NCBI GenBank assembly: GCA_041651535.1
Contig: JBAZIZ010000002.1
Location: 1,006 to 65,005, forward strand
DNA from: Patescibacteria group bacterium
GTDB taxonomy: Bacteria; Patescibacteriota; Patescibacteriia; Magasanikbacterales; UBA922
Direction of reading: 5' to 3'
Length of the DNA stretch: 64,000 nucleotides
A model generated the notes under the pieces. It was not told the origin of the DNA. It saw only the letters and a list, made by a program, of their open reading frames with translations, and searched no databases. This document shows positions 1 to 64,000 of this stretch, piece after piece (position 1 is the first letter of the stretch; each line of letters starts with the position of its first letter). The translations under genes were made by a program, and so were the position numbers.

Positions 1-582
1 GAAACTTACAGACAGGTTTTTAATGATGAAATACTCCATCTCTATCAAACCTGCCGATTCATTTCTTGAAAGAGATTCCTCTCCCCAAGATAATGAACCT
101 TGGTAACCAAGATTTATGTTCAGGAGATCTTTCTGATAACTCCTAACATAAACCATTAACTGCCACTGAAGCATATTCCGGAAACCATCATAATTTGATG
201 GAATCCCATAACCGACACTGGCTTTTACCCCAGCTCTCCCTTTTATAAAAGGAAAGGACAGGAACCCACCGGAAAAAGTCGGGATATGCAAATCCAACTT
301 TTCCTCATGGGCGAACCTATAAGAAATACTCCCAAAGAAGTAATTCTTGTCAGTTCTTTCCCCGATCAATTTAATAACCGTAGGAATTTCCGGAACAGAT
401 TCTGGAACACTCGGACATTTGATAGTTTTCACTATCTTCTGTCCGTTATCAACGATCTCAACTTCAACACTTTCATCGTCTGGACCGCATACGCCGTCCT
501 CGACGATGATGTTGTATTTCTCTTCGGCATTTACACCAAAAAAGAAAAAACAACAGAAAACAAAAACGAAAAACTTTTTCAT
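1..582 (-). CDS. Secreted hypothetical protein, partial (C-terminus runs off the window edge). It has an N-terminal signal peptide, MKKFFVFVFCCFFFFGVNA.
   Basis: I translated the minus strand myself; this ORF is absent from the supplied track because it is open at the window edge. The ATG at 582-580 is preceded by GGGAGGAAGCC, a good Shine-Dalgarno site. A hydrophobic signal peptide ends in an AXA-like cleavage site. GC content here is clearly higher than in the rest of the window. Confidence 0.5.
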   Translation of the reverse strand, partial: MKKFFVFVFCCFFFFGVNAEEKYNIIVEDGVCGPDDESVEVEIVDNGQKIVKTIKCPSVPESVPEIPTVIKLIGERTDKNYFFGSISYRFAHEEKLDLHIPTFSGGFLSFPFIKGRAGVKASVGYGIPSNYDGFRNMLQWQLMVYVRSYQKDLLNINLGYQGSLSWGEESLSRNESAGLIEMEYFIIKNLSVSF

Positions 583-805
583 GGCTTCCTCCCATAAATT
601 AAAACAATAAAATTGCCGCTCTTTCAACCCGCTCAATTATAAAATAATTTTATAACTCAGCGGGTCAAAAGATTTTATGAAAGGATTATATTTTTAAATT
701 GTAATGTACTTAATTACATCTAAGTATTTATTTAAAAAGATAAATAAACACTATATATGTGGGGATGCGATTTTAATCTACATCCCCGAAGTCTGCCTCC
801 ACAGA

Positions 806-1693
806 CTATTTCTTGATTTTCCTGATTGTGATTTTTAACTCACCTTCGGAATCATCAGATTTATCAACTTCCGGCATAGCCTTACCGATCATGACAGTTT
901 TGCCAGAGTCTGCAGTTTTGCCTGAATCTTCTGGGCTAACAGCAGGTTCTTCCTTTTTCTCCTCTGTAGGAGCTGCAGGAAGATCATCAACCGCCGGCGG
1001 ATTTTCAATTTCAAGAGATTTTTTTGCCTCCTCCTCGGCTTTTTTGATCTCTTCAAGTTTCCTATCTTTAAGATAAGAAACCTCTCTAGACATCTTGAGA
1101 AATTTTTTCTCATGTTTGTCGAGCATCTCACCAGCCGGCCTCAACCAGGACATGACTTTTTCCGTTTTTTTATCGACTTTTTCAGAAAGTTTATCGACTT
1201 TTTCAGAAACTCCTGCAATTTCTTTTTTTGTAGTTTTTGTGAACTCAACCACTGCCTCATTATATGAAGCAAGTGACTGGGAAATTTCAGCAACTTTTGC
1301 TTCATTTTCCGAAAACATTCCGAAAGTGATACCTGCGATAACAAAAATTGTAATCAAGGTAAAAACCGAAAAACCAATAATCCACCAGCTTTTTACATTG
1401 ATGGAATCAACAACCGGAAAAACCGTGTTGTTAAACTTGGCTTCTCTTTCTGCGAACTTTTCGACGCTCTTGAGAAGCTCATCGAGCTTCTGCATTTCTG
1501 TCAGCTCATGTTCGGGTTTGGTTTCAAGTTTCGGTTCAGTTTTTACAGCTGGTTCTTCACCAGGCATGATTGTCTCCTGCCCAGCAAGAGCTTCCTGCTC
1601 TTCAATTGTGGTTGTTCCAGCTGATGCTGTTGCTTCCACGCTGCCGTTCTGATTGCTGCTTTCAGGAGTTTTTTCATTTGTTTTCTTTTCCAT
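806..1693 (-). CDS. Membrane-anchored coiled-coil protein, function unknown.
   Basis: The 295-aa ORF has one central hydrophobic helix (WWIIGFSVFTLITIFVIAGITFGMF), flanked by charged E/K-rich regions that look like coiled coil. GC content and codon usage (GAG, CTC, GGC) are atypical for this window. Confidence 0.5.
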   Translation of the reverse strand: MEKKTNEKTPESSNQNGSVEATASAGTTTIEEQEALAGQETIMPGEEPAVKTEPKLETKPEHELTEMQKLDELLKSVEKFAEREAKFNNTVFPVVDSINVKSWWIIGFSVFTLITIFVIAGITFGMFSENEAKVAEISQSLASYNEAVVEFTKTTKKEIAGVSEKVDKLSEKVDKKTEKVMSWLRPAGEMLDKHEKKFLKMSREVSYLKDRKLEEIKKAEEEAKKSLEIENPPAVDDLPAAPTEEKKEEPAVSPEDSGKTADSGKTVMIGKAMPEVDKSDDSEGELKITIRKIKK

Positions 1694-2004
1694 GTGACGT
1701 CCTCCGCCAAAAAAATTGATAATACTATATAAGACACACTTGTAATGAACGTATTATATTTATAATATAACGCATTAATATATCACATTTTAATGATTTT
1801 GTCAAGTGTTTTTAGAGAAAAAAGCACTTTTTTGGCTAATTATAGATAAAAAATCAAGAAAAAAATAACACAATTATAACTAAAATCTAACTTAAAAAAA
1901 GAAATTTTAAATTTTATCTCTTACAATAAAAAACCCTGAAAAAAATCAGAGCTTTTTACTATTTTATTTTATATACTTTATAATTTTACAATTCTAGATT
2001 TATT

Positions 2005-5000
2005 TTATTTTCCAAGTATCAACTTCTTAGCTGCTTCTCGTAAAAATTTTACTTTTGCCTCATTACCAGAAAATTTTTCTAACTTATCAGCATAAGCTTT
2101 ATACAGATAAGCTAGTTTAGAATCTTGTAAATGTTTATAATAAGGACTGTCCACACTGGTTCTTTCTAGAAGTCCATCAACTATTGCTGCAGTTGCTTCA
2201 TTGGTAGATAAATCCGGAGCAAAACTTTTTAAAGTTCTAGCTGGAATTTCCACAAATTTTACACCTTCGAAATAATCTTTTTCGTTTATTTCTTGATCGG
2301 AAATTTTTGAATTAAACAATTCTGATTTCATTTTTACTTTTTTAACAACTTCATCTAGAATTTTTTTCAAATTTTTATTTTTATCAATCATTTCAGAAAC
2401 TTTTTCATTTATTTCTTCTTTGCCTAAATCGTCTAAATTGTAATAATTGACTTCTTTTTTTGGCAAAACTTGTTCGTAAGCTTCATCAGTGTTTACTTCT
2501 ATTTCTTCTTCCCCTACCAAGGCATCATCCTCAAAACTTTTTCCAAAAGAATTCAATTTTCCTACGTTAGTTTCTGCACCTGAAGATGTTTGACCAGTAG
2601 TTTTTGGTATTTCTCTAGAAACAAAAGCTTCATCGTTTTTGATAGCTCCAGCAACACCAGTATTCTGAGCCATCATTTTATCAAGTTTTGAATCTGGTAA
2701 TTTTTGATCCAAACCTTGTGTGTTAGTTTCCAAATTTCCTATTTTTTGTGTTTCTTCGCTCACACTTTGCCCAAAATTTTTCAAACCTAAATTGTTTTCG
2801 TCTGCTTCACTTGGAGAACCTACTTCTTCTAAAGTTTTATCCATCATCATTTTCTTAGAAATATCTTGACCTAAACCAGCTCTGTTAGTTGCCATTTTTC
2901 CAATATCTTGAGCTTCTCCGCTATCAATATTAGCAAAAGATCTCAAATTTTGACTATCATTTTGATCGCTCAAATTAACATTTTCAGATTTAGGAATATC
3001 TTGTTTTTCAAAAACCTGATTATTTTGTGTTCTAAGAACGCCAGAATTTTCTGCAACTATTTTATCTACCTTAGAATCTGGTAATTTTTTACCTAAACCA
3101 CTTGTTTCAGTTTCCATTTCACCGATATTTTCAACTTCATTACCAACAGTATTTTTTCCAAAATTTTTCAAACCTAAATTGTTTTCGTTTGCTTCACTTG
3201 GGGAATTTATTCCTTCTAAAGTTTTATCCACGTTCATTCTTTGAGCTAAATTTGTATCAACTTTTGTTCCTCTAGTTTTTATATTTTCGATTTCACTTGC
3301 TTCTAAGTTATTTTTTTGAAAATTTTTCAAAGATGGATTATCTTGAGCTGAAACAGAACCAGTCTTGTAATCAGGAATATTTTGCTCTTCAAAAGCTTTA
3401 GAACCATCATAAACACTAGCTAAATTATCCATGTCAGTTTTTGGTTTATCTTTTGGAACAAAATCATAATTTTTAATATTCTTAAAAGGGTTTTGATTTG
3501 TTTCATCTTTTTTTAAATCATTTAAAGTTTCATAATTGAAATCTTCTTTTGAAAATTTAGATGAACTTTCTGGTATTTCTGGTTTTTTAATATCAAAATC
3601 TTTTTTATCAACTTCTGCTGTTTCTAAATTATCATTTATCTTAGAAAAATTTTTCAACTTTAAACTTTGGTCTACTACTCCAGAAATTTTTTCATTATTT
3701 TTTTCTAAAGTTGCTTTTATTTCATTAAATTTATTATCATCAATATTAAGTCCTAAATTTTTATCAAGAATTTTTACATCACTATTTATAGCAGAATCTA
3801 TTGCCCACAATTCTTTTATTTGATTATTAATATTTTGTGGAGTTTCTTCTGAAACTAAACTTAAGATAGTTTGTTCTAAATCTTTTACTCTACCAGCATA
3901 ATTATCAGAGCCTAATTCTGGATTTTTTTCTGCCAAAATTTTAAGTTTAGCTAAATCTTTTTCTACAAAAGACAAAGCTTTTTTAAATACTTCTTTATAA
4001 GGTTTGAATTCTGGATTAGAAACTAATTTATTTTCTATTATAGTTTTATAAGCCAAAACTTTATTTGATTTTTCAGTTACAGAGTCAATATCAAAATCAG
4101 TTTTAGCTGAAGTTTTTGTTTCAAAAACTTTTTCAGCAACTTTATTTTGTGCAGAATTATTTTCTATATTGTCTTTTTCCGCTTGTGGTGTTTCAATTAT
4201 TTTTGTAGGGCTTTCTTTTTCAGAAAATTCTCTAAATTTTTCATCATGAAAAAAAGCAGTTTTATCAATTGAATTTGCGTCTATTTTTATTTCTGGATAA
4301 CCATCTTCCCAAACAAGATTAATTTTTGCTCCTTTATAGAGTGTTTGACTATAATGTTCACCTGTCTTACCAAATTCATAACCATGTCTTTTAAATTGTT
4401 CTAATTTCCAATCTCTAAATAATTTTTCTTTTTGACCTTGGCTTAAATCATTTATTTTTAATTCATTATCTTTAGCAACTGCTTCAATTATTTTTTCTTT
4501 GAATTCTGGATTTTTTTCAAAATTATATATTGCGTGTGATAAACCTTGACCGGATTTTATTTCATAAGTTGCTAAAATCTTTGGAGTATTTTCATTTGTA
4601 TTACTAGGAAATTCAACTGTTTTTGGTTTTTCTGATTTTACAGAATCTGTACTTGTCTTTTCCTGAACAACTTCTTTTGTAGTAGAAGAATTTGTATCAG
4701 CTGTTTTTTCTGAAACTTGTGCCACTGTTTCAGAAGTTTTTGGTGTTTCTGGAGCTGGAGTTTCCTCTTGAAATGTAGATAAATCTAAATCTTTACCGCT
4801 GGCGATAACTTTTCCATCAGACAAACAGATATCAAAATCAGCAGTAATTTTATTATCACTAGATAATTTTAGATCACTAATTTTAACAAAACCATTGTTT
4901 GTTTCTACTATATAACCGTCCCCAACAGATTTTAAATTATCTAAAGTTATTTCAATTTTTTCTTTGTTAAATTCAATATTCAAAGAATTATTTGCGAGAT

Positions 5001-8000
5001 TTTCTAGAAATAAATTTTTTACTTTATAAGAATCCCACATTTTTTCTGGCATATCTTTTATTTTTTCCAATCGAACAAGATTATCTTTAAAATTATCAAC
5101 TACTGTTTCAAAAATTCCATTTTCTTTTATATTTTCAGTTAATCTGTCAAAAGCACCACTAATATCTGTGTCTCCAAAAGCAACACCATAAATACCTAAT
5201 CCAGTAAATATTTTTCCAACTGCTTTTATAAAATCTGTTTTTTTTGTTTTACTCTCTTTTTTAGCACCAATTCCAACTAAAGATCTAGTTGACTCGACAG
5301 TAGAATTTAACAATGAATCTCTCAAAATAAATCCTATTTTATCAATTAAAAAATTATCTCCTAAAATAGTTTTTTGTTTAAATTCTCGATTAGCTTTTAG
5401 AGATCTTTCTATTGTGGAAGTCAAAGCATAAACAACACCACGAAGGGCAAATTGTCCAGAGGCTACTAAAGCAGTGTTTAAAGCATCTTTCAAAATTGTC
5501 ATTTTAGAAATTTTGTTATAAACAAAAACATCAATAGTATTTTTGATACTTTCTTTTTCTTTTTTTTCTTCATTTTCATTTTTTTCACGATTTTGACGAA
5601 GAATTTCTGATAAAACTTTTTTAAATCTTTCTCTTTCTTCATCGGATAAATCTGGGGAATTTAATATTTTTTCTCGAAGAGATTTTATTTTATCTCTCAT
5701 TTCATGTTTTACTTGATTATCTTTTTCAGTAATTTCAGTTTTTTCTTTTTCATTTATTTCAGTATTTAAAATCACGAATCTTTGAAATTCATTGATAAAT
5801 TCTGAAAAAGTACTTTCCATTTCTTTTTTAACATTACTATTTTTTAATTCATTTTTTGAATATTGATCTATATCACCCCAACCCCAATCTTTATCAAAAA
5901 ATTTTTTTCCAGCTTTGCCTACTAACCAACCGGCTGAATCAGTCAAAAATTTTATACCAGTAGCTGAAGTACCGCTACTATAAATTACTTTGGCTAAAGT
6001 TTTACCTATAGTTTTAGCTTTTTCTTGGTTAGCTTTTTCAATTTCTTTTTTTTCTTCCAAATTTTCTTTAGAAAAAACTTTATTTTTTATTCGAGAAAAA
6101 AATGATTCTTTATTTGTTTTATCTAAAGAATTTAATTCATTTTCAAATTGTTTTTTTTGTTTTTCTAAAATTTTTAAATCACTATAATCAATTTTTGATT
6201 CTTCTAATTTTTTTATCACTAAAAAGTAAGCTCCTTTGGTTTGTATTAATTCTTTCTTTCGATCTTCATTTTTCTCTTCGTCAATCATCTTTGTCAAAGA
6301 TAAAACATCAGAAATTTTTAATTTATTTAAAGCTTTTAAAATTCTTGTATAAGAATTTATAATTTCAATTTTTTCTTCTAAACTTTTTTTCTTTGATTCT
6401 GTTTGCTCAATATTTTTATTATTTTTTTCAACAATATTTTCTGTTTCTTTTTCTGTTGATTGAATAATTATTTTTTCTTCTTGTTGTTTATTTTCTTGTT
6501 TATTTTCTTGTTCATTTTTAGTTTCTTCTTTATTTTCTGTTTGAGAGCTAATTTCTTTTCCTAATTTTTCAATTAAATTATTTTTTACTTTTTGTATAGA
6601 TTCGGCGTTTATGTCACCAGAAAATAAATCTGATTGATGTAAAAAATTTTCCATTTTGCCAACATTTTTGATAGCTTTTATTAAAATATTTTGTTTATCT
6701 TCTGTTAAAAGATCCATTTTTTCCTTCATTTTTTCAAAATTATATATCTCATTTTTACTAAAAAGTTCAGATATTTTTTGAAAGTTATCCAATACATTAA
6801 AAATAGTTTTAATAATTTCTTTTTGATTATTTATTTTTTTTCCTTCATTTAATACTAAATCCTGAATATTTTTTAAATTTTCATTAGTCATTAATTTATC
6901 AAAATCTGAAAAATCAATTTTTTCTATTTTTCCAACTAAAAATTCAGCTTCTTTTTTTTCATTTATTTTTTTTACATCTGCCGAAAGTATTTCTTCAAAA
7001 GAAGCTATAATTTGATTTTTATTATTAAAAATATCTTTTGGATAATTTGGGTCTTGTTCTTTTACTTTTTCCCAGACTTCTGAAACAATATCATCTGAAA
7101 TATTATATTTATCAGCATATTCATTTTTTAATACTTTCCTTACTTTTTCCAATTGTTTTTTTTCTAATTCAGGAGAATTATTTTTATCTACTTTTTTTGA
7201 TTCTGGTTTTTTTTGAGATCCTTTTTTTTCACCATTATTATTTTCTTTATTATTCATATTTGTAGATTTAATTGGATTAGAAAAATCAAAATTATTTTTT
7301 GTTGAAATTTTATTATTTATTTTTTGATTATTTTTTTCTTCTAAACTTTTTCTATCAGTAGAAATATTACCAAAGTTTTCCAATTCTTCTACATTTAATA
7401 AAATCTTTTGTTCTTTTCCATCTTTACCAATAAATTTATAATTTATTTTGCCATTTTTTATATCTTTTGGAGAAAATTCTTTTATACTTTTTCCACCAAA
7501 CAAAACAAAAATTTTATCAGCATTGGCATATTTTTTTTCCAAATTTTTTTGAGTTTTATTTGTATCTTCGGTTTCTGTCTCTGGTTTTTGTTTTTCAATT
7601 AAATTTTCTTTTTTTTGTATTTTTATTTTTTTATTCAATTCACGTGTTAAATCTTTTTTTACATCTCTCAATTGAACTACTTTTATTTCTTTGGCATTTG
7701 AATCAACATTACGCAAAACTAAATCATTAAAAGTACGCCCATTAGCACCAACTAGATCTTTTCTAATTTCGACAACTTTAAATTTATTATTTGGATTATT
7801 TTGATAAAAAAATTCATCACCGATTTTGTAAGTTTCATTTTCAAAATTTATTTCTGAAATTTTATTTTCTGTTTTATTTTTTTCTGTTTCTTTGACTAAA
7901 ACTGGGGCAACTTTATCAGCCCAACTTTCGATCGGATCTGCTTCTTTTTTTTGATTTTTTATTGTTTTATATTTTTCTTCTATATACAAAAAACCACGTT

Positions 8001-8241
8001 TAATTTCTTTTGTTTTTTTGATAATTTCTTCTTGGTCTGATAATTCTATGGCACTAGCAAGAGAAAGAACATTTTTTTCTATTGCTTTTAATTCTACTGC
8101 AAAAAAATCTATTTTTTCACCCAAATGTTTTTCTAATTCCTGTTTCAAATCGGATATTTTTTGAACATCAAAATTTGGATTTTTTTTATCCAAAATTTTT
8201 TTTATTTCTTTATTTATTTGACCGATTTGTTCTACACTCAT
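2005..8241 (-). CDS. Giant 2078-aa hypothetical protein. It is rich in K, E and N, has long predicted coiled-coil stretches and two ~129-aa tandem repeats near the C-terminus.
   Basis: A single uninterrupted 6.2-kb ORF. It carries an internal in-frame DNA tandem duplication with a 387-nt period. Predicted amphipathic or hydrophobic helices include DALNTALVASGQFALRGVVYALTSTIERS and FIKAVGKIFTGLGIYGVAFGD. I recognise no conserved catalytic motif. Confidence 0.7.
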   Translation of the reverse strand: MSVEQIGQINKEIKKILDKKNPNFDVQKISDLKQELEKHLGEKIDFFAVELKAIEKNVLSLASAIELSDQEEIIKKTKEIKRGFLYIEEKYKTIKNQKKEADPIESWADKVAPVLVKETEKNKTENKISEINFENETYKIGDEFFYQNNPNNKFKVVEIRKDLVGANGRTFNDLVLRNVDSNAKEIKVVQLRDVKKDLTRELNKKIKIQKKENLIEKQKPETETEDTNKTQKNLEKKYANADKIFVLFGGKSIKEFSPKDIKNGKINYKFIGKDGKEQKILLNVEELENFGNISTDRKSLEEKNNQKINNKISTKNNFDFSNPIKSTNMNNKENNNGEKKGSQKKPESKKVDKNNSPELEKKQLEKVRKVLKNEYADKYNISDDIVSEVWEKVKEQDPNYPKDIFNNKNQIIASFEEILSADVKKINEKKEAEFLVGKIEKIDFSDFDKLMTNENLKNIQDLVLNEGKKINNQKEIIKTIFNVLDNFQKISELFSKNEIYNFEKMKEKMDLLTEDKQNILIKAIKNVGKMENFLHQSDLFSGDINAESIQKVKNNLIEKLGKEISSQTENKEETKNEQENKQENKQQEEKIIIQSTEKETENIVEKNNKNIEQTESKKKSLEEKIEIINSYTRILKALNKLKISDVLSLTKMIDEEKNEDRKKELIQTKGAYFLVIKKLEESKIDYSDLKILEKQKKQFENELNSLDKTNKESFFSRIKNKVFSKENLEEKKEIEKANQEKAKTIGKTLAKVIYSSGTSATGIKFLTDSAGWLVGKAGKKFFDKDWGWGDIDQYSKNELKNSNVKKEMESTFSEFINEFQRFVILNTEINEKEKTEITEKDNQVKHEMRDKIKSLREKILNSPDLSDEERERFKKVLSEILRQNREKNENEEKKEKESIKNTIDVFVYNKISKMTILKDALNTALVASGQFALRGVVYALTSTIERSLKANREFKQKTILGDNFLIDKIGFILRDSLLNSTVESTRSLVGIGAKKESKTKKTDFIKAVGKIFTGLGIYGVAFGDTDISGAFDRLTENIKENGIFETVVDNFKDNLVRLEKIKDMPEKMWDSYKVKNLFLENLANNSLNIEFNKEKIEITLDNLKSVGDGYIVETNNGFVKISDLKLSSDNKITADFDICLSDGKVIASGKDLDLSTFQEETPAPETPKTSETVAQVSEKTADTNSSTTKEVVQEKTSTDSVKSEKPKTVEFPSNTNENTPKILATYEIKSGQGLSHAIYNFEKNPEFKEKIIEAVAKDNELKINDLSQGQKEKLFRDWKLEQFKRHGYEFGKTGEHYSQTLYKGAKINLVWEDGYPEIKIDANSIDKTAFFHDEKFREFSEKESPTKIIETPQAEKDNIENNSAQNKVAEKVFETKTSAKTDFDIDSVTEKSNKVLAYKTIIENKLVSNPEFKPYKEVFKKALSFVEKDLAKLKILAEKNPELGSDNYAGRVKDLEQTILSLVSEETPQNINNQIKELWAIDSAINSDVKILDKNLGLNIDDNKFNEIKATLEKNNEKISGVVDQSLKLKNFSKINDNLETAEVDKKDFDIKKPEIPESSSKFSKEDFNYETLNDLKKDETNQNPFKNIKNYDFVPKDKPKTDMDNLASVYDGSKAFEEQNIPDYKTGSVSAQDNPSLKNFQKNNLEASEIENIKTRGTKVDTNLAQRMNVDKTLEGINSPSEANENNLGLKNFGKNTVGNEVENIGEMETETSGLGKKLPDSKVDKIVAENSGVLRTQNNQVFEKQDIPKSENVNLSDQNDSQNLRSFANIDSGEAQDIGKMATNRAGLGQDISKKMMMDKTLEEVGSPSEADENNLGLKNFGQSVSEETQKIGNLETNTQGLDQKLPDSKLDKMMAQNTGVAGAIKNDEAFVSREIPKTTGQTSSGAETNVGKLNSFGKSFEDDALVGEEEIEVNTDEAYEQVLPKKEVNYYNLDDLGKEEINEKVSEMIDKNKNLKKILDEVVKKVKMKSELFNSKISDQEINEKDYFEGVKFVEIPARTLKSFAPDLSTNEATAAIVDGLLERTSVDSPYYKHLQDSKLAYLYKAYADKLEKFSGNEAKVKFLREAAKKLILGK
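2560..3240 (-). repeat. In-frame tandem duplication inside the giant gene: two copies of a 387-bp (129-aa) unit.
   Basis: The near-identical string ccaaaatttttcaaacctaaattgttttcg...gcttcacttgg occurs at 2771 and at 3158, which are 387 nt apart. The encoded repeats share the pattern DKTLE..SPSEA.ENNLGLKNFG...ETNT.GL..KLPDSK.DK. Confidence 0.8.
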
Positions 8242-8248
8242 ATAAAAA

Positions 8249-9376
8249 TTATTTATAAATTTCTTTTTTAAGAAGTTCTTTCATCTGAAGCAAGGTTTGT
8301 TTTACTTCATTAATTTTTTCTTCAATATTTTTGTTATTTAATTCAGAATTAAAAACTAATTGTTCAGCCTCTTTATTAAAACCAATTTTATACATATTAG
8401 TGTCAAAAATATTTTTTAATGTAGCAAATTCATTACGAATTTTTTTATCATTTATTTGATCTACGAGATATTCAAAAGAATTTTTTACAGTATTTAATTC
8501 TTTAGCGACATTCCAAAGTTTAGTTCTTTCACTAAAACCAAATCTTTCATCTTTTGATAATAAATTTTTGGTTTTTATCAAATCTACATTGACCGAAATT
8601 GAAACTCCATTTTCTAAATCTGTCAAAGTCAAAACTTTTTCAGTAATTTTTTTAATCACATATTTTTTTTCTTTTTGGACATTTGGAGAATAAAAAACAT
8701 AATCACCTTCAGAAAAAATTTCTTTGCCTATTTTTATTGATTCTTTTTTTTCTTCTTTTGCATCTTTTTTTTCTCCAAACAAAGACCATTTAGATTTTTT
8801 TTCGTCTTTTTTTTCTGTTAAATCTACTGGTTTATTTAAAATATTTGTAATTTGTTTTAAAAATGATTCAGAAACTTCTTCTTCTGGATTTGGTAGTGGA
8901 ACTTGTATATTAATAATATCATCTAATTTTTTTGCTGAATTACGCAAAAGTCTTTTCATTTTTTCTTCTTTACTTTCTTCAGTTTCTTTTTTATCATTAT
9001 TTTCTGGATCACCACCATTTGCTGAACCAAGATTATCTAAAAGAGAATCAATCTCTGTGTTTGCTTCGTCTTTGATATCTTTGGTATCTTTTTTGCCTTT
9101 CGCGTTTGAAGCAAAAAGATTATTTTCTGTTTGTTGATTTTCTTTAAGAATTTGAGTAATTTTTGCTACTTCTATTTCTTTATTTTTTCTCAAAATTTCT
9201 CTAGCTTCTGCTATTTTTGCTTTCAATTTTGCATCTTTTTCCTTACTAGTTTCAAAAGGTAATTCTGAGTTAGAATCTTTTTTATTTGATTGTTTGATTT
9301 CTCCTAACATTCCATTACCATTTAATACTCCTCCTAAAGCTGAATCTGGTGTTTGATAAAATTCTCCTCTTTTCAT
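8249..9376 (-). CDS. Hypothetical K/E-rich protein of 375 aa. It is in an operon with the giant gene.
   Basis: The ORF ends 8 nt upstream of the giant gene start. Its C-terminal segment GDYVFYSPNVQKEKKYVIKKITEKVLTLTDL resembles the N-terminal segment IGDEFFYQNNPNNKFKVVEIRKDLV of the giant protein, suggesting a shared small beta-domain. Confidence 0.55.
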   Translation of the reverse strand: MKRGEFYQTPDSALGGVLNGNGMLGEIKQSNKKDSNSELPFETSKEKDAKLKAKIAEAREILRKNKEIEVAKITQILKENQQTENNLFASNAKGKKDTKDIKDEANTEIDSLLDNLGSANGGDPENNDKKETEESKEEKMKRLLRNSAKKLDDIINIQVPLPNPEEEVSESFLKQITNILNKPVDLTEKKDEKKSKWSLFGEKKDAKEEKKESIKIGKEIFSEGDYVFYSPNVQKEKKYVIKKITEKVLTLTDLENGVSISVNVDLIKTKNLLSKDERFGFSERTKLWNVAKELNTVKNSFEYLVDQINDKKIRNEFATLKNIFDTNMYKIGFNKEAEQLVFNSELNNKNIEEKINEVKQTLLQMKELLKKEIYK

Positions 9377-9384
9377 ATAATTAC

Positions 9385-9570
9385 TTAATTAGATTTAATT
9401 AAATTTATTTTTTCTAAAACTTCATGAATTTGTTTTTTATTAGAAACTTCATGAATTTGTTTTTTTAAATCACTCAATTTTTTTTCTAGCTCTTCCATTT
9501 TTGCAAAAAGATCAAGATATTGTTCTAACTTTTCTGAATCATTTTCTAATTGTGTCTGTTTTTTAGACAT
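9385..9570 (-). CDS. Small 61-aa coiled-coil ORF containing a 21-bp direct DNA repeat. It may not be translated.
   Basis: This short ORF lies between operon genes. The DNA repeat aacttcatgaatttgtttttt occurs twice at about 9416-9470, producing a KKQIHEV peptide repeat. Confidence 0.35.
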   Translation of the reverse strand: MSKKQTQLENDSEKLEQYLDLFAKMEELEKKLSDLKKQIHEVSNKKQIHEVLEKINLIKSN

Positions 9571-9574
9571 AATT

Positions 9575-9925
9575 CTATTTTTTTGAATCTAAGATATCTT
9601 CTAATTCTTTTAATTTATTTAAAGTTTCTAAATCATTTTTCTCAATATTTTGTGTAAATTCATCTTGAATTTGTTTTAACTTTTCTATAAATTTATTATC
9701 TTCAGATTTAGTCGCTAAGTCTAAATATTTATTTTCTAAAACATCTGTAAGTTTATCAATCTGTTCCAAAGAAAGTGTAGGTAAAATATCCAAAAAAGCT
9801 TGACGAGTTTCATCATCTATTTTTAATTCTGAAATTAAAAAACCTAATTTTATACCTTTAGCTTCAGCTAGGGCTTTTAATTTTGGGTCAACAATCACTT
9901 CTGTTGTTTGATTATTTTTATCCAT
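9575..9925 (-). CDS. Hypothetical acidic 116-aa protein, the first gene of the putative four-gene operon.
   Basis: The ORF lies directly upstream of, and co-directional with, the 61-aa and 375-aa ORFs and the giant gene. An AT-rich divergent promoter region lies upstream (9926-10237). Confidence 0.5.
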   Translation of the reverse strand: MDKNNQTTEVIVDPKLKALAEAKGIKLGFLISELKIDDETRQAFLDILPTLSLEQIDKLTDVLENKYLDLATKSEDNKFIEKLKQIQDEFTQNIEKNDLETLNKLKELEDILDSKK

Positions 9926-10237
9926 ACTTTTTGTTTAAAACTTATTTTTACAAATTATAACATTTTTTTTACAAAAAGACTAATTTTAAGCAAATAAACA
10001 ACTAATTTATAAACAGTTAAATATAGCACTTTTTGGAGTTTTTGTCAATCAAATAATTCTAGATTCTGGATTTTAAATTTAAGAATTAAGTTTTATTTTA
10101 TTTTTTAGCTTATTTTAGCTATTTTAATATATTATATTTATTTTTTTAATTTTCTTTTAAATTTAATTCCAAAATCATAAATCATAATTTTTTTGACTTC
10201 TAACTACTTTTATTATAGAATAAAAACAAAAAATAAT

Positions 10238-11143
10238 ATGGAAAAAATTAAAATTGCCTTTTTTGGAACACACAAATTTGCTCGAGAAATACTAGAAAAT
10301 TTATCTAAAAATCAAAAATTTGATATTAAATTTGTTATTACCCAACCAGACAAACCAGTTGGAAGAAAACAAGAAATAAGCAAATCTCCAGTAAAAATAT
10401 TTGCCGAAGAAAATAAAATTCCTGTTTTTGAACCAAAAAGTTTAAAAAACTTTATTTTACCAGAAAAAATTGATATTGGAATAACTGCTCAATATGGTCT
10501 TATCCTACCAGAAAAAATTCTTTCAGAACCAAAATTTGGTATTTTAAATGTTCACACTTCTCTACTACCGAAATATCGTGGCGCTTCTCCGATACAGACT
10601 GCTTTATTAAATAATGAAAAAATAACTGGCATCACAATTATGAAAATGGATATTGGTCTAGATACTGGTGATATTTTAAAACAAAAAGAAATAATTATTG
10701 ATGAAGACGACACTTATCCAATTTTGGAACAAAAACTTATAATTTTAGCACAAGATTTTTTAGCAGAGACAATCGTAGATTATATTCAAGGAAAAATAAC
10801 TATTAATAAACAAGACGAAACAAAAGCTACTTTTTGTAAACAATTAGACAGAAATGATGGCAAAATAGATTTTAAAAATGAAACTAGTCAAAATATTTAT
10901 AATAAATATCGAGCTTTTTTCCCTTGGCCAGGTATTTGGGCAGAATGGCAAGGAAAAAGAATAAAATTATTAAATATCAAACCTAGCAAAGAAAAAATAA
11001 CGGCTGGCGAAATGAAAATAAATACTGATAAACTTTTTATCGGAACAGCGAGTTCAGCAATAGAAATCTTTGAATTACAAATTGAAGGAAAAAAAAGCAT
11101 GACTGCTCAAGCTTTTATCAATGGTTATAAAAATCTTATTTGA
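10238..11143 (+). CDS. fmt: Methionyl-tRNA formyltransferase.
   Basis: N-terminal KIAFFGT, the formyltransferase core HTSLLPKYRGASPIQ, and a C-terminal Fmt domain are present. The track ORF starts at 10193, but the conserved N-terminus begins at the internal Met (MEKIKIAFFGT) at 10238. Confidence 0.85.
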   Translation: MEKIKIAFFGTHKFAREILENLSKNQKFDIKFVITQPDKPVGRKQEISKSPVKIFAEENKIPVFEPKSLKNFILPEKIDIGITAQYGLILPEKILSEPKFGILNVHTSLLPKYRGASPIQTALLNNEKITGITIMKMDIGLDTGDILKQKEIIIDEDDTYPILEQKLIILAQDFLAETIVDYIQGKITINKQDETKATFCKQLDRNDGKIDFKNETSQNIYNKYRAFFPWPGIWAEWQGKRIKLLNIKPSKEKITAGEMKINTDKLFIGTASSAIEIFELQIEGKKSMTAQAFINGYKNLI

Positions 11144-11829
11144 CTTTTCTTTTTTAAAACAGTAAAAATATTGTTTCCTTTATTTTGATTTGATTTTTTA
11201 CCTTTTTTTATAAAATAATTTTCTATAACTTCCAAACCAGCTTCTTCAGCTAGATTTTTTAATTCTGGTAAATCAAAAGCATAATAATATCTTTTTCCCA
11301 TAACTTCACCTTGCGGACTAAGCCAAGGGACAATAAAATCTTTGGAATTTTTAACTTCAAATTTTCCTTTTGATACTATTTTTTTTATACTTTCTGAATA
11401 TAAATTCCAATTTGTCAAAAAAATATAAGAATCATTTTTCAAAACTCTTTTCATTTCTGCTAAAGCTTTCATTCTAGTCTTTTTATCTGGTAAATGATGT
11501 AAAGTAGCAATACAAAATATAAAATCAAATTTTTCATTTGCAAATGGAAGTTCTGTCATTTCTGAAACTACATAATTATTTTTAGGAAAATCTTTTTTGG
11601 CCATTTCTATCTGACCTTGACTTTGGTCTAAACCAACATAATCAATAGCTTGAAAATCTTTAAAAAAATGGTATAATCTGCCAGTACCACAACCAATATC
11701 TAAAATTGAAACATTGTCTTTTAGATATTTTTTAAAAGGAATAAAATCATCCCAAAGATATTGTCTTGTAGCTGAAAACAGTGAAGCAATTTTATCGTAA
11801 ACTGTTTTGTTTTGCTTGATATAATCCAT
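11125..11829 (-). CDS. Class I SAM-dependent methyltransferase.
   Basis: Motif I (ILDIGCGTGR) is present, plus a downstream acidic motif (FDFIFC). The gene is convergent with fmt and overlaps it by 19 nt. Confidence 0.75.
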   Translation of the reverse strand: MDYIKQNKTVYDKIASLFSATRQYLWDDFIPFKKYLKDNVSILDIGCGTGRLYHFFKDFQAIDYVGLDQSQGQIEMAKKDFPKNNYVVSEMTELPFANEKFDFIFCIATLHHLPDKKTRMKALAEMKRVLKNDSYIFLTNWNLYSESIKKIVSKGKFEVKNSKDFIVPWLSPQGEVMGKRYYYAFDLPELKNLAEEAGLEVIENYFIKKGKKSNQNKGNNIFTVLKKKSQIRFL

Positions 11830-13497
11830 ATTATGGAAAAAAATAATTTAGAAACATTAGAAAAAATAGTACAATTTATTTATGACTCTGAGCCAAAAAC
11901 GAAAGTCCGTTTTGATGATGCCCGAAGAAAAATTTGTTCAAAATTAAAAATATCTCAACCAGCAAATAATGCTTTATTGCCAGTTTACCATAAAATGCTC
12001 AAAAATCAAATTTTAAAAAAAGATACAAATTTTGAATTTTTACTTAGAAAAGCAAATATCCGAACTTTATCTGGAGTCGCAGTGGTAACTTCTTTAGCCA
12101 AACCGTTTGTCTGTCCTGGAAAATGCATTTATTGTCCAAATGAAAATAATATGCCAAAAAGTTATATTGCAAGTGAACCAGCAGCAGCTCGTGCTTTGGC
12201 TTTAAAATTTTCACCTTACGAACAGATGAAAAAGAGAATAGAAATGCTAGAAAAAAATGGTCATCCAACTGATAAAATTGAATTTATTATCAAAGGTGGT
12301 TCGTGGAATTCTTATGACATAAAATATCAATATTGGTTTATTTTAGAATCATTCAAAGCTTGTAATGATTTTAAACGTAGAAAAAAACTTGGGGAATCAA
12401 AAATTTCTGATTGGAAAAATTTATCAGATTTAGAAAAAGCTTTACAAAAAGAACAAAATTATAATGAAACTGCTAATCATCGAATAATTGGTTTAACTTT
12501 AGAAACTCGTCCAGACTTGATCAACCCAGAAAATATTTATCACATGCGAAGACAAGGTTCAACTAGAATTGAATTAGGATTACAAGCTACTGATGATAAA
12601 ATTTTACAATTAAACAAACGCGGACATACTTTAGCTGGTTTTAAACAAGCTATTTTACTTTTACGTCAAGCTGGATTTAAAGTTGACTTACATTTTATGC
12701 CAGCTCTTTTTGGTTCTAATCCAAAAAAAGATGTAAAAATGTATCAAGAAATTTTTTCTGATCCAGGATTAAAACCAGACATGATAAAAATTTATCCTTG
12801 CGTGGTAACTAAAAATACTGAACTTTATAAATTATATAATGAAAAAAAATATAAACCTTACAGTGAAAAACAACTTTTTGAAAGCATTATTGAAATGAAA
12901 ACAAATACTCCACGTTATTGTCGCATTTCTCGTTTGATACGTGATATTCCTAATCAAGAAATAATAGCTGGAAACAGTGTCACAAATTTACGTGAAAACT
13001 TACAAAAAGAAATGAAAAAAAGAAATTTAATATGTAATTGTTTACGCTGTCGTGAAATTGGTCATAATTTATCTTTATTAAATAAAAATTTAAAACCAAA
13101 ACTATTTATAGATGAATATCAAACTATTGGTGGTCTTGAATATTTTTTAAGTTTTGAAGATAAAAATCGACAAGTTGTGTTTGCTTTTTTGAGGTTAAGA
13201 ATACCTGATTCAAAAGAAAATAATTCTGTCACAAAACTACTAACTGAAATTAAATCCACTGCTTTTATCCGTGAACTTCATACTTACGGACAACTTATGA
13301 AAATAGGTATTACAAATACAGAAAAAGGTCAACATCGTGGTTTAGGAAAAAAACTATTACTTACAGCCGAAAAAATTGTCAAAAGAAAAAAATTTGACAA
13401 AATTGCTATTATTTCTGGAGTTGGTGTCCGCAATTATTACACAAAAAATGGTTATCAAAAAAAAGGAACTTACATGATAAAAAAGCTAGTAAGCTAA
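11812..13497 (+). CDS. Elp3-like radical SAM plus GNAT acetyltransferase (tRNA uridine-34 modification enzyme homologue).
   Basis: The Elp3-type radical-SAM cluster CPGKCIYCP lies in LAKPFVCPGKCIYCPNE. The central and C-terminal regions align with Elp3, and a C-terminal GNAT-like region follows. The start may be the second Met at 11833. Confidence 0.75.
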   Translation: MLDIIHIMEKNNLETLEKIVQFIYDSEPKTKVRFDDARRKICSKLKISQPANNALLPVYHKMLKNQILKKDTNFEFLLRKANIRTLSGVAVVTSLAKPFVCPGKCIYCPNENNMPKSYIASEPAAARALALKFSPYEQMKKRIEMLEKNGHPTDKIEFIIKGGSWNSYDIKYQYWFILESFKACNDFKRRKKLGESKISDWKNLSDLEKALQKEQNYNETANHRIIGLTLETRPDLINPENIYHMRRQGSTRIELGLQATDDKILQLNKRGHTLAGFKQAILLLRQAGFKVDLHFMPALFGSNPKKDVKMYQEIFSDPGLKPDMIKIYPCVVTKNTELYKLYNEKKYKPYSEKQLFESIIEMKTNTPRYCRISRLIRDIPNQEIIAGNSVTNLRENLQKEMKKRNLICNCLRCREIGHNLSLLNKNLKPKLFIDEYQTIGGLEYFLSFEDKNRQVVFAFLRLRIPDSKENNSVTKLLTEIKSTAFIRELHTYGQLMKIGITNTEKGQHRGLGKKLLLTAEKIVKRKKFDKIAIISGVGVRNYYTKNGYQKKGTYMIKKLVS

Positions 13498-13514
13498 TAA
13501 GTAAACAAGCAAGT

Positions 13515-13548
13515 AAGAAAAAATCTACTTTTCAGTAGATTTTTAATT
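13515..13548. terminator. Bidirectional rho-independent terminator between the convergent Elp3-like and SIMPL genes.
   Basis: A 9-bp stem (aaatctact / agtagattt) with a 4-nt loop is flanked by an A-run on one side and a T-run on the other. Confidence 0.6.
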
Positions 13549-13561
13549 TTTATTTTTAATT

Positions 13562-14365
13562 TTAGTTCAGTTCGTAGACAATATTTACATTTACAGTAAG
13601 TTCAGCATTACCAGCAGAAATTTCTGGAGAAGCTACACCAGCTGATTCATCCATAACTTTTGCATAACTATTTTGCAGACGATAACCATTATATACATCA
13701 ATATTATTATTGTATTCATTATAAGAAACTATACGTCCAAGTGAAATTCCTAAAAGTTTTGCTGTTTCTTCAGCATTCGCTTTTGCTTTTTCAATTGCTT
13801 CTTCTTTTGCTTGTTTCAAAAATTCATCTTTTTTATCAACATCAAAAGTTAAATCTTGAATCTGATTTAAATTATATTGTCCAGCTAAACCAATAATATC
13901 AGAAATTTTATCTAAGTCTCTAATTTTTAATTCTACATTTTGGCTTAAACTATAAGCTCGTAAATATTGGCGACCATCTATCCAATTATATTGAGGATAA
14001 ACATTATAATTTGTAGTTTTAATATCTTCTTCTTTAATGCCCATGTCTTTTACACTTTTAATAAAAGCATTCATTTTTTCTGAGCTTTCTTTTTGTGCTT
14101 CAGCTACTGTTTTCTTTTCTACAGTTAAACCCATAGAAACCATCGCAATATCTGGTTTGGCGTTTACTTTGCCTTCTCCACTAAAATTCATTGTTTTGAT
14201 ACTTTCAGGAGTTCTGCCAATATATTTATATTCTCTAACTGAATTTCTGATTTGAAAAAATAAAAATGCAGCTCCGCTTAAAAATAAAGCGATCAAACAA
14301 AATAAACTAACATCAAAAGCAATTTTACGAAATCTATTTTGTACAAAAAAAATGTTTTCCGACAT
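13562..14365 (-). CDS. SIMPL-domain (DUF541, BP26-like) protein with an N-terminal membrane anchor.
   Basis: One N-terminal TM helix is followed by a domain resembling SIMPL/BP26 proteins (GKVNAKPDIAMVSMGLTVE...NVELKIRDLDKISDII...). Confidence 0.7.
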   Translation of the reverse strand: MSENIFFVQNRFRKIAFDVSLFCLIALFLSGAAFLFFQIRNSVREYKYIGRTPESIKTMNFSGEGKVNAKPDIAMVSMGLTVEKKTVAEAQKESSEKMNAFIKSVKDMGIKEEDIKTTNYNVYPQYNWIDGRQYLRAYSLSQNVELKIRDLDKISDIIGLAGQYNLNQIQDLTFDVDKKDEFLKQAKEEAIEKAKANAEETAKLLGISLGRIVSYNEYNNNIDVYNGYRLQNSYAKVMDESAGVASPEISAGNAELTVNVNIVYELN

Positions 14366-14786
14366 AAAATTATAATTAAAAATAAATGTCTGCGGATGAC
14401 AAATATATTATAACATTTTTATATAAATAAAAAAGCCCCCTTATGGGTCAGGGGGAAAAAAGAGAAAGAACAAAAAGTGGTGCCATGATAAGGCACACTA
14501 GAGAAAAAATAGCGTTTCTCCAGTATATACTTTTTTCTTCTCTTAAAAAAAGAAAATAAAAAGGAACAATTACAACGATCTTCTTCATTTTTTTCCTCCA
14601 ATAAAATAAAGTTGGCAAAATAATAAAACATTTTTAAAATAAAAGCAAATCCAGTGTGTGGATAAAAAATTTTGCTTATTTGACACGATTTTTTAGATAT
14701 TATAAAATATAATCAAATAAAATAATAATTTATAAATTAAAGGTCTTAAATAAAAACACTTTTATTTAAGAAATTAAGACAATTTT

Positions 14787-15065
14787 ATGAACAAAGCAGA
14801 ATTAGCTCAAGCGCTTGCTGAAAAAGTTGGCGTTTCTAAAAAAGAAGGCGAAACTATAGTAGCCTCATTTGTTGAGATAGTTATCGAACAATTAAAAAAT
14901 GCTCAGGAAGTAAATATCGCTGGTTTTGGAGCTTTCAGTGCAAAAACTCGTGCTGGCAGAGTTGGAGTTAATCCACAAAATCCAAGTGAAAAAATCCAAA
15001 TTCCATCAGTTATAGTTCCAAAATTTAAAGCTGGAAAAGGATTAAAAGATGCTCTAAAAAAATAA
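14787..15065 (+). CDS. hup: HU/IHF-family nucleoid DNA-binding protein.
   Basis: MNKAELAQALAEKVGVSKKEGE...GFGAFSAKTRAGRVGVNPQNPSEKIQIPS matches HU throughout its 92 aa. Confidence 0.9.
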   Translation: MNKAELAQALAEKVGVSKKEGETIVASFVEIVIEQLKNAQEVNIAGFGAFSAKTRAGRVGVNPQNPSEKIQIPSVIVPKFKAGKGLKDALKK

Positions 15066-15085
15066 AATATTGCATAAATAAAAAA

Positions 15086-15106
15086 TTCCCCAAAAGGGAG
15101 TTTTTT
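15086..15106. terminator. Weak intrinsic terminator after hup, possibly bidirectional for ftsL.
   Basis: A short GC stem (ccccaaaaggg) is followed by TTTTTT on the plus strand and preceded by an A-run. Confidence 0.35.
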
Positions 15107-15127
15107 AATTTTGCATTTTTAATTAGT

Positions 15128-15469
15128 TTATCTTTGGGCGATATTATTTTCAATTACAGAGATATATTTTATATCATTTACAGCCACCATTTTTTTTGAT
15201 TCCAAACGATTTTTTAAATTATTCATAGAAGTAAAAGATGCTATTTCTACTTCTAAATTTTTATTTTCATATTCTAAATCAGTAATTTTATTTTCCAAAA
15301 GACTTATTTCATAACCTTTAGTCGAAACTTTATTTACTTGCCAAAGATAGAGAAAACCAAAAAAAACAACAAAAAGTAAAAATAAAATTCTATTACGAAA
15401 AATATTTTGATCTTTTTGTAAATCAATCTTCTTTTCTCTGATGGATTTGTTATTTAGATAACTATTCAT
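15128..15469 (-). CDS. ftsL: FtsL/DivIC-like cell-division protein.
   Basis: A 113-aa bitopic protein (one TM helix followed by a coiled coil) sits immediately downstream of rsmH, in the conserved mraZ-rsmH-ftsL order. Confidence 0.55.
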   Translation of the reverse strand: MNSYLNNKSIREKKIDLQKDQNIFRNRILFLLFVVFFGFLYLWQVNKVSTKGYEISLLENKITDLEYENKNLEVEIASFTSMNNLKNRLESKKMVAVNDIKYISVIENNIAQR

Positions 15470-15477
15470 AAAATATT

Positions 15478-16419
15478 TTATATTTTTTCTATGATTCTTA
15501 ATTTTGCTGATCTAGCTCGAGGATTTTTTTGATATTCTTCTCGAGAACAAATCAGTGGTTTTTTAGTTATAATTTTTATATTTTTTTTAGCACTTTCAGA
15601 TTTGAAAAAATGTTTTACTAAACCATCTTCAAGAGAATGAAAGCTGATAACAGCTAAACGTCCCCCACTTTGTAAAATTTCTATAGCTTGTGGTAAAACT
15701 TTTTCTATTACTTCTAATTCTTTATTAACTTCTATTCTAAGTGCTTGAAAAACTTTTGTCGCTGGATGAATACCACCAATCCAAGGAATTTCTTTTTCTG
15801 TTTTTAATTTTTCTCTATAAACCTGTAAAATTATTTCTACTAAATCACCAACTTTTTTGATTTCTCTTTCTTTTCTTATTTTAATAATTTTTTCAGCAAT
15901 TTGTTTACTCAGTTTTTCTTCACCATATTTTTTAAATATTTCAACTAATTCATTTTCAGTGTAATTATTTACAACATGTTCAGCTGTGTTTTCTTGATTT
16001 TCAGAATAACGCATGTCTAAATTTTCTTCTAAATTATTGAAACTAAATCCACGACCTCGCATTTCAAATTGCGGAGTTGACCAACCAAAATCCATCAATA
16101 TTCCATTTACATTTTCAAAATTATTTTCTAAAACTATTTTTTTTAAATTTACAAAATTATCTCTAACAAAAGTTATTTGGCCTTCAAATTTATATAAAAA
16201 TTGTTTAGCCCGTAAAATAGATTCAGTATCAGCATCTATTGCTAATAATTTTCCATTTTCGCCGATTTTTTCTAATATTTTTTCACTATGCCCTGCATCT
16301 CCAACTGTACAATCAATAATATTTTTATCCGACCGAGACGGATCAGACTTGGGCTGATTTTTATCCAAATTTAGAGCTTCTAAAACTTCAGCTAATAATA
16401 CTGGTTCATGTCTATTCAT
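15478..16419 (-). CDS. rsmH: 16S rRNA (cytosine1402-N4)-methyltransferase RsmH (MraW).
   Basis: MNRHEPVLLAEVLEAL...DCTVGDAGHSEKIL...DADTE matches RsmH signature regions. Its position after mraZ is also as expected. Confidence 0.9.
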   Translation of the reverse strand: MNRHEPVLLAEVLEALNLDKNQPKSDPSRSDKNIIDCTVGDAGHSEKILEKIGENGKLLAIDADTESILRAKQFLYKFEGQITFVRDNFVNLKKIVLENNFENVNGILMDFGWSTPQFEMRGRGFSFNNLEENLDMRYSENQENTAEHVVNNYTENELVEIFKKYGEEKLSKQIAEKIIKIRKEREIKKVGDLVEIILQVYREKLKTEKEIPWIGGIHPATKVFQALRIEVNKELEVIEKVLPQAIEILQSGGRLAVISFHSLEDGLVKHFFKSESAKKNIKIITKKPLICSREEYQKNPRARSAKLRIIEKI

Positions 16420-16429
16420 ATTTTAAATT

Positions 16430-16909
16430 TTAAATACCAAGATCAAACATTTTTTCTGCAATTTCATTACTACTTGATTCTGTTTGTTTTTTATATTCAA
16501 TCCAAGATTGTTCATCCCAAATTTCTAAACGATTATACAAACCAGCAATAATTACATTTTTTTTAATCCCAGAAAAACTGCGCAAATAATCTGGTAAAAC
16601 TACTCTGCCTTGTTTATCCAAAACCACATCCATAGCTCCAGCAAGCATCAAACGAGCAAATGCTCGACTATTTGCTTGTGAAAAAGGAAGTGTTGCTAAT
16701 TTTTCGGCTAATTTTTCCCATTCAATTTTTGTATAAACAAAAAGACAGTTATCAAGTCCTCTCGTGATAACAGCTCCATTTAATAAGTCGTTTCTAAATT
16801 TTTTTGGAATAGCCAAACGACTTTTATCATCTAAATTGTGATTATATTCCCCAATAAACATAATTTTTTTAAAAGTAGGAAGACAAGCATTTCCCCCACT
16901 TCTTACCAC
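16430..16909 (-). CDS. mraZ: Transcriptional regulator MraZ.
   Basis: MFIGEYNHNLDDKSRLAIPKKFR...GRVVLPDYLR shows the duplicated MraZ fold. The true start is probably the internal Met at 16861 (MFIGEY). Confidence 0.85.
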   Translation of the reverse strand: MVRSGGNACLPTFKKIMFIGEYNHNLDDKSRLAIPKKFRNDLLNGAVITRGLDNCLFVYTKIEWEKLAEKLATLPFSQANSRAFARLMLAGAMDVVLDKQGRVVLPDYLRSFSGIKKNVIIAGLYNRLEIWDEQSWIEYKKQTESSSNEIAEKMFDLGI

Positions 16910-17053
16910 ATGGTTCCATTATAAACCACTTTAATACATTCTACAAGGAAAAAAAGTGAAAAAAAGGTTTTTTATCCACAGGACCAAAAAATTCAAAAGT
17001 AAAAATTCAAAAGTAAAAAAAATCAGTACAAAAAAAGGCCGCCGAAGCGACCA

Positions 17054-17434
17054 CTATACTACCTCCAATGTTATATCATATTTTTCCGCCATCGTTGTAC
17101 GGCGAAAACAAAGTTTCTCTCCGGCAAAATTCGTTTCCGAATTTGCCGAAAAATAATCTCCATTTTTACCAATACTTTCAAAAGTATTGATAATAGATGG
17201 AAACGAATAGCCCTCAACTTCAAAGTATTCTTTTGAAGTAGGATGTTCAATTCTTATTTTAAGATGAGTCGAACACCCCTCATCTTTTTCACTGGTAAGA
17301 CAATAGCCGCCTATCGATAATCCAGTGAAATTTTTTCCTCCATCCGCACAGCTTTCCCATTTAGCTGCGCGAAGCATTTTAAATAACTCTTCCGGTTTAA
17401 CGGAAAGAGTTATTGTTTTTTCAATTTTTTTCAT
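17054..17434 (-). CDS. Hypothetical 126-aa protein in a locally GC-richer segment.
   Basis: A clean ORF whose local GC content exceeds the surrounding sequence. I recognise no motif. Confidence 0.45.
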   Translation of the reverse strand: MKKIEKTITLSVKPEELFKMLRAAKWESCADGGKNFTGLSIGGYCLTSEKDEGCSTHLKIRIEHPTSKEYFEVEGYSFPSIINTFESIGKNGDYFSANSETNFAGEKLCFRRTTMAEKYDITLEVV

Positions 17435-17446
17435 TTTTTCCTCCTT

Positions 17447-18142
17447 TTATCTTTTTGTTTGTGTTTCTAAATATTCCATAACTCTTGTATTACCCATAAG
17501 TCGAGCAATATCAAGAGCGGTTTCTCCTTCTCTGTTTTTAAGATCAATTTTTACGCCAATTTTCTCAACAAGAAATTTGGCACAACTAACTGCATCATAT
17601 TCAGCTGCCGTCATTAAAAATGTCTTTTCTTTAAAAAGTTCATTCCAAGGAATAAACAACTGGAGTAAGTGGTGAAGATTAAAATCTTCATTATTTTTAA
17701 AGATTTTCTGAAGCATATTACTATCATCTTTTTTAATAAAATAAGTAATTGCTTCAAAACCAATAAAACCATATCCTTTTTCAAAGATACTTTTTATTAT
17801 TTCTTCTTTGTCTTTTCCTTCATTCAACCTATAAGCTCGGTCCAGTGGGTATGCCCCACTTTTATCCATTTTAAAAGCCAAAGAAAATCTTTCTTCTGTC
17901 CAATCATCCCATTCTGTATGCAACCTCTTTATAGCATTACACACCAACCAACTTTTTCCTAAAGAAACAAGAGCCGCAAAAAAAGAAACTCCTGTTTTTT
18001 CATCGACAGCGGTTAAAACTGCAAGATTCTTTTCAAATAGAGAAAAAACAATATTATCAATATTTTTTTCTCCTTTAAGTTTCTCTAACAAATTAACAAG
18101 ATCTTGCTGTGTTTTTTTTGAATACATGGTTCTCTCCTCCAA
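17447..18142 (-). CDS. Ankyrin-repeat-containing protein.
   Basis: The C-terminal region TAAEYDAVSCAKFLVEKIGVKIDLKNREGETALDIARLMGNTRVMEYL matches the ankyrin repeat consensus (G-TALH-A...G....V..LL..GA). Confidence 0.6.
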   Translation of the reverse strand: MEERTMYSKKTQQDLVNLLEKLKGEKNIDNIVFSLFEKNLAVLTAVDEKTGVSFFAALVSLGKSWLVCNAIKRLHTEWDDWTEERFSLAFKMDKSGAYPLDRAYRLNEGKDKEEIIKSIFEKGYGFIGFEAITYFIKKDDSNMLQKIFKNNEDFNLHHLLQLFIPWNELFKEKTFLMTAAEYDAVSCAKFLVEKIGVKIDLKNREGETALDIARLMGNTRVMEYLETQTKR

Positions 18143-18194
18143 AAAAAATAAATTGTAAAATAACTAATAAAAACCTATCAAAATTATTGTAAAA

Positions 18195-18275
18195 TGTCAA
18201 TGATAAATTTTAGATTTAGGCTTTCAGATTTATGATTTTAAAAAATGAAAAATCTTTAATTCTTAATTCTAAAAT
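18195..18275. repeat. Intergenic AAATCTAAAAT / TTTAGATTT repeat cluster downstream of uvrC.
   Basis: The segment aaattttagatttaggctttcagatttatgatttt...ctaaaatcctaaatt is an imperfect inverted arrangement of the same 11-mer family found at 19581-19660, 43061-43095 and 10055-10085. Confidence 0.45.
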
Positions 18276-18276
18276 C

Positions 18277-19536
18277 CTAAATTATTTGGTTCATAAGTTT
18301 TCTCTGATAAGTTATCGCAAAGCGATGAGCTTCATCACGAGCTTGAATCAAAATTTTTTGATTTTTAAAAATCCATTTTATAACTTCCCTATCTTTTGTT
18401 CCCAAAATAAATTCATTTTTCTTTCTTTCTCTACCTTTAGCAATTCCAATAAGTGGAATATCCAAATCATTTTCTTTTAGAATTTTTTGCACTGTATTTA
18501 CTTGGGGTTTACCACCGTCAACTAAAATCAAATCCGGTTTTATAGAAAAACTATTTTTTGAATTAAACTTAAAATATTTTAATCTTCTTTCAAAAACTTC
18601 TTTCAGACAATCAACATCACTTTGTCCACTGACACTTTTTATCTTAAATTTTCGATAATCAGATTTCACTGCTAAACCTTTTTCAAATACGACTAAGCTG
18701 GCGACTTTATTTTTTTCACCTAAATTAGAAATATCATAAGCTTCAACCCTTTTAATAAAATTTTGATTTTCAATATTATTACTAACAAAATTTTTATTTA
18801 ATAAAGTAACATCGTAAATTTTTTTTAAATTATTAATTTGGTTTCTTAATCTGGCAGCTTCTTCAAAATTATTTTGTTTAGCCTCTGTTTTCATCTTTTT
18901 TTCTAATTTTTTAATTAAACCTTTTTTATTGCCATTTAAAAAATTTATTAAAGGGTTAATCACTTTATTTTTATAATCTTGAACTGAAATTTTACCAGTA
19001 CAAACTCCGAGACAGCGTCCAATTTGAAAATCCAAACAAGCCCGACGAGAACCTGGCTGACAAAAAGATATATGAAAAATCTTTTGTAAAATATTCATCA
19101 TTTCTTTTGTTTTTAATCCTGGATAAGGACCAAAAATTTTTTTATATTGTTTAATAATTTTTTTTTCATCTTGTTTTTGTAACAAAACATATTCATGCTG
19201 ACGCATAGTTTTGACTTGCGGATATTTTTCTTTACTAATCAAAATATAATTCCAAGATTTATCGTCTTTACCATCAATATTATATTTTGGTTGATATTTT
19301 TTTATTAAATTTGCTTCCAAAATAACAGCTTCTAAAACTGAATCGGTATTTAGAGTTTTGATTTCTTTTATTTCATGAATCATTTGTTCTATTGGCCGAT
19401 TAGTTTTTTGCGGACCAAAATAAGAACGAACTCTACTTTTTAAATTTGTCGCTTTACCTATATAAATTAATTCTTTTTTTGAATTATAAAATTTATAAAC
19501 ACCAGATGAATTGGAAATTTTATTTAAATTTATCAT
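18277..19536 (-). CDS. uvrC: Excinuclease ABC subunit C: GIY-YIG, UvrBC-interaction and RNase H-like endonuclease domains, lacking the C-terminal (HhH)2 domain.
   Basis: The N-terminal GIY-YIG region is GVYKFYNSKKELIYIGKATNLKSRVRSY. CQPGSRRACLDFQIGRCLGVC follows, then the UvrB-interacting FEEAARLRNQI motif and a C-terminal endonuclease domain. At 419 aa it is about 180 aa shorter than the canonical protein. Confidence 0.8.
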   Translation of the reverse strand: MINLNKISNSSGVYKFYNSKKELIYIGKATNLKSRVRSYFGPQKTNRPIEQMIHEIKEIKTLNTDSVLEAVILEANLIKKYQPKYNIDGKDDKSWNYILISKEKYPQVKTMRQHEYVLLQKQDEKKIIKQYKKIFGPYPGLKTKEMMNILQKIFHISFCQPGSRRACLDFQIGRCLGVCTGKISVQDYKNKVINPLINFLNGNKKGLIKKLEKKMKTEAKQNNFEEAARLRNQINNLKKIYDVTLLNKNFVSNNIENQNFIKRVEAYDISNLGEKNKVASLVVFEKGLAVKSDYRKFKIKSVSGQSDVDCLKEVFERRLKYFKFNSKNSFSIKPDLILVDGGKPQVNTVQKILKENDLDIPLIGIAKGRERKKNEFILGTKDREVIKWIFKNQKILIQARDEAHRFAITYQRKLMNQII

Positions 19537-19560
19537 AACAGAAATTAATAAATTAATTTA

Positions 19561-19675
19561 GTCTAAAGTCAAAAGTTTGATTATTCTCGATTTTAGATTT
19601 TTGATTTATGAATTAATTGTTAAATCTTAAATCTAGAATCAGAAATCTAAAATTATTTTTTGACTTTTTACTTTT
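19561..19675. repeat. Composite nested inverted-repeat element (MITE-like) between uvrA and uvrC.
   Basis: The outer arms are gtctaaagtcaaaag and cttttgacttttta (the GTCAAAAG family). The inner arms are gattttagattt and aaatctaaaatt, exact reverse complements about 45 nt apart. Confidence 0.45.
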
Positions 19676-22242
19676 TAATTTTGCATTTTTAATTTATTTT
19701 TTAAGTATTTTCCTGTTTCACTAAAACCGCTTATGGCTATTTGTTCTGGGGTTCCAACTGCCACAACTTCCCCACCTTTATCACCACCTTCGGGACCAAG
19801 ATCAATAATCCAATCAGCATTTTTTATCACTTCTAAATTATGCTCAATAACTAAAACTGTATTACCAGTAGAAACTAATCTTTGTAAAACTTCAATTAAT
19901 TTTTTTACATCTTCATAATGAAGTCCTGTTGTTGGTTCATCTAGCAAATATAATGTTTTACTAGTACTTTTTTTTGCTAATTCTTTACTAATTTTAATTC
20001 TCTGTGATTCGCCACCCGATAAAGTCTTAGCTGATTGTCCTAAAGTTAAATAACTTAATCCGACTTCATTTAAAACTTTTAATTTATCATAAACAATTGG
20101 AATATCTTGAAAAAATTCTTCTGCTTCTTCTATTGTCATGTTTAAGACATCCGCGATTGATTTATCTTTATAATGAACTTGCAAAGTTTCATTGTTAAAT
20201 CTTTTTCCTTTACAAACTTCGCAATCTACAGACACACTAGGCAAAAAATGCATTTCAATTTCTAATTGTCCTTTTCCTTCACAATGTTCACAACGTCCAC
20301 CAGGTACATTAAAACTAAAACGACCTGATTTATATCCACGTATTCTGGCTTCAGTAGTTGCTGCAAATAAATCACGAATATGTGTCCAAGCTCCAGTATA
20401 AGTAACAGGATTTGATCGTGGAGTTTTACCAATTGCTTTTTGATCAATTTTAATTATTTTATCTATATACTCAATATTTAAAATTTGTTTATGTTTACCA
20501 ACTCTTTTATTACTTCTGTTTAATTTATTAAATACTGAACGATATAAAATTTTATTCATCAAAGTTGATTTACCAGATCCAGAAACACCAGTTAAACAAA
20601 CAAATCTTTTGAGTGGAATTTCTACATCAATATTTTTTAAATTATTTTCGCTTGCTCCTTTAATTTTTATTTTTGGTGTATCATTATCAACTTTTCGTCT
20701 TTTTTCTGGAATTTTTATTTTTTCTTCACCACGCAAATACTTGGCTGTAAGAGATTTTTTGTAATCACCAAAAACTTGGCAATCAAAATATTTATTTTCA
20801 TTTTTTTTATTTTCTAACATTTCTTTTACAGGTCCAGAATAAATTATTTTACCACCATGAATTCCTGCTTTTGGACCTATATCTACTATCCAATCACTAG
20901 TTAAAATTGTATCTTCATCATGTTCTACAACAATAATAGTATTTCCAGAATCACATAAATTTCTTAAAGTTGAAACTAATTGGTTATTATCTTTTTGATG
21001 AAGACCAATAGTTGGTTCATCCAAAACATATAGTGCTCCAACCAATTTTTGGCCAACTTGAGAAGCCAATCTGATTCTTTGTGACTCGCCACCTGACAAA
21101 GTTCCAGCTGATCTGTTTAAAGTTAGATAATGAAGTCCTACATTAAACATAAAATTTAAGCGATTGTTAATTTCATTCAAAGCTCCACTGGCAATCTCTA
21201 ATTTTTTATTATTTAAATTAAAAAATAATTTTTCAAAAAAAACTTTAGCTTCCGAAATAGTCAGATTAGTTACTTCCCAAATATTTTTATCTGCAATTTT
21301 TACTGCTAAAGCATTTTCATTTAATCTTTTTCCTTGACATTTTGGGCAAGGTTCTTCACTAAATAATTCTTTTGTACCTAAACCAGAACAATAATCACAA
21401 TATCCATACGGGCTATTGAAACTAAAAAGTCGAGGTTCAATTTCAGGAAAAGAAAATCCATCTTTTGGACAAGAATATTCAGTACTATAAATAAATTCTT
21501 CTTTACCAAAATTTACTGTACACAAACCATTAGCTAAATCAATAGCAGTTTCAATAGCTTCAAACAATCTTTGTTCCTCATCTTTTGTCCAAGTTTTAAT
21601 ATTTAAAATTCTATCAACTAAAACCTCAATATTGTGTTTTTTATTTTTTGATAAAACTATTCTCTCTTTTAAACTTTTCATCTTCCCGTCAACTCTAACT
21701 TCCAAAAAACCAGAATTATACAAGTCATAAAGCATTTGATAATATTCACCTTTTCGCCCACGGACGACTGGAGAAAAAATTAAAATTTCTTTAGTTGTTT
21801 TGATTTTTTCCTTTTGTTCAATAATTCGATTATATATTTCATCAACTGACATTTTTTCTATTTTAGAACCACAGATTGGACAATGTGGTTCACCAATTCT
21901 AGCAAACAAAACACGAAGATAATCATAAATTTCAGTAATTGTTGCTACAGTTGAACGAGGATTAGCACTGTGTGCTTTTTGATCTATAGCGATTGCTGGT
22001 GACAAACCATCAATTTCATCAACATCTGGTTTTTGCATTCCACCTAAAAATTGTCGAGCATAAGCAGACAAACTTTCTATGTATCTTCTTTGTCCTTCGG
22101 CAAAAATAGTATCAAAAGCTAAGCTTGACTTTCCTGAACCAGACAAACCTGTAAAAACTATCATTTTATTTCGTGGCAAATCTAAATCAATATTTTTTAA
22201 ATTATGTTCTCGCGCTCCACGAATTTTTATTTTATCTTGCAT
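19675..22242 (-). CDS. uvrA: Excinuclease ABC subunit A.
   Basis: Two ABC ATPase modules carry Walker A (GLSGSGKSSLAFDT and GVSGSGKSTL), two signature motifs (LSGGESQRI), and zinc-finger cysteines. The start is set at the internal Met (MQDKIKIRGAREHNL), which aligns with the E. coli N-terminus MDKIEVRGARTHNL. The track ORF extends to 22275. Confidence 0.9.
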   Translation of the reverse strand: MQDKIKIRGAREHNLKNIDLDLPRNKMIVFTGLSGSGKSSLAFDTIFAEGQRRYIESLSAYARQFLGGMQKPDVDEIDGLSPAIAIDQKAHSANPRSTVATITEIYDYLRVLFARIGEPHCPICGSKIEKMSVDEIYNRIIEQKEKIKTTKEILIFSPVVRGRKGEYYQMLYDLYNSGFLEVRVDGKMKSLKERIVLSKNKKHNIEVLVDRILNIKTWTKDEEQRLFEAIETAIDLANGLCTVNFGKEEFIYSTEYSCPKDGFSFPEIEPRLFSFNSPYGYCDYCSGLGTKELFSEEPCPKCQGKRLNENALAVKIADKNIWEVTNLTISEAKVFFEKLFFNLNNKKLEIASGALNEINNRLNFMFNVGLHYLTLNRSAGTLSGGESQRIRLASQVGQKLVGALYVLDEPTIGLHQKDNNQLVSTLRNLCDSGNTIIVVEHDEDTILTSDWIVDIGPKAGIHGGKIIYSGPVKEMLENKKNENKYFDCQVFGDYKKSLTAKYLRGEEKIKIPEKRRKVDNDTPKIKIKGASENNLKNIDVEIPLKRFVCLTGVSGSGKSTLMNKILYRSVFNKLNRSNKRVGKHKQILNIEYIDKIIKIDQKAIGKTPRSNPVTYTGAWTHIRDLFAATTEARIRGYKSGRFSFNVPGGRCEHCEGKGQLEIEMHFLPSVSVDCEVCKGKRFNNETLQVHYKDKSIADVLNMTIEEAEEFFQDIPIVYDKLKVLNEVGLSYLTLGQSAKTLSGGESQRIKISKELAKKSTSKTLYLLDEPTTGLHYEDVKKLIEVLQRLVSTGNTVLVIEHNLEVIKNADWIIDLGPEGGDKGGEVVAVGTPEQIAISGFSETGKYLKNKLKMQN

Positions 22243-22345
22243 AAAAAATCTATATAGCAAAAATTGACCTTGCAAAAGGTCTTTTATAAAAAATATAAAA
22301 AGAACAATTATTTATATAATACTAATTTAATATGTTTTTGTCAAG

Positions 22346-22376
22346 AAATAAAAAACGCCTTTTTACAAAAGCGTTT
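22346..22376 (-). terminator. Rho-independent terminator after the YtxH-like gene.
   Basis: On the minus strand, a 6-bp stem (aaacgc / gcgttt) with a 12-nt loop is followed by TTTTTTATTT. Confidence 0.5.
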
Positions 22377-22387
22377 CAAATTATAAT

Positions 22388-22711
22388 TTATTTATTTTTT
22401 TTCTTTTCAGTTTCAATTTTACTCCACTGTGATTTTACTATCTTACTTACCATATCACGAATTGTATCTGCTAAATCATTTTCGACTGCGTATTTATCAA
22501 CTATTTTTTCTACAATTTTATAATATTCATTTTTAGTAAGTTTTTCCCAGCCTTCAGAAGCCATTATTTTTGTTTTAACTTCTTCATAAACTTCAGAAGC
22601 ATAATTTATCATTTGTTCTCTGACTTCTTTGCCTTTTTTAGTAGCACTAAGCCACATAAGTCCAGCTCCTAATAAACCACCTAAAACTAAACCTTTATTA
22701 AATTTTCCCAT
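22388..22711 (-). CDS. YtxH-like (DUF948) small membrane-anchored protein.
   Basis: A Gly-rich N-terminal helix (GLVLGGLLGAGLMWL) is followed by a charged helical region, as is typical of YtxH proteins. Confidence 0.55.
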   Translation of the reverse strand: MGKFNKGLVLGGLLGAGLMWLSATKKGKEVREQMINYASEVYEEVKTKIMASEGWEKLTKNEYYKIVEKIVDKYAVENDLADTIRDMVSKIVKSQWSKIETEKKKNK

Positions 22712-22829
22712 ATAAAATAGTTAATTATTAATGAATTTATTATAGCAAAAAATGGATTTAGAGTCAAAAAATAATATAAATAAAAAGACGCCCATCAAAG
22801 AGCGCCTATAAAATGAGACAAAAAGAAAA

Positions 22830-23366
22830 TTATTCTTTTTTCTTTTTGATGGGGAGAATACATCTGTCGTAAACTGGACATTTTTCACAGTTATGCTGAA
22901 CATTTTCTCTTATTTTAGATATAAGAGAAAAGATTTCTCCCAGTTCATGAACATCATCGTCGGAATTTTCTATTGTATTTTTTCCGACAATCTTCCAGCC
23001 CGCTCTGATTCCGATAGTATCGAAATCAGTGGACAGCCTCTGATGAAGGCTTTTCCAGAAGATTTTATCTACAATTGAGATCTCCCCCTCTATTGTCTCA
23101 ATTTTAGAAATAATTTCCTGAATTTTGACGATACTGAACGGTTCTTCTTTTATTTTTTTCAGCTCTTCTATGAGCTGATTTCTCCTTGAAAGGATTGCTT
23201 TTTCGTAATCAGTGAGTTCACCGATTACTTTTTCTTCTTCACCGATTTTTTCAGTGGGTTCCCCCTTCCACTGGCCGCTCTCAAAAATTTCATTAATTTT
23301 TGAAAAGAATGTTCCTTTTTGGGCTTCTCTTAAATCTTTCATTTTTCTCCCCTTTTTTTGATTCAT
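22830..23366 (-). CDS. Hypothetical 178-aa protein with a C-terminal Cys motif (HNCEKCPVYDRC); the segment is GC-richer.
   Basis: A clean ORF with elevated GC relative to its neighbours. The four Cys/His residues could form a zinc ribbon. Confidence 0.45.
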   Translation of the reverse strand: MNQKKGRKMKDLREAQKGTFFSKINEIFESGQWKGEPTEKIGEEEKVIGELTDYEKAILSRRNQLIEELKKIKEEPFSIVKIQEIISKIETIEGEISIVDKIFWKSLHQRLSTDFDTIGIRAGWKIVGKNTIENSDDDVHELGEIFSLISKIRENVQHNCEKCPVYDRCILPIKKKKE

Positions 23367-23472
23367 AATGAGCGACTTTCTTTACATACTGTAAAAAAAG
23401 TTCCGATTACTTTAACATAAATTTTTATTTTTGTCAATTATTTAAAGAGTTTACACTCTCTTTTTTTATTCG

Positions 23473-23543
23473 CTCGGAGACAAGGATTTGAACCCTGATA
23501 AACTGGACCAGAACCAGTTGTCCTACCATTAGACGATCTCCGA
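23473..23543 (-). tRNA. tRNA-Gln (anticodon CUG); CCA is not encoded.
   Basis: I folded it by hand on the minus strand. The acceptor stem is TCGGAGA/TCTCCGA (7 bp). The D-arm is GTCT-AATGGTA-GGAC. The anticodon stem is ACTGG/CCAGT with loop TTCTGGT (U33, then C-T-G). The T-arm is CAGGG-TTCAAAT-CCTTG, and the discriminator is G. Confidence 0.85.
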
Positions 23544-23676
23544 ATGTTTCATACCGTTAGACCCGTCCGCCATGGCTTCGCTGTAGGCGTGTCGGGTGGG
23601 CGATCTCCAAATATTAAATTAAAAATATAATAATAAATTTAAATATTTTTTGCAAGAGTTAAAAATAAAAAAATCT

Positions 23677-24870
23677 TTAATTAATTTTATTTAAAAACTC
23701 ACTTATTTTTTTGTAATATTCTGCTTCATTATTTTCTTTTTTTTCATTAACAATTTTATCAAATTCTCGCAAAAAACCACGGCCCAGCACTGATTCAATT
23801 TTTTTTAAATATAAAGTATTTCCTGCAAAAAAAGCTTTTTGCAAGTTTTGCCACTCTTCTTTTTTTACTTCTTCAAAAGAAATATTTTTATTTTTTAAAC
23901 TATTTTGAGCTAATTTGTCCAAAATAAAATCTAAAACTTTTATTTCTTCAAAATATGAAGTTTTATCTTTTTTATCACCTAAATAAGAATTTCCCACAAA
24001 ATTATTTTTATTTTCTGAAAAATCTTTTACAGTGTATTCATAATAATATTTTTTTACACCTTCAAAACCACCAAATTTATGATAATCATTTAATACATCT
24101 TGGTCTTCTTTTACATATTCTAACCAAACTTTTTCGCCTACTTTATTCATTAAATTAATTTTGGCTAATCTAAGATTTTTTATTTGCATAGAAATTTCAT
24201 CACTTATTTTTTCAATTTCAGAATAATCTTTTTGGAGATCAGACAAAAGAAAATCTTTTTTTTGCTGATAAATTTCATCACTTATTTTTTCAGTTATAGC
24301 TTCGTCCAAACCAGACAAAACATTTTTTATTTTTCCTTCTCCTTCTCTATGCGGAAAAAGCCAAAAAGAATTAAAACCTATTCTAGAAATTCTTTTAGAA
24401 AAATCGGCAACATTTTTTTGATTTTTTGCTGAAGATTGAAAATGGATAAGTTCATGAATTATAATTTCCAATCTAGGGACATCAGCAAAACGTTTAATTT
24501 CAATTTTTTGTTCAAAATCGTTATAATTACCGACTGTTTGTGAAGAAAAAAGATTTTTATTTTTGTTATCATTATTCATCCACATAATATTTTCAATTGG
24601 AAAATCATAAGAATTAACACCAAGTTGTTCATTGTGCTCTTTGATATATTTATTTGCTAAAAAAGTGACGGCTCTCAATTCTTGCAAACTATATTCTTTT
24701 TCTTTTTGTGCCAGTTCTTCCATTTTTTCTTGAAACATTTCATCAAATTCAGATAAGTAAGCCAATTCTTTTTTAATCTGGTTTTCACTTTTTATTTCTG
24801 ATTTTTTATTATCTGTAATATTTTTTTGTTCTGCCAAAAAAATATTAGGTCTTTCTATTATTTGTTCCAT
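23677..24870 (-). CDS. Hypothetical 397-aa protein with an HExxH motif (IIHELIHF), a possible zinc metallopeptidase-like protein.
   Basis: A single HELIH motif sits in a K/E-rich protein. No signal peptide is obvious. Confidence 0.5.
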   Translation of the reverse strand: MEQIIERPNIFLAEQKNITDNKKSEIKSENQIKKELAYLSEFDEMFQEKMEELAQKEKEYSLQELRAVTFLANKYIKEHNEQLGVNSYDFPIENIMWMNNDNKNKNLFSSQTVGNYNDFEQKIEIKRFADVPRLEIIIHELIHFQSSAKNQKNVADFSKRISRIGFNSFWLFPHREGEGKIKNVLSGLDEAITEKISDEIYQQKKDFLLSDLQKDYSEIEKISDEISMQIKNLRLAKINLMNKVGEKVWLEYVKEDQDVLNDYHKFGGFEGVKKYYYEYTVKDFSENKNNFVGNSYLGDKKDKTSYFEEIKVLDFILDKLAQNSLKNKNISFEEVKKEEWQNLQKAFFAGNTLYLKKIESVLGRGFLREFDKIVNEKKENNEAEYYKKISEFLNKIN

Positions 24871-26009
24871 ACTTTTTTATATTCTTCTTCTAATTTTTTA
24901 ATTATATTTTTCCATGAATATTTTTCTTCTGTCACTTCCCTGACTTGTTTTTTTAATTCTTGTCTATCTTCTGAAAAATAAATAAAAATCTTTTTTGCTA
25001 AATCTTCATAATCCCCTGGTTTAATTAAAAATCCTCCATCATTAGCGACTGTTCTCACTCCTGGTAAATCACTAGCAATAACTGGAACGCCACTCGCCAT
25101 GGCTTCAAGTAAAACTAAACCAAAAGCTTCAGCTTGGTTGATTGAAGGTAAAACAAAAAGATCAGCCAAATTATAATAAAAAGGCAATTTTTCATTACTA
25201 ATCGAACCAACAAAACGAACAGCATCTTTCAAACCAAAAGCTTTTGCTTTCAATTCATAATCTTCTCGCAGATTTCCATCACCGACAAAAATAGCTTGAA
25301 AATCAAAATTATTTTTTTTCAAAATTAAAAGTGATTTTAATAATATATCAACGCCTTTAAAATAATGGGCACTATCCATTCCACCGACAAATAAAATTGT
25401 TGGTTTTTCTAATGACAGATTAAGTTGTAAAGATAAATCTTCATTTTTTTGTCGTGGTTGAAATCTGTCAGTATCAACACCTAAAGGAAGTTCAAAAAAG
25501 ACATTTGAATTTTTCTGAAATAATTTTCCAGCATCAGAATTTTTTAAATAATCAAAAGAAGTAACTTGAATTTTATCAGCAACTGCTAACACTCTTTTTA
25601 ATCCAAATTTAGCATTGATTTTAAACAAAAAACCTTTTAAACCATCACCACGATTATCCATATGATAAGTAATAAACAATTTTTTTTCCGGATTTTTTAT
25701 TTTCCAATTTTTAACAATTCCGGCCGAACCAAAAAAAGGATAATGTAAATGTACAATATCAAAATTATTTAATTCTTTTTTTAAATCTGACAAATAAGCG
25801 GCATTGCCATATTTAAATGGGGTTTTCAGACGATTAACAAAATCTTCAGTTTTTTCTTTTTCAATTTTAGATTCAAATTCAGAATAAAAAGGCGTAAAAA
25901 CTTCAACTTCATGACCAAGATCAGTCAAACCACTTGCCATTTCAAAAGCAACATTTCCCATGCCACCTGTATAAGGAGGATAAACACAAACAATATGCGC
26001 AATTTTCAT
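24858..26009 (-). CDS. Glycosyltransferase family 4 (GT-B fold).
   Basis: The N-terminal MKIAHIVCVYPPYTGGMGNVAFE and the C-terminal EAFGLVLLEAMASGVPVIASD are GT4 signatures. Confidence 0.8.
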   Translation of the reverse strand: MKIAHIVCVYPPYTGGMGNVAFEMASGLTDLGHEVEVFTPFYSEFESKIEKEKTEDFVNRLKTPFKYGNAAYLSDLKKELNNFDIVHLHYPFFGSAGIVKNWKIKNPEKKLFITYHMDNRGDGLKGFLFKINAKFGLKRVLAVADKIQVTSFDYLKNSDAGKLFQKNSNVFFELPLGVDTDRFQPRQKNEDLSLQLNLSLEKPTILFVGGMDSAHYFKGVDILLKSLLILKKNNFDFQAIFVGDGNLREDYELKAKAFGLKDAVRFVGSISNEKLPFYYNLADLFVLPSINQAEAFGLVLLEAMASGVPVIASDLPGVRTVANDGGFLIKPGDYEDLAKKIFIYFSEDRQELKKQVREVTEEKYSWKNIIKKLEEEYKKVWNK

Positions 26010-26015
26010 AAAAAA

Positions 26016-26336
26016 TTATTTTAAACTATCTTGTCTAACAATTTTTGTCAAATCTTTTTTCAATCCTTCAATTTTTATATTAAGTTTAAACAAAACGAAA
26101 AAAATTATAATAATTGAACTGTAAATAACTAAATCAACACCACGACCAATTCCTAAATAATCAGCAATTTTTTGGACACTTTCTGGCCAAATAATCACTG
26201 ACACAGTTAATAACCAAAAACAAATCCAAAAAAATTTTCCTTTTTTCCCCAGAAAACCTTGCTGAGATTTTTGCCAAACATTAAAAATCGCGAACAGAGC
26301 AAAAACTATAAAAATAATTTGAAATAAAATAATCAT
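26016..26336 (-). CDS. Small DUF2304-like integral membrane protein, commonly paired with GT2 enzymes.
   Basis: A 106-aa protein with three predicted TM helices, immediately adjacent to the GT2 gene. Confidence 0.5.
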   Translation of the reverse strand: MIILFQIIFIVFALFAIFNVWQKSQQGFLGKKGKFFWICFWLLTVSVIIWPESVQKIADYLGIGRGVDLVIYSSIIIIFFVLFKLNIKIEGLKKDLTKIVRQDSLK

Positions 26337-26343
26337 AAAAATT

Positions 26344-27000
26344 CTAATAAAATTTACTTAAAAATAAATCTTTAATAATTTTAAGTCCACCAAAAAATCC
26401 TTGCCCTGTTTCGTAATAAATAACTTTGATTGGAAATTCACCATAATTTAATTTATGAATTTTAATTTGACCGACAATTTCAGTCGCATGAGCCATTTTG
26501 TTTTGTCTAATTCTAATTTTTTCTAGAGCTGTTTTATTTAAAATTCTAAAACCATTATGAACATCACTTAATTTTAAACCTGTAAAAAATTTGTCTATAA
26601 TTTTAGAAACTGGAAACAAAAAATATTTTTTTACAAATGGAATATTTGTTCTCGTATCTAAAAAACGACTACCAAGCAAAATATCTAAATTTTTTTCTTT
26701 TAAATGTTTTAAAGCTGGTAAAATATCTTCTGGACAAAATTGTCCATCGCCATCAAAATGTAAAACAAAATCAGCTCTTTTTTTTCTAGCATATTCATGA
26801 CCAGTTTCGAGTGCTGCTCCTTGTCCTAAATTTATTTTATGTCTCAAAACAGTAGCACCAGCACTAACAGCTTTTTCAGCTGTTAAATCCGAGGAACAAT
26901 CGTCGACAACTACAACTTCATTCACAACAGTTAAAAGATTAGAAATTACTTCTGTAATTCTTTTTTCTTCATTAAAAGCTGGTACAATCGCAATAAACAT
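26344..27000 (-). CDS. Glycosyltransferase family 2 (polyprenyl-phosphate sugar synthase-like).
   Basis: IAIVPAFNEEKRI...VVVVDDCSSD...DGDGQ are the DxD and GT-A motifs typical of DPM1-like GT2 enzymes. Confidence 0.8.
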   Translation of the reverse strand: MFIAIVPAFNEEKRITEVISNLLTVVNEVVVVDDCSSDLTAEKAVSAGATVLRHKINLGQGAALETGHEYARKKRADFVLHFDGDGQFCPEDILPALKHLKEKNLDILLGSRFLDTRTNIPFVKKYFLFPVSKIIDKFFTGLKLSDVHNGFRILNKTALEKIRIRQNKMAHATEIVGQIKIHKLNYGEFPIKVIYYETGQGFFGGLKIIKDLFLSKFY

Positions 27001-27005
27001 AGAAA

Positions 27006-28013
27006 TTATAATAATTCTTTATTAGCAATAGTATAATCAATAGTTTTTCTAAGTCCAGTTTCTATATTGATAAGTGGAAGCCAGCCTAATTTTTCTTTAG
27101 CAGCTCGCAGATCAGGCACTCCTTTTTTGCTCAAAAATACTAAAGGAGCTTCATATCTTATTTTTGATTTAGAACCAGTCATTTCAATTATTTTTCTAGC
27201 AATATCACCAATTTTATAAGCCTGATCATAACCCAAATTTATTAATTTTACATCTTCATCAGATGACATAAGACGAACTAAACCATCTATTAAATCACTG
27301 ACATAACATAGTGATTGTTCCATTGAATCATCACCATAAATTACTAAATCACGACCTTCAATAGCATCCAAAATAAAATCTGGAATCAAAAGACCATCGC
27401 GTAATTTCATTCTTGGTCCATAAACAGTAAAAATACGGGCAATTTTTGCGTCTATTTTAAAAACTTGTCTGTAAGTATCAACACAAGTTTCAGCAAATCT
27501 TTTGCCTTCGTCATAACAAGCACGTGGACTTAAATGATGAACGATTCCTTCATATTCTTCGGAAAAAACTTCACCAAAAACTTTTGGCTCACCATAAATT
27601 ACAGAACTGGAACCAAAAACATATTTGGCTTTATATTCTACAGCCAAATCTAAAGTATTTACCATAGCCCGAGAATTAGCATGCAAAGAATGTATTTTAT
27701 AATCTTCAAAATTTTTTGGGCTAGTTGGACAAGCTAAATGATAAATTTCTTGAATTCCTTGAAATCTAACTTTAAATTTATCCAATTCTGGAAAAGATTG
27801 AATATCAATTTTTTTATTAACATCATAACGTATAAATTCAAAATCAGGATATTGTAATAAATGTTTTATATTATTTAAATTGGAATTTGATAAATCATCA
27901 ATACAAATTACTTTTGCTTCTTTGAGAAGTCTTTCACAAAGATGCGAACCAATAAAACCAGCACCACCAGTGACTATCACATTTTTTTTCTCAAAAATTG
28001 GTGTATTATTCAT
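27006..28013 (-). CDS. NAD-dependent sugar-nucleotide epimerase/dehydratase (UDP-glucuronate decarboxylase-like, SDR family).
   Basis: A Rossmann motif (VTGGAGFIGSHL), the YxxxK catalytic region, and UXS-like length and layout. Confidence 0.8.
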   Translation of the reverse strand: MNNTPIFEKKNVIVTGGAGFIGSHLCERLLKEAKVICIDDLSNSNLNNIKHLLQYPDFEFIRYDVNKKIDIQSFPELDKFKVRFQGIQEIYHLACPTSPKNFEDYKIHSLHANSRAMVNTLDLAVEYKAKYVFGSSSVIYGEPKVFGEVFSEEYEGIVHHLSPRACYDEGKRFAETCVDTYRQVFKIDAKIARIFTVYGPRMKLRDGLLIPDFILDAIEGRDLVIYGDDSMEQSLCYVSDLIDGLVRLMSSDEDVKLINLGYDQAYKIGDIARKIIEMTGSKSKIRYEAPLVFLSKKGVPDLRAAKEKLGWLPLINIETGLRKTIDYTIANKELL

Positions 28014-28036
28014 AAAAAATATTTAAAAAAATAAAA

Positions 28037-30034
28037 TTATTTACTTGGTAAAAAAAATAAATTATCTGCAAAAGTTTTCCATTCAGCTATTAAATTTAAA
28101 TCGATTTTATCTAATGAAAAAGTAAAATTGTAAATTCTATTTGGCATTGTTTTAGCTGTCAAAATCAATTCTTCTTTTCCATCATGATTATAATCAAATA
28201 AAAACAAAGAGAAGCCTTGTTTATATTTTAAAGGATAAATAACAAAATTACCATACTCTTTTTGATTATTGACCAAAAAAATCTTACTAATATCCCCTAT
28301 TTTAGAGCTAAAAATATATTCTTGTTCATAGTCTGAATCAATATTTGTCAAAACAAAATTATTAAAATCAAAATCTTTTAAACTAAAATTATTTAATAAA
28401 CCAAAATCTTTATCCAATTCTTCAATATAAGTCTGACCATTTTTTTTAAAAACTAAAGAAAGATAATCTTTTTTGCTAAAATTCTTTATTGTCTTTACAA
28501 AAGCAGAATCATGTTTTTCTTCTTTTTTATAATTTTTAATATTTTTACCTTCAAAATTGAAAACTTTTAAATAAATATCAGAGGAAAAATTTGGTGCAGC
28601 GACAATCTCTGGATTAGAAGTAGAATAAACATCAGCTAAAGTAAAATTCCATTCTCCTTGTAAATCCAAAATCTTTTTTCCCAAAAAATTAAAATCAGAA
28701 TCAAGCAAATAAACTTCATAATTTTTTTCATTTTTTTTAAAAAGTACATAACGATCTTCATCATTAATTTTGGTTAATTCAATTGTTTGAAAATTTTTAA
28801 AAATATCATTTTGTGACAAACCAAAATCAATTTTTGAACTAAGTCGTTTTTCGTATTTACCATTAGTTTTATCAATAAAAATCATTTTGTCTTTTATAAT
28901 TTCGTTTTTCTTTTCAATGGCATATTTTACAGCATTGTCCACTCGCAAAAGACCATAGCCAAATAAATTATTATATTCATTTTCATCCTGACCTAAAGTA
29001 TGGTGAACAGTTGTTTTCAAAATTTCAATAATATCTTTGGCTGTCCAATTTAAATTTATTGATTTTATAAGCGCAGCTGCACCACTGACAAAAGGAGTTG
29101 CAAAAGAAGTTCCGTCTAAACTATTTTCAAGTAATATTTTTGTTTCGTCTTTTTTATTTTTTATAAAAAACATTGTAGAAGTAACATCAGTCCCTGGAGC
29201 TGTGATGTCCACACATTTTCCAATATTAGAAAAAAAAGCTAGATGATGATTATTAAACATCGCGCTTACTCCTAAAACTTTTTCTATATTTGAATCTTCA
29301 TCTGAACAAACAGGGTAACGAGGATTTTCATCTAAATTATACATATCATTTCCAGCTGCAGCGACAACTAAAACTCCTTTTTCATAAGCATAATCAATTG
29401 CATTTTTTAAATTTATTTCTTCATTGTTATCATTACCCACAATACTAATATTTATAATCTGAGCACCATTATTTACTGCATAAAAGATAGCTTCTTCTAT
29501 TTGTTTTAAACCACCAATTCCTCTTTCATCAACAACTTTTAAATTCATTAAACTTACTTGCCAATTTAAACCAGAACCAGCAATTCCATTATTACCAGTA
29601 GCACCAATAATCCCAGCGACATAAGTGGCATGATTATAAATTCCACTGGTAAATTGAGATGAAGAAAAATTTTCTATATCAGTTCTAACCTCATTATTAT
29701 TTTTATAAAAATTCCAACCGTTTATATCATCAATATAGCCATTTTTATCATCGTCTATACCGTTATCTGCAATTTCACCTTTGTTATACCATAAATTATC
29801 TTTTAAATCAGGATGTTTAAAATCAAAACCATTATCAATTATAGCTACAATAACATTTTTTGAACCAGTGGTATAATTCCAAGCTTCATATAGACCAATA
29901 TCAGAATAAGCCCATTGTTCTAAAAATGGATCGTTTGTTCTTTGTGCTTTTACTAATATCGGAAACAAAAAAAACATTCCACAAATAATGGAGAATGAAA
30001 ATAAAAAAAATATTTTTATTTTTTTGAAAAACAT
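28037..30034 (-). CDS. Secreted subtilisin-like serine protease (peptidase S8) with a long C-terminal extension.
   Basis: A signal peptide precedes the catalytic Asp (IIDNGFDFKHPDL), His (HATYVAGIIGATGNNG) and Ser (DGTSFATPFVSGAAALI) regions. Confidence 0.8.
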   Translation of the reverse strand: MFFKKIKIFFLFSFSIICGMFFLFPILVKAQRTNDPFLEQWAYSDIGLYEAWNYTTGSKNVIVAIIDNGFDFKHPDLKDNLWYNKGEIADNGIDDDKNGYIDDINGWNFYKNNNEVRTDIENFSSSQFTSGIYNHATYVAGIIGATGNNGIAGSGLNWQVSLMNLKVVDERGIGGLKQIEEAIFYAVNNGAQIINISIVGNDNNEEINLKNAIDYAYEKGVLVVAAAGNDMYNLDENPRYPVCSDEDSNIEKVLGVSAMFNNHHLAFFSNIGKCVDITAPGTDVTSTMFFIKNKKDETKILLENSLDGTSFATPFVSGAAALIKSINLNWTAKDIIEILKTTVHHTLGQDENEYNNLFGYGLLRVDNAVKYAIEKKNEIIKDKMIFIDKTNGKYEKRLSSKIDFGLSQNDIFKNFQTIELTKINDEDRYVLFKKNEKNYEVYLLDSDFNFLGKKILDLQGEWNFTLADVYSTSNPEIVAAPNFSSDIYLKVFNFEGKNIKNYKKEEKHDSAFVKTIKNFSKKDYLSLVFKKNGQTYIEELDKDFGLLNNFSLKDFDFNNFVLTNIDSDYEQEYIFSSKIGDISKIFLVNNQKEYGNFVIYPLKYKQGFSLFLFDYNHDGKEELILTAKTMPNRIYNFTFSLDKIDLNLIAEWKTFADNLFFLPSK

Positions 30035-30036
30035 AA

Positions 30037-31662
30037 TTATAAATCTATCAAATTTCCACTATCAGTTAAAATTTTTGGTTTATAAGTTTCATCTCGACTA
30101 GTACCTAAATTTCCTGAGCTAGAAAAAACTATATCATAAGTCTCATTGATAACAAAACGGTCATTAAAACTGTTGGCTTTAAAATTTTTATCAGTATTTT
30201 TTTTGCTAACTAAATAAAATTTTCCATCATTAGCTCGATAATAATAATAGCCGTTTTTTTTATCTTTAATTAGAGAGCCTTTTGGGTAAATATAAGAATT
30301 TTCTGGAATTGATTCTATTTTTTTTGGACCTGACGGATTATAACCATGAGCTAATTCTAAGCCATCTTTATAACCATCACCGTCACTATCTGCTTTTTTT
30401 GGATCACTATAAACATAATAAATTTCTTCATAATCTGATAATTCATCTCCATCACTATCCCGCATAGTATCACTGGTTCCATATTTTTTTTCTATTTCTT
30501 CAACTACTCCATCTTTATCTTTATCAACACTATAAATTGCACTGTTACTGCAAACTTTATGAACATAAATTTTATTACTATAATAATCATCGTCGTCATC
30601 ATTTTCATCATCATATTCATCCACGCAATATTCACAATCATCTTCACTTAATTTCGTGGCATTAGGAAAATTAATTGTAAAATAACTACGCATAATTAAA
30701 TCCAATTCGATTATTCTTGTTCCCCAATTTGGACCATAATAAATACTTGCTTCAGCTGGTGAACGTAAATGAGTCAAAACACAACCAGGTTCAACAGTAT
30801 AAACATCTGAAAGTCCTTTAAATTTTAAAAGCCAAGTTCCTGGTTTTGGACAAAGAGGAATGCCAATCTGCATTTGATCTATTTTTGCATCACTAACATA
30901 CTTTACGTCGTCAAAACTTTGAAACCATGAATAAAAAATATTAGCATTATAAATTGGGTGTATTTTTTGGTCATAGCCCATATAAAAAACTTCGCTACTA
31001 GTACCTTTCAATAAAGTTCCAGCTTCTATTTCAGTTAAATTTGCTGAATAATAAATTTTTTTAGAAACAACTTTTTCTCTACCAGCAGCATCTTTAAATT
31101 TTATATAAATTGTTTTGTCTCCCTTTTCACCAGATAAATACCAATAACGATATTTATTTATTGGTTCCCAGTCAGCATCTTTAAAATTTTTATCTTCACT
31201 AACTTTCATTATTTCCACACCTTTAGACCAAGAAATAGTCAATTTAACTTTTAAACTTTTTGTTTCAGTTTCTCCAGACTCAATTTCAAAATCAACTGAC
31301 ATATTTGAAGCGACATCTAATTTTATATAATCACTATAAACTTCTGATATATCCCCATCAGAATCTTTGAAACGTATATAAACATATTTATTACCTTTAC
31401 CATAATCCAAACACCAAGTTTTTCTAGTTTTGTATTCCTCCCATTCAGCATCTTCAAATTCAGAATCATTAGAAATCTTCATTTGTTTTGTATCAGAAGG
31501 GCCCGCAATATATAATTTTACTTTTCTAGTGTCAGTTAGAGTTTCTCCATTGTTTATTTTTACATAAGGATCGCGTGCCTCAACTTTTATTATTCCTAAT
31601 AATAAGCAAGACGAAAGACCAAGAAAAATAAACAGAAAAAATAAAGCTTGTTTTTTCTTCAT
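30037..31662 (-). CDS. Secreted protein with two N-terminal repeats and an acidic calcium-binding region (DxDxDG, thrombospondin-type-3-like).
   Basis: A signal peptide is present. The N-terminus carries a duplicated ~70-aa module, and the acidic segment DEYDDENDDDDDYY...DSDGDELSD...DSDGDGYKDG follows. Confidence 0.55.
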   Translation of the reverse strand: MKKKQALFFLFIFLGLSSCLLLGIIKVEARDPYVKINNGETLTDTRKVKLYIAGPSDTKQMKISNDSEFEDAEWEEYKTRKTWCLDYGKGNKYVYIRFKDSDGDISEVYSDYIKLDVASNMSVDFEIESGETETKSLKVKLTISWSKGVEIMKVSEDKNFKDADWEPINKYRYWYLSGEKGDKTIYIKFKDAAGREKVVSKKIYYSANLTEIEAGTLLKGTSSEVFYMGYDQKIHPIYNANIFYSWFQSFDDVKYVSDAKIDQMQIGIPLCPKPGTWLLKFKGLSDVYTVEPGCVLTHLRSPAEASIYYGPNWGTRIIELDLIMRSYFTINFPNATKLSEDDCEYCVDEYDDENDDDDDYYSNKIYVHKVCSNSAIYSVDKDKDGVVEEIEKKYGTSDTMRDSDGDELSDYEEIYYVYSDPKKADSDGDGYKDGLELAHGYNPSGPKKIESIPENSYIYPKGSLIKDKKNGYYYYRANDGKFYLVSKKNTDKNFKANSFNDRFVINETYDIVFSSSGNLGTSRDETYKPKILTDSGNLIDL

Positions 31663-31726
31663 AATTTTGTTAATATTAAATTGTTTTACTAATCATATTA
31701 TATAAAAAATCAAGCATTTTAGCAAC

Positions 31727-33070
31727 ATGAAACATAATTATCGAATCAAACAATTAATTCTTTTGGGTGGTGATTTATTTTGCTTCTTAACAGCCTTTTA
31801 TTTGGCTTTATTTTTACGTTATTTGAATTTACCAAACAAAGAAACTATTTTATCTCTTTTACCAATATTTTTTCTATTGTTTATCATCTGGATTTTTGTC
31901 AATTATATAAATGAAATGTATAAAATAAATAAATTAAAAAACGGTAAATTTGGTCTTGATATTTTATTTTCGGCTTTTTTCTCTTTTTTGATAGGTATTG
32001 TTTTTTTCTATTTATTACCTTTTTCTATAGCTCCAAAAACAATTTTATTTTTAAATGTTATTACTGCTTTTTCTTTTTTATTTTTTTGGCGTCTTTTTTT
32101 TAAAAAAACTTTAATAAAAAGTTTTAATCAAAAAATAATTTTTGTAGATGATAATAATGATAGCCGTGAATTAAAAAAAATAATCAAAGAAAATCCAGAA
32201 CTAGGTTTTATTATTTTTGAAAATGAAATTACTAACCGTAAATTAAGCGAAGTAGTGAAAGAAGAAAATATAGATATAGTTATTGTCAAAGATGAAACCA
32301 AGACGCAAACCACAACAAAAGAAACAAACGAAAATGAGTTGTACAAAATTTTTTTAGAAAATAAACAAATAATAGATTTAGCAAATTTCTATGAAAATAT
32401 TACAGGACGAATTTCCCCAAATGTTTTTTGCGAAGCTTGGTTTTTGGAAAATCTACAAAACATGCCAACACCATTTCAAAATCGTTTTAATCGTTTTGTT
32501 GATATTTTAGCAGCAACTTTTTTAAGTGGAATATTTCTATTATTATTTCCAATAATAGCACTAGCGATAAAACTTGATTCACAAGGTCCTATATTTTTTA
32601 AACAAACAAGAACAGGCTTACAAAATAAAAAATTCAAAATGTGTAAATTTAGAACGATGTATGTTTTATCAAAAGATGGCAGTGCCGAAACTCATGGTTT
32701 TGAATTTGCAATTAAAAAAGATAATCGAATAACCAAAATTGGACATTTTTTACGTAAAAGTAGAATTGATGAATTACCACAAATAATAAATTTATTTAAA
32801 GGTGATCTAACACTTATCGGTCCCAGACCGGAAAGACCAGAAATTATTGAAGAATTAAATAAAAAAATGCCTTTTTACAATTTACGCCATATAATAAAAC
32901 CAGGAATTACAGGCTGGGCACAAGTAAACCAACATTATACTGATAATATTGAAACTTCTCTAGAAAAATTACAATATGATTTGTATTATATAAAAAATAG
33001 ATCTCTTTTATTAGATATTACGATTGTATTTAAAACTATTAATGTAATTTTACGAGGAAAAGGACAATAA
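31727..33070 (+). CDS. Polyprenyl-phosphate glycosyl-1-phosphate transferase (bacterial sugar transferase, WbaP/PglC family).
   Basis: N-terminal TM helices precede the C-terminal catalytic domain (IAIKLDSQGPIFFKQTRTG...KFRTM...DELPQIINLFKGDLTLIGPRPERP). Confidence 0.8.
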   Translation: MKHNYRIKQLILLGGDLFCFLTAFYLALFLRYLNLPNKETILSLLPIFFLLFIIWIFVNYINEMYKINKLKNGKFGLDILFSAFFSFLIGIVFFYLLPFSIAPKTILFLNVITAFSFLFFWRLFFKKTLIKSFNQKIIFVDDNNDSRELKKIIKENPELGFIIFENEITNRKLSEVVKEENIDIVIVKDETKTQTTTKETNENELYKIFLENKQIIDLANFYENITGRISPNVFCEAWFLENLQNMPTPFQNRFNRFVDILAATFLSGIFLLLFPIIALAIKLDSQGPIFFKQTRTGLQNKKFKMCKFRTMYVLSKDGSAETHGFEFAIKKDNRITKIGHFLRKSRIDELPQIINLFKGDLTLIGPRPERPEIIEELNKKMPFYNLRHIIKPGITGWAQVNQHYTDNIETSLEKLQYDLYYIKNRSLLLDITIVFKTINVILRGKGQ

Positions 33071-33153
33071 ATTTTAGATTGGAATTGAAGATTTAAAAAA
33101 AATACCGCTGGCTTAATCACCAACGGCTTTTTTATAAAAATTTATACCTCCCC

Positions 33154-33831
33154 CTATTTTATTTTATCCAAAATTGATTTGATTCCGAAAGGAATTGCCC
33201 AAATCAAACAAAATAAACCGACAAAATAAAGTTCTTGTATTAGAAAGATCAAACCGAGACACTCTAAAAACATTTTGAGTTTTCCAGACATCTTTGCTCT
33301 TAGATCTTTACTTGATTTAAGAAAATCAAGTTCTCTTTGCCATTTATTAGCAAAAAAATCTTGAAGTCTTATGACTCCTAAAATTATTTCAATAATCATT
33401 AAAAAACTTGAAATTGTATAAACTTCAATATTTAAAATTAATGAAAAATTTTTATAATCATGAAAAGCCAAGACAATCAAACAAGCACAGACCCAAAAAA
33501 CTTTATCTAAAAAAGCGTCCAAAAACGCTCCTAGATCTTCATTATCTTGGTATCCTTGTTTCTTGTGAATTTTAGCAACAAGACCATCCACAAAATCAAA
33601 GATTACAGAGAATATAAAAATCCCAAGAGCGATTTTTTTGTTCCATCCAAATACAAAGGCAAATGGAACAACCAAAACGGTTCTACCAATAGTTATCCTA
33701 TTGGCAGTTACCAACAAAAAATTTTTGTTGCCAATTTTAATGTATCTTGGAAACAAAAATTCGCAAGTCGGTTCAAAAAAATCTCTGAGCCATTCATATT
33801 TTTTTTTAAAAAAATCTAGAAACATTTTCAT
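33154..33831 (-). CDS. CDP-alcohol phosphatidyltransferase family membrane protein.
   Basis: The DFVDGLVAK... portion of the D-G-x-x-A-R signature is present, with multiple TM helices. Confidence 0.55.
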   Translation of the reverse strand: MKMFLDFFKKKYEWLRDFFEPTCEFLFPRYIKIGNKNFLLVTANRITIGRTVLVVPFAFVFGWNKKIALGIFIFSVIFDFVDGLVAKIHKKQGYQDNEDLGAFLDAFLDKVFWVCACLIVLAFHDYKNFSLILNIEVYTISSFLMIIEIILGVIRLQDFFANKWQRELDFLKSSKDLRAKMSGKLKMFLECLGLIFLIQELYFVGLFCLIWAIPFGIKSILDKIK

Positions 33832-33949
33832 TCTTCTCTCCTTTTTTATAAATTATAATGTGCAAAATTAATTTTCTAAGATTAACAAAATAAAAAAAGA
33901 AAGTCAATACTAAAATTTGACAAAAAAAATAAATTATATTATTATATTT

Positions 33950-34154
33950 AATGTTGGTGTCTGTTGGATATATAACCCACAACCCTCTTAGCGGTCTGAG
34001 ATTACCTCGATCTTCTATCCTGATTAAAGGTGTGAAGAGAAAGGTATAGATCCTGAGAGGAATTACCTTCCTCAACCGAATCAAAGACCACCTTAATCTT
34101 TTAGTCACAATGATAAGAGATAAAAGGTGCAGATTCGGTTGGGGTCTTTTTTTT
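33950..34154 (+). ncRNA. Candidate structured small RNA of unassigned family, between two minus-strand genes.
   Basis: This non-coding stretch is GC-enriched relative to its surroundings. It contains the hairpin gaggaa-ttacc-ttcctc (34056-34072). A long imperfect stem-loop follows, closed by a 10-bp helix (caaccgaatc 34073-34082 with gattcggttg 34132-34141). It ends in GGGTC plus T8 (34142-34154). The overlapping 100-aa minus-strand ORF looks spurious. Confidence 0.3.
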
Positions 34155-34171
34155 ATACTTTTTATTAGTTT

Positions 34172-34795
34172 TTAAATTCCTTGACTAAATAAACTCATCA
34201 ATGCAAAACCTATTGATAAACCCATAAGTCCAGTTGCGATACTAAAATAAGTTGGTTGCTCAAAAAGTAAAGCTAATAATATTGCAAAAACTGCTAAAAC
34301 TTGTAAAAGCATTTTTATTTTACCCCAAAGATTTGCCATTTTAACTGTTTTAAATTTTATTTTAGCCACTGCAGCTCCAATGATAAAAATTATTTCTAAA
34401 CTCAAAACTGCTACTCCAATAAACCAGTGTAAATATTTGAAAACTAAAATTAAAACCATTGAAAAAATCAAAAACTTATCAGCAAGTGGATCAAACAGCA
34501 TTCCAAATTTGGTAATTTTATTTCTGGTTCTTGCTAAAGATCCATCTAAAACATCAGTAAAAGCCACTAGTAAAAATAAAATCGTTCCAAAATAATAATC
34601 AACTTGGTAGATAAGATAAAAGACAATTGGAGTCAAAAAAACACGCAAAAGTGTAATTTGGTTAGGAGTAACTTTTTGAGGAATCAATTTTAAAAAAGTT
34701 TTAGCCATAAAAGTATCATGGAGATGCAATTTATCACTAGCTAGAAATTCAAACATTTCCTGATGCTCTTTTATAAAACGATTGAAAAAAATCAT
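34172..34795 (-). CDS. CDP-diacylglycerol-type phosphatidyltransferase (PgsA-like).
   Basis: The canonical motif is DVLDGSLARTRNKITKFGMLFDPLAD, i.e. D-x2-DG-x2-AR-x8-G-x3-D-x3-D. Confidence 0.7.
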   Translation of the reverse strand: MIFFNRFIKEHQEMFEFLASDKLHLHDTFMAKTFLKLIPQKVTPNQITLLRVFLTPIVFYLIYQVDYYFGTILFLLVAFTDVLDGSLARTRNKITKFGMLFDPLADKFLIFSMVLILVFKYLHWFIGVAVLSLEIIFIIGAAVAKIKFKTVKMANLWGKIKMLLQVLAVFAILLALLFEQPTYFSIATGLMGLSIGFALMSLFSQGI

Positions 34796-34864
34796 ATTTT
34801 AAGATAAAATGACAATAGTTTAAAACTTTATTTAATTATAGCAAAAAAACTGAAAACAAAGAAT

Positions 34865-36940
34865 ATGAAAGAAAAACTTTTTTTGTTCACAATCTTATTT
34901 TGTGGAATTGCTAATATTTTCTATTTTCATAATATTTTTTTAGGAATAATTATATTTTTTTTCTATACTTTAATAATTGCTAAAAAAATTACTTTGATCT
35001 TAGATAAAAAACAGAATTTGAATATATTTTGGGGAGTTTTATTTTTATTGTGTTTACTTTCTATTTTAAACGGAATTTTTTATTATCTTTACAAAATAGA
35101 CAATTTTACAGTTGCAACAGTTTTTTCGTTACCGATTTTTTTTCTATTATTCAAAACTCCAAAGTGGACAAAACATAAAAACAAAAATTTTACTCAGATA
35201 TTTTTGACATTGATATTTTTAATTTTAGAAATGAATCTTTTTTTTACTCTAATCAAATATCGTAGTGATGAACTTATAGTCACACCTTGGCAATTTGTCG
35301 ATTATAAATTTTTCTTATTTTACACATTGACAACAGCTGTTTTAATTTATATTTGTTTTCAAAGTAAAAACATCAAACAAAATATATTTTTAACTTCTAT
35401 ACATTTATTTTTTACTTATTCTATTACATCTATTTTGTATAAAATTGGCTATGGTTTTGATGGATTTATTCATCGTGCTAGCGAAACTTGGATTGCGGAA
35501 AATGGTTTCATTTTGCCAAAAGAACCTTTTTATATTGGTCAATATGGTTTCGTAGTTTTTTTGCACAAACTTACAGCTTTACCAATAAAATTTTTAGATA
35601 TTTATTTAGTACCAATTTTAAGTGCACTTAGTCTAACTTATATTATTTATTTCTGTCTAACAAAAGTGTTCAATTTATCAAAAAAAATCGCGCTTAATTT
35701 TGTTTGGTTAATTCCATTTATTTTTTATTTTTCTTTTCATTTAACCACACCCTATAATTTAGTTTTATTAATAAATATTTTAACAGTTTTTTGTGTTTTA
35801 TCTTATAGTAAGGATATTTTACCTGTTTGGATTCCCCTTCTATTAAGTATCGTAGCGATTGCTACTCACCCACTTACTGGACTTGCAATTTTTATTTTTG
35901 TTATTTTAAATATCATTTTGAAAAATACTGTTAATCAAAAAATTAAAGATGTATTTTTATTTTCCTCAGCAATTTTAGTTTTGTTTGCCCCAATTTTGAT
36001 GTTTTCAACTAGATTATTTTTAACAAACAATCCTTTGCCGGAAATTATTAATCCCTTTAAAAATTTTGGTTTATTTTTTGATCTTTTTAAACGACCTTTT
36101 TGGTATAATAATAATTCCCCTTTTTTGTTTGAAGTTTTATATAATTGGCAAATTACAATCACAATTCTTGTTATTTTTTTAACTGCTTGGGGCTTTATAA
36201 GCAAAAAACAAAAAACTATTTTTGATTATCTACCAATTTTATTTTTTATCTGTTTAACTGGTTCTAGTTTTATCCTGACCTCTTTATTTACTTTTCAAAA
36301 CTCAAATGTTTTGGAACAAGGAAATTATGCGTTGCGATTAACAGTTTGTGGAATTATTTTTTTGCTTCCTTTCACCATACTTGGTTTTTATAATTTAGGA
36401 AAATTATTTTATGATTTTTTGTCTAAATATTTAGCAAAAAAATTTTTAAATTTTATTTTTATTTTTTCAGTTTCAATTTTACTTTCAATTTCTCTTTACT
36501 TACAATATCCTCAAAACAATCCCAAAGTAGTCCAATCAGGATTCAATGCTACAAAATACGATTATGAAGCTGTAGAGTATATTCATAATCAAAATAATGA
36601 TTATAATTATTTAGTTTTAACAAATATCATAACTGGAGTTTCAGCTTTAACTGAATATCCATTTGCTAAATATTTTACGACTGAACATGGTGCACTTTAT
36701 TATTATTCAATGCCTCAAAGTTCAATTACTTACAAAATTTATGAGGAAATGCTTTATGAGGGACAAAAAAGAGAAACTGCTATCAAAGCCATGGATTTAG
36801 TTGGCGTGAATAAAGTTTATTTTGTAGTAAATTGGTATTGGAGTAAGTTTGACAAAATAGTTGCCGGAGCCAAACAAACAGCTGACAGTTGGCAAGAAAT
36901 TGGCGATAATAAAATTTATATTTTTGAATATGAAAGATAA
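34865..36940 (+). CDS. Large polytopic membrane protein (about 14-16 TM helices) with a C-terminal soluble domain. It is putatively a GT-C-fold glycosyltransferase or polymerase.
   Basis: Hydrophobic helices span most of the protein. The ~150-aa C-terminal domain is aromatic-rich. The gene sits in a glycosylation cluster. The GT-C assignment is an inference. Confidence 0.45.
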   Translation: MKEKLFLFTILFCGIANIFYFHNIFLGIIIFFFYTLIIAKKITLILDKKQNLNIFWGVLFLLCLLSILNGIFYYLYKIDNFTVATVFSLPIFFLLFKTPKWTKHKNKNFTQIFLTLIFLILEMNLFFTLIKYRSDELIVTPWQFVDYKFFLFYTLTTAVLIYICFQSKNIKQNIFLTSIHLFFTYSITSILYKIGYGFDGFIHRASETWIAENGFILPKEPFYIGQYGFVVFLHKLTALPIKFLDIYLVPILSALSLTYIIYFCLTKVFNLSKKIALNFVWLIPFIFYFSFHLTTPYNLVLLINILTVFCVLSYSKDILPVWIPLLLSIVAIATHPLTGLAIFIFVILNIILKNTVNQKIKDVFLFSSAILVLFAPILMFSTRLFLTNNPLPEIINPFKNFGLFFDLFKRPFWYNNNSPFLFEVLYNWQITITILVIFLTAWGFISKKQKTIFDYLPILFFICLTGSSFILTSLFTFQNSNVLEQGNYALRLTVCGIIFLLPFTILGFYNLGKLFYDFLSKYLAKKFLNFIFIFSVSILLSISLYLQYPQNNPKVVQSGFNATKYDYEAVEYIHNQNNDYNYLVLTNIITGVSALTEYPFAKYFTTEHGALYYYSMPQSSITYKIYEEMLYEGQKRETAIKAMDLVGVNKVYFVVNWYWSKFDKIVAGAKQTADSWQEIGDNKIYIFEYER

Positions 36941-37352
36941 AAATAATTTTCAAACTAACAGAATACATATTTTAAAATTAAATCCAAATCAAGATTTAAA
37001 ATTGTCAATAAAAAAATATATTAAAAAAAATAAAATTCAAGCAGGAATAATCTTGACCTGTGTCGGAAGTTTAAAAAAAGCAACCATTCGTCTGGCCGAA
37101 GAAAATATAAAAAATTTTAGTGAAAAATTTGAAATTATTTCTTTATCTGGAACTTTATCTCCTGATGGTGTTCATTTACACATTTCTCTGGCTGATAAAA
37201 AAGGGAAAATAATTGGCGGACATTTAAAAGAAAACTGTTTAATAAATACCACTGCTGAAATAATAATTATGGAAATTCTAAATTTTCACTTCAAACGTAA
37301 ACACGATAAAAATACTAATTATAAAGAATTAGATTTTAAAAAAATAAAATAA
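36930..37352 (+). CDS. PPC/DUF296-domain protein.
   Basis: ...QAGIILTCVGSLKKATIRLA...EIISLSGTLSPDGVHLHISLAD..GKIIGGHL matches the PPC fold. The start is placed at the internal Met (MKDKNNF), which overlaps the upstream stop codon by a few nt. The track ORF begins at 36861. Confidence 0.55.
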   Translation: MKDKNNFQTNRIHILKLNPNQDLKLSIKKYIKKNKIQAGIILTCVGSLKKATIRLAEENIKNFSEKFEIISLSGTLSPDGVHLHISLADKKGKIIGGHLKENCLINTTAEIIIMEILNFHFKRKHDKNTNYKELDFKKIK

Positions 37353-37384
37353 CCTACTTTCAGGTTATTTTTTTTTAATATGTT

Positions 37385-38551
37385 TTACTTTGTATCTTTT
37401 AAAACCGTTACAAAATAAAAACTACACAAAAATAATAAAGCAACCACTAAAAACAAATCTTGCAAAGAGAATAAATAAACAACAATGGAACCGATCAGTG
37501 AACCGATCAGATAACCAATTGGGGTCGATGTTCTAAATAAATTGATTAATGTCATATCTTTAACATCCACAATTTTAAAAAAATAAGTTTCACGCATTGC
37601 TTCTACTAAGGCTGCTCCGATACGACTCATAAACAAAATAGTCCCCCAAACAAATGGATTCACAGAATTAGTAAAATAAAATAAAAATAAAGCTGAAATT
37701 AAAATTGCAAAACCAAAAGATAGAATTTCTTTTTCACCTAAATATCTATCAGCAATAATTCCAGCTGGAATTTCAACTAATATAAATGGTAAAAGCATAA
37801 TCGTAAACAAAATACCTAAAATTGACCAGGAAAAACCTAAATATTCATGCAAATAAATCGGAATATAAATAACTGCTGAGCTGTAAAAAATTTGTAAAAA
37901 ACAAGCTAAAATAAAAATCGAACGTAAATTTTTATTTTTAAAAAGTTTTAAAAAATTTGCTTTTAAATCTATTTTTTCAAAATCAGGTTCTATATCTAAA
38001 ATTTTTTTATTTTTTAAAAGTACAAAAATAAAAGGAATTAAAACTAAAGCTGAAATTAAAAAAACAAATTTATAATCATTTAGTTTTACTAAATAAGCTG
38101 ATAAAACAGGAGAAATTACCCAACCAAAATTTAAAAAAGTATAAAAAACAGTTCTAGTTTTACCAGTTGACTTATTTTTAGTAAAAAATTCTACAAATAA
38201 ATCCAAATTTATCCAAAGTAAATTTAAAGTAACTGAATATAACATGAACAAAAAAAATAAAACCCAGACATTTCTTTCAAAAAAACTTAAAAAGAAAAAA
38301 GCCAAAAAAGATAATAAGGCCATTTTTAAAGTTAAATTAAAATTTTTCTTTTTCAAAATTAAATGCGGATAAAATAATATAAAGAAAAAAGAAATTAAAT
38401 TTACAACTACAAAAAAAATACTTAATAAAGAAATACTAAGATAATTTTCCAAAAAAGATGATTGGATATAACTTGGCAAAGCATGGGCTAAAGCCAAACT
38501 TAAACCTAAAAAATACAAAATTTTCAAACTTTTTTCAGTTTTAATTTTCAT
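37385..38551 (-). CDS. Major facilitator superfamily transporter.
   Basis: About twelve TM helices in MFS-like spacing. The start is set at the internal Met (MKIKTEK), which removes the 47-nt overlap with the upstream GT4 gene. The track ORF extends to 38611. Confidence 0.65.
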   Translation of the reverse strand: MKIKTEKSLKILYFLGLSLALAHALPSYIQSSFLENYLSISLLSIFFVVVNLISFFFILFYPHLILKKKNFNLTLKMALLSFLAFFFLSFFERNVWVLFFLFMLYSVTLNLLWINLDLFVEFFTKNKSTGKTRTVFYTFLNFGWVISPVLSAYLVKLNDYKFVFLISALVLIPFIFVLLKNKKILDIEPDFEKIDLKANFLKLFKNKNLRSIFILACFLQIFYSSAVIYIPIYLHEYLGFSWSILGILFTIMLLPFILVEIPAGIIADRYLGEKEILSFGFAILISALFLFYFTNSVNPFVWGTILFMSRIGAALVEAMRETYFFKIVDVKDMTLINLFRTSTPIGYLIGSLIGSIVVYLFSLQDLFLVVALLFLCSFYFVTVLKDTK

Positions 38552-38564
38552 AAAAAACCAAATA

Positions 38565-39770
38565 TTATTTTTTATAAATTTCTTCAAGTTTTGAAATATA
38601 AATTCCATCATCTTGTAAAATACTAGAAATTCTATTATGCATTTCTGTTATTTTTTCTTTATTTTTAACAAGATAAATAATTTTTTCTTGTAAATTTTTT
38701 ATGTCACCCGCAACAAAAGTTATACCATTTTCGCCTTCAGCAATTAATTCGGCAATACCTTCTATATTACTTGCCAAAACTGGAATTTTAGCATACAAAC
38801 TTTCAAAAATAACCGTAGGAGAATTTTCATAACAAAGAGAAGGCACGATCATGACATCAATATTAGAAAATAAATTAGCTAATTCATTTCTTTTTATTTT
38901 ACCTAAAAATAAAATATTATCTTGTCGGTATTTTTCTTTTACTGTCAAAAATTTCGAACCAATACCAGCTACATAAAGACGGATATTTTCTTGAATTTTT
39001 TTATCCAAACTGGCAAAAGCTTCTAAAAGTAAAAAAATCCCTTTATGTTCTTCAATTTGTCCTAAATATAAAAAATTTATTTTTTCTTCTCCTAAAGTAG
39101 CTGATGTATTTTGCAAAGGTTTTTTTTCTTTAATTTCAAAATCAACTGTCAAAGGATTTCTTAACAAAGCAAATTTTGAATTAGGAAAAAATCCACGACT
39201 TTTGTAAAAATCTAACAAAAAAGTTGAAGGAGAGATAACAACTTCAGGCGAAGCAAACAGTCTTCTCATGATAAAAATATAAATTTTTGTCGGCCAGCCT
39301 GTATAACGCCAAGTTTTTTCTTTGTTTTTTAAAATTATTCCGCTTGGCTCAGCTAATTGGACATCATGAACAGTATGAACATGACGTAAATGCATTTCTT
39401 GAATCATTTTTGGAAGCAAAAAACTAAGCCCCATCAAATTATGAGTATGCACAACGTCTGGACTTTCTTTAATCAAAATACTTTTAATTTTATTTTTTAC
39501 TGAAAAATTAAAAATATCAAAAATGTGCCAAATAAATCGTAAAAAAATATTATATTTATGAGCATCGGTGTAATAAAAAATATTTTTCTGTTTTATCCTG
39601 TATATTTTTAATTTTTCTTTTCTTTCACTATATTCCCCTTGTGGAGAGCCACTAATCAAAACAACTTCATGTCCTTTTTCTAAGAGATTTTCTACAGTCT
39701 TTTTTACAACTTGTTCAGCCCCACCACGAGCAAAAGGTGGATATAAATTGTTTATAATACAAATTTTCAT
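38565..39770 (-). CDS. Glycosyltransferase family 4.
   Basis: The N-terminal MKICIINNLYPPFARGGAEQVV and the C-terminal sugar-donor-binding region (E..G.P.LEA) are present. Confidence 0.75.
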   Translation of the reverse strand: MKICIINNLYPPFARGGAEQVVKKTVENLLEKGHEVVLISGSPQGEYSERKEKLKIYRIKQKNIFYYTDAHKYNIFLRFIWHIFDIFNFSVKNKIKSILIKESPDVVHTHNLMGLSFLLPKMIQEMHLRHVHTVHDVQLAEPSGIILKNKEKTWRYTGWPTKIYIFIMRRLFASPEVVISPSTFLLDFYKSRGFFPNSKFALLRNPLTVDFEIKEKKPLQNTSATLGEEKINFLYLGQIEEHKGIFLLLEAFASLDKKIQENIRLYVAGIGSKFLTVKEKYRQDNILFLGKIKRNELANLFSNIDVMIVPSLCYENSPTVIFESLYAKIPVLASNIEGIAELIAEGENGITFVAGDIKNLQEKIIYLVKNKEKITEMHNRISSILQDDGIYISKLEEIYKK

Positions 39771-39942
39771 ATTTTTAATATTATACTATTTTTAACTTTG
39801 AAAGTCTAATCTTTTTAGATAACAAATAAGGAAAATAGCCACAAAAAATTCAATGTAAAAAAATGAATTTTTGTCAACAGAAAACCCACAGTCTCTCCAC
39901 TGCTTCAATTTGAATATAATTTTTAAATAATGTAAGATATAT

Positions 39943-41385
39943 TTGAAAAATAAAAATATGACTGATATTACAGTTAAAGAAAAAATACCGCCTCAAAATA
40001 TTGAAGCCGAAAAATCGTTTCTAGGTTCTATTTTGTTAGATAAAGATGCCATGATAAAAATAGCTGATTTGATGAATCCGCGTTTTTTTTATAAAAAAAG
40101 TCACGAAAAAATATACGAAACAATGACTGAACTTTATAATAATGGGGAGCCTATAGATGTTTTGACAGTTGCCAACCGTTTAGCAGAAAAAAATGAAGAA
40201 AAAGAAACTGGTGGTAAACCTTATTTAATTGAATTAAGCAACTCTGTACCAACTGCATCTCATGTAGAACAATATGCCAAAATAATCACTAAAAAATATA
40301 TTTTGAGACAATTGTTACATTCAGCTCAAGAAATCGCTGAACTTGGTTACAAAGAAGACGAAAATAATGTTGATACTTTGTTAGATTTAGCACAACAACA
40401 AGTTTTTGGTGTGGCTCAAACTCATGTTAAAAACAATTTTATTGCTATCAAAGATGTTTTAAATTCAGCTTTTGAAAGAATTGATGAGTTACATCGAGAA
40501 AAAGGAAAAATAAGAGGTGTACCAACAGGATTCAAAGATTTAGATAAACTTATAGCAGGATTCCAAAAATCAGACTTGGTTATTTTAGCTGCTCGACCTT
40601 CTGTAGGTAAAACTTCATTAGCTTTGGATTTTGCTAGATATGCTGCTGTAAACGCAAAAGTTCCAGTCGGTATTTTTTCTTTAGAAATGAGTAAAGAACA
40701 ATTAGTTGACCGTTTATTATGTGCTCAAGCTGGAATAGATTTGTGGAAACTTCGTACAGGAAATTTATCTGACAGACCAGACAGTCAAGATTTTCCTAGA
40801 TTAGGTCAAGCTATGGGAATTTTATCTGAAGCTCCAATTTTTATTGATGATAATGCAAACAGTAATGTTATGCAAATTAGAACAAAATGTCGTCGTTTAA
40901 AAGCAGAACATGGACTTGGACTGGTAATTATTGATTATTTACAACTGATGGATTCACATGATAAAAGAAATGGTGATAATCGTGTACAAGAAGTAGCTGA
41001 GATCAGTCGTAATTTAAAAGGAATTGCTCGTGAATTAGATGTACCAGTTTTAGCTTTATCTCAATTGTCACGTGCGGTAGAACAAAATAAACCAGCTATC
41101 CCAAAACTTGCTCATTTGCGTGAATCTGGAAGTATAGAACAAGATGCTGATTTAGTTTTATTTATTTACCGAAAATCAGCTGATAGAAATTATCGAATTG
41201 AAGATATTCCACCAGATGAATTAAATATTGGTGAAGTACATATAGCTAAACACAGAAATGGTCCAACTGGAAAAGTTAGAGTATTTTTTGATGCTGAAAA
41301 AGCCAGTTATCGTGATTTAGACACTCATTTTATGAATTCAGCAATTCCTAGTTCTGAAAATACTAATTCTTTTTCTGAAAACTAA
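39943..41385 (+). CDS. dnaB: Replicative DNA helicase DnaB.
   Basis: The N-terminal domain begins PQNIEAEKSFLGSIL. Walker A is GARPSVGKTSLAL, and RecA-like motifs (DYLQLM, SQLSR) follow. An alternative start lies at 39958. Confidence 0.9.
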   Translation: MKNKNMTDITVKEKIPPQNIEAEKSFLGSILLDKDAMIKIADLMNPRFFYKKSHEKIYETMTELYNNGEPIDVLTVANRLAEKNEEKETGGKPYLIELSNSVPTASHVEQYAKIITKKYILRQLLHSAQEIAELGYKEDENNVDTLLDLAQQQVFGVAQTHVKNNFIAIKDVLNSAFERIDELHREKGKIRGVPTGFKDLDKLIAGFQKSDLVILAARPSVGKTSLALDFARYAAVNAKVPVGIFSLEMSKEQLVDRLLCAQAGIDLWKLRTGNLSDRPDSQDFPRLGQAMGILSEAPIFIDDNANSNVMQIRTKCRRLKAEHGLGLVIIDYLQLMDSHDKRNGDNRVQEVAEISRNLKGIARELDVPVLALSQLSRAVEQNKPAIPKLAHLRESGSIEQDADLVLFIYRKSADRNYRIEDIPPDELNIGEVHIAKHRNGPTGKVRVFFDAEKASYRDLDTHFMNSAIPSSENTNSFSEN

Positions 41386-41421
41386 AGCAATTTTAAATTT
41401 ATTTATTTTTAATTTTTATTT

Positions 41422-41718
41422 ATGTTTAACAAATTAAAACAATTCAAAGATTTACGCGATCAAGCTAAAGAATTACAAAGTAAATTAGCTCAAGAATCAG
41501 TAAGTTCAGAGAAAAATGGTGTAAAAATAACTTTAGACGGAAATTTAGAAATGACTGGAATTGAAATTGAAACTTCTTTTTTGAATTCTGATAAAAAAAA
41601 TAAATTAGAAGAGACAATTAAAGAGGTTCATAAAGATGCTCTTAAAAAAATTCAAAGAGTTATGGCTATGAAAATGAAAGAAATGGGCGGTTTACCAAAT
41701 ATTCCAGGAATAAATTAA
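41422..41718 (+). CDS. ybaB: Nucleoid-associated protein YbaB/EbfC.
   Basis: The 98-aa product aligns along its full length with the YbaB family. It lies upstream of recR, as is typical. Confidence 0.85.
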   Translation: MFNKLKQFKDLRDQAKELQSKLAQESVSSEKNGVKITLDGNLEMTGIEIETSFLNSDKKNKLEETIKEVHKDALKKIQRVMAMKMKEMGGLPNIPGIN

Positions 41719-41722
41719 ACAA

Positions 41723-42316
41723 ATGTACCCAAAAACAATTGAACAACTTATAAAAAATTTTTCTAAATTACCAAGTGTTGGTCGTCGTACTGCTGAAAGA
41801 TTTGTTTTTCATTTATTAAAATCTGGAAAAAAAGATGTCGCAGAAATGGTTTTAAATTTAAAAGAAATTTCTAATAATATTCAAAGTTGTTCAACTTGTT
41901 GGAGTTTTTCTGACACTAATCCTTGTAAAATTTGTGCTGACAATAAACGCGACCAATCTACTATTTGTGTTGTTGCTGAACAACAACATATAGAAAATTT
42001 AGAAAAAACTGGAGCTTATACTGGTGTTTATCATATTTTACGCGGAGTTATCGATCCGGATGAAGATGAGTCCATTCGTAATTTAAAAATTCAGGAGCTT
42101 TTAATTAGAGTAAAAAATACCAAAATAAATGAAATAATCTTAGCTTTAAATCCTGATATGCACGGTGAAACAACTATGATGTTTTTAGAACAACAAATCA
42201 AAAAAATAGAACCAGGCATTAAAATAACTAGATTAGCCAAAGGTCTAGCTATGGGAAGTGATTTACAATATGCTGATGAAATAACTTTGGAAAATTCTTT
42301 AAAAAATAGAAAATAA
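41723..42316 (+). CDS. recR: Recombination protein RecR.
   Basis: A helix-hairpin-helix N-terminus (LPSVGRRTAERF), a C4 zinc finger (CSTCWSFSDTNPCKIC) and a Toprim domain are present. Confidence 0.9.
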   Translation: MYPKTIEQLIKNFSKLPSVGRRTAERFVFHLLKSGKKDVAEMVLNLKEISNNIQSCSTCWSFSDTNPCKICADNKRDQSTICVVAEQQHIENLEKTGAYTGVYHILRGVIDPDEDESIRNLKIQELLIRVKNTKINEIILALNPDMHGETTMMFLEQQIKKIEPGIKITRLAKGLAMGSDLQYADEITLENSLKNRK

Positions 42317-42406
42317 AAAACATTTAATTTATTCCCTGCTTGTTGGTTTAACTGTCTTTCAACAGACAGACAAACCGACAAATATTAGCAGATTAATTTA
42401 AAATCT

Positions 42407-42994
42407 ATGAAAAAACTAAATTTTTCTCTGATTGCTCTTTTCCTCCTAATTTTAATTGGCGGTGGTTGTGAAAAAGCAACTACTAATAATCAAAATGAAG
42501 AAAACACAAACTCAAAATCTGCTTTTGAAAATATAGTAGATGATACAAAACAAGATACAAAAGCATTAAACGGAATTGAAGCTAGAGCTGAAGTAAACAC
42601 TGACGGCACAGTCGATGTTTATTGGACAGTAAATGAAGAAATTAGTAAAAAAGCAGCTTCTTATCGCTTAATTTATGATAAAACCGAAAATCCGATTCAT
42701 CCTGGTTATATGTGGTTTGAAAGAGGAAAAAGTTATCGCGATAAATATTGGACAGGACTACCAGCTGGCAAAGGTTATATTAGAGTTTGTGTAGTAGAAA
42801 ACACAAAATGTATAGAATACAGTAATAATGTTGAAGTTGACATACCAGAAAATGAAACAAATAATATTAAAATAACTACAACTACAGAATCAATAACAAA
42901 CAAGGAAACTGATATGATTATTGAAGAAAATCAAATAGAAGAACAAAATAATGAAATTATTATAGATATAACCGCAACTACAACTCAAGAATAA
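42407..42994 (+). CDS. Putative lipoprotein of unknown function.
   Basis: A signal peptide with a lipobox-like LILIGGGC is followed by a low-complexity N/T/E-rich region. Confidence 0.5.
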   Translation: MKKLNFSLIALFLLILIGGGCEKATTNNQNEENTNSKSAFENIVDDTKQDTKALNGIEARAEVNTDGTVDVYWTVNEEISKKAASYRLIYDKTENPIHPGYMWFERGKSYRDKYWTGLPAGKGYIRVCVVENTKCIEYSNNVEVDIPENETNNIKITTTTESITNKETDMIIEENQIEEQNNEIIIDITATTTQE

Positions 42995-43010
42995 AAAAAG
43001 CGGAAAAAAG

Positions 43011-43043
43011 AAATCACTGCTCCATGCTTGCAGTGATTTTTTG
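43011..43043 (+). terminator. Rho-independent terminator after the lipoprotein gene.
   Basis: An 8-bp stem (atcactgc / gcagtgat) with a 9-nt loop is followed by TTTTTT. Confidence 0.6.
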
Positions 43044-43088
43044 ATTAAAAAAAACAGTATTTAAACTGCTAAATCTGAAATCAAAAAT

Positions 43089-43736
43089 CTAAAATACATT
43101 TACTTTTTCCCCTAAATATTTTGGTTTTAAATGTAAAAATTCAATTTCAAAAAATGCTTTAATCTTTGCAAATATTTCACGCCAAATCATCTTATCAATA
43201 TCAACATATTTATGTCTATCCGCAATCAAAGGATAAACTTTTACACCTAAATTTTCACAAATATATGTAATTCTATTTAAATGAAATTTTTGTGAAACAG
43301 CTATCACTTCATAATTATTCAAATCAAAAATTTCTTTTGCTCGATAACAACTATCATAAGTATCAAAACCTGCATAATCTAGAATAATATCTTCTGGATT
43401 AACTCCTTTACTTATAGCATAATCTTTCATAGGAACAACTTCATTGTATTTGCTACTACCATTATCTCCCGTCATAAGTATTTTTTTTACTTTATCATTT
43501 TTATATAATTCAACCGCAGTTTCTACTCGATCTTCTAAAACTCCACTTAAAGTACCATTACGAAAAACACTAGCACCAAAAACTAAAGCTACACTTGAAG
43601 TTGGTACATTTTCTATATTATAAATTATATTATCTTGAAAATTATCAACTTTCATTTGAATAAACCAAAAAACCGTAATCAAAATCATTAAAACAAAACT
43701 TATCCAAAAACTAATTTTATATTTTACTTTTGTCAT
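43089..43736 (-). CDS. DUF218 (SanA/YdcF/ElyC-family) membrane-anchored protein.
   Basis: An N-terminal TM helix is followed by a DUF218 core (VALVFGASV...GVLEDRVETAVELY...ILMTGDNG...). Confidence 0.7.
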   Translation of the reverse strand: MTKVKYKISFWISFVLMILITVFWFIQMKVDNFQDNIIYNIENVPTSSVALVFGASVFRNGTLSGVLEDRVETAVELYKNDKVKKILMTGDNGSSKYNEVVPMKDYAISKGVNPEDIILDYAGFDTYDSCYRAKEIFDLNNYEVIAVSQKFHLNRITYICENLGVKVYPLIADRHKYVDIDKMIWREIFAKIKAFFEIEFLHLKPKYLGEKVNVF

Positions 43737-43956
43737 TTTTTTATTTATTATTTTTTTAATAATTAATGTTTTTTAAAATAATTAGTAATAATTCACAATA
43801 TTTAAGGGATACCCCCATTCGTCCCCCCTCTTCGAACTCACTACGATATGACAAATTGATTGAGCATTTGTTTTAAAGTTTGATTAATTAATCATGTTTG
43901 TCTTGGTTTTTTAAAGACTAAAATTAAAATACTTAAACGATAATTAAAATCTAACT

Positions 43957-43994
43957 GCTTTTGACTTTTGACATTTGACTCTGTACTTTCGACT
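43957..43994. repeat. TTGAC iteron-like repeat block immediately 3' of uvrB. It belongs to the same family as 51104-51286 and 19561-19675.
   Basis: In gcttttgacttttgacatttgactctgtactttcgacttt, TTGAC recurs at 7-8 bp spacing. A GC-rich patch lies 110 nt upstream at 43803-43848. Confidence 0.45.
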
Positions 43995-46064
43995 TTACTC
44001 ATTGGCTTTACTTATCAACTTATCAACTTTTTTTAATTTTACATTTTGCATTTTTAATTTGTTTACTTCATCCCGTAAAATTGTTGCTAATTCAAACTCT
44101 AATTTTTTACTAGCTTCACGCATTTGTTTTTCTTTTGTTTTTATAAGTTCATCTATATTTTGATTTTCACCAATTAAATCCAAATCTAAAATTAAATTGG
44201 TTTTTTTGTTAGCTACAAAAGATTCTTTTTTATTTGGACTAATACCAAAATCTTCCAAAATATTTCTAATATTTTTTTCAATTGTTTTTGGTGTTATATT
44301 ATTTTTTTTGTTATAGGCAAGCTGGATTTGGCGACGACGTTCAGTTTCACTTAAAGCTTTTTTAATTGAATCTGTCATAATATCAGCGTACAAAATTACG
44401 CGACCATTTACATTTCTAGCTGAACGTCCAATTGTTTGGATTAAACTTGTTTCATTTCGTAAAAATCCTTCTTTATCAGCATCTAAAATTGCCACTAAAG
44501 AAACTTCTGGAATATCCAAACCTTCACGAAGTAAATTTACTCCAACTATAACATCAATCTCCCCTTTTCTTAATTTAGTTATAATGTCTATTCTATCTAT
44601 TGTTTTTACATCACTGTGTAAATATTCAACTTTAATATTTTTTTCTTTCAAAAATTCAGTTAAATTTTCTGCTTGTTTTTTTGACAAAGTTGTAATTAAA
44701 GTCTTTTCTTTTTTTGTTACTTGTTTTTTGATTTCTAAAATCACATCTTCAATTTGGGAATAATTTTGATTATTTTTTTGATTGATAGGTCGGATAATTA
44801 CTTCTGGATCAATAAGTCCAGTTGGACGAACTATTTGTTCAACTATTTTTTGACTTTCCTCAAATTCAAATTCAGCTGGAGTAGCCGAAACAAAAATCAT
44901 TTGTCCTACTTTTTCTAAAAATTCTTTAAATTTCAACGGACGATTATCTCTAGCGCTTGGCAAACGAAAACCATATTCAATCAAATTATCTTTTCGTGAC
45001 TTATCGCCATTATACATCGCGCGAATTTGTGGCAAAGTTACATGAGACTCATCAATCACTGTCAAAAAATCAGTATCACATTTTTTAAAATAATCCAGCA
45101 AAGTATAAGGAGCATCACCCAAATTACGACCATCAAAATAACGTGAATAATTTTCAATTCCATTACAATAACCAATTTCTTTTATCAATTCTAAATCATA
45201 ATTTGTTTTTCTTTTTAATCGTTCATATTCCAAAATTTTTCCTTGCTTTTTAAAAAAATCTAATCTTTCTTTTAGATCTTCTTTAATTAAAGAAATTTGT
45301 TCTTCTAATTTTTGTTCATCAACTACATAATGTTTAGCTGGAAAAAACCAAGCGTCTTCTAAATTTTCTCGAATTATTTTTCTAGATATAGCATCTAGTA
45401 AATCTATTTTGTCAATTTTATCTGAAACTTCAAAACGATAAATTCTTTCTTCATTTACAGGCATAATTTCAAAAACTTGTCCACGCATTCTAAACATTCC
45501 TCTAGATAACTCTAGATTGCTACGATTGAATTGCATGTCAACTAATTTTTTTAAAAGCAAATGTCGATCTATTTTTTCACCTTTTTTAATCTGAATCACT
45601 TTTTTTCCATATTCAAGTGGCGAACCTAAACCATAAATAGCACTCACTGAAGCTACAATAATTACATCTTTTCTAGATAACAAAGCTTGCGTAGCCGCAT
45701 GACGCAATCTGTCTATTTCTCCATTTATTTGAGCTTCTTTTTCTATATAAGTATCTGAATTTGGTAAATAACTTTCTGGCTGATAATAATCATAATATGA
45801 AACAAAATATTCAACTGCATTTTCTGGAAAAAATTCTCTAAATTCATTACAGAGTTGGGCTGCTAAAGTTTTATTATGAGCTATAACCAAAGTTGGTTTT
45901 TGAATTTTTTCAATCACATTAGCAATTGTAAAAGTCTTACCACTACCAGTAACTCCAAGTAAAGTTTGGTTTTTTATTTTATTATCCAAACCTTTTACCA
46001 ATTCTACAATCGCTTGTGGTTGTCCACCACTAGGTTTGTATGCTGATTTTAATTTAAATTTCAT
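43995..46064 (-). CDS. uvrB: Excinuclease ABC subunit B.
   Basis: Walker A is GVTGSGKT. Helicase motifs, the beta-hairpin region, and the C-terminal UvrB/UvrC interaction coiled coil are present. Confidence 0.9.
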   Translation of the reverse strand: MKFKLKSAYKPSGGQPQAIVELVKGLDNKIKNQTLLGVTGSGKTFTIANVIEKIQKPTLVIAHNKTLAAQLCNEFREFFPENAVEYFVSYYDYYQPESYLPNSDTYIEKEAQINGEIDRLRHAATQALLSRKDVIIVASVSAIYGLGSPLEYGKKVIQIKKGEKIDRHLLLKKLVDMQFNRSNLELSRGMFRMRGQVFEIMPVNEERIYRFEVSDKIDKIDLLDAISRKIIRENLEDAWFFPAKHYVVDEQKLEEQISLIKEDLKERLDFFKKQGKILEYERLKRKTNYDLELIKEIGYCNGIENYSRYFDGRNLGDAPYTLLDYFKKCDTDFLTVIDESHVTLPQIRAMYNGDKSRKDNLIEYGFRLPSARDNRPLKFKEFLEKVGQMIFVSATPAEFEFEESQKIVEQIVRPTGLIDPEVIIRPINQKNNQNYSQIEDVILEIKKQVTKKEKTLITTLSKKQAENLTEFLKEKNIKVEYLHSDVKTIDRIDIITKLRKGEIDVIVGVNLLREGLDIPEVSLVAILDADKEGFLRNETSLIQTIGRSARNVNGRVILYADIMTDSIKKALSETERRRQIQLAYNKKNNITPKTIEKNIRNILEDFGISPNKKESFVANKKTNLILDLDLIGENQNIDELIKTKEKQMREASKKLEFELATILRDEVNKLKMQNVKLKKVDKLISKANE

Positions 46065-46068
46065 AATT

Positions 46069-48102
46069 TTATTTTATCATTCGTAAAAATTCTTCCTCAG
46101 AAATTATTTTTATATTTAATTCTTTAGCCTTAGTAACTTTACTTCCAGGTTCATCCCCAGCTAAAACAAAATCTGTTTTTTTAGAAACTGACGAAGAATT
46201 TTGACCTCCTAAATTTCTAATTTTTTCTTTAATTTCATCACGAGAAAAATTTTCAAAACTTCCAGTGATGACAAAAGTTTTTCCTGATAATTTATTTTCT
46301 TTTTTAAAATCATCTTTTTTTATAACTACCCCATTTTTAAATAACTCCTGTATTAATTTTTGATTGTCATCGTCAGAAAAGAAAGAAAAAATTGATTCCG
46401 CAACTTTAATACCCACGTCATTTACTTTTTCTAAATCTTCAATTTTAGCATTTTTTATTTTTTCTAAAGAAACAAAATGATTAGCTAGTCTGATAGCTGT
46501 TTCTTCACCAACATGATTTATTCCTAAAGCATAAATAAAACGAGCTAAATTTATTTTTTTAGAATTTTCAATCGCAGTAATCAAATTAGAAGCTGATTTT
46601 TCAGCAAATCTTTCCAAAGGTTCCAAATCTCCAGTCTGTAAAATAAATAAATCAGCTGAATTTTTTATAAGTCCTTCATTTAATAATTGTTCCACAACTT
46701 TTTCTCCCAAACCATCAATATTAAAAGCTTTTTTAGACACAAAATGAATTATTTTTTCTAACTCACGAGCATAACAATTTTTATTTAGACAATACAAAGC
46801 TGCTGAATCTTCATTTTTATCTTTTTCTATTTTACGTCTAGCTACTTCATTACCGCAAATTGGACAATAACTCGGACTTTTGATAGTTTTTTCATTTCCA
46901 GTACGCATTTTTTCTAAAACTCTAACTACTTTTGGAATAATATCCCCTGCTTTTTCTACTATTACATAATCACCAATTTTTACACCGAGTCTTTGAATTT
47001 CATCAAAATTATGTAAAGTTGCATGAGTTACCGTTGTCCCAGCCAAATGAATCGGTTTCATGCGAGCAACTGGAGTCAAAGCTCCAGTTCTGCCAACTTG
47101 CCAATAAACTTCTTCAATCTGAGTTGCACTTTGTTCGGCAGGAAATTTAAAAGCTATACCCCAACGTGGAGCTTTTCCAGTGTATCCTAAAATATCTTGG
47201 TATTTTTTTTGGTTAATTTTTATCACCATACCATCTATCCAATAAGCAAAAGTTTTTTTATGTTTTTCCAGATAAAAATAAAAATTCATTATTTCGTCAA
47301 TACTTTTACATTTTCTCCAATGTCCATCTGTCAAAAAACCCAATTCTTTTAATTTATTAAGTTCTTGTTCTTGACTAATAATTTCAGAATTTTCACTTGA
47401 AATATCATAAACTGTAACTGCTAATTTTCTTTTGGCAACTATTTGTGGATCTAATTGACGGATTGTGCCAGCAGCTGCATTACGAGGATTAGCAAATTTT
47501 ATTTCATTGTTTTTTATTCGTTCTTCATTTATTTTATCTAGCATTTTTTCATTAAGCCAAATTTCACCTTCAGCAATTAAATCTATTTCTTGATTGATTT
47601 TAAGCGGTACACTTTGAATTGTTTTTATATTTTGTGTAACATTTTCACCGACTTTACCATCACCACGAGTCGCTGCTATTTTTAAAATTCCTTGTTTATA
47701 AGTTAAAACAACGTGCAAACCATCGATTTTTAATTCGCAAATATAATCTAAATCTTCTGGTCTTTTTCCTAATTCTTTTTCTAAAATTTTAAAATTTCTT
47801 TCTTCCCAATCAAGAAGATCTTGTTTATCAAAAGCATCAGCAAAAGACCATTGTTTGACTTCATGAATAACTTTTTCAAATTTATCCAAAGGTTTGCCTG
47901 CTACCCTTTGTGTTGGTGAATCAGAGCTGATTAATTCTGGGTATTCTTTTTCAATCTTTTTCAATTCATCCATAAGTCCTTCATACATTTGATCAGTAAC
48001 TTCTGGATCATTTAAAACATGATAACGATAACGCAAATCATCAATTTGATCTCGTAAATTTTTAATTTTTCTTTTAATATTTGAAATATTTTCTAACATC
48101 AT
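46069..48102 (-). CDS. ligA: NAD-dependent DNA ligase.
   Basis: The adenylation motif is KIDGLHV. The OB fold, Zn-finger cysteines (CPICGNEV...C), HhH and C-terminal BRCT domains are all present. Confidence 0.9.
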   Translation of the reverse strand: MMLENISNIKRKIKNLRDQIDDLRYRYHVLNDPEVTDQMYEGLMDELKKIEKEYPELISSDSPTQRVAGKPLDKFEKVIHEVKQWSFADAFDKQDLLDWEERNFKILEKELGKRPEDLDYICELKIDGLHVVLTYKQGILKIAATRGDGKVGENVTQNIKTIQSVPLKINQEIDLIAEGEIWLNEKMLDKINEERIKNNEIKFANPRNAAAGTIRQLDPQIVAKRKLAVTVYDISSENSEIISQEQELNKLKELGFLTDGHWRKCKSIDEIMNFYFYLEKHKKTFAYWIDGMVIKINQKKYQDILGYTGKAPRWGIAFKFPAEQSATQIEEVYWQVGRTGALTPVARMKPIHLAGTTVTHATLHNFDEIQRLGVKIGDYVIVEKAGDIIPKVVRVLEKMRTGNEKTIKSPSYCPICGNEVARRKIEKDKNEDSAALYCLNKNCYARELEKIIHFVSKKAFNIDGLGEKVVEQLLNEGLIKNSADLFILQTGDLEPLERFAEKSASNLITAIENSKKINLARFIYALGINHVGEETAIRLANHFVSLEKIKNAKIEDLEKVNDVGIKVAESIFSFFSDDDNQKLIQELFKNGVVIKKDDFKKENKLSGKTFVITGSFENFSRDEIKEKIRNLGGQNSSSVSKKTDFVLAGDEPGSKVTKAKELNIKIISEEEFLRMIK

Positions 48103-48104
48103 AT

Positions 48105-48884
48105 TTAAGTAATAATTTTAAGATAGAACGAAATTAGTTTATCTCCCCAAAACAACGTGACAAAAGAAGCTGGCATCAAAAAACATCCCAAAGGGACCTC
48201 GCTGTTCATTTTTTTTCCTTTTTTAACAAGTAAAAAAATAGAAATAATAGCTCCTAAGATATAAGCTAACCATAAAGCCAAAAGTAGTTTTTGCCAATCA
48301 AATAAAACACCCATAAAAATAGCGATTCTTATATCTCCACCGCCTATCCATTTTCCTTTAGATAATAAAAATTGGATTCCAAAAAAACTTATCCCAATAA
48401 AAATACTCAAAAACATGGAACTCCAAGAACGAAAATCAAAAATATAATAAAATACAAACAGTAAAATAGCTGAACCAAGAGTAATTAAATCTGATATTTC
48501 TAGATATTTAAAGTCGTAAATAAAGACAAAAATCATTGTCCAGACAATTACACAATTGATAATTATTTTTATCCATAAATACAGGTCAATATTTTCTGAA
48601 TAAAAAAAATTAAAAACAAAGACAAAAAGTACAGCTGTTATTAATTCTACAAGTGGATATTGCCAAGAAATTTTTTGTCTGCAATTACGACATTTTCCTT
48701 TTAAAAACAAAAAACTAAACAATGGGATATTGTCATAAAATTTTATTTTGGCTAAACATTTTGGACAAAACGAACGCTGAGTTTTCCAATCTAAATTACG
48801 TTTTATTCTGAATTCTAAAGCATTCAAAAAACTACCAAAAATGGCTCCAAAAACAAAAAATATAAAACTAAAATATATTATCAT
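48105..48884 (-). CDS. pilD: Type IV prepilin peptidase (A24 family).
   Basis: An N-terminal Cys-rich zinc-binding box (CPKC...CRNC) and a multi-TM peptidase domain are present. Confidence 0.8.
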   Translation of the reverse strand: MIIYFSFIFFVFGAIFGSFLNALEFRIKRNLDWKTQRSFCPKCLAKIKFYDNIPLFSFLFLKGKCRNCRQKISWQYPLVELITAVLFVFVFNFFYSENIDLYLWIKIIINCVIVWTMIFVFIYDFKYLEISDLITLGSAILLFVFYYIFDFRSWSSMFLSIFIGISFFGIQFLLSKGKWIGGGDIRIAIFMGVLFDWQKLLLALWLAYILGAIISIFLLVKKGKKMNSEVPLGCFLMPASFVTLFWGDKLISFYLKIIT

Positions 48885-48983
48885 ATCAATTATAATAATA
48901 ACATATTTTAATAATAAAATAAAATCAAAAAGACGCCTATAAAATAAGCGCCTTTTAAAGATTTATTTAAACAAATCAAAAAA

Positions 48984-49439
48984 TTATTGGGCTGGACCAA
49001 CTAATCCAGAAGGTGTTCCGGTTACGATACCGTCTCCGAAATTACCACCACCAATTTCTAATTCTGCTGTCAAAACATAAGTGGAACCATCTGCTGAACG
49101 ATATTGATAATATTCATCATTTGAAGGTCCGGCTGGGATATTATCCATATATGGATCAGTACAAGCTCCTGTAGCATCAAAGCCATCAGAATCTATACAA
49201 CCATGTGTAGTATCTCCTAAATCAACAGCTGTAGCAGCAACTGGATATGCATTATTATCTGTATAATACAATTCAAGAGCTGTTTGAACTTGTTTAACGT
49301 CTAATAATCTTTTTGAATCATTAGCTTTTTTACGAGCTGAACCCAAAGCAACTACAGACAAAGTGGATAATAAACCAATTATGGCTACAACCACCAACAA
49401 TTCTATTAATGTAAAACCTTTTTTATTCATAAATTTCAC
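48984..49439 (-). CDS. Type IV pilin / pseudopilin with a class III signal peptide.
   Basis: The N-terminus has the prepilin motif KGFTLIELLVVVAIIGLLS (G/F cleavage, then E+5). The gene is GC-richer than its surroundings. Confidence 0.75.
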   Translation of the reverse strand: MKFMNKKGFTLIELLVVVAIIGLLSTLSVVALGSARKKANDSKRLLDVKQVQTALELYYTDNNAYPVAATAVDLGDTTHGCIDSDGFDATGACTDPYMDNIPAGPSNDEYYQYRSADGSTYVLTAELEIGGGNFGDGIVTGTPSGLVGPAQ

Positions 49440-49467
49440 CCCCTTTCCTTTTGGAAAGATTAATTTT

Positions 49468-49845
49468 TTAAATTAAAATTTTTTTTACTTTATCAACTAT
49501 CTCGCTTGGTTTAAAATGAGATTTGATCACATAATCACTTGCACCTTTAACTAAGCCTTTTTTTACATCTTCTTTTTGTCCCAAATTAGTATGTAAAATT
49601 ACTGGAATATCTTTTAAAATTGAATTTTGTTTTAATTTTTCTAACATGGTCAATCCGTCTGTTTTTGGCATTAAAATATCTAATAAGATTATATCTGGTT
49701 TTTTTCTCTGGGCCACTAATAAACCTTCTTCTCCATCTCCAGCAGTATAAACCTTAAATTTTTCCATTTCAAATTTAGTCTTATAAATATTGACCAAAAA
49801 CTCATCATCATCTACTATCAGTATACTATATTTCTTTTTAAACAT
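49468..49845 (-). CDS. Stand-alone response-regulator receiver domain (CheY/PilH-like).
   Basis: ILIVDDDEF...ILLDILMPKTDG... carries the conserved acidic pocket and the phospho-acceptor Asp, with no output domain. Confidence 0.75.
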   Translation of the reverse strand: MFKKKYSILIVDDDEFLVNIYKTKFEMEKFKVYTAGDGEEGLLVAQRKKPDIILLDILMPKTDGLTMLEKLKQNSILKDIPVILHTNLGQKEDVKKGLVKGASDYVIKSHFKPSEIVDKVKKILI

Positions 49846-49904
49846 AACTGTTTTTATAATATAATTATAACAAAAATCATCAATTATTGAAACCCAGCTG
49901 TGGA

Positions 49905-51065
49905 TTATTTAAAATTTTTTAAAGCTAAACCAATAGAAACAGCCATGCGTGGTCCAATAGTATCCAAAGTATTTTTTAAACCATTTTGATAAATAACTCT
50001 AGCCCATGGATCACCAATAAAAACATTCAAAGAAAATTGTGTTTTTAAATATTTTTCAATTGGAGGAAAAAATGAACTGCCACCAGTTAAAATTATTTTT
50101 TCTGGTTTTTTACCAGCATTGCCCGTTTGTTTAAAATACAAATCAAAACTATATTGAATTTCTTTGGCTAAAGGATCTAAAACACTTAAAAATATATCAT
50201 CTGTTAAATCTGTTTGCCAATTTGAAGATAAATCTTTTTTAATTTGAACAACTTGTTCTTTATCTAAAGATAATTTTTTCATTAATATTTCATCAATATC
50301 ATCGCCACCAATTTGTAAACTACGGTTAGTCATCGGAATACCTTTATCAACTATCAGTAAATCAGTATTTTCTGCTCCGATATCTACAACCATTACAACT
50401 GAAGAATCATAACCAACCAAAGAACGTGAAATGGCAAAAGCTTCAGTTTCTAAATCAATAAGTTCCAAGCCAGCTTTTTTAAAAATTAAAGTATAAAAAG
50501 CTATCAAAGATTTTGGGGCTGCAGTTACTAAAAGAGAAATAAATTTATTATCCTTGTTTTCACCATTTATTTTTTGATAAATTACTTGCATTTCTTCAAT
50601 CGGACGAGAAATCATTTTTGCAATTTCGGCATTAACTATACCTTGAATTTCTTTTTCTTCAACTATTGGTAAATTTATAACAGTATGAAAAACTTGAGAA
50701 ACTGGCAAACTTGAAGTCGCAATCTTTGAATTTACTTTGGCAGTGGTAACCAATTCTTTTAAATATTTGGCATATTTTTCAACTCTTTTATCTTGCAATA
50801 CAAAATCATTGTAATTTTGAGTAGCAACTACGTCTTGTTTTTCATAAAAATCTGAATATTTTTTTTCAGCCATTTTTAAAATGTCAATCGCCTCTTTTTC
50901 TTTTTCAATAGAAATATGGACATCTAATTTTTTATCTAAAATAGCATAAGTCCAGAGTTGTGGACGATTTTTTGTTTTTTTAATTTCAACTAATTTAATT
51001 CCATTTGAGCCAATATCTACACCCAAATAAGATTCAACTTTATTTTTAAATAATGACATAAACAC
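49905..51065 (-). CDS. pilM: Type IV pilus assembly protein PilM (actin-like ATPase fold).
   Basis: The N-terminal LGVDIGSNGIKLVEI and the overall actin-like layout are typical of PilM. Confidence 0.75.
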   Translation of the reverse strand: MFMSLFKNKVESYLGVDIGSNGIKLVEIKKTKNRPQLWTYAILDKKLDVHISIEKEKEAIDILKMAEKKYSDFYEKQDVVATQNYNDFVLQDKRVEKYAKYLKELVTTAKVNSKIATSSLPVSQVFHTVINLPIVEEKEIQGIVNAEIAKMISRPIEEMQVIYQKINGENKDNKFISLLVTAAPKSLIAFYTLIFKKAGLELIDLETEAFAISRSLVGYDSSVVMVVDIGAENTDLLIVDKGIPMTNRSLQIGGDDIDEILMKKLSLDKEQVVQIKKDLSSNWQTDLTDDIFLSVLDPLAKEIQYSFDLYFKQTGNAGKKPEKIILTGGSSFFPPIEKYLKTQFSLNVFIGDPWARVIYQNGLKNTLDTIGPRMAVSIGLALKNFK

Positions 51066-51103
51066 TATTGTTATTTTATGTATATATTATAACACAAAAC
51101 ATA

Positions 51104-51286
51104 GTCAAAAGTCTAAAGTCAAAAGCTACCACGCCCACCATCGCAAGCTCAGGCGTTGCAGGCGGGAAAGTCATGTTTTTAAGAAAATTATATATTTAAA
51201 CTAAGTTTCTTAGAACAAATAAAGTTTTATTTTAATTTTTTTTAGTAAAAGACTTTTGACACATTCGACTTTCGACATTTGACTTC
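51104..51286. repeat. Inverted-repeat element with GTCAAAAG-type arms enclosing a GC-rich core (MITE-like).
   Basis: The left arm agtcaaaagtctaaagtcaaaag (51104-51126) is the reverse complement of the family seen in the right arm gacttttgacacattcgactttcgacatttgacttc (51251-51286). The core 51127-51172 is about 65% GC in a ~25% GC genome. Confidence 0.45.
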
Positions 51287-51317
51287 TAGTTTGCCTACTT
51301 ATTTATCAAATTACCCC

Positions 51318-52226
51318 TTAATTATTTATCTGTGGAGTCCTAATCTTATACCCACTTTCTCCTATTTCCAAAATAATATCTCCCACAAAATCCGTCCGCC
51401 AAACATTAGAGTTGATTCTTTCTAATCTTTTTAAAATTCTTCGTGATGGATGTCCAAAATTATTATTTTTTCCAACCGAAACAATTGTTTCTTGTGGTTT
51501 AACTGCATTTAAAAATTCTTGCCCAGATGAAGTATCCGAACCATGATGACCAGCTTTCAAAATATCTGATTTTAATTGATTATCTTTATAAACAGACACT
51601 AAATAATTTTCTATATCAACTTCCATATCTCCGGTAAACAAAACTGTCGTACTATTAAAATCCAAACCAAAAATAATAGAAGTGTTATTTAAATTTGAAT
51701 TTTCTTCTTTTGAATCAAAATTTAAATTATGTTCAGGATAAAAAAAATTTACAGTTGAACTACCAAAATTCCAAGTTTGATTTTGATCAATATTGATTAA
51801 ATTTATATTTTTATTATTAACAGCAGTCAAAAAACTTTGCCAAATTTTATCGGTTTCAATTTTTAAACCATTATAAATTACATTTTTTACTTCAAATCTA
51901 TTTATCACTTCTTCACAGCCACCATAATGGTCACTATGTTCATGAGTAATCAAAAGATAATCAATTGTTTTATCATAATAATCCATGTTTCTTCCCAAAG
52001 CTTCCAAAATACGAGCATCTTCCGAACAATCTACTAAAATTTTTTCTCCATTATTTAAATTTAACAAAATTCCATCACCTTGCCCGACATCCATAAAAAT
52101 TATTTCTATTTTTTTAGCAATATTTTCATTGTCTAACAAAGAATTGGTATTTTTTCTAAGAAAAAATAAAAAAATAAACGAAATCAACAATAAAATTATA
52201 ATCAAATATTCAATTTTTTTAAGCAT
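51318..52226 (-). CDS. MBL-fold metallo-hydrolase with an N-terminal TM helix (the ComEC C-terminal-domain homologue, here a separate gene).
   Basis: The metal-binding motif HEHSDH appears in YLLITHEHSDHYGG. The gene overlaps the ComEC stop codon by 8 nt in a different frame. Confidence 0.75.
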   Translation of the reverse strand: MLKKIEYLIIILLLISFIFLFFLRKNTNSLLDNENIAKKIEIIFMDVGQGDGILLNLNNGEKILVDCSEDARILEALGRNMDYYDKTIDYLLITHEHSDHYGGCEEVINRFEVKNVIYNGLKIETDKIWQSFLTAVNNKNINLINIDQNQTWNFGSSTVNFFYPEHNLNFDSKEENSNLNNTSIIFGLDFNSTTVLFTGDMEVDIENYLVSVYKDNQLKSDILKAGHHGSDTSSGQEFLNAVKPQETIVSVGKNNNFGHPSRRILKRLERINSNVWRTDFVGDIILEIGESGYKIRTPQINN

Positions 52227-53712
52227 ATTTTTTATTTTTTGACATTAAATAAAATAAAATTAGATAACTTATCACTAAACAATACAAATTGAAATGAAAT
52301 TCTACTGACGCAAAATTCAATTCTGAAAAAAAACTTACAATTTTTATAATATATTCCATACCAGCATACGCAAACCAAGCAAAAATATCCGCCAAAGGAT
52401 AAAAAATAAAAGAAAAAAATACTGAAATAAAACCCAAAAACATTATCCAAGGCAAAATCCACAAAATTAAAATATTAACAAATGGGGCGACTATTGATAA
52501 ACGACCAAATTGGAACAAAATAATTGGTAACGTAATAATAATTGCGGATAAAGTTGAAACTAAATTTTCCTGTAAACAAAATTTCTCTGGAACTTTTATA
52601 AAATATTTATTTAAAACTGGACTTAAATAAATAAGTCCGATAGTTGCTAAAAAAGATAATTGAAAACCAGCATCCCAAACTAAAATATAAGGATTAAAAA
52701 CATTCATAATTAATGCTGTCAAAATTAGAATATTAGCAACTTGTGATTTTCTACCGATTTGTTTAGCAAACAAAACAATAATTCCCATAATACCAGCTCT
52801 CACAACTGAAGCAGAAGCCCCGGCAAAAATAACAAAAATAATTACACCTAAAACAACAAAATAAAAAGATTTTTTTCGTGGAATACTAAAATACAAGAAA
52901 AAATTTAATAAAATATTAGAAATTAAACTTATATTATAACCAGAAATAGCCACGATATGAGTTACACCAGTTTGGCTAAATTTATCATTTAAAGTACCTA
53001 GCCCACCCCGATAACCATACAAAAGTCCGGCCATAAAACTAGCGTCTGGTTCGTGCCATAATTTATTTATTTTTTGAGCAATTATATTTTTAGATTGAAA
53101 AATATTTTGTAAAAAAATATTTCCTTTATTTTCAGAAATTTTTTTTATATTATTTGCCTGACAAATAGAAAAAACTCCATAACGAGCTAGATATTTATCA
53201 TAACGAAAATTTTCTACTGGTTCTGGAGTTTTTAATTTACAATTTAAAAGTAATTCATCACCATAATTATAACGCGGGTACAAACCTGTTTTTAAATAAA
53301 TTTTTCCTTGAATTTCTTTATTATTTTCTATTTCTTTTACTCGCAAAATATAGCGAACTCCATCAAGTCTCACGTCTGGTTCTGAATCAATAACAGCTTT
53401 AATTTCTTGTTCTTCTTTTTTTTCATTATAAAAAACAATATTTAAATTATTCTTTATAGGTAAAGAAAATTCATAACGAATAAAAGATAAACAGATGCAA
53501 AATAAAGAAATAAAAACAAAAAAAATTATTTTATCTTTACAAAAAATAATTCCTAGACACAAAAAGACAATTGAAAATAAAAACAAATAAAAAATAGTAA
53601 AAAAACAATCAAAAATAGAAATAAAAAAAATTCCAATTAAAAAACAAAAGCAAAATGAAAAAAACATTCTGCTTTTAGAATTTAAAAAATTTTTTATCCC
53701 CTCCTTTAACAT
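52219..53712 (-). CDS. comEC: Competence protein ComEC/Rec2 DNA-uptake channel (N-terminal domain plus competence domain).
   Basis: A polytopic membrane protein with the ComEC competence-domain region (GVTHIVAISGYNISL...GASASVVRAG). Confidence 0.8.
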   Translation of the reverse strand: MLKEGIKNFLNSKSRMFFSFCFCFLIGIFFISIFDCFFTIFYLFLFSIVFLCLGIIFCKDKIIFFVFISLFCICLSFIRYEFSLPIKNNLNIVFYNEKKEEQEIKAVIDSEPDVRLDGVRYILRVKEIENNKEIQGKIYLKTGLYPRYNYGDELLLNCKLKTPEPVENFRYDKYLARYGVFSICQANNIKKISENKGNIFLQNIFQSKNIIAQKINKLWHEPDASFMAGLLYGYRGGLGTLNDKFSQTGVTHIVAISGYNISLISNILLNFFLYFSIPRKKSFYFVVLGVIIFVIFAGASASVVRAGIMGIIVLFAKQIGRKSQVANILILTALIMNVFNPYILVWDAGFQLSFLATIGLIYLSPVLNKYFIKVPEKFCLQENLVSTLSAIIITLPIILFQFGRLSIVAPFVNILILWILPWIMFLGFISVFFSFIFYPLADIFAWFAYAGMEYIIKIVSFFSELNFASVEFHFNLYCLVISYLILFYLMSKNKKYA

Positions 53713-53715
53713 ATT

Positions 53716-56700
53716 TTAGACAACTATACTAAGTAATTTATCTTTAATATAAATTATTTTTTTAATTTCTTTGCCTTCTATCCATTTTTTTACATTTTCG
53801 TCTGCAAGTGCTTTTTTTTCTATTTCTGATTCATTAGCATCAGAATTTATTTCAATATTTGTCCTTACTTTTCCATTTATTTGAATAGCGATTAAAATTT
53901 TATTTTCAATTATTTTAGTCGGATCAAAAAGTGGCCAATTTTCAAAACTTAAAGTGTTTTTATGACCAAGCTTTTGCCATAATTCTTCTGTTAAATGTGG
54001 GGCTAATGGTGATAACATTAAAATAAATAATTCAAAATTTTTTTCAGAAATTTTTTCTTGTTTTTGTAAAAAATTAGATAATTCCATCATTTTGGCAATT
54101 GCTGTATTAAATTGCATTTTTTCTAAATCTTCACCAACTTTTTTTAAAGTTTTATGTATTATTTTGTCAGTTTCTTCACTGCTAAATTTTTTAGAAATTT
54201 TTTCTTGTAAATTCCAGACTTTTTCCAAAAATCTTTTTACACCTTTGACTCCATTTGTATCCCAAGGTTTATCAGCTTCAAGAGGACCCATAAACATTTC
54301 ATAAACACGCAAAGTGTCAGCTCCATATTCATTTACTACATCAGTTGGATTGATAACATTTCCCCATCTTTTACTCATTTTTCGGCTATCTGGACCCAAA
54401 ATTAAACCTTGATGACGATTTACTTTAAAAGGTTCATCAAAATCTATATAACCAGCGTCAAATAAGACTTTAGTAAAAAATCTAGCATAAAGCAAATGGC
54501 CATTTACATGTTCTGGACCACCGAGATAAAAATCAACTGGCATCCATTTTTTTAACATTTCACTACTGGCAAATTCTTTATCATTATGAGGATCCAAATA
54601 ACGATAATAATACCAAGATGAACACATAAAAGTGTCTAAAGTGTCCGGTTCTCTTTTCCAACCATTTCCATATTTCTTTTCAATACCCTCGTTAAACGAT
54701 TTTGAATAATTTAATGGTGATTGCCCTGTTGGTTTAAAATCTACATCATCAGGCAAAATAACTGGTAAATCTTTTTCTGGAATTGGTTTAATTCCTAAAA
54801 GTAAACATTCTTCTAAAATACTTGGTTCTTCAAAAGCACAAAAATGTTCTGTTGTTGGATTAGTAATCACAATTCTCGCATCTAAAACATTTCTTAGATA
54901 TTCCAAATCTTTTCTAAAAATCACGCTTGGATTTTTTTCTCCTAAAATAACAAAATCATCACACTTATTTTTTACTAATTCAAAATCAAATTTAAAACTA
55001 TCACTAGTATCAACTGCTGATCTTTCTCGATCAACGAATTCTGGAAACACAACTGGATCAACCAAAACAACTTTAGCAACTTTTTTATTTATTTTTTCTA
55101 AAAGTCTATAAGTCACTGGACCACCTAAACTGTGAGCAACTATAATTGTATTTTCATCACAATTAAAATTATTTAAAATATAATTTGTTTGTTCAATAAC
55201 ATTTGGTTTATCAGTATTTGGTAAATCAAAAGTTGTAACATTATGACCTCGATTTTCTAATTCTTGTTTAAGCCATTTTCTAAAATTTCCTAAGCCAGTT
55301 GAAGAAAAACCATGAATAAATAAATAATTATATTTTTTTGTTTTTAATTCTTCATTGATAAGCATTGGAATTGGTGCTCCCCAAAATCTTTGACGAGAAA
55401 CTGACCAATCACGAAGTTTGTATTGAATTTTTCTCTTACCCAAACCTTTTTCTTCTAAAAATTCAATGATTTTCTCTTGGGCTTCTTTAATATCTAAATC
55501 ATTTAAAAAATCAGAATTTATCAAAACACCGTCACCTGCAAAACAATAGTTATTTTTTTCTAAATCTTTTAATGAATCAACAACATTGTCTACATTTACA
55601 AATTTTTTGCCTTCTTCTAAACTTAACCAAAGTGGTTGATGTATCTTCAATTCTTCTTCAACTATTTTTTCTCTTTCTTCATTAATTAATTCAAACAAAA
55701 GTGGAGTAAAAATAAGTTTTCGATTATCATCTTTAACTGGATGATAAAAATTTACTCGTTTAGAAGCTCCAATCTGTCTAATAAATTTTACATTTTTATA
55801 ACCTGATTCTTCTAAAATTTCTCTTTTACCAGCTTCTTCTAAAGTTTCATTTTCTTCTATTCCACCAGTAACCACCGCGTTCCAATTAACATTAACATAT
55901 TTTAAAAATAAATATTTATCCGTTTTTTTATCATAAACATGACATTCAACTGCTTGTCTATGTGTCCATTTTTTTCCTTTTTTTGGAGGATCTGATTCGC
56001 TAACACGAAATGGCGCGATAACTTGTTTTATTTTTAAATCAAATTTTTTAGCAAAATCAAAATCTCTTTCATCATGGGCTGGCACTGCCATGATAGCTCC
56101 AGTTCCATATCCAGCCAAAACATAATCAGCTGTAAAAATTGGAATTTCTTCATTATTTACTGGATTGATTGCTTTTATCCCTTTGATTTCAACTCCAGTT
56201 TTTTCTTTTTCAATTTGACGATCAAGTTCTGTTTTTAATTTTGTTTTTTCTATATATTTTTCTACTTCCTGCCAATTTTCTATTTTTTTTCTTAAATTTT
56301 GTAATATTTTACTTTCTGGAGCCAAAACCATAAAAGTCACACCAAAAAGTGTATCTGGTCGAGTAGTAAAAACTGTAATTTTTTCAGTACTACCCGAAAT
56401 TTTAAAATCAACTTCCGCACCTTCTGATCTACCAATCCAATCTTTTTGTCTTTTTTTTGTTTCTTCTGGCCAGTCTAAATTATCTAATCCTTGCAAAAGT
56501 TTGTCAGCATAATCAGTAATTTTTAAATACCATTGTTCCATTTCTTTTTGGACAACTTCTGTTTCACATCTTTCACATTTTCCTTCAACCACTTGTTCAT
56601 TAGCTAAGACAGTTTTACAACCTTCACACCAATTTACTGCTTGTTTTTTTCTATAAGCTAAACCTCGTTTATACATTAACAAAAAAAACCATTCAGTCCA

Positions 56701-57108
56701 TTTATAATAATTAGAATTATGAGCACCAACTTCTCTATCCCAATCAACTGAAATTCCTAAAGATTTTATTTGTGATCTAAAATTATCAATCGCTTTGTCA
56801 GTGCTAATTCGTGGATGAATATTTGTTTTTATAGCATAATTTTCCGCTGGTAAACCAAAAGAATCCCAACCAATAACCTGTAAAACTTTTTTTTCTTTCA
56901 TTCTTTGGTAGCGGGCAAAGATATCACAAGCTGTATAAACTTCAGCGTGCCCAACATGAAGACCGCTTCCTGATGGATAAGGAAGTTGTGGTAAAATATA
57001 AAATTTATTATATATAGAAACTTTTTTTGGAGTTTCAAAAGTTTTATTTTTTTCCCAATATTCTTGCCATTTTTTTTCTATTTTTTGAGGATTATACTTG
57101 TTTTCCAT
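53716..57108 (-). CDS. leuS: Leucyl-tRNA synthetase carrying two inserted domains. A Nudix hydrolase domain is inserted in the C-terminal part of the CP1/editing region, and an RBBP9/YdeN-type alpha/beta serine hydrolase domain is inserted after the APIPM motif.
   Basis: Class I motifs HVGHAEV (HIGH) and KMSKR (KMSKS) are present, along with the editing-domain motifs TRPDT and AVPAHDERDFDFAKKF and RDWSVSRQRFWGAPIPM. Between IKQVIAP and CFAGDGVLINSDF lies a Nudix box (GGIEENETLEEAGKREILEESG), roughly aa 367-515, DNA 55564-56010. Between APIPM and IPEKDLPVILPDDVD lies a GxSxG hydrolase domain (YLFIHGFSSTGLGNFRKW...IVAHSLGG...D...H), roughly aa 583-772, DNA 54793-55362. The 1130-aa length exceeds the normal 800-880 aa. 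Confidence 0.9.
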   Translation of the reverse strand: MENKYNPQKIEKKWQEYWEKNKTFETPKKVSIYNKFYILPQLPYPSGSGLHVGHAEVYTACDIFARYQRMKEKKVLQVIGWDSFGLPAENYAIKTNIHPRISTDKAIDNFRSQIKSLGISVDWDREVGAHNSNYYKWTEWFFLLMYKRGLAYRKKQAVNWCEGCKTVLANEQVVEGKCERCETEVVQKEMEQWYLKITDYADKLLQGLDNLDWPEETKKRQKDWIGRSEGAEVDFKISGSTEKITVFTTRPDTLFGVTFMVLAPESKILQNLRKKIENWQEVEKYIEKTKLKTELDRQIEKEKTGVEIKGIKAINPVNNEEIPIFTADYVLAGYGTGAIMAVPAHDERDFDFAKKFDLKIKQVIAPFRVSESDPPKKGKKWTHRQAVECHVYDKKTDKYLFLKYVNVNWNAVVTGGIEENETLEEAGKREILEESGYKNVKFIRQIGASKRVNFYHPVKDDNRKLIFTPLLFELINEEREKIVEEELKIHQPLWLSLEEGKKFVNVDNVVDSLKDLEKNNYCFAGDGVLINSDFLNDLDIKEAQEKIIEFLEEKGLGKRKIQYKLRDWSVSRQRFWGAPIPMLINEELKTKKYNYLFIHGFSSTGLGNFRKWLKQELENRGHNVTTFDLPNTDKPNVIEQTNYILNNFNCDENTIIVAHSLGGPVTYRLLEKINKKVAKVVLVDPVVFPEFVDRERSAVDTSDSFKFDFELVKNKCDDFVILGEKNPSVIFRKDLEYLRNVLDARIVITNPTTEHFCAFEEPSILEECLLLGIKPIPEKDLPVILPDDVDFKPTGQSPLNYSKSFNEGIEKKYGNGWKREPDTLDTFMCSSWYYYRYLDPHNDKEFASSEMLKKWMPVDFYLGGPEHVNGHLLYARFFTKVLFDAGYIDFDEPFKVNRHQGLILGPDSRKMSKRWGNVINPTDVVNEYGADTLRVYEMFMGPLEADKPWDTNGVKGVKRFLEKVWNLQEKISKKFSSEETDKIIHKTLKKVGEDLEKMQFNTAIAKMMELSNFLQKQEKISEKNFELFILMLSPLAPHLTEELWQKLGHKNTLSFENWPLFDPTKIIENKILIAIQINGKVRTNIEINSDANESEIEKKALADENVKKWIEGKEIKKIIYIKDKLLSIVV

Positions 57109-57182
57109 ATTTTTTTATTTTTTGATAACTGTTTTATATTATAGCTTTTTTAGAGAAAAAATCAAGCTAAACTTTTTACTAC

Positions 57183-57218
57183 AAAAAAAGACTGGGAAAA
57201 CTAATTTCAGTCTTTTTT
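57183..57218. terminator. Bidirectional hairpin terminator between leuS and the Nudix gene.
   Basis: A 6-bp stem (agactg / cagtct) with a 13-nt loop is preceded by A7 and followed by T6. Confidence 0.5.
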
Positions 57219-57228
57219 AAATTATATC

Positions 57229-57681
57229 TTATCTAAAATACATTTTAGCACATTCTAACAAACCAGAAACAAAAAGTTTATCTAAATTATTTTTTATAGT
57301 TTCAAAAGAAAGCCAAAGAAAATCAGCGTGTTCTTCACTTATTTCAACTTCTCCTGAAGTTATTTCAGCTTCAAATAATAAATAAAAATAACGAACATTT
57401 TTTTGATAAGTACGCGAATAATCTTCATGCCGTCCAAAACCGACTGGACGATCAGATAAAATTTTATATTGACAATTTTCACCAATTTCTTCGGCAACTT
57501 CTCTTTTTAAAATTTCTAAAATATCTGTATCATACTCATCAATTTCTATTCTACCACCAGGAAAATCATAAAAACCATTAAATTTACTTCTGTCTTCAAC
57601 TTTTAAAATCAAAAATTCGTTTTTTTTATTTTTTAATAAAAGTTTTAGAGAAATTTGATAATAATCATGATTTCTAGACAT
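57229..57681 (-). CDS. Stand-alone Nudix hydrolase.
   Basis: The Nudix box is GGRIEIDEYDTDILEILKREVAEEIG, i.e. G-x5-E-x7-REVxEExG. Confidence 0.8.
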   Translation of the reverse strand: MSRNHDYYQISLKLLLKNKKNEFLILKVEDRSKFNGFYDFPGGRIEIDEYDTDILEILKREVAEEIGENCQYKILSDRPVGFGRHEDYSRTYQKNVRYFYLLFEAEITSGEVEISEEHADFLWLSFETIKNNLDKLFVSGLLECAKMYFR

Positions 57682-57686
57682 AAATT

Positions 57687-60600
57687 TTATAAATTATTTA
57701 AAATATATCTAGTTCCTGGTCCTACCCAACCTGGATAAGGTGTAAGATTTTTATCTTTTTGAAAATTAATTACAGCTTCTTTTGTAAGTGAACCGAAATA
57801 ACCAGTTATGTTAAAATAATTAAAATAACCAAGATTTTTTAATTTTTCTTGTAAACATTTTACTTCTTCGCCATTTGAACCAATATATAAATAATTATTT
57901 AATTGACAACTAATATTATTTTTTATTTCAATATTTTCAATTCTATTCTCTTGGGCACCACAACTTTTTTTATATTTTTCAAAGGCTTTTTGAGATAAAT
58001 TACCAAAATATTCTGTTTCATTTCCTAGCGAACCTGGACCAAAAGAAGCTAACAAAAATCCATTAGCATTCAAAAATTTTTGTAAATCTTTTATTTCTAG
58101 ACCAGAATCACCTATTTTAAAATTAGAATCAAAATATTTTGAAAGACAAATATCATTTTCTTTTACTTCTTCTTTTATAATATTTTCTATCTTTTCTGTA
58201 ATTATTTCTGGTTTAACTTCACAATTTAAATTTACCTCTAAAATGTCCGTGCTTACGCCGTCTATTGAATTAAATTTAATAAAATAAATACCTTTATAAT
58301 TTTCTGATAAATTAAAAGTATTGTTAAATATTTTATTCCACATTATTCCTGAAAAATCTTCTGTTTTTGAAATAGCTATATCTTTTATATTTTCTAAATT
58401 TGGAAAATTTAAAGTACAATCTTTTATTTCAATGTCACTTACAGTAATTTTTTCATCACTATTTTTTATTTTAATTGGAGTAAATACAGGCATAAAAGTT
58501 CCACCACCATCATTTAAAGCAAAATTAGCTGTAAAAGACAAAGAAGAAGTAATATTAGCATCTGTCCTTGGATTTTGAGTGGAACCATCGGACCAATTTA
58601 CAAAATGATAAGTCGCATTTGGGATAGCAGTAACTGCGGAAGTATCACTACCATAATCAATTGTTTGGCTTGAATGTCCAGATAAGGTACCGTTTTCTCC
58701 AGCAATATAATTTACAGAAAAAGTATCAATAGAAAAATTTGCTGTAACTGATAAATTAGAATCAATATTTAAATCTGTTCTTGGATTTTGAGTTGAGTCA
58801 TCAGACCAATTTACAAAATGATAAGTCGCATTTGGGACAGCTGTGACAGCGGAAGAATTTTCATTATAATTTACTAATTGATTGGTATTCCCTGTGAGTG
58901 CTCCATTTGAACCAGCTGAATACACCAAAGTATATGGATAAGTTTTTAAACTAGCTTCATTCCAAGAATTTGGACTAGCAGAAAACCATGGTGTAAAATA
59001 TTTTACAATTCCGTCATTATAAAGAAATCTAGCTCGCCAATGATATCGAACACCGCCATACAAACCTGAAACTGTTTCTGTAATTGTCGTGCCATTTATT
59101 CCTGTATCATGCCAATTAGAACTTTCAATTAAATTTATTCCGGTAAAAGAATCTCCATATGGTTTTACTTCATATTGAAGTTTAGCATTACTTCTTCCTG
59201 TAAATGACTTTGCTTTGGCACTAATTTTAAAACTGCTAATACTATCAGACCAAGCTAAATTTGAAATTATATTATTTTCTAAATTTAATTGTCTATAATT
59301 TTTACTTAATCCACCTTTATTTCCATAATAAACAAAAGTTTTACCTTCATTAGTTTGACCATTATCATAATATTCCGCACCAATGATAATATCAGAATAA
59401 CCATCACCATTTACATCACCAACTGAGGAAACCGACAGACCATATTCTGAACTAGCTTGGTTACTCTCTGCTGTCCAATCTGCTACTACTGATAAACCAG
59501 AAGCTGAACCATAATAAACAAAAACTCTGCCTTCATCTGTTTCTCCATTGTCATATTTATAAGCACCAACTAAAATATCACTATAACCGTCAGCATTTAC
59601 ATCACCAGCTGAGGAAATAGATTTACCAAAATTAGCTGAAGCTTGGTTACTCTCTGCTGTCCAATCTGCTACTACTGACAAACCAGAAGCTGAACCATAA
59701 TAAACAAAAACTCTGCCTTCGTCTGTTTCTCCATTGTCATATCTAAAAGCACCGACTAAAATATCACTATAACCATCACCATTTACATCACCAGCTGAGG
59801 AAATAGAAAAACCAAAATTAGTATTTAATTGATTTTCATATACAAACCAATCAGGAGTTTCAGGTAAACCAGAAGCTGAACCATAATAAACATGAATTGA
59901 GTCAAAATAATTTGCTTCTTCTTCAATGTAATCATAAACATTTATAATAATATCACTCAAGCCATCACCGTTAACATCACCAGCTGAAGAAATTGCTGTT
60001 CCTACATATTCATTTGAATAATTTCCTTCTACTGACCAGTAAGTAGTTGATGACAAACCAGAAGCTGAACCATAATAGACAAAAACTTTACCAGCATTTG
60101 CCAATTCTCCAACATCATAATAATCAGCCCCAATAATAATATCAGAATAACCATCACCATTTACATCACCAGCCGAAGAAATTGCATCTCCAAAATAAGC
60201 ACTGGCTTGATTTCCTTCTAATGTCCAATCTGGAATTTCAGAAAGACCAGAAGCTGAACCATAATAAGCAAAAATTTTACCAACATCAATATTTTCTCCA
60301 ACATCAAATTTATGACTACTAATAATAACATCATCATATCCATCGCCATTGACATCACCAGCTGAAGAAATTGATTTTCCAAAATAAGCATTAATTTGAT
60401 TACCTTCTGCTGTCCAATTTGCAATTGTGGAAACACCGTTTGCTGAACCATAATATAAAAAAACTTTTCCTTCATTTGTTTCTCCATTATCATAATACCA
60501 AGCACCAACTAAAATATCATCATATCCATCACCATTGACATCACCAGCTGAGGAAACTTTATAACCAAAATAAGCATTTGCTTGGTCACTTTCCTTTGAC

Positions 60601-62681
60601 CAATCAGCAATTGTATTTAATTTTTCAGATCCACCATAATAAACAAAAGTCGCACCTTCATTAGATTCTCCATTATCAAAATAATTTGCTCCAACCAATA
60701 TATCACTATAACCATCGCCGTTAATATCACCAGCTGAGGAAACAACCGTGCCAAAACGAGCTTCAGTTTGATTTGAACCAGCTGACCAATTAGCTGACGA
60801 AGATAAACCAGAAGCTGAACCATGATAAACAAAAACTACACCTTCATCAGATTCTCCCTCATCATAAAAATTAGCACCAATTATAACATCACCAAAACCA
60901 TCACCGTTAACATCACCAGCGTCAGATACAGAAACACCCAAATTAGCACTTGCTTGATTACTTTCAATTGACCAATTAGCTGACGAAGACAAACCAGAAG
61001 CAGAACCATGATAAACAAAAGCTGCACCTTCATTTGTTTGTCCATTATCAAAAACAAAAGCACCAATTATAACATCACTGTAACCATCACCATTAACATC
61101 ACCGGCGGAAGAAATTGAACTACCAAATCTAGCATCAGCTTGATTTATTTCCGTTGACCAATTTGTTGTTGTTGACAAACCAGAAACCGAACCATGGTAA
61201 ACAAAAACTGCACCTTCATTTGTCTGACCATTATCAAAAAAAGGGCAACCAACTAAGACATCACCAAAACCATCACCATTAACATCACCAGCAGAAGAAA
61301 CAGAATATCCAAAACTTGCACTTGCTTGGTCAGAATCTACTGTCCAATCAGGAGTTTCAGATAAACCAGAAGCTGAACCATGAAAAACAAAAGCTACACC
61401 TTCATTAGTTTCTCCAAGATCATATTTATAAGCTCCAATAATAACGTCACTGTAACCATCACCATTAACATCACCAGCGGAAGAAACAGAATAAGCAAAT
61501 TCAGCACTAGCTTGTCCGCCATCAGCTGTCCAATCAGGAGTTTCAGATAAACCAGAAGCTGAACCATAGTAAACAAAAGCCTTACCAGTATTTGTTAATT
61601 CATTAACAGTATAATAATCAGCACCAATAATAATATCAGAATAACCATCATTATTAACATCACCAGCAGTAGACACAGAAACACCCAAACTAGCACCAGC
61701 TTGATCCCCTAAACTTACCCAATCAGGAGTTTCAGATAAACCAGAAGCTGAACCATAGTAGACAAAAACTTTCCCAGCATCTGTTAACCCGCCCACATCA
61801 TAAAACCATGCTCCAACAATAATATCGCTGTAACCATCATTATTAACATCTCCTGCTGAAGAAACACTCCAACCAAAATAAGCATTTGTTTGATTTGATT
61901 CTGCAGTCCATGATGGCGAACTAGCAATTGGGTCTATAGTAATAGGATAAATTGCATTTGAGTCATCTATTTTTATAGATAAAACATTATTTTTTTCATT
62001 ATATTCAAAAAAAGAATTTAAAATATTATTATTAGCATCAAACACTTGTAAATGAGAAAATTCTATTTCTTTATTATTATTTGAAAAAACTATTTTTTCT
62101 TTAGAATTTGATTTTAAAATTAAATTAGTATTTATTTTTGCTTCTAAATTAAGATAATTATCTCCTAAAATTTTTTCTTTTATCGTAAATCCTTGTTCTA
62201 TTCCCTTTTCTGTATTTTTATACCATTCAGTCAAAATATTTTTATCAATAGAAAGAAAATTGGCTTCAGCTATTATCTTTCTTTTTTTATTTTCATTAAA
62301 ATTATAATAATTATTATTTTCTCGATTTAAATTATCTAGACTAAATGTCCAAAACCAATTAGAATTTTCATTTCTATCTTTTAGTGTCCAAAAATTTGAA
62401 TCAATAATAGATCTTAAATTTTGTGCTCTATTATTAAATAAATAACTATTTCTATCTGCTAAAAAAAAGTTATTATATTCTTCTTGTATAATATTATTTT
62501 TGACATTTTCCAACCAAGAATTATATTCAGTTTTTTTTAATACATTTGAAGTTATTTCTTGATTTTTTAAATTTTCTAATTTTGTATCTGTTTTTGCAAA
62601 AACATTGATAGGAAAAACTAAAGAAAATAAAATATTTATTGCCAAAAAATTATAGGCAATATTTTTAAAAATATTTTTCAT
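57687..62681 (-). CDS. Giant 1664-aa cell-surface protein with about 14 FG-GAP (integrin-alpha-like) repeats, two Listeria-Bacteroides-type repeats and two C-terminal peptidoglycan-binding domains.
   Basis: A signal peptide is present. The repeat ...SAGDVNGDGYSDIIIGA...VYYGSASGLS... recurs, with its Ca-binding DxNxDGxxD core. Two ~70-aa repeats follow (NATYHFVNWSDxSTQNPRTD). The C-terminus carries two PG_binding_1-like modules (LQKFLNANGF...GxxT..A...FQ). Confidence 0.75.
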   Translation of the reverse strand: MKNIFKNIAYNFLAINILFSLVFPINVFAKTDTKLENLKNQEITSNVLKKTEYNSWLENVKNNIIQEEYNNFFLADRNSYLFNNRAQNLRSIIDSNFWTLKDRNENSNWFWTFSLDNLNRENNNYYNFNENKKRKIIAEANFLSIDKNILTEWYKNTEKGIEQGFTIKEKILGDNYLNLEAKINTNLILKSNSKEKIVFSNNNKEIEFSHLQVFDANNNILNSFFEYNEKNNVLSIKIDDSNAIYPITIDPIASSPSWTAESNQTNAYFGWSVSSAGDVNNDGYSDIIVGAWFYDVGGLTDAGKVFVYYGSASGLSETPDWVSLGDQAGASLGVSVSTAGDVNNDGYSDIIIGADYYTVNELTNTGKAFVYYGSASGLSETPDWTADGGQASAEFAYSVSSAGDVNGDGYSDVIIGAYKYDLGETNEGVAFVFHGSASGLSETPDWTVDSDQASASFGYSVSSAGDVNGDGFGDVLVGCPFFDNGQTNEGAVFVYHGSVSGLSTTTNWSTEINQADARFGSSISSAGDVNGDGYSDVIIGAFVFDNGQTNEGAAFVYHGSASGLSSSANWSIESNQASANLGVSVSDAGDVNGDGFGDVIIGANFYDEGESDEGVVFVYHGSASGLSSSANWSAGSNQTEARFGTVVSSAGDINGDGYSDILVGANYFDNGESNEGATFVYYGGSEKLNTIADWSKESDQANAYFGYKVSSAGDVNGDGYDDILVGAWYYDNGETNEGKVFLYYGSANGVSTIANWTAEGNQINAYFGKSISSAGDVNGDGYDDVIISSHKFDVGENIDVGKIFAYYGSASGLSEIPDWTLEGNQASAYFGDAISSAGDVNGDGYSDIIIGADYYDVGELANAGKVFVYYGSASGLSSTTYWSVEGNYSNEYVGTAISSAGDVNGDGLSDIIINVYDYIEEEANYFDSIHVYYGSASGLPETPDWFVYENQLNTNFGFSISSAGDVNGDGYSDILVGAFRYDNGETDEGRVFVYYGSASGLSVVADWTAESNQASANFGKSISSAGDVNADGYSDILVGAYKYDNGETDEGRVFVYYGSASGLSVVADWTAESNQASSEYGLSVSSVGDVNGDGYSDIIIGAEYYDNGQTNEGKTFVYYGNKGGLSKNYRQLNLENNIISNLAWSDSISSFKISAKAKSFTGRSNAKLQYEVKPYGDSFTGINLIESSNWHDTGINGTTITETVSGLYGGVRYHWRARFLYNDGIVKYFTPWFSASPNSWNEASLKTYPYTLVYSAGSNGALTGNTNQLVNYNENSSAVTAVPNATYHFVNWSDDSTQNPRTDLNIDSNLSVTANFSIDTFSVNYIAGENGTLSGHSSQTIDYGSDTSAVTAIPNATYHFVNWSDGSTQNPRTDANITSSLSFTANFALNDGGGTFMPVFTPIKIKNSDEKITVSDIEIKDCTLNFPNLENIKDIAISKTEDFSGIMWNKIFNNTFNLSENYKGIYFIKFNSIDGVSTDILEVNLNCEVKPEIITEKIENIIKEEVKENDICLSKYFDSNFKIGDSGLEIKDLQKFLNANGFLLASFGPGSLGNETEYFGNLSQKAFEKYKKSCGAQENRIENIEIKNNISCQLNNYLYIGSNGEEVKCLQEKLKNLGYFNYFNITGYFGSLTKEAVINFQKDKNLTPYPGWVGPGTRYILNNL

Positions 62682-62811
62682 ATATAAAATTTAAAAACAA
62701 AAAAACGACTGAATTTAGTATAAAATATTATAACAAAAAAATACAGTAAAGTAAAAAAAAATAATAATTATTTTTAAAATAATTATTATTTAATAAATAG
62801 CTAAGTAAATT

Positions 62812-63543
62812 TTAATTCAAAATAAAATTTGCTCTAACTGTGATCATTATTTCTTTTTGGATAGTAGCAGTATCGTACATTCCATATTCAGCAACATCAA
62901 CTGAATTTGGTTCTCTAACTTGGACAACCCCCATATCAGCACTTTCTAAAGTATCAACTTTACGAGAAGTACTTTTGGCGATTGCTTCAGCTCTTTTTTG
63001 TGCGTCAGCTACAGCTTCTGGTAAAAGATTTATTCTAGTATCTGGAAGTTTTGTGTAATAATATTCAGGATTATTACTTTGATATAATACATCCATGTTA
63101 ATTAAATCTTCAGTTTTCTTTGATAATTTTTGAACTTTTTCAATATCATTTGAAGTGATAGTAACTTGTTGAGTCAAATTATATTTTTTTTCTACTTCAA
63201 TATTCATGTCTTTGTAATAATTATATTCTTCATACATTGAAACTGGAGAAATTTCATATTCTTCTTCTGTAAGACCATTATCTTTCAAAAATTTAGCAAC
63301 TTTTGCTTCATCCATTTTCATTTGAGCATAACCACTTTTTAAATTTGATTCAGTTATTGAACGAGAAAAACTGGCTTTTAATTTTGCTAAATCAGAATCT
63401 ACAGTTATAGTCGCTGAACCAGTAACACCTAAAGTGTTTCCCATTTTATTTATTTTTATCAAATTAACTGAATGAATTAAAACTCCGATGATCAGAGACG
63501 CTCCGATGATAGCGGAGGCAACAATATAATTTGTTTTCTCCAT
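62812..63543 (-). CDS. SIMPL-domain (DUF541) protein, a paralogue of 13562-14365.
   Basis: It has an N-terminal TM helix. Its domain layout is the same as the first SIMPL protein (GVTGSATITVDSDLAKLKASF...). Confidence 0.7.
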   Translation of the reverse strand: MEKTNYIVASAIIGASLIIGVLIHSVNLIKINKMGNTLGVTGSATITVDSDLAKLKASFSRSITESNLKSGYAQMKMDEAKVAKFLKDNGLTEEEYEISPVSMYEEYNYYKDMNIEVEKKYNLTQQVTITSNDIEKVQKLSKKTEDLINMDVLYQSNNPEYYYTKLPDTRINLLPEAVADAQKRAEAIAKSTSRKVDTLESADMGVVQVREPNSVDVAEYGMYDTATIQKEIMITVRANFILN

Positions 63544-63572
63544 ATTTTTTTAAAAATTAAAATTAATAAATA

Positions 63573-63896
63573 TTAAATATTTCTGTTTATCAATTCTTGT
63601 AATTTTTCTTTAGTAATACCCCCAACCATTTGATCAACAACTTGACCGTTTTTAAAAACTAAAAATGTTGGGATACTCATAATTCTATTTTGTCCAGAAG
63701 TTATTGGACATTCATCGACATTTACTTTACCAATTTTGATATTTTTTCCTTCGTTTTCTGTGGCTAATTCTTCAAAAACAGGCCCCATCATTTGGCAAGG
63801 TCCACACCAAGCGGCCCAAAAATCAACTAAAACTGTTTTGTCTGATTTTAATACTTCCCCCTCAAAATTTTCATCTGTAAAATGATATGCTGGCAT
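63573..63896 (-). CDS. trxA: Thioredoxin.
   Basis: The active site WAAWCGPC is present, and the 107-aa product has the thioredoxin fold. Confidence 0.85.
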   Translation of the reverse strand: MPAYHFTDENFEGEVLKSDKTVLVDFWAAWCGPCQMMGPVFEELATENEGKNIKIGKVNVDECPITSGQNRIMSIPTFLVFKNGQVVDQMVGGITKEKLQELINRNI

Positions 63897-64000
63897 ATTA
63901 TGTAAATTAAAAATTATTTTTTATATTATATAACTTTTGTCATTAAACTGGCAAGTGTGTGGATAACTTAAAAAAAGTAAAAAGGGAAAATTCAAAATGA

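Follow-up and report, generated by a model that had tools for sequence, protein, structure and literature searches.

For most genes of Patescibacteria no function is known, and little is understood of what underlies their small cells and their life as episymbionts, the lifestyle of the cultivated members. Among the described systems to which a giant patescibacterial protein can be compared, HMW1/HMW2/HMW3 and P200 of the Mycoplasma pneumoniae terminal organelle, as well as coiled-coil-rich proteins such as Scy/FilP, are large, charged and signal-less proteins of reduced-genome or polar-growing bacteria, and are actual or presumed intracellular scaffolds. Other large proteins are accompanied by dedicated small ones: type III translocators (IpaB/SipB) have class II chaperones, and type VII LXG toxins have the small helical partners Lap1/Lap2. 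In the giant adhesin candidates published for Patescibacteria, FhaB or other adhesion domains are combined with signal peptides or transmembrane segments (PMC11809585, PMC13059738).

Here, we analysed a patescibacterial locus dominated by a gene for a 2078-aa protein, contained in a 64-kb window (the whole stretch of DNA that was studied) from a source that NCBI labels as a Patescibacteria MAG. The locus carries a conserved module, composed of an acidic protein of the 116-aa family, often a coiled-coil protein of ~63 aa, and a very large protein. This module has so far been found only in Patescibacteria (the few giant-family members that carry a taxon name all belong there), with the NCBI lineage labels Magasanikbacteria, Kaiserbacteria and "Patescibacteria group" for the loci that bear it, and it matches no described family.

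Organization of the locus

The four genes lie in the same direction on the minus strand and encode proteins of 116 aa (9575-9925), 61 aa (9385-9570), 375 aa (8249-9376) and 2078 aa (2005-8241), as reported in the preliminary description of this DNA. The near-abutting junctions reported there are also real, with intergenic gaps of 4, 8 and 7 nt. A 267-bp spacer separates the 116-aa gene from the divergent fmt gene (10193-11143, plus strand). This spacer, previously taken for an AT-rich divergent promoter region, has indeed a GC content of ~21% and includes a predicted sigma-70-like promoter (TTGACA-17-TGnTATATT) at 10048-10020 on the minus strand, which by consensus match alone agrees at 11 of 12 positions and has an extended -10 element. 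At the other end, 43 nt past the stop of the giant gene, starts a hairpin resembling an intrinsic terminator and flanked by A and U tracts (1962-1923, minus strand). Its folding energy of -18.9 kcal/mol (z = -6.1) was equalled by none of 200 shuffled sequences, and a scanner for consensus terminators did not report it. Further on, a promoter of like type is found at 1805-1777, ahead of the next gene.

The predicted promoter, the four tightly spaced genes and the terminator-like hairpin together form a putative single transcription unit. The earlier designation of a four-gene operon is apt as regards the single unit, but what is conserved is a module of two to three genes, and the 375-aa gene is a lineage-specific ORFan. 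The open frame of 2078 codons has a calculated chance probability of ~1e-83, at ~25% GC and with a stop expected every ~11 codons. The locus sequence is 100% identical in one ENA assembly and one Logan assembly, so that the frame is undisrupted in both; its disruption had been named beforehand as a finding that would speak against the giant ORF.

The conserved core of the giant protein

The giant protein is rich in Lys, Glu and Asn (K 15%, E 11%). Word-index searches with this protein, the 375-aa protein and a profile of the domain described below (domain A) returned the queries themselves and two fragments, probably because K/E-rich words saturate the candidate list, so an exhaustive HMMER search was needed. 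This search gave 90 representatives at E ≤ 1e-3, and about 85 large proteins (348-2189 aa) have the core of the giant protein, which consists of a pre-A motif followed by domain A. Scans of genomes and metagenomes with back-translated motifs gave 3 loci and 1 locus, respectively, these low numbers reflecting a narrow pattern.

The pre-A motif comprises ~45 aa and reads Y-x-T-x-T-S-x-x-G-V/I-K-x-x-T-D...G-D-I. Of 83 family members, 80 have it, at a distance of 29-156 aa ahead of domain A, and in the giant protein it is found at about aa 758, within a region of about aa 740-795 (5857-6024, minus strand). Domain A, a conserved core of ~210 aa (aa 864-1072; 5026-5652, minus strand), was detected in 83 proteins with E-values from 7e-82 to 5e-31 (6.8e-71 for the giant protein itself). 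It contains two sequence motifs, K-V-S-G-x-x-I-A-[KR]-D-A-L-N-T-A-L-T-A-[ST]-G...L-R-G...E-R and D-F-I-K-A-x-G-x-V-x-R-x-x-G-I. The AlphaFold2 model of this domain is all-helical and of low confidence (pLDDT 64, pTM 0.37), which makes its Foldseek matches meaningless; no PDB fold or sequence match to domain A was obtained.

In addition, 16 family members have a domain B, which in the giant protein covers aa 1225-1352 (4186-4569, minus strand). It is modelled with confidence (pLDDT 89.5) as a compact alpha/beta domain of ~120 aa, for which there is no solved analogue. We considered whether domain B could be a LysM domain (PF01476, ~45 aa with beta-alpha-alpha-beta topology), but neither its sequence nor its predicted topology agrees with this. 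Outside the core the lengths vary by lineage, from 3 to 1434 aa before it and from 12 to 1013 aa after it. The giant protein is conserved only in pre-A, domain A and, in some lineages, domain B.

The small proteins encoded upstream

The first gene of the unit encodes an acidic helical protein (pI 4.6) that contains no Trp, and whose homologues all have a pI of 4.3-5.0. A homologue is encoded directly upstream of the giant homologue in all 12 loci for which upstream DNA is available (profile E-values from 1.6e-35 to 1.7e-27), which makes this protein a conserved partner of the giant one. The family is characterized by the motif G-K-K-L-G-F-L-I-A-x-L...E-Q...L-E-x-x-Y-L (alignment A7), and the 116-aa protein has no match in Pfam or the PDB. 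A possible fusion of a 116-aa-like segment to the N-terminus of the family member P0022 (phmmer E 7e-4) was discarded, as it was not recovered with the family profile. The 3' end of the 116-aa gene contains an A-run (TCAAAAAAATAG).

The second gene encodes a coiled-coil protein with marked heptad periodicity (z = 8.1) and an internal 27-nt tandem duplication, by which KKQIHEV occurs twice; the tandem repeat lies at 9402-9469. In six of the 12 loci an ORF of 61-67 aa occupies the equivalent position; compared in pairs, these ORFs are weakly similar (z up to 7). The second small ORF is absent from the other six loci. The frame offset between the two small ORFs, deduced from the coordinates of four loci, is +1, -1, +1 and +1. 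A programmed frameshift joining them was rejected, since their relative frame changes between loci and half of the loci have no second ORF.

The pre-A motif, domain A and a 116-aa homologue encoded upstream define a new family, and the locus studied here has all three. The conserved core, and the obligate small partner that goes with it across Patescibacteria, had been overlooked in the preliminary description.

Lineage-specific regions

The 375-aa gene, the tandem repeats and the other regions of the giant protein outside the core are specific to the lineage. The repeats, described before as tandem units of 129 aa, are genuine: aa 1614-1725 align to aa 1741-1853 with a score of 230 (44.6 ± 7.9 for shuffled sequences), and two units of ~128 aa make up the region of aa 1614-1853 (2683-3402, minus strand). 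At the DNA level, 2675-2843 and 3059-3230 are 78% identical, with an offset of 384-387 bp. Each unit is itself composed of two diverged sub-units, of ~53 and ~75 aa, and the motif L[KRN][NS]F[GAQ] recurs at aa 1638, 1691, 1766, 1820 and 1896, the last being a partial fifth copy. The repeat region has no homologue elsewhere in the giant family. The C-terminal helical domain (aa 1922-2039; 2125-2478, minus strand) is common only to a 132-aa fragment, P0049 (38% identity, E 3e-9), and the protein also has a linker rich in Thr, Ser and Pro. The long coiled-coil-like tracts noted earlier are present to a limited extent: heptad-periodic stretches account for ~26% of the giant protein in a crude test of 3.5-residue periodicity and, together with helical stretches free of Pro and Gly, for about a quarter to a third of it. 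In one other family member a WipA-like phosphatase domain is fused (E 1.9e-15), a domain known from a Legionella secreted effector.

The 375-aa protein, which is K/E-rich, has no homologue in any related locus or giant-family protein, and no match in Pfam, NCBIfam, PHROG, PADLOC or the PDB. A short GD-x-(F/V)-FY module had been proposed to be common to this protein and the N-terminus of the giant one. The letters are there, but the similarity is not significant, with an alignment score of 38 against 32 ± 6 for shuffled sequences, 79 of 500 of which reach 38. We also considered that the 375-aa protein might once have been the N-terminal part of the giant one and have split off from it; this was discarded in view of its lack of similarity to any family member.

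Database searches and genomic context

No recognisable catalytic motif or family was found in the four products, in agreement with the preliminary description. Assignment to well-known families, SMC-like or S-layer proteins for example, had been named there as an outcome that would refute the description, and none of the profile searches made such an assignment for any product. No match in Pfam, NCBIfam, PHROGs or PADLOC rose above noise (for PHROGs, none at E below ~1e-3), and none of the products has a Pfam match to LXG, WXG100 or a chaperone family. Among PDB sequences, neither the single sequences nor the profiles A1 and A7 found a credible match; the highest-ranking hits, Rtt103 (E 0.013) and the NLRP7 PYD (E 9e-4), involve just short helical stretches and were rejected.

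The module is found next to housekeeping genes, which include fmt, mraZ/mraW/ftsL, uvrABC (two loci), ribosomal protein genes and parAB (one locus), and not next to mobile elements. In four of 13 loci, it is preceded by three membrane-protein genes, for a polytopic protein, a TM-anchored protease/PDZ-like protein and a Wzz-like protein, and in some loci it adjoins Wzz-like and Wzy_C envelope genes. Secretion-system genes are present beside the module in none of the 13 loci, and no secretion gene, such as those of EssC type, was detected among the ORFs scanned in the 64-kb window. Likewise, none of the loci examined contains capsid, tail or baseplate genes, and a search of 2.9 million viral contigs and 50,697 phage genomes brought up no relative of domain A.

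Possible membrane association and roles

Domain A includes two weakly hydrophobic helices rich in small residues (~50% G/A/S/T), at aa ~921-942 and ~1002-1023, which are uncharged apart from a conserved Arg and have a low hydrophobic moment. Their family-mean Kyte-Doolittle peaks are 0.98 and 0.85. The hydrophobic helices attributed to the giant protein in the preliminary description are in fact marginal, with values of 1.14 and 1.38 against the usual cut-off of 1.6. By a simple Kyte-Doolittle window scan, which is not a trained predictor of transmembrane or signal segments, the N-termini are hydrophilic, a hydrophobic signal-like N-terminus is present in none of the 83 full-length family members among those listed, and just six of the listed proteins have a 19-residue window above 1.6. 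The semi-hydrophobic helices of domain A could nevertheless be genuine membrane-spanning or membrane-inserting segments.

We tentatively propose that the giant protein is a cytoplasmic, membrane-proximal structural scaffold with a dedicated small partner, a reading drawn from sequence features and of low confidence. The protein would stay on the cytoplasmic side as a long scaffold, in which pre-A and domain A would form a helical bundle, and the two uncharged, small-residue-rich helices would pack together in an oligomer, or else lodge on or in the inner face of the membrane. The variable K/E-rich helical and low-complexity arms may serve as spacers or lineage-specific interaction surfaces. 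As dedicated assembly partners or chaperones, the acidic 116-aa protein and, in loci that have it, the 61-aa coiled coil would bind the giant protein. We counted in favour of the scaffold the unit structure, the conserved core, the linkage to the partner, the lack of a signal segment, the weakly apolar helices and the housekeeping setting, as well as the heptad-periodic stretches and the membrane-protein genes that precede the module in four of 13 loci, which fit a membrane-proximal role. Against it, a small acidic partner beside a large signal-less protein is also typical of secretion chaperones, and such rapid change away from the core is less characteristic of housekeeping scaffolds than of proteins under pressure from hosts or phages. 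We also counted against it the member with the WipA-like domain and the low confidence of the domain A model.

The main alternative is that the giant protein is an effector or membrane-inserting translocator, exported independently of Sec signal peptides, for which the 116-aa protein (with or without the 61-aa one) acts as export chaperone; the semi-hydrophobic helices of domain A would then insert into a target membrane. We consider this possible but not probable. In its favour, the partners are uniformly acidic (pI 4.3-5.0), helical and ~100 aa long, and in all 12 loci their gene directly precedes that of the giant protein, but they show no Pfam match to a chaperone family, and neither a WXG nor an LXG motif is present. 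Family members lack a signal peptide and yet have two conserved uncharged helices rich in small residues, which are, however, less hydrophobic than typical translocator transmembrane hairpins. The extremely fast divergence of the non-core regions speaks for this alternative, and proteins directed at a host are plausible given that cultivated Patescibacteria live as episymbionts. The WipA-like fusion also argues for an effector, but occurs in a single member, and in 13 loci no secretion-system gene adjoins the module.

Host attachment as an adhesin or cell-surface scaffold, the role suggested in the preliminary description, appears unlikely. Adhesion is a role often proposed for giant patescibacterial proteins (PMC11809585, PMC13059738), the protein studied here carries tandem repeats and a Thr/Ser/Pro-rich linker, and Wzz-like and Wzy_C envelope genes adjoin the module in some loci. 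However, surface attachment finds no support in the sequence, since the family lacks a signal peptide or clear transmembrane helix, and the giant protein also has no lipobox-like start or strong transmembrane anchor. By Pfam, no adhesion, cell-wall-binding, anchoring or S-layer domain is present in the giant protein and its 85 relatives (~100,000 residues), and SLH, FhaB, FN3, Big, LysM and PG_binding are absent from these and from segments of the giant protein searched at E ≤ 10; domain B is no LysM by sequence or predicted topology. A genuine surface protein is encoded in the window at 57687-62681, and it looks different, with FG-GAP repeats, an InlB B-repeat and PG_binding_1.

The locus could also be a remnant of a phage tail or tailocin, with the giant protein as tape measure and the small genes as G/GT-like tail assembly chaperones. 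Two small ORFs ahead of a gene for a very long helical protein, in which weakly hydrophobic segments lie centrally, resemble the phage arrangement, and the A-run (TCAAAAAAATAG) at the end of the 116-aa gene also counts for this reading. It is very improbable, given that the four products have no PHROGs match (E below ~1e-3), that domain A has no relative among the viral contigs and phage genomes searched, that capsid, tail and baseplate genes are absent from every locus, and that the small ORFs vary in frame relation (+1, -1, +1, +1) and the second is missing in half of the loci. An SMC-like or other nucleotide-driven chromosome or cytoskeletal motor is scarcely credible: the giant protein is long and partly coiled-coil and lies near uvrABC in two loci and parAB in one, but no SMC_N, AAA or P-loop Pfam match was found in it or its 85 relatives, by scans identical to those that detected SMC_N in the neighbouring UvrA and so work here.

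Seen more broadly, the module might be a Patescibacteria-specific apparatus made of domains unseen elsewhere, either a membrane-associated scaffold where the cell touches its host or a protein that reaches the host with the help of a chaperone. We regard this broader reading as rather doubtful; if true, it would bear directly on how episymbionts organise or exploit host contact. Should the module prove to be a scaffold or a chaperoned effector, it would add a new component to the cell biology of Patescibacteria, and otherwise it still represents a new domain family that is missing from current databases. An apparent orphan giant ORF has become a defined family with a motif of ~45 aa, a helical domain of ~210 aa, a domain of ~120 aa and a small acidic partner, all of which give a starting point for predicting the structure of the complex, for phylogenetic profiling and for genetic work in relatives that can be cultivated.

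Comparison with known systems

The module resembles a phage tape measure gene with its G/GT chaperones in gene order and in the great length variation among members, and differs from it in having no tape-measure match in PHROG or Pfam, no viral relatives and no phage neighbourhood. With the patescibacterial adhesin candidates the giant protein shares the phylum, a similar size class and fast evolution, and the largest proteins of that work are also without full-length homologues (PMC11809585, PMC13059738). In contrast to those candidates, which contain FhaB, FN3 or DUF2341, the giant family has neither signal or transmembrane segments nor adhesion domains.

The similarity to chaperoned effectors lies in one or two small acidic helical proteins encoded just upstream of a large helical protein, which here has no Sec signal and has internal apolar helices. 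Unlike these systems, the module shows none of the LXG, WXG or TPR-chaperone signatures and lies next to no secretion genes, and its apolar helices are much less hydrophobic than translocator hairpins. Finally, the giant protein is very large, charged, partly coiled-coil, signal-less and lineage-specific, as are HMW1/HMW2/HMW3, P200 and Scy/FilP. It has no sequence or profile similarity to these proteins, and its heptad periodicity amounts to ~26%. What sets the giant family apart from them is a helical core that is not a coiled coil and an obligate small acidic partner, both of which are absent there.

The four-gene operon and its limits

Four minus-strand ORFs, of 116 aa (9575-9925, the first gene), 61 aa (9385-9570), 375 aa (8249-9376) and 2078 aa (2005-8241, the fourth gene, hereafter the giant), were found exactly where the preliminary description had placed them, with gaps of 4, 8 and 7 nt between successive ORFs. 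The GC content across the region is 20-34%, with a strong, strand-specific AT skew, and by our own calculation about one codon in 11 would be a stop at this composition, so an open frame of 2078 codons cannot be due to chance. A promoter match, TTGACA-17-TGnTATATT (10048-10020, minus strand), lies in the 267-bp spacer between the operon and the divergent fmt gene (10193-11143), and a hairpin with A and U tracts on either side (1962-1923, minus strand; folding energy −18.9 kcal/mol, z = −6.1) is present 43 nt past the giant's stop codon. Since the next gene past the operon (806-1693) is served by a separate promoter of this type, these signals indicate that the four genes form one bounded unit. 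We conclude that the operon is real. Its DNA is matched at 100% identity by an ENA assembly, over 19.4 kb, and by a Logan assembly of SRR8542065, whose contig stops inside the repeat; the source is labelled a Patescibacteria MAG by NCBI.

The extended −10 promoters at 1777-1805 and 10020-10048 (minus strand), which belong to consecutive transcription units, are nearly identical and may represent the organism's consensus for a strong promoter.

The earlier observation was borne out for the most part, in the position of the ORFs, the bounded unit and the tandem repeat of the giant, where aa 1614-1725 and 1741-1853 align with a score of 230 (shuffles 44.6 ± 7.9). The DNA cores of the repeat, offset by 384-387 bp, share 78% identity, each unit consists of two diverged sub-units, and the motif L[KRN][NS]F[GAQ] occurs at aa 1638, 1691, 1766, 1820 and 1896. 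The proposed hydrophobic helices and coiled-coil-like tracts came out weaker: the former reach Kyte-Doolittle values of only 1.14 and 1.38, and a crude periodicity test gives a heptad-periodic share of about 26% for the giant, 32% for the 375-aa protein and 80% for the 61-aa protein. A GD-x-FY module said to be common to the 375-aa protein and the giant is not significant (score 38, shuffles 32 ± 6). Within the 61-aa gene, a 27-nt tandem duplication (2.7 copies; 9402-9469, minus strand) doubles the peptide KKQIHEV.

A patescibacterial family of giant proteins

Sequence searches of Pfam, NCBIfam, PHROGs, PADLOC and the PDB gave no match for any of the four products, and word-index searches returned only the queries themselves. 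An exhaustive HMMER scan with aa 879-2078 of the giant, run against 1.84 billion representatives, retrieved 90 proteins at E ≤ 1e-3, of which 41 reach E ≤ 1e-10, nearly all aligning to a single stretch; judged from sequence, the giant is not an orphan. With iterated profiles, domain A (aa 864-1072, about 210 aa) was found in 83 proteins of 348-2189 aa, with two strongly conserved motifs, K-V-S-G-x-x-I-A-[KR]-D-A-L-N-T-A-L-T-A-[ST]-G...L-R-G..Y...E-R..K-A and D-F-I-K-A-x-G-x-V-x-R-x-x-G-I. It is preceded in 80 of these members, by 29-156 aa, by a pre-A motif of about 45 aa (giant aa ~750-790; Y-x-T-x-T-S-x-x-G-V/I-K-x-x-T-D...G-D-I), and followed in 16 by domain B (giant aa 1225-1352). The first ~730 aa of the giant, its Thr/Ser/Pro linker, repeats and C-terminal domain have no family counterpart except a few short fragments, which match only parts of its C-terminal half (P0016, P0037 and P0060 with 58-76% identity, P0049 with 38%).

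The model of domain A (34-sequence alignment) is all-helical and of low confidence (pLDDT 64, pTM 0.37), with no meaningful PDB match. That of domain B (12 sequences) is confident (pLDDT 89.5, pTM 0.77), with a predicted order of one strand, three helices and four strands. LysM was ruled out for domain B by sequence and predicted topology, and the domain therefore has no solved analogue in the structure libraries searched. Most domain B sequences conserve two His (in T-V-H-x-G-A and G-x-P-H), which are replaced by Tyr and Glu in the window's copy.

Named members belong to Candidatus Magasanikbacteria, Candidatus Kaiserbacteria and unclassified Patescibacteria, all annotated 'hypothetical protein'. 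Pfam scans of 85 full-length members (~100,000 residues) gave single-member matches only. The sole strong recognisable domain is a WipA-like phosphatase domain (PF21663, E 1.9e-15) at aa 350-569 of a Candidatus Kaiserbacteria protein (P0076), N-terminal to the conserved core; the remaining two matches, one phage-scaffold and one MAP65, are weak.

Gene context and the acidic partner

Gene contexts were retrieved for 13 independent relatives, and 12 of these loci include upstream DNA. All 12 encode a homologue of the 116-aa protein directly upstream of the giant homologue (profile E 1.6e-35 to 1.7e-27), and the two genes are −8 to 27 nt apart when nothing is encoded between them. The partner proteins are all acidic (pI 4.3-5.0), measure 93-117 aa in the 11 that were aligned and share a conserved motif of their own, with no Pfam or PDB match. 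An ORF of 61-67 aa lies between partner and giant in six of the 12 loci, with weak but detectable mutual similarity (z up to 7). No homologue of the 375-aa gene was found in any relative locus or family member examined, and this gene, inserted into the module, is specific to the lineage.

The module follows a conserved block of three membrane-protein genes in four loci (L003, L012, L015, L016), a subset of the lineages. The block, absent from the window, encodes a protein of ~266 aa with 7-8 TM segments, a protease/PDZ-like protein of ~355 aa with a TM anchor, and a Wzz-like protein of ~205 aa with two TM segments; in L003, L015 and L016, Wzy_C and GHL15/FG-GAP genes are found downstream. The other loci have housekeeping genes as neighbours, and apart from the partner no neighbour is universal. 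These results show a conserved, previously undescribed gene module, whose giant proteins form a patescibacterial family with two new domains and an obligate partner, missing from current domain databases.

Surroundings of the operon

The rest of the window resembles an ordinary patescibacterial chromosome (mraZ/mraW/ftsL, uvrA/B/C, ligA, dnaB, comEC, pilM, leuS, glycosyltransferases). An ankyrin-repeat protein (17447-18142, minus strand) lies between uvrC and mraZ, as it also does in assembly L001. Beside the operon, window 1-1700 and L001 17600-21128 cover a region that encodes a single-pass membrane coiled-coil protein of 295 aa (806-1693), which has a promoter to itself, followed by a 244-aa protein whose N-terminus is signal-like and by a gene with a called length of 670 aa, which has no Pfam match and continues beyond the retrieved sequence. 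GC reaches 36-41% in window 1-1500 (~25% elsewhere), and this region may be a compositionally foreign island. In the leucyl-tRNA synthetase (1130 aa; 53716-57108, minus strand), Pfam matches to NUDIX (aa 383-500) and alpha/beta-hydrolase (aa 596-689) fall between the editing and anticodon-binding domains, an unusual insertion for this enzyme. A 1664-aa protein (57687-62681, minus strand) carries 11 FG-GAP repeats, InlB B-repeat domains and, at its C-terminus, a PG_binding_1 domain; it is a large protein of the conventional surface or cell-wall-bound type.

Localisation and possible function

None of the listed family members has a hydrophobic N-terminus, and only six of the listed proteins have a 19-residue window above Kyte-Doolittle 1.6. 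The two apolar helices of domain A (family means 0.98 and 0.85) are about 50% Gly/Ala/Ser/Thr and nearly uncharged save a conserved Arg, with a low hydrophobic moment, and are probably neither classical transmembrane nor surface amphipathic helices.

We tentatively favour a cytoplasmic, membrane-proximal scaffold, although at less than even odds. The conserved helical core would oligomerise or dock at the membrane, the variable arms would be spacers or lineage-specific interaction surfaces, and the acidic partner, alone or together with the small coiled coil, would act as assembly factor. Somewhat less probable is an effector or translocator whose export depends on a chaperone. This reading also agrees with the acidity of the partners, the lack of a Sec signal, the apolar helices, the rapid evolution of the arms and the one WipA-like fusion; secretion genes are adjacent to the module in none of the loci examined. 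To an explanation outside those considered here we give the same weight as to export.

A Sec-dependent surface adhesin is poorly supported and improbable. The host attachment or surface scaffolding first suggested for the giant finds no support, with no hydrophobic N-terminus and no adhesion domain matches, whereas published giant patescibacterial adhesin candidates combine signal peptides or transmembrane segments with FhaB-type or other adhesion domains (PMC11809585, PMC13059738). The 1664-aa protein is the more credible attachment candidate. A phage tape-measure remnant is very unlikely, with no domain A relatives in the viral contigs or phage genomes searched, and an SMC-like motor, also poorly supported, is slightly less likely still.

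As a sequence-level lead into microbial dark matter, the module is solid and open to test. In an indirect, unsupported form of the attachment idea, the giant might be the cytoplasmic scaffold of a contact structure, by analogy with the Mycoplasma terminal organelle.

Follow-up and report, generated by a model that had tools for sequence, protein, structure and literature searches.

Degenerate tandem heptamers form a rapidly remodelled spacer between the MBL and pilM genes of a Magasanikbacteria-like Patescibacterium

The 258-nt intergenic region between a metallo-beta-lactamase (MBL) gene and pilM in a Magasanikbacteria-like Patescibacterium is, we conclude with high confidence, a vertically inherited and rapidly remodelled spacer of degenerate tandem heptamers, that is, of long simple-sequence repeats (LSSR) of the STRR type. 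It most likely acts as an overgrown terminator/promoter spacer, and other bacteria have known spacers of this sort. Our main reading, to which we assign a probability of roughly 0.4, is that its arrays are slippage-expanded A and U tracts of a terminator that have become fused to the pilM promoter. The anatomy, the pattern of conservation, the position of the promoter and the layout in common with predicted terminators are observed; termination, transcript stabilisation and promoter activity are inferred.

The genomes of Patescibacteria are very compact, experimental data on their transcription are nearly absent, and in cultivated members type IV pilus and competence genes are central to epibiotic life. 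Should the arrays act as terminator/promoter modules, they would offer an initial picture of transcription-unit boundaries in this group, and simple slippage repeats would prove recruitable as regulatory structure beside type IV pilus and competence genes. If neutral, they would still be fast-evolving strain markers and a known cause of assembly breaks (the contig of one relative, L004, ends inside an 11-mer array). Either way a false lead is removed, with neither a MITE nor a new RNA gene to be expected at MBL-pilM.

Layout of the MBL-pilM region

The features of the region and of comparable sites in the window (the whole 64-kb stretch of DNA that was analysed) are collected in Table 1. The MBL ORF is a separate C-terminal module of ComEC and the last gene of a leuS-comEC-MBL string, closing a DNA-uptake operon; it is preceded by an ORF with the Pfam domains Competence/DUF4131. 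Read on the minus strand, which is the sense strand of all flanking genes, its stop codon is followed by an A-rich (AAAGTCN)n array, an AT-rich spacer, a GC hairpin, a T-rich (NGACTTT)n array and the extended -10 promoter of pilM. The inverted-repeat-bounded element is 183 bp long and lacks coding capacity. Its distal arm, which reads GAAGTCAAATGTCGAAAGTCGAATGTGTCAAAAGTCT on the sense strand, begins 32 nt past the MBL stop; the block just before it is a remnant of a AAGTAAGC-type repeat family (F3) that recurs in sister genomes. The proximal arm consists on the sense strand of three T-rich heptamers, GCTTTTGACTTTAGACTTTTGACT, and pairs with the distal one.

Table 1. Positions of features in the MBL-pilM region (site 1), at the two other sites with related arrays and at two comparator sites
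Feature	Position	Strand	Basis
MBL ORF stop codon (TAA)	51318..51320	-	ORF list; Pfam Lactamase_B
A/G-rich block AATAAGTAGGCAAACTA, just 5' of distal arm	51287..51304	-	aligns with AATAAGCAAGTAGGTAAAGCTA in L126
Distal (right) arm aGACTTTTGACACATTCGACTTTCGACATTTGACTTC	51250..51286	-	degenerate heptamers (F1), TRF, MFE fold
AT-rich spacer with local AU hairpin (51212-51206 pairs with 51186-51180)	51173..51249	-	MFE structure
GC-rich core, 63% GC	51127..51172	-	composition, MFE fold
Proximal (left) arm aGTCAAAAGTCTAAAGTCAAAAGc	51103/4..51126	-	heptamer array, TRF, MFE fold
-35-like hexamer TAGACT of pilM promoter	51110..51115	-	promoter scan, 18 nt from -10
Extended -10 element TGTTATAAT of pilM	51086..51094	-	TGnTAYAMT conservation
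pilM start codon ATG	51057..51059	-	384-aa product on record exactly; Pfam PilM_2
Site 2, A-rich F1 array AGTCGAAAGTACAGAGTCAAATGTCAAAAGTCAAAAGC (sense strand)	43957..43996	-	TRF period 7, 5.6 copies
GC-rich patch upstream of DUF218 gene	43803..43848		composition scan
Site 3, distal arrays AATTAAAAATGCAAAATTAA-AAAGTAAAAAGTCAAAAAA (sense strand)	19655..19694	-	overlap uvrA end
Site 3, inner palindrome, GATTT-type heptamers (F2)	19589..19653		inverted repeats I3 + I18, TRF
Site 3, proximal arm CTTTTGACTTTAGACT	19560..19576	-	-35 region just upstream of uvrC
Comparator, predicted bidirectional terminator between convergent HU and FtsL-like genes	15066..15127		terminator scan, both strands
Comparator between two convergent genes	13498..13561		sequence; TRF 13539-13563, period 7

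Inverted arms with TTGAC units at a spacing of 7-8 bp, around a GC-rich core of some 46 nt, had been noticed in a preliminary description of this DNA, and both stand: TRF places period-7 arrays at 51103-51125 (3.3 copies) and 51264-51285 (3.1 copies), and the core measures 46 nt and has 63% GC, against about 27% for the window. The units are degenerate (GTCAAAA/GTCGAAA/GTCTAAA/GTAAAAA) and come in arrays of 3-6. In the best ungapped register 18 of 23 bases of the arms are complementary, and the MFE structure joins them by helices of 10 bp (51276-51267 with 51113-51104) and 8 bp (51260-51253 with 51125-51118), directly followed by UAUGUUUU. On either strand, none of 200 dinucleotide shuffles folds as well as the whole intergenic region (z -3.8 and -3.4). 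As in heptanucleotide LSSR/STRR arrays, the 7-nt units run head to tail, are dispersed over intergenic DNA and can form hairpins (z -3.8 at site 1, a nested palindrome at site 3).

The core is an outlier in composition. Stretches of 40 nt with at least 58% GC occur at only six places in the 64 kb, three of them intergenic (23549-23613, 43806-43845 and 51120-51175). On the sense strand the core forms a hairpin, CCCGCC-UGCAA...UUGCG-GGUGGG (51166-51134, about -16 kcal/mol centroid), located roughly 150 nt past the MBL stop. The rarity of such islands, together with a promoter-like TTGTTC-N18-TATATA upstream of the core and a U-rich tail downstream, both read from the sequence, would be in keeping with an sRNA or a cis-regulatory leader expressed inside the spacer; a small structured RNA gene had also been proposed. 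We regard this as very improbable. Folded alone, the core is not better than shuffles (z -0.5 to -0.9), and neither it nor the GC patch at site 2 has significant structure. Rfam covariance models gave zero matches at E<=10 in 50950-51450 and 43700-44050; over the whole window, with sites 1 and 2 and a tRNA-flanking GC patch, searched at gathering and permissive thresholds, tRNA-Gln was the sole match. Nor are the GC patches conserved. Sister genomes carry only a short GC palindrome of 11-16 nt at the position of the core (TCCGCCAGTTGGCGGA in L123, CCAGCTGGTGG in L126), and L023 has nothing there; the patch at site 2 is lineage-specific, and the orthologous region of L130 has the conserved flank without the G-rich segment. 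The core has no exact match in viral contigs, and a phage or foreign origin was rejected on that ground.

The region in related genomes

The regions of relatives were compared by manual and semi-global alignment, a global MAFFT alignment of the window with L023 having misaligned. The sister species L126 (PilM 76% identical) has both the distal arm and its preceding block in place, as ttAGAAGTCAAAgGTCGAAAGTCAAAAGTC, which indicates from sequence that the arm was inherited vertically and remodelled rather than inserted. Within the distal array 20 of 21 positions are conserved with L126, where no pairing partner exists; the AT-rich spacer has no conservation in L126 or L123. The only other record of the same strain (L002) is identical.

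Among 19 orthologous MBL-pilM regions, 11 carry tandem arrays of 6-12-nt units, mostly of period 7, and seven fold with z <= -3. The units are species-specific and complementary within each region, as in L020 (AAAGTTC/TTTGAAC) and L027 (AAAAGTA/ACTTTCT), and L004 sets an 11-mer in ten copies against an inverted 10-mer in six. What the orthologues keep is the pairing and the layout, not the sequence itself. In about 7-8 of 10 array-bearing orthologues an A-rich 5' arm is combined with a U-rich 3' arm, and unit numbers differ between sister species. Across the clade, many intergenic regions bear tandem arrays of 7-11 nt with units that differ between species. Several relatives (L003, L010, L013, L023 and L026) have MBL-pilM spacers of 45-85 nt without array or hairpin, and in the streamlined L023/L128 genome spacers of 84 nt and 14 nt are free of arrays.

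These comparisons bear on the earlier proposal of a miniature mobile element, which would here be a non-autonomous, MITE-like transposon lying between MBL and pilM, its terminal inverted repeats consisting of heptamers. The terminal inverted repeats are present, the 183-bp unit is non-coding, arm sequences recur in two other intergenic regions, and the element is absent from L023 (PilM 75% identical), which keeps the same promoter and has diverged flanks. Against such an insertion, no target-site duplication borders 51104-51286 (flanks ...cacaaaacat / tagtttgcct...), and the interiors of the three sites are unrelated, only the arm heptamers recurring; a direct-repeat search found no family covering the element interior. 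The distal arm and its 5' flank are in place in L126, as are the site 2 array in L130 and the site 3 array in L127, and the arrays keep a fixed orientation towards the genes. The window ORFs that were scanned or had precomputed Pfam hits yielded no transposase or integrase. A mobile element is accordingly a highly doubtful explanation.

Arrays elsewhere in the window

The recurrences reported previously (43957-43994, 43803-43848 and 19561-19675) are all present. Counted within the 64-kb window, GTCAAAAG occurs 9 times against 3.84 expected, a number reached by none of 100 shuffles. Clusters of at least three units stand only at 51104, 51255 and 43960, and two-unit clusters at 19561 and, outside the three sites, at 8622 and 26033. 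Positions 19560 and 51110 have the 16-mer AGTCTAAAGTCAAAAG in exact copies, and the 16-mer CTTTTGACTTTAGACT of the proximal arm at pilM is identical upstream of uvrC (Table 1). TRF gave further period-7 arrays at 43958-43996, 19622-19653 and 19653-19695, and about 19 kb of further contig added a single arm-type array, at cysS. In the approximately 83 kb examined, F1 is found at four loci and F2 at eight or more, nearly all intergenic or overlapping ORF ends. A DNA uptake sequence was considered and rejected, as no 7-10-mer is strongly over-represented in the window and GTCAAAAG has only 9 occurrences in 64 kb.

At site 2 the array begins directly past the uvrB stop codon, has no inverted partner and has a homologous counterpart in L130. 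At site 3 the distal arrays overlap the last codons and stop of uvrA (KLKMQN*), and the uvrA end of L127 carries AAAAGTAGAAAGTCAAAAGTAA; at the proximal arm the block CTTT(T)AGACTAAAnTAATTTATTAATTT is also conserved in L127. The F2-type sequence ATTCTAGATT occurs 4 times against 0.59 expected.

The sense strand shows an orientation rule, with A-rich arrays past the stops of MBL, uvrB, uvrA and the FtsL-like gene (in L130 also of DUF218) and T-rich arrays abutting the promoters of pilM, uvrC, mraZ and cysS. Three other roles were set aside. A three-frame stop-codon barrier fails since F1 in sense orientation contains no stop codons, planar DNA bending since 7-bp phasing gives no planar bend (by reasoning only), and an MraZ operator since mraZ has separate GTGG-N6-GTGG boxes, which lie downstream of the -10 of its promoter.

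The pilM promoter

A promoter scan predicts TAGACT-N18-TATAAT for pilM (10 of 12 matches), with TG ahead of the -10. The element TGnTAYAMT lies 8-27 nt ahead of the pilM start in 16 of the 19 orthologous intergenic regions, and L023 and L123 have TGGACT at the spacing of TAGACT in the window, with TATAAT and the upstream TG. The -35 and the spacer of this predicted promoter coincide in part with the proximal arm, and at cysS, on the same contig, an F1-family array carries a consensus TTGACT-N17-TATAAT promoter upstream. The suggestion that the heptamers are tandem -35 boxes or a multi-site operator is partly supported by this overlap and by the cysS array; a classical regulator operator is disfavoured, since unit sequences vary over the clade. 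The distal arms were also read for antisense promoters, and no acceptable -10 was found at the right spacing. A parC-like centromere upstream of the actin-like ATPase (PilM) was rejected: arrays of this type also lie beside uvr genes and cysS, and they are inverted, not direct.

A lineage-specific factor could still read the heptamers as iterated sites in DNA or in 3'-UTR RNA, co-regulating the genes of DNA uptake and repair comEC/pilM, uvrA, uvrB and uvrC, with the T-rich copies doubling as tandem -35/UP elements. Three of the four F1 sites in about 83 kb flank comEC-MBL/pilM, uvrB and uvrA/uvrC, the distal array keeps its 20 of 21 positions in L126 despite having no pairing partner there, and the cysS array contains its consensus promoter. 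A 7-nt period would also suit ring-shaped RNA or ssDNA binders, and HutP binds NAG-N4 repeats. We nevertheless consider such binding unlikely. A conserved regulon motif would not be expected to differ as the units do in relatives whose PilM is about 60% identical, where they are unrelated, and at least four different unit families coexist within one genome; the fourth F1 site, at cysS, is functionally unrelated, no candidate DNA-binding gene travels with the arrays, and a 7-bp spacing would put successive duplex sites on different helix faces.

Known repeat systems

The closest published analogue is the cyanobacterial STRR, 7-bp intergenic hairpin-forming repeats found, for example, at hupS-hupL, where stabilisation of the transcript is proposed and function unproven (PMC2670836). 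Among the long simple-sequence repeats of prokaryotes, heptamers form the most frequent class and are attributed to polymerase slippage, according to the summary of Mrazek (2007) given in PMC4679880. The arrays described here are likewise tandem 7-nt intergenic units, in several families per genome and at many loci, and can form hairpins between co-transcribed genes. They differ from STRR in being degenerate rather than exact and short (3-6 units), and in forming A-rich/T-rich inverted pairs with fixed positions relative to stops and promoters, often around a GC hairpin, in a Patescibacterium. Full-text literature searches yielded no description of such repeats in Patescibacteria.

The TAACTGA repeats of Beggiatoaceae, Cyanobacteria and Bacteroidetes (PMC4679880) are also intergenic heptamer direct repeats in 2-6 copies, with limited overlap with ORF ends and a suspected RNA-level role. 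They are exact, lie mostly just upstream of starts and are almost never inverted, whereas the present arrays are degenerate, form inverted pairs and lie past stops and in -35 regions. With REP/BIME, BOX, Correia/NEMIS and MITEs they have in common that they are species-specific 3'-end modules with hairpin-capable inverted pairs and mosaics (F1-F4); unlike these, they have no 20-40-nt unit palindrome with a conserved head and no target duplications, but tandem heptamers whose orthologous positions are conserved between sister species. No RAYT/Y1 transposase, as would be looked for with REP/BIME, was found among the window ORFs examined.

CRESS-like viral contigs contain GGTCAAA in three copies, a hairpin and inverted TTTGACC, and phages contain long heptamer-pattern arrays. 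Like the iterons of rolling-circle origins, the arms place a heptamer triplet on one side of a GC-rich hairpin and an inverted copy opposite; here, in contrast, there is no Rep gene and no nonanucleotide loop, and the arrays are chromosomal and occur at many loci. The likeness to viral and phage patterns is one of form only.

A proposed terminator/promoter spacer

In our main reading, the arrays would be the slippage-expanded A-tract and U-tract that flank the intrinsic-terminator hairpins of this genome. In RNA read from comEC-MBL, the two arms would pair and close a branched structure around the GC hairpin, leaving the U-rich run UAUGUUUUGUGUU directly 3' of the paired structure. Together these may stop or attenuate read-through and protect the 3' end of the upstream mRNA, and the T-rich arm as DNA would supply the -35-like hexamer and a T-rich upstream region for the pilM promoter.

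The layout of A-array, hairpin and T-array is common to a predicted terminator at 15079-15107 and to a terminator-like site at 13498-13561, the latter recognised from sequence and TRF. The first, where the scan matches, has A-rich heptamers, a GC hairpin and the T-rich heptamer array TTAATTTTGCATTTTTAATT, and is supported by an exact 20-mer; the second reads AAGTAAACAAGCAAGTAAG-AAAAAATCTACT TTTC AGTAGATTTTT-AATTTTTATTTTTAATT, an A-rich array, a hairpin and a T-rich period-7 array. The MBL-pilM region resembles such a bidirectional intrinsic terminator in the order of its parts, in its position past the stop codon and in the U-rich run past the arm-arm helix, and it has a stable GC-containing hairpin downstream of the MBL stop. 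It departs from one in the AT-rich spacer of about 75 nt between A-arm and hairpin, and in a closing helix that spans about 125 nt and whose 3' arm overlaps the next promoter. A terminator scan of the minus strand over 50900-51500 returned no terminator-like site, because the GC stem is followed by seven nucleotides that are not U-rich, with no U-run within 0-2 nt. The array-less spacers of L003, L010, L013, L023 and L026 imply that termination at the MBL-pilM junction is dispensable.

The main rival is that the arrays are functionless by-products of heptamer replication slippage and template-switch inverted duplication in a small AT-rich genome, expanding in tolerant intergenic DNA up to a constrained element (the upstream ORF end or downstream promoter). 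This we hold to be somewhat unlikely. In its favour, arrays end exactly at stop codons and promoters or overlap them, species differ in units and copy numbers, streamlined relatives (L023/L128) do without arrays, GC patches are lineage-specific, intergenic DNA shows a weak lag-7 autocorrelation throughout the genome, and heptamers are the commonest slippage class in prokaryotes. It is less readily squared with the 16-mer and 11-mers common to loci 31 kb apart, with families F1, F2 and F3 being common to sister species at several loci, with a strong orientation rule relative to transcription, and with the arms of one intergenic region always coming from complementary families.

A broader form of the terminator/promoter reading, for which we see a small chance, would make the arrays a clade-wide intergenic punctuation, with (AAAGTCN)n past stops and its complement at promoters, paired across a GC hairpin. 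Either they would then work as a terminator-insulator-promoter module with several registers, or a dedicated RNA/DNA-binding protein would read them, and unit sequences co-evolving per genome would explain why the arms are species-specific and internally complementary.

Some arrays do not follow the terminator model. The F1 arrays of site 2, L126 and L130 have no complementary partner, and a T-rich F1 array lies in the divergent cysS intergenic region, where no terminator is needed. The opposite A/U order is seen in the array hairpins of L006 and L123 and in the F2 hairpins past uvrC.

Anatomy of the MBL-pilM spacer

Against a window GC content of 27%, with nearly all genes on the minus strand, the spacer between the metallo-beta-lactamase (MBL) ORF and pilM (site 1) contains everything that the preliminary description had reported there. 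Its two arms are tandem arrays of period 7 and enclose 46 nt of 63% GC; at least 58% GC over 40 nt is reached at only three intergenic places in the 64 kb. Aligned in their best register, the arms are complementary at 18 of 23 positions; the MFE structure pairs them in helices of 10 and 8 bp, with UAUGUUUUGUGUU directly after the arm-arm helix. The whole-spacer fold beats 200/200 shuffles on both strands (z -3.8 and -3.4). Within the window GTCAAAAG occurs 9 times (3.8 expected). Three or more units cluster at 51104, 51255 and 43960 alone, and two units at 19561 and, outside the three sites, at 8622 and 26033; one 16-mer is identical at 19560 and 51110. The repeat structure of site 1 is a genuine feature with statistical support.

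Features of the window and repeat-unit families (L037 is a locus handle)
Feature	Position	Description
MBL-pilM spacer (site 1)		258 nt, between the MBL ORF and pilM
Left arm (pilM side)	51103-51126
Right arm (MBL side)	51250-51286
pilM	49905-51059	then receiver-only response regulator, pilin, prepilin peptidase, ligA, uvrB
Extended -10 of pilM	51094-51086	TGTTATAAT
-35-like element of pilM		TAGACT, 18 nt upstream of the -10, inside the left arm
MBL ORF	51318-52226	separate C-terminal module of ComEC, preceded by the DUF4131+Competence ORF
DUF4131+Competence ORF	52219-53712	overlapping first ORF of ComEC
Leucyl-tRNA synthetase	53716-57108	1130 aa; domain insertions following the editing domain: NUDIX (residues 383-500), alpha/beta-hydrolase (596-704)
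FG-GAP protein gene	57687-62681	1664 aa; ~14 tandem repeats at 59342-61910, unit 186-189 nt (62-63 aa), 60-76% identity among repeats
Site 2 array	43957-43996	after the uvrB stop
Site 2 GC patch	43803-43848	upstream of DUF218
Site 3	19560-19694	uvrA/uvrC
mraZ upstream region	16878-17053	predicted terminator 17052-17037, then T-rich tandem array 16987-17019
TTAATTTTGCATTTTTAATT-type 20-mer	15105-15124, 19675-19694, 44033-44059	exact at two sites, near-exact at a third
GC-rich stretch	23549-23613	65 nt, 58% GC, immediately 5' of tRNA-Gln (23472-23543, minus strand)
F1		AAAGTC[AGT]/AAAGTAA
F2		GATTT-type; ATTCTAGATT 4 times (0.59 expected)
F2 arrays	18210-18283, 10055-10090, 43060-43091; L037 30-110 and ~3620-3673
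F3		AAGTAAGC/GCTTACNN
F4		AATTAAAAATGCAAAATTAA

The site 1 arrays belong to an already known kind of repeat. The closest described systems are the Beggiatoaceae TAACTGA repeats, the cyanobacterial STRR, which are 7-bp tandem repeats forming intergenic hairpins and possibly stabilising transcripts (PMC2670836), and heptanucleotide long simple-sequence repeats, a general class in the account of Mrazek 2007 summarised in PMC4679880. Literature searches turned up no account of arrays of this sort in Patescibacteria.

The spacer in relatives

The closest named relatives of PilM and UvrC are Candidatus Magasanikbacteria/Parcubacteria MAGs at ~60% identity; database proteins identical to those of the window carry the annotation 'Patescibacteria group bacterium'. 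The order leuS-comEC-MBL-pilM-response regulator-pilin-peptidase-ligA is conserved in loci that include these genes. Tandem arrays of 6-12 nt, mostly of period 7, were present in 11 of 19 MBL-pilM spacers, and 7 of the 19 fold with z <= -3. The units vary by species and the two arms of any one spacer are complementary: AAAGTTC/TTTGAAC in L020, AAAAGTA/ACTTTCT in L027 and GGTTGAGATAA x10 against inverted ATATCTCAAT x6 in L004 (L-numbers denote contigs or loci, here of relatives); the L006 arrays are 9-mers. Five relatives have the promoter alone, in spacers of 45-85 nt.

Among closer relatives, L126 (PilM 76% identical) retains the distal arm nearly unchanged (ttAGAAGTCAAAgGTCGAAAGTCAAAAGTC) with the preceding AATAAG..AAGTAGGyAAA block, holds CCAGCTGGTGG at the core position, and has its promoter directly bordered by a T-rich heptamer array (CTTTTTACTTTTTCCTTTTTC...). 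L123 (78%) carries a GATTT-type array hairpin, then a GC hairpin TCCGCCAGTTGGCGGA, then the promoter. The 84-nt spacer of L023 (75%) has the same promoter without arms or core, in a genome streamlined here and at one other spacer (ligA-DUF218, 14 nt). This comparison indicates that the spacer was inherited and remodelled in place rather than made by recent insertion. The suggestion of a miniature mobile element fails on this in-place conservation, the fixed orientation, the unrelated interiors and the lack of target duplication; no transposase was found among the window ORFs examined.

The two-ORF split of ComEC is kept in the relatives examined, and L003 and L005 carry an inverted heptamer array between the halves. 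The insert in leucyl-tRNA synthetase is skipped by tblastn matches in several relatives and so appears variable.

The small RNA gene also proposed for site 1 fails as well. Rfam searches of sites 1 and 2 produced no match at E<=10, ARAGORN found only tRNA-Gln, and neither the GC core on its own (z -0.5 to -0.9) nor the site 2 GC patch folds better than shuffled sequence. Separately, the GC-rich stretch beside tRNA-Gln has a TTGCAA-N17-TATTAT-like promoter upstream. Its Rfam hits were all at chance level (E > 1), none of them credible, and its fold is only modest (z -0.8 and -1.6); it may represent either the leader of the tRNA or a small RNA that has gone unrecognised. L024, from a 36% GC relative, has a 1.1-kb GC-rich non-coding stretch (2506-3636) with two ~450-nt units, each starting ...ttgattcaatatatttgtgtaaatacactaaaccaagtgagcgac; the stretch is a candidate for a duplicated structured RNA or for a degenerate element.

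Promoters and the operator reading

Of the 19 distinct MBL-pilM spacers, 16 have an extended -10 (TGnTAYAMT) 8-27 nt upstream of the start codon. The overlap of the -35-like element with the left arm lends partial support to the proposed tandem -35 boxes or operator. A classical operator is unlikely, since unit sequences change from one part of the clade to another and more than one family is present side by side. A factor that binds the arrays in this lineage only is possible. A DNA-uptake sequence was rejected, the window having no strongly over-represented 7-10-mer. Viral contigs of ~2.2-2.3 kb, one of 4.0 kb (L046, L055, L058, L066, L070, L085, L094, L099), carry GGTCAAA x3 adjoining a GC stem-loop with inverted TTTGACC beyond it, resembling iterons at a rolling-circle origin; these, and long GTCAAAN arrays also present in viral contigs, are analogies of form only.

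In many relatives (L003, L004, L007-L011, L026) the pilM ATG lies only 8-9 nt past the extended -10, which predicts leaderless or nearly leaderless mRNAs; uvrC of the window looks alike and lacks a Shine-Dalgarno sequence. Upstream of mraZ, the array unit differs in sister genome L127 (4641-4920; GCTTACNN x6). Common to both genomes are CTGTGGATAAAA, an extended -10 (TGGTTTATAAT in the window, TGGGTTATAAT in L127) and GTGG-N6-GTGGG boxes, which look like a MraZ operator. In three relatives, AACG(G/A)AT-type 9-mers x4 follow leuS upstream of a small ORF (L020 995-1028, L006 287-320, L012 1410-1442), and may be a real operator because their sequence, unlike that of other arrays, is conserved.

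Repeat families, orientation and sites 2 and 3

At least four unit families (F1-F4) coexist, and autocorrelation in intergenic DNA peaks at lags 7 and 14. Read on the sense strand, the arrays that come after a stop codon, or overlap it, are A-rich; they were seen at the stops of MBL, uvrB, uvrA and an FtsL-like gene, and of DUF218 in L130, a relative; T-rich arrays lie at the pilM, uvrC, mraZ and cysS promoters. The mraZ array is TTTTACTTTTGAAT x2.4, downstream of the predicted terminator, and the cysS array, in an adjacent part of the 132.7-kb metagenome contig, contains a consensus TTGACT-N17-TATAAT. F2 arrays start at or include the TAG stops of uvrC and DUF218 and are often hairpin-forming.

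As judged by sequence, sites 2 and 3 behave like site 1 across sister genomes. In L127 (UvrC 77% identical) uvrA likewise ends in an AAAGTA/AAAGTC array, which runs into the ORF (KLKVESQK*), and the uvrC-proximal block CTTTTnAGACTTTAGACTAAAnTAATTTATTAATTT is conserved. Upstream of DUF218, L130 has AGTCAAAAGTCACAAGTCGAATGTCGAAAGTC without the G-rich patch of the window, and its DUF218 stop is followed by another AAAGTAA/AAAGTCA array. The TTAATTTTGCATTTTTAATT-type 20-mer lies inside the 3' ends of the uvrA and uvrB ORFs and encodes Lys-rich KLKMQN-type tails; heptamer arrays thus extend into coding sequence, supplying C-termini and stop codons.

A possible terminator origin

At two places where genes converge, 15079-15107, called on both strands by the terminator scan, and 13498-13561, terminator-like by sequence only, the site lies between an A-rich and a T-rich heptamer array, which is a compact form of the site 1 layout. 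They suggest that the arrays are A-tracts and U-tracts expanded by slippage; on that view site 1 would be a terminator of this type that an AT-rich insert has lengthened and that has become joined to the pilM promoter. We infer this mechanism with real weaknesses in view. The scan found no U-run right after the site 1 GC stem, relatives do without any structure at this junction, arrays are unpaired at site 2, in L126 and in L130, and a divergent spacer holds one of the arrays. In the chief alternative explanation, the arrays are neutral filler, produced by slippage and template switching and bounded by constrained neighbours. Ordinary GC-hairpin-plus-U-run terminators are also predicted in the genome.

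In L037 a perfect 14-nt GC palindrome, GCCTGCCGGCAGGC (6378-6391), adjoins heptamer units between the divergent promoters of cysS and an amino-acid kinase. GC palindromes may have another role, because this divergent spacer needs no terminator.
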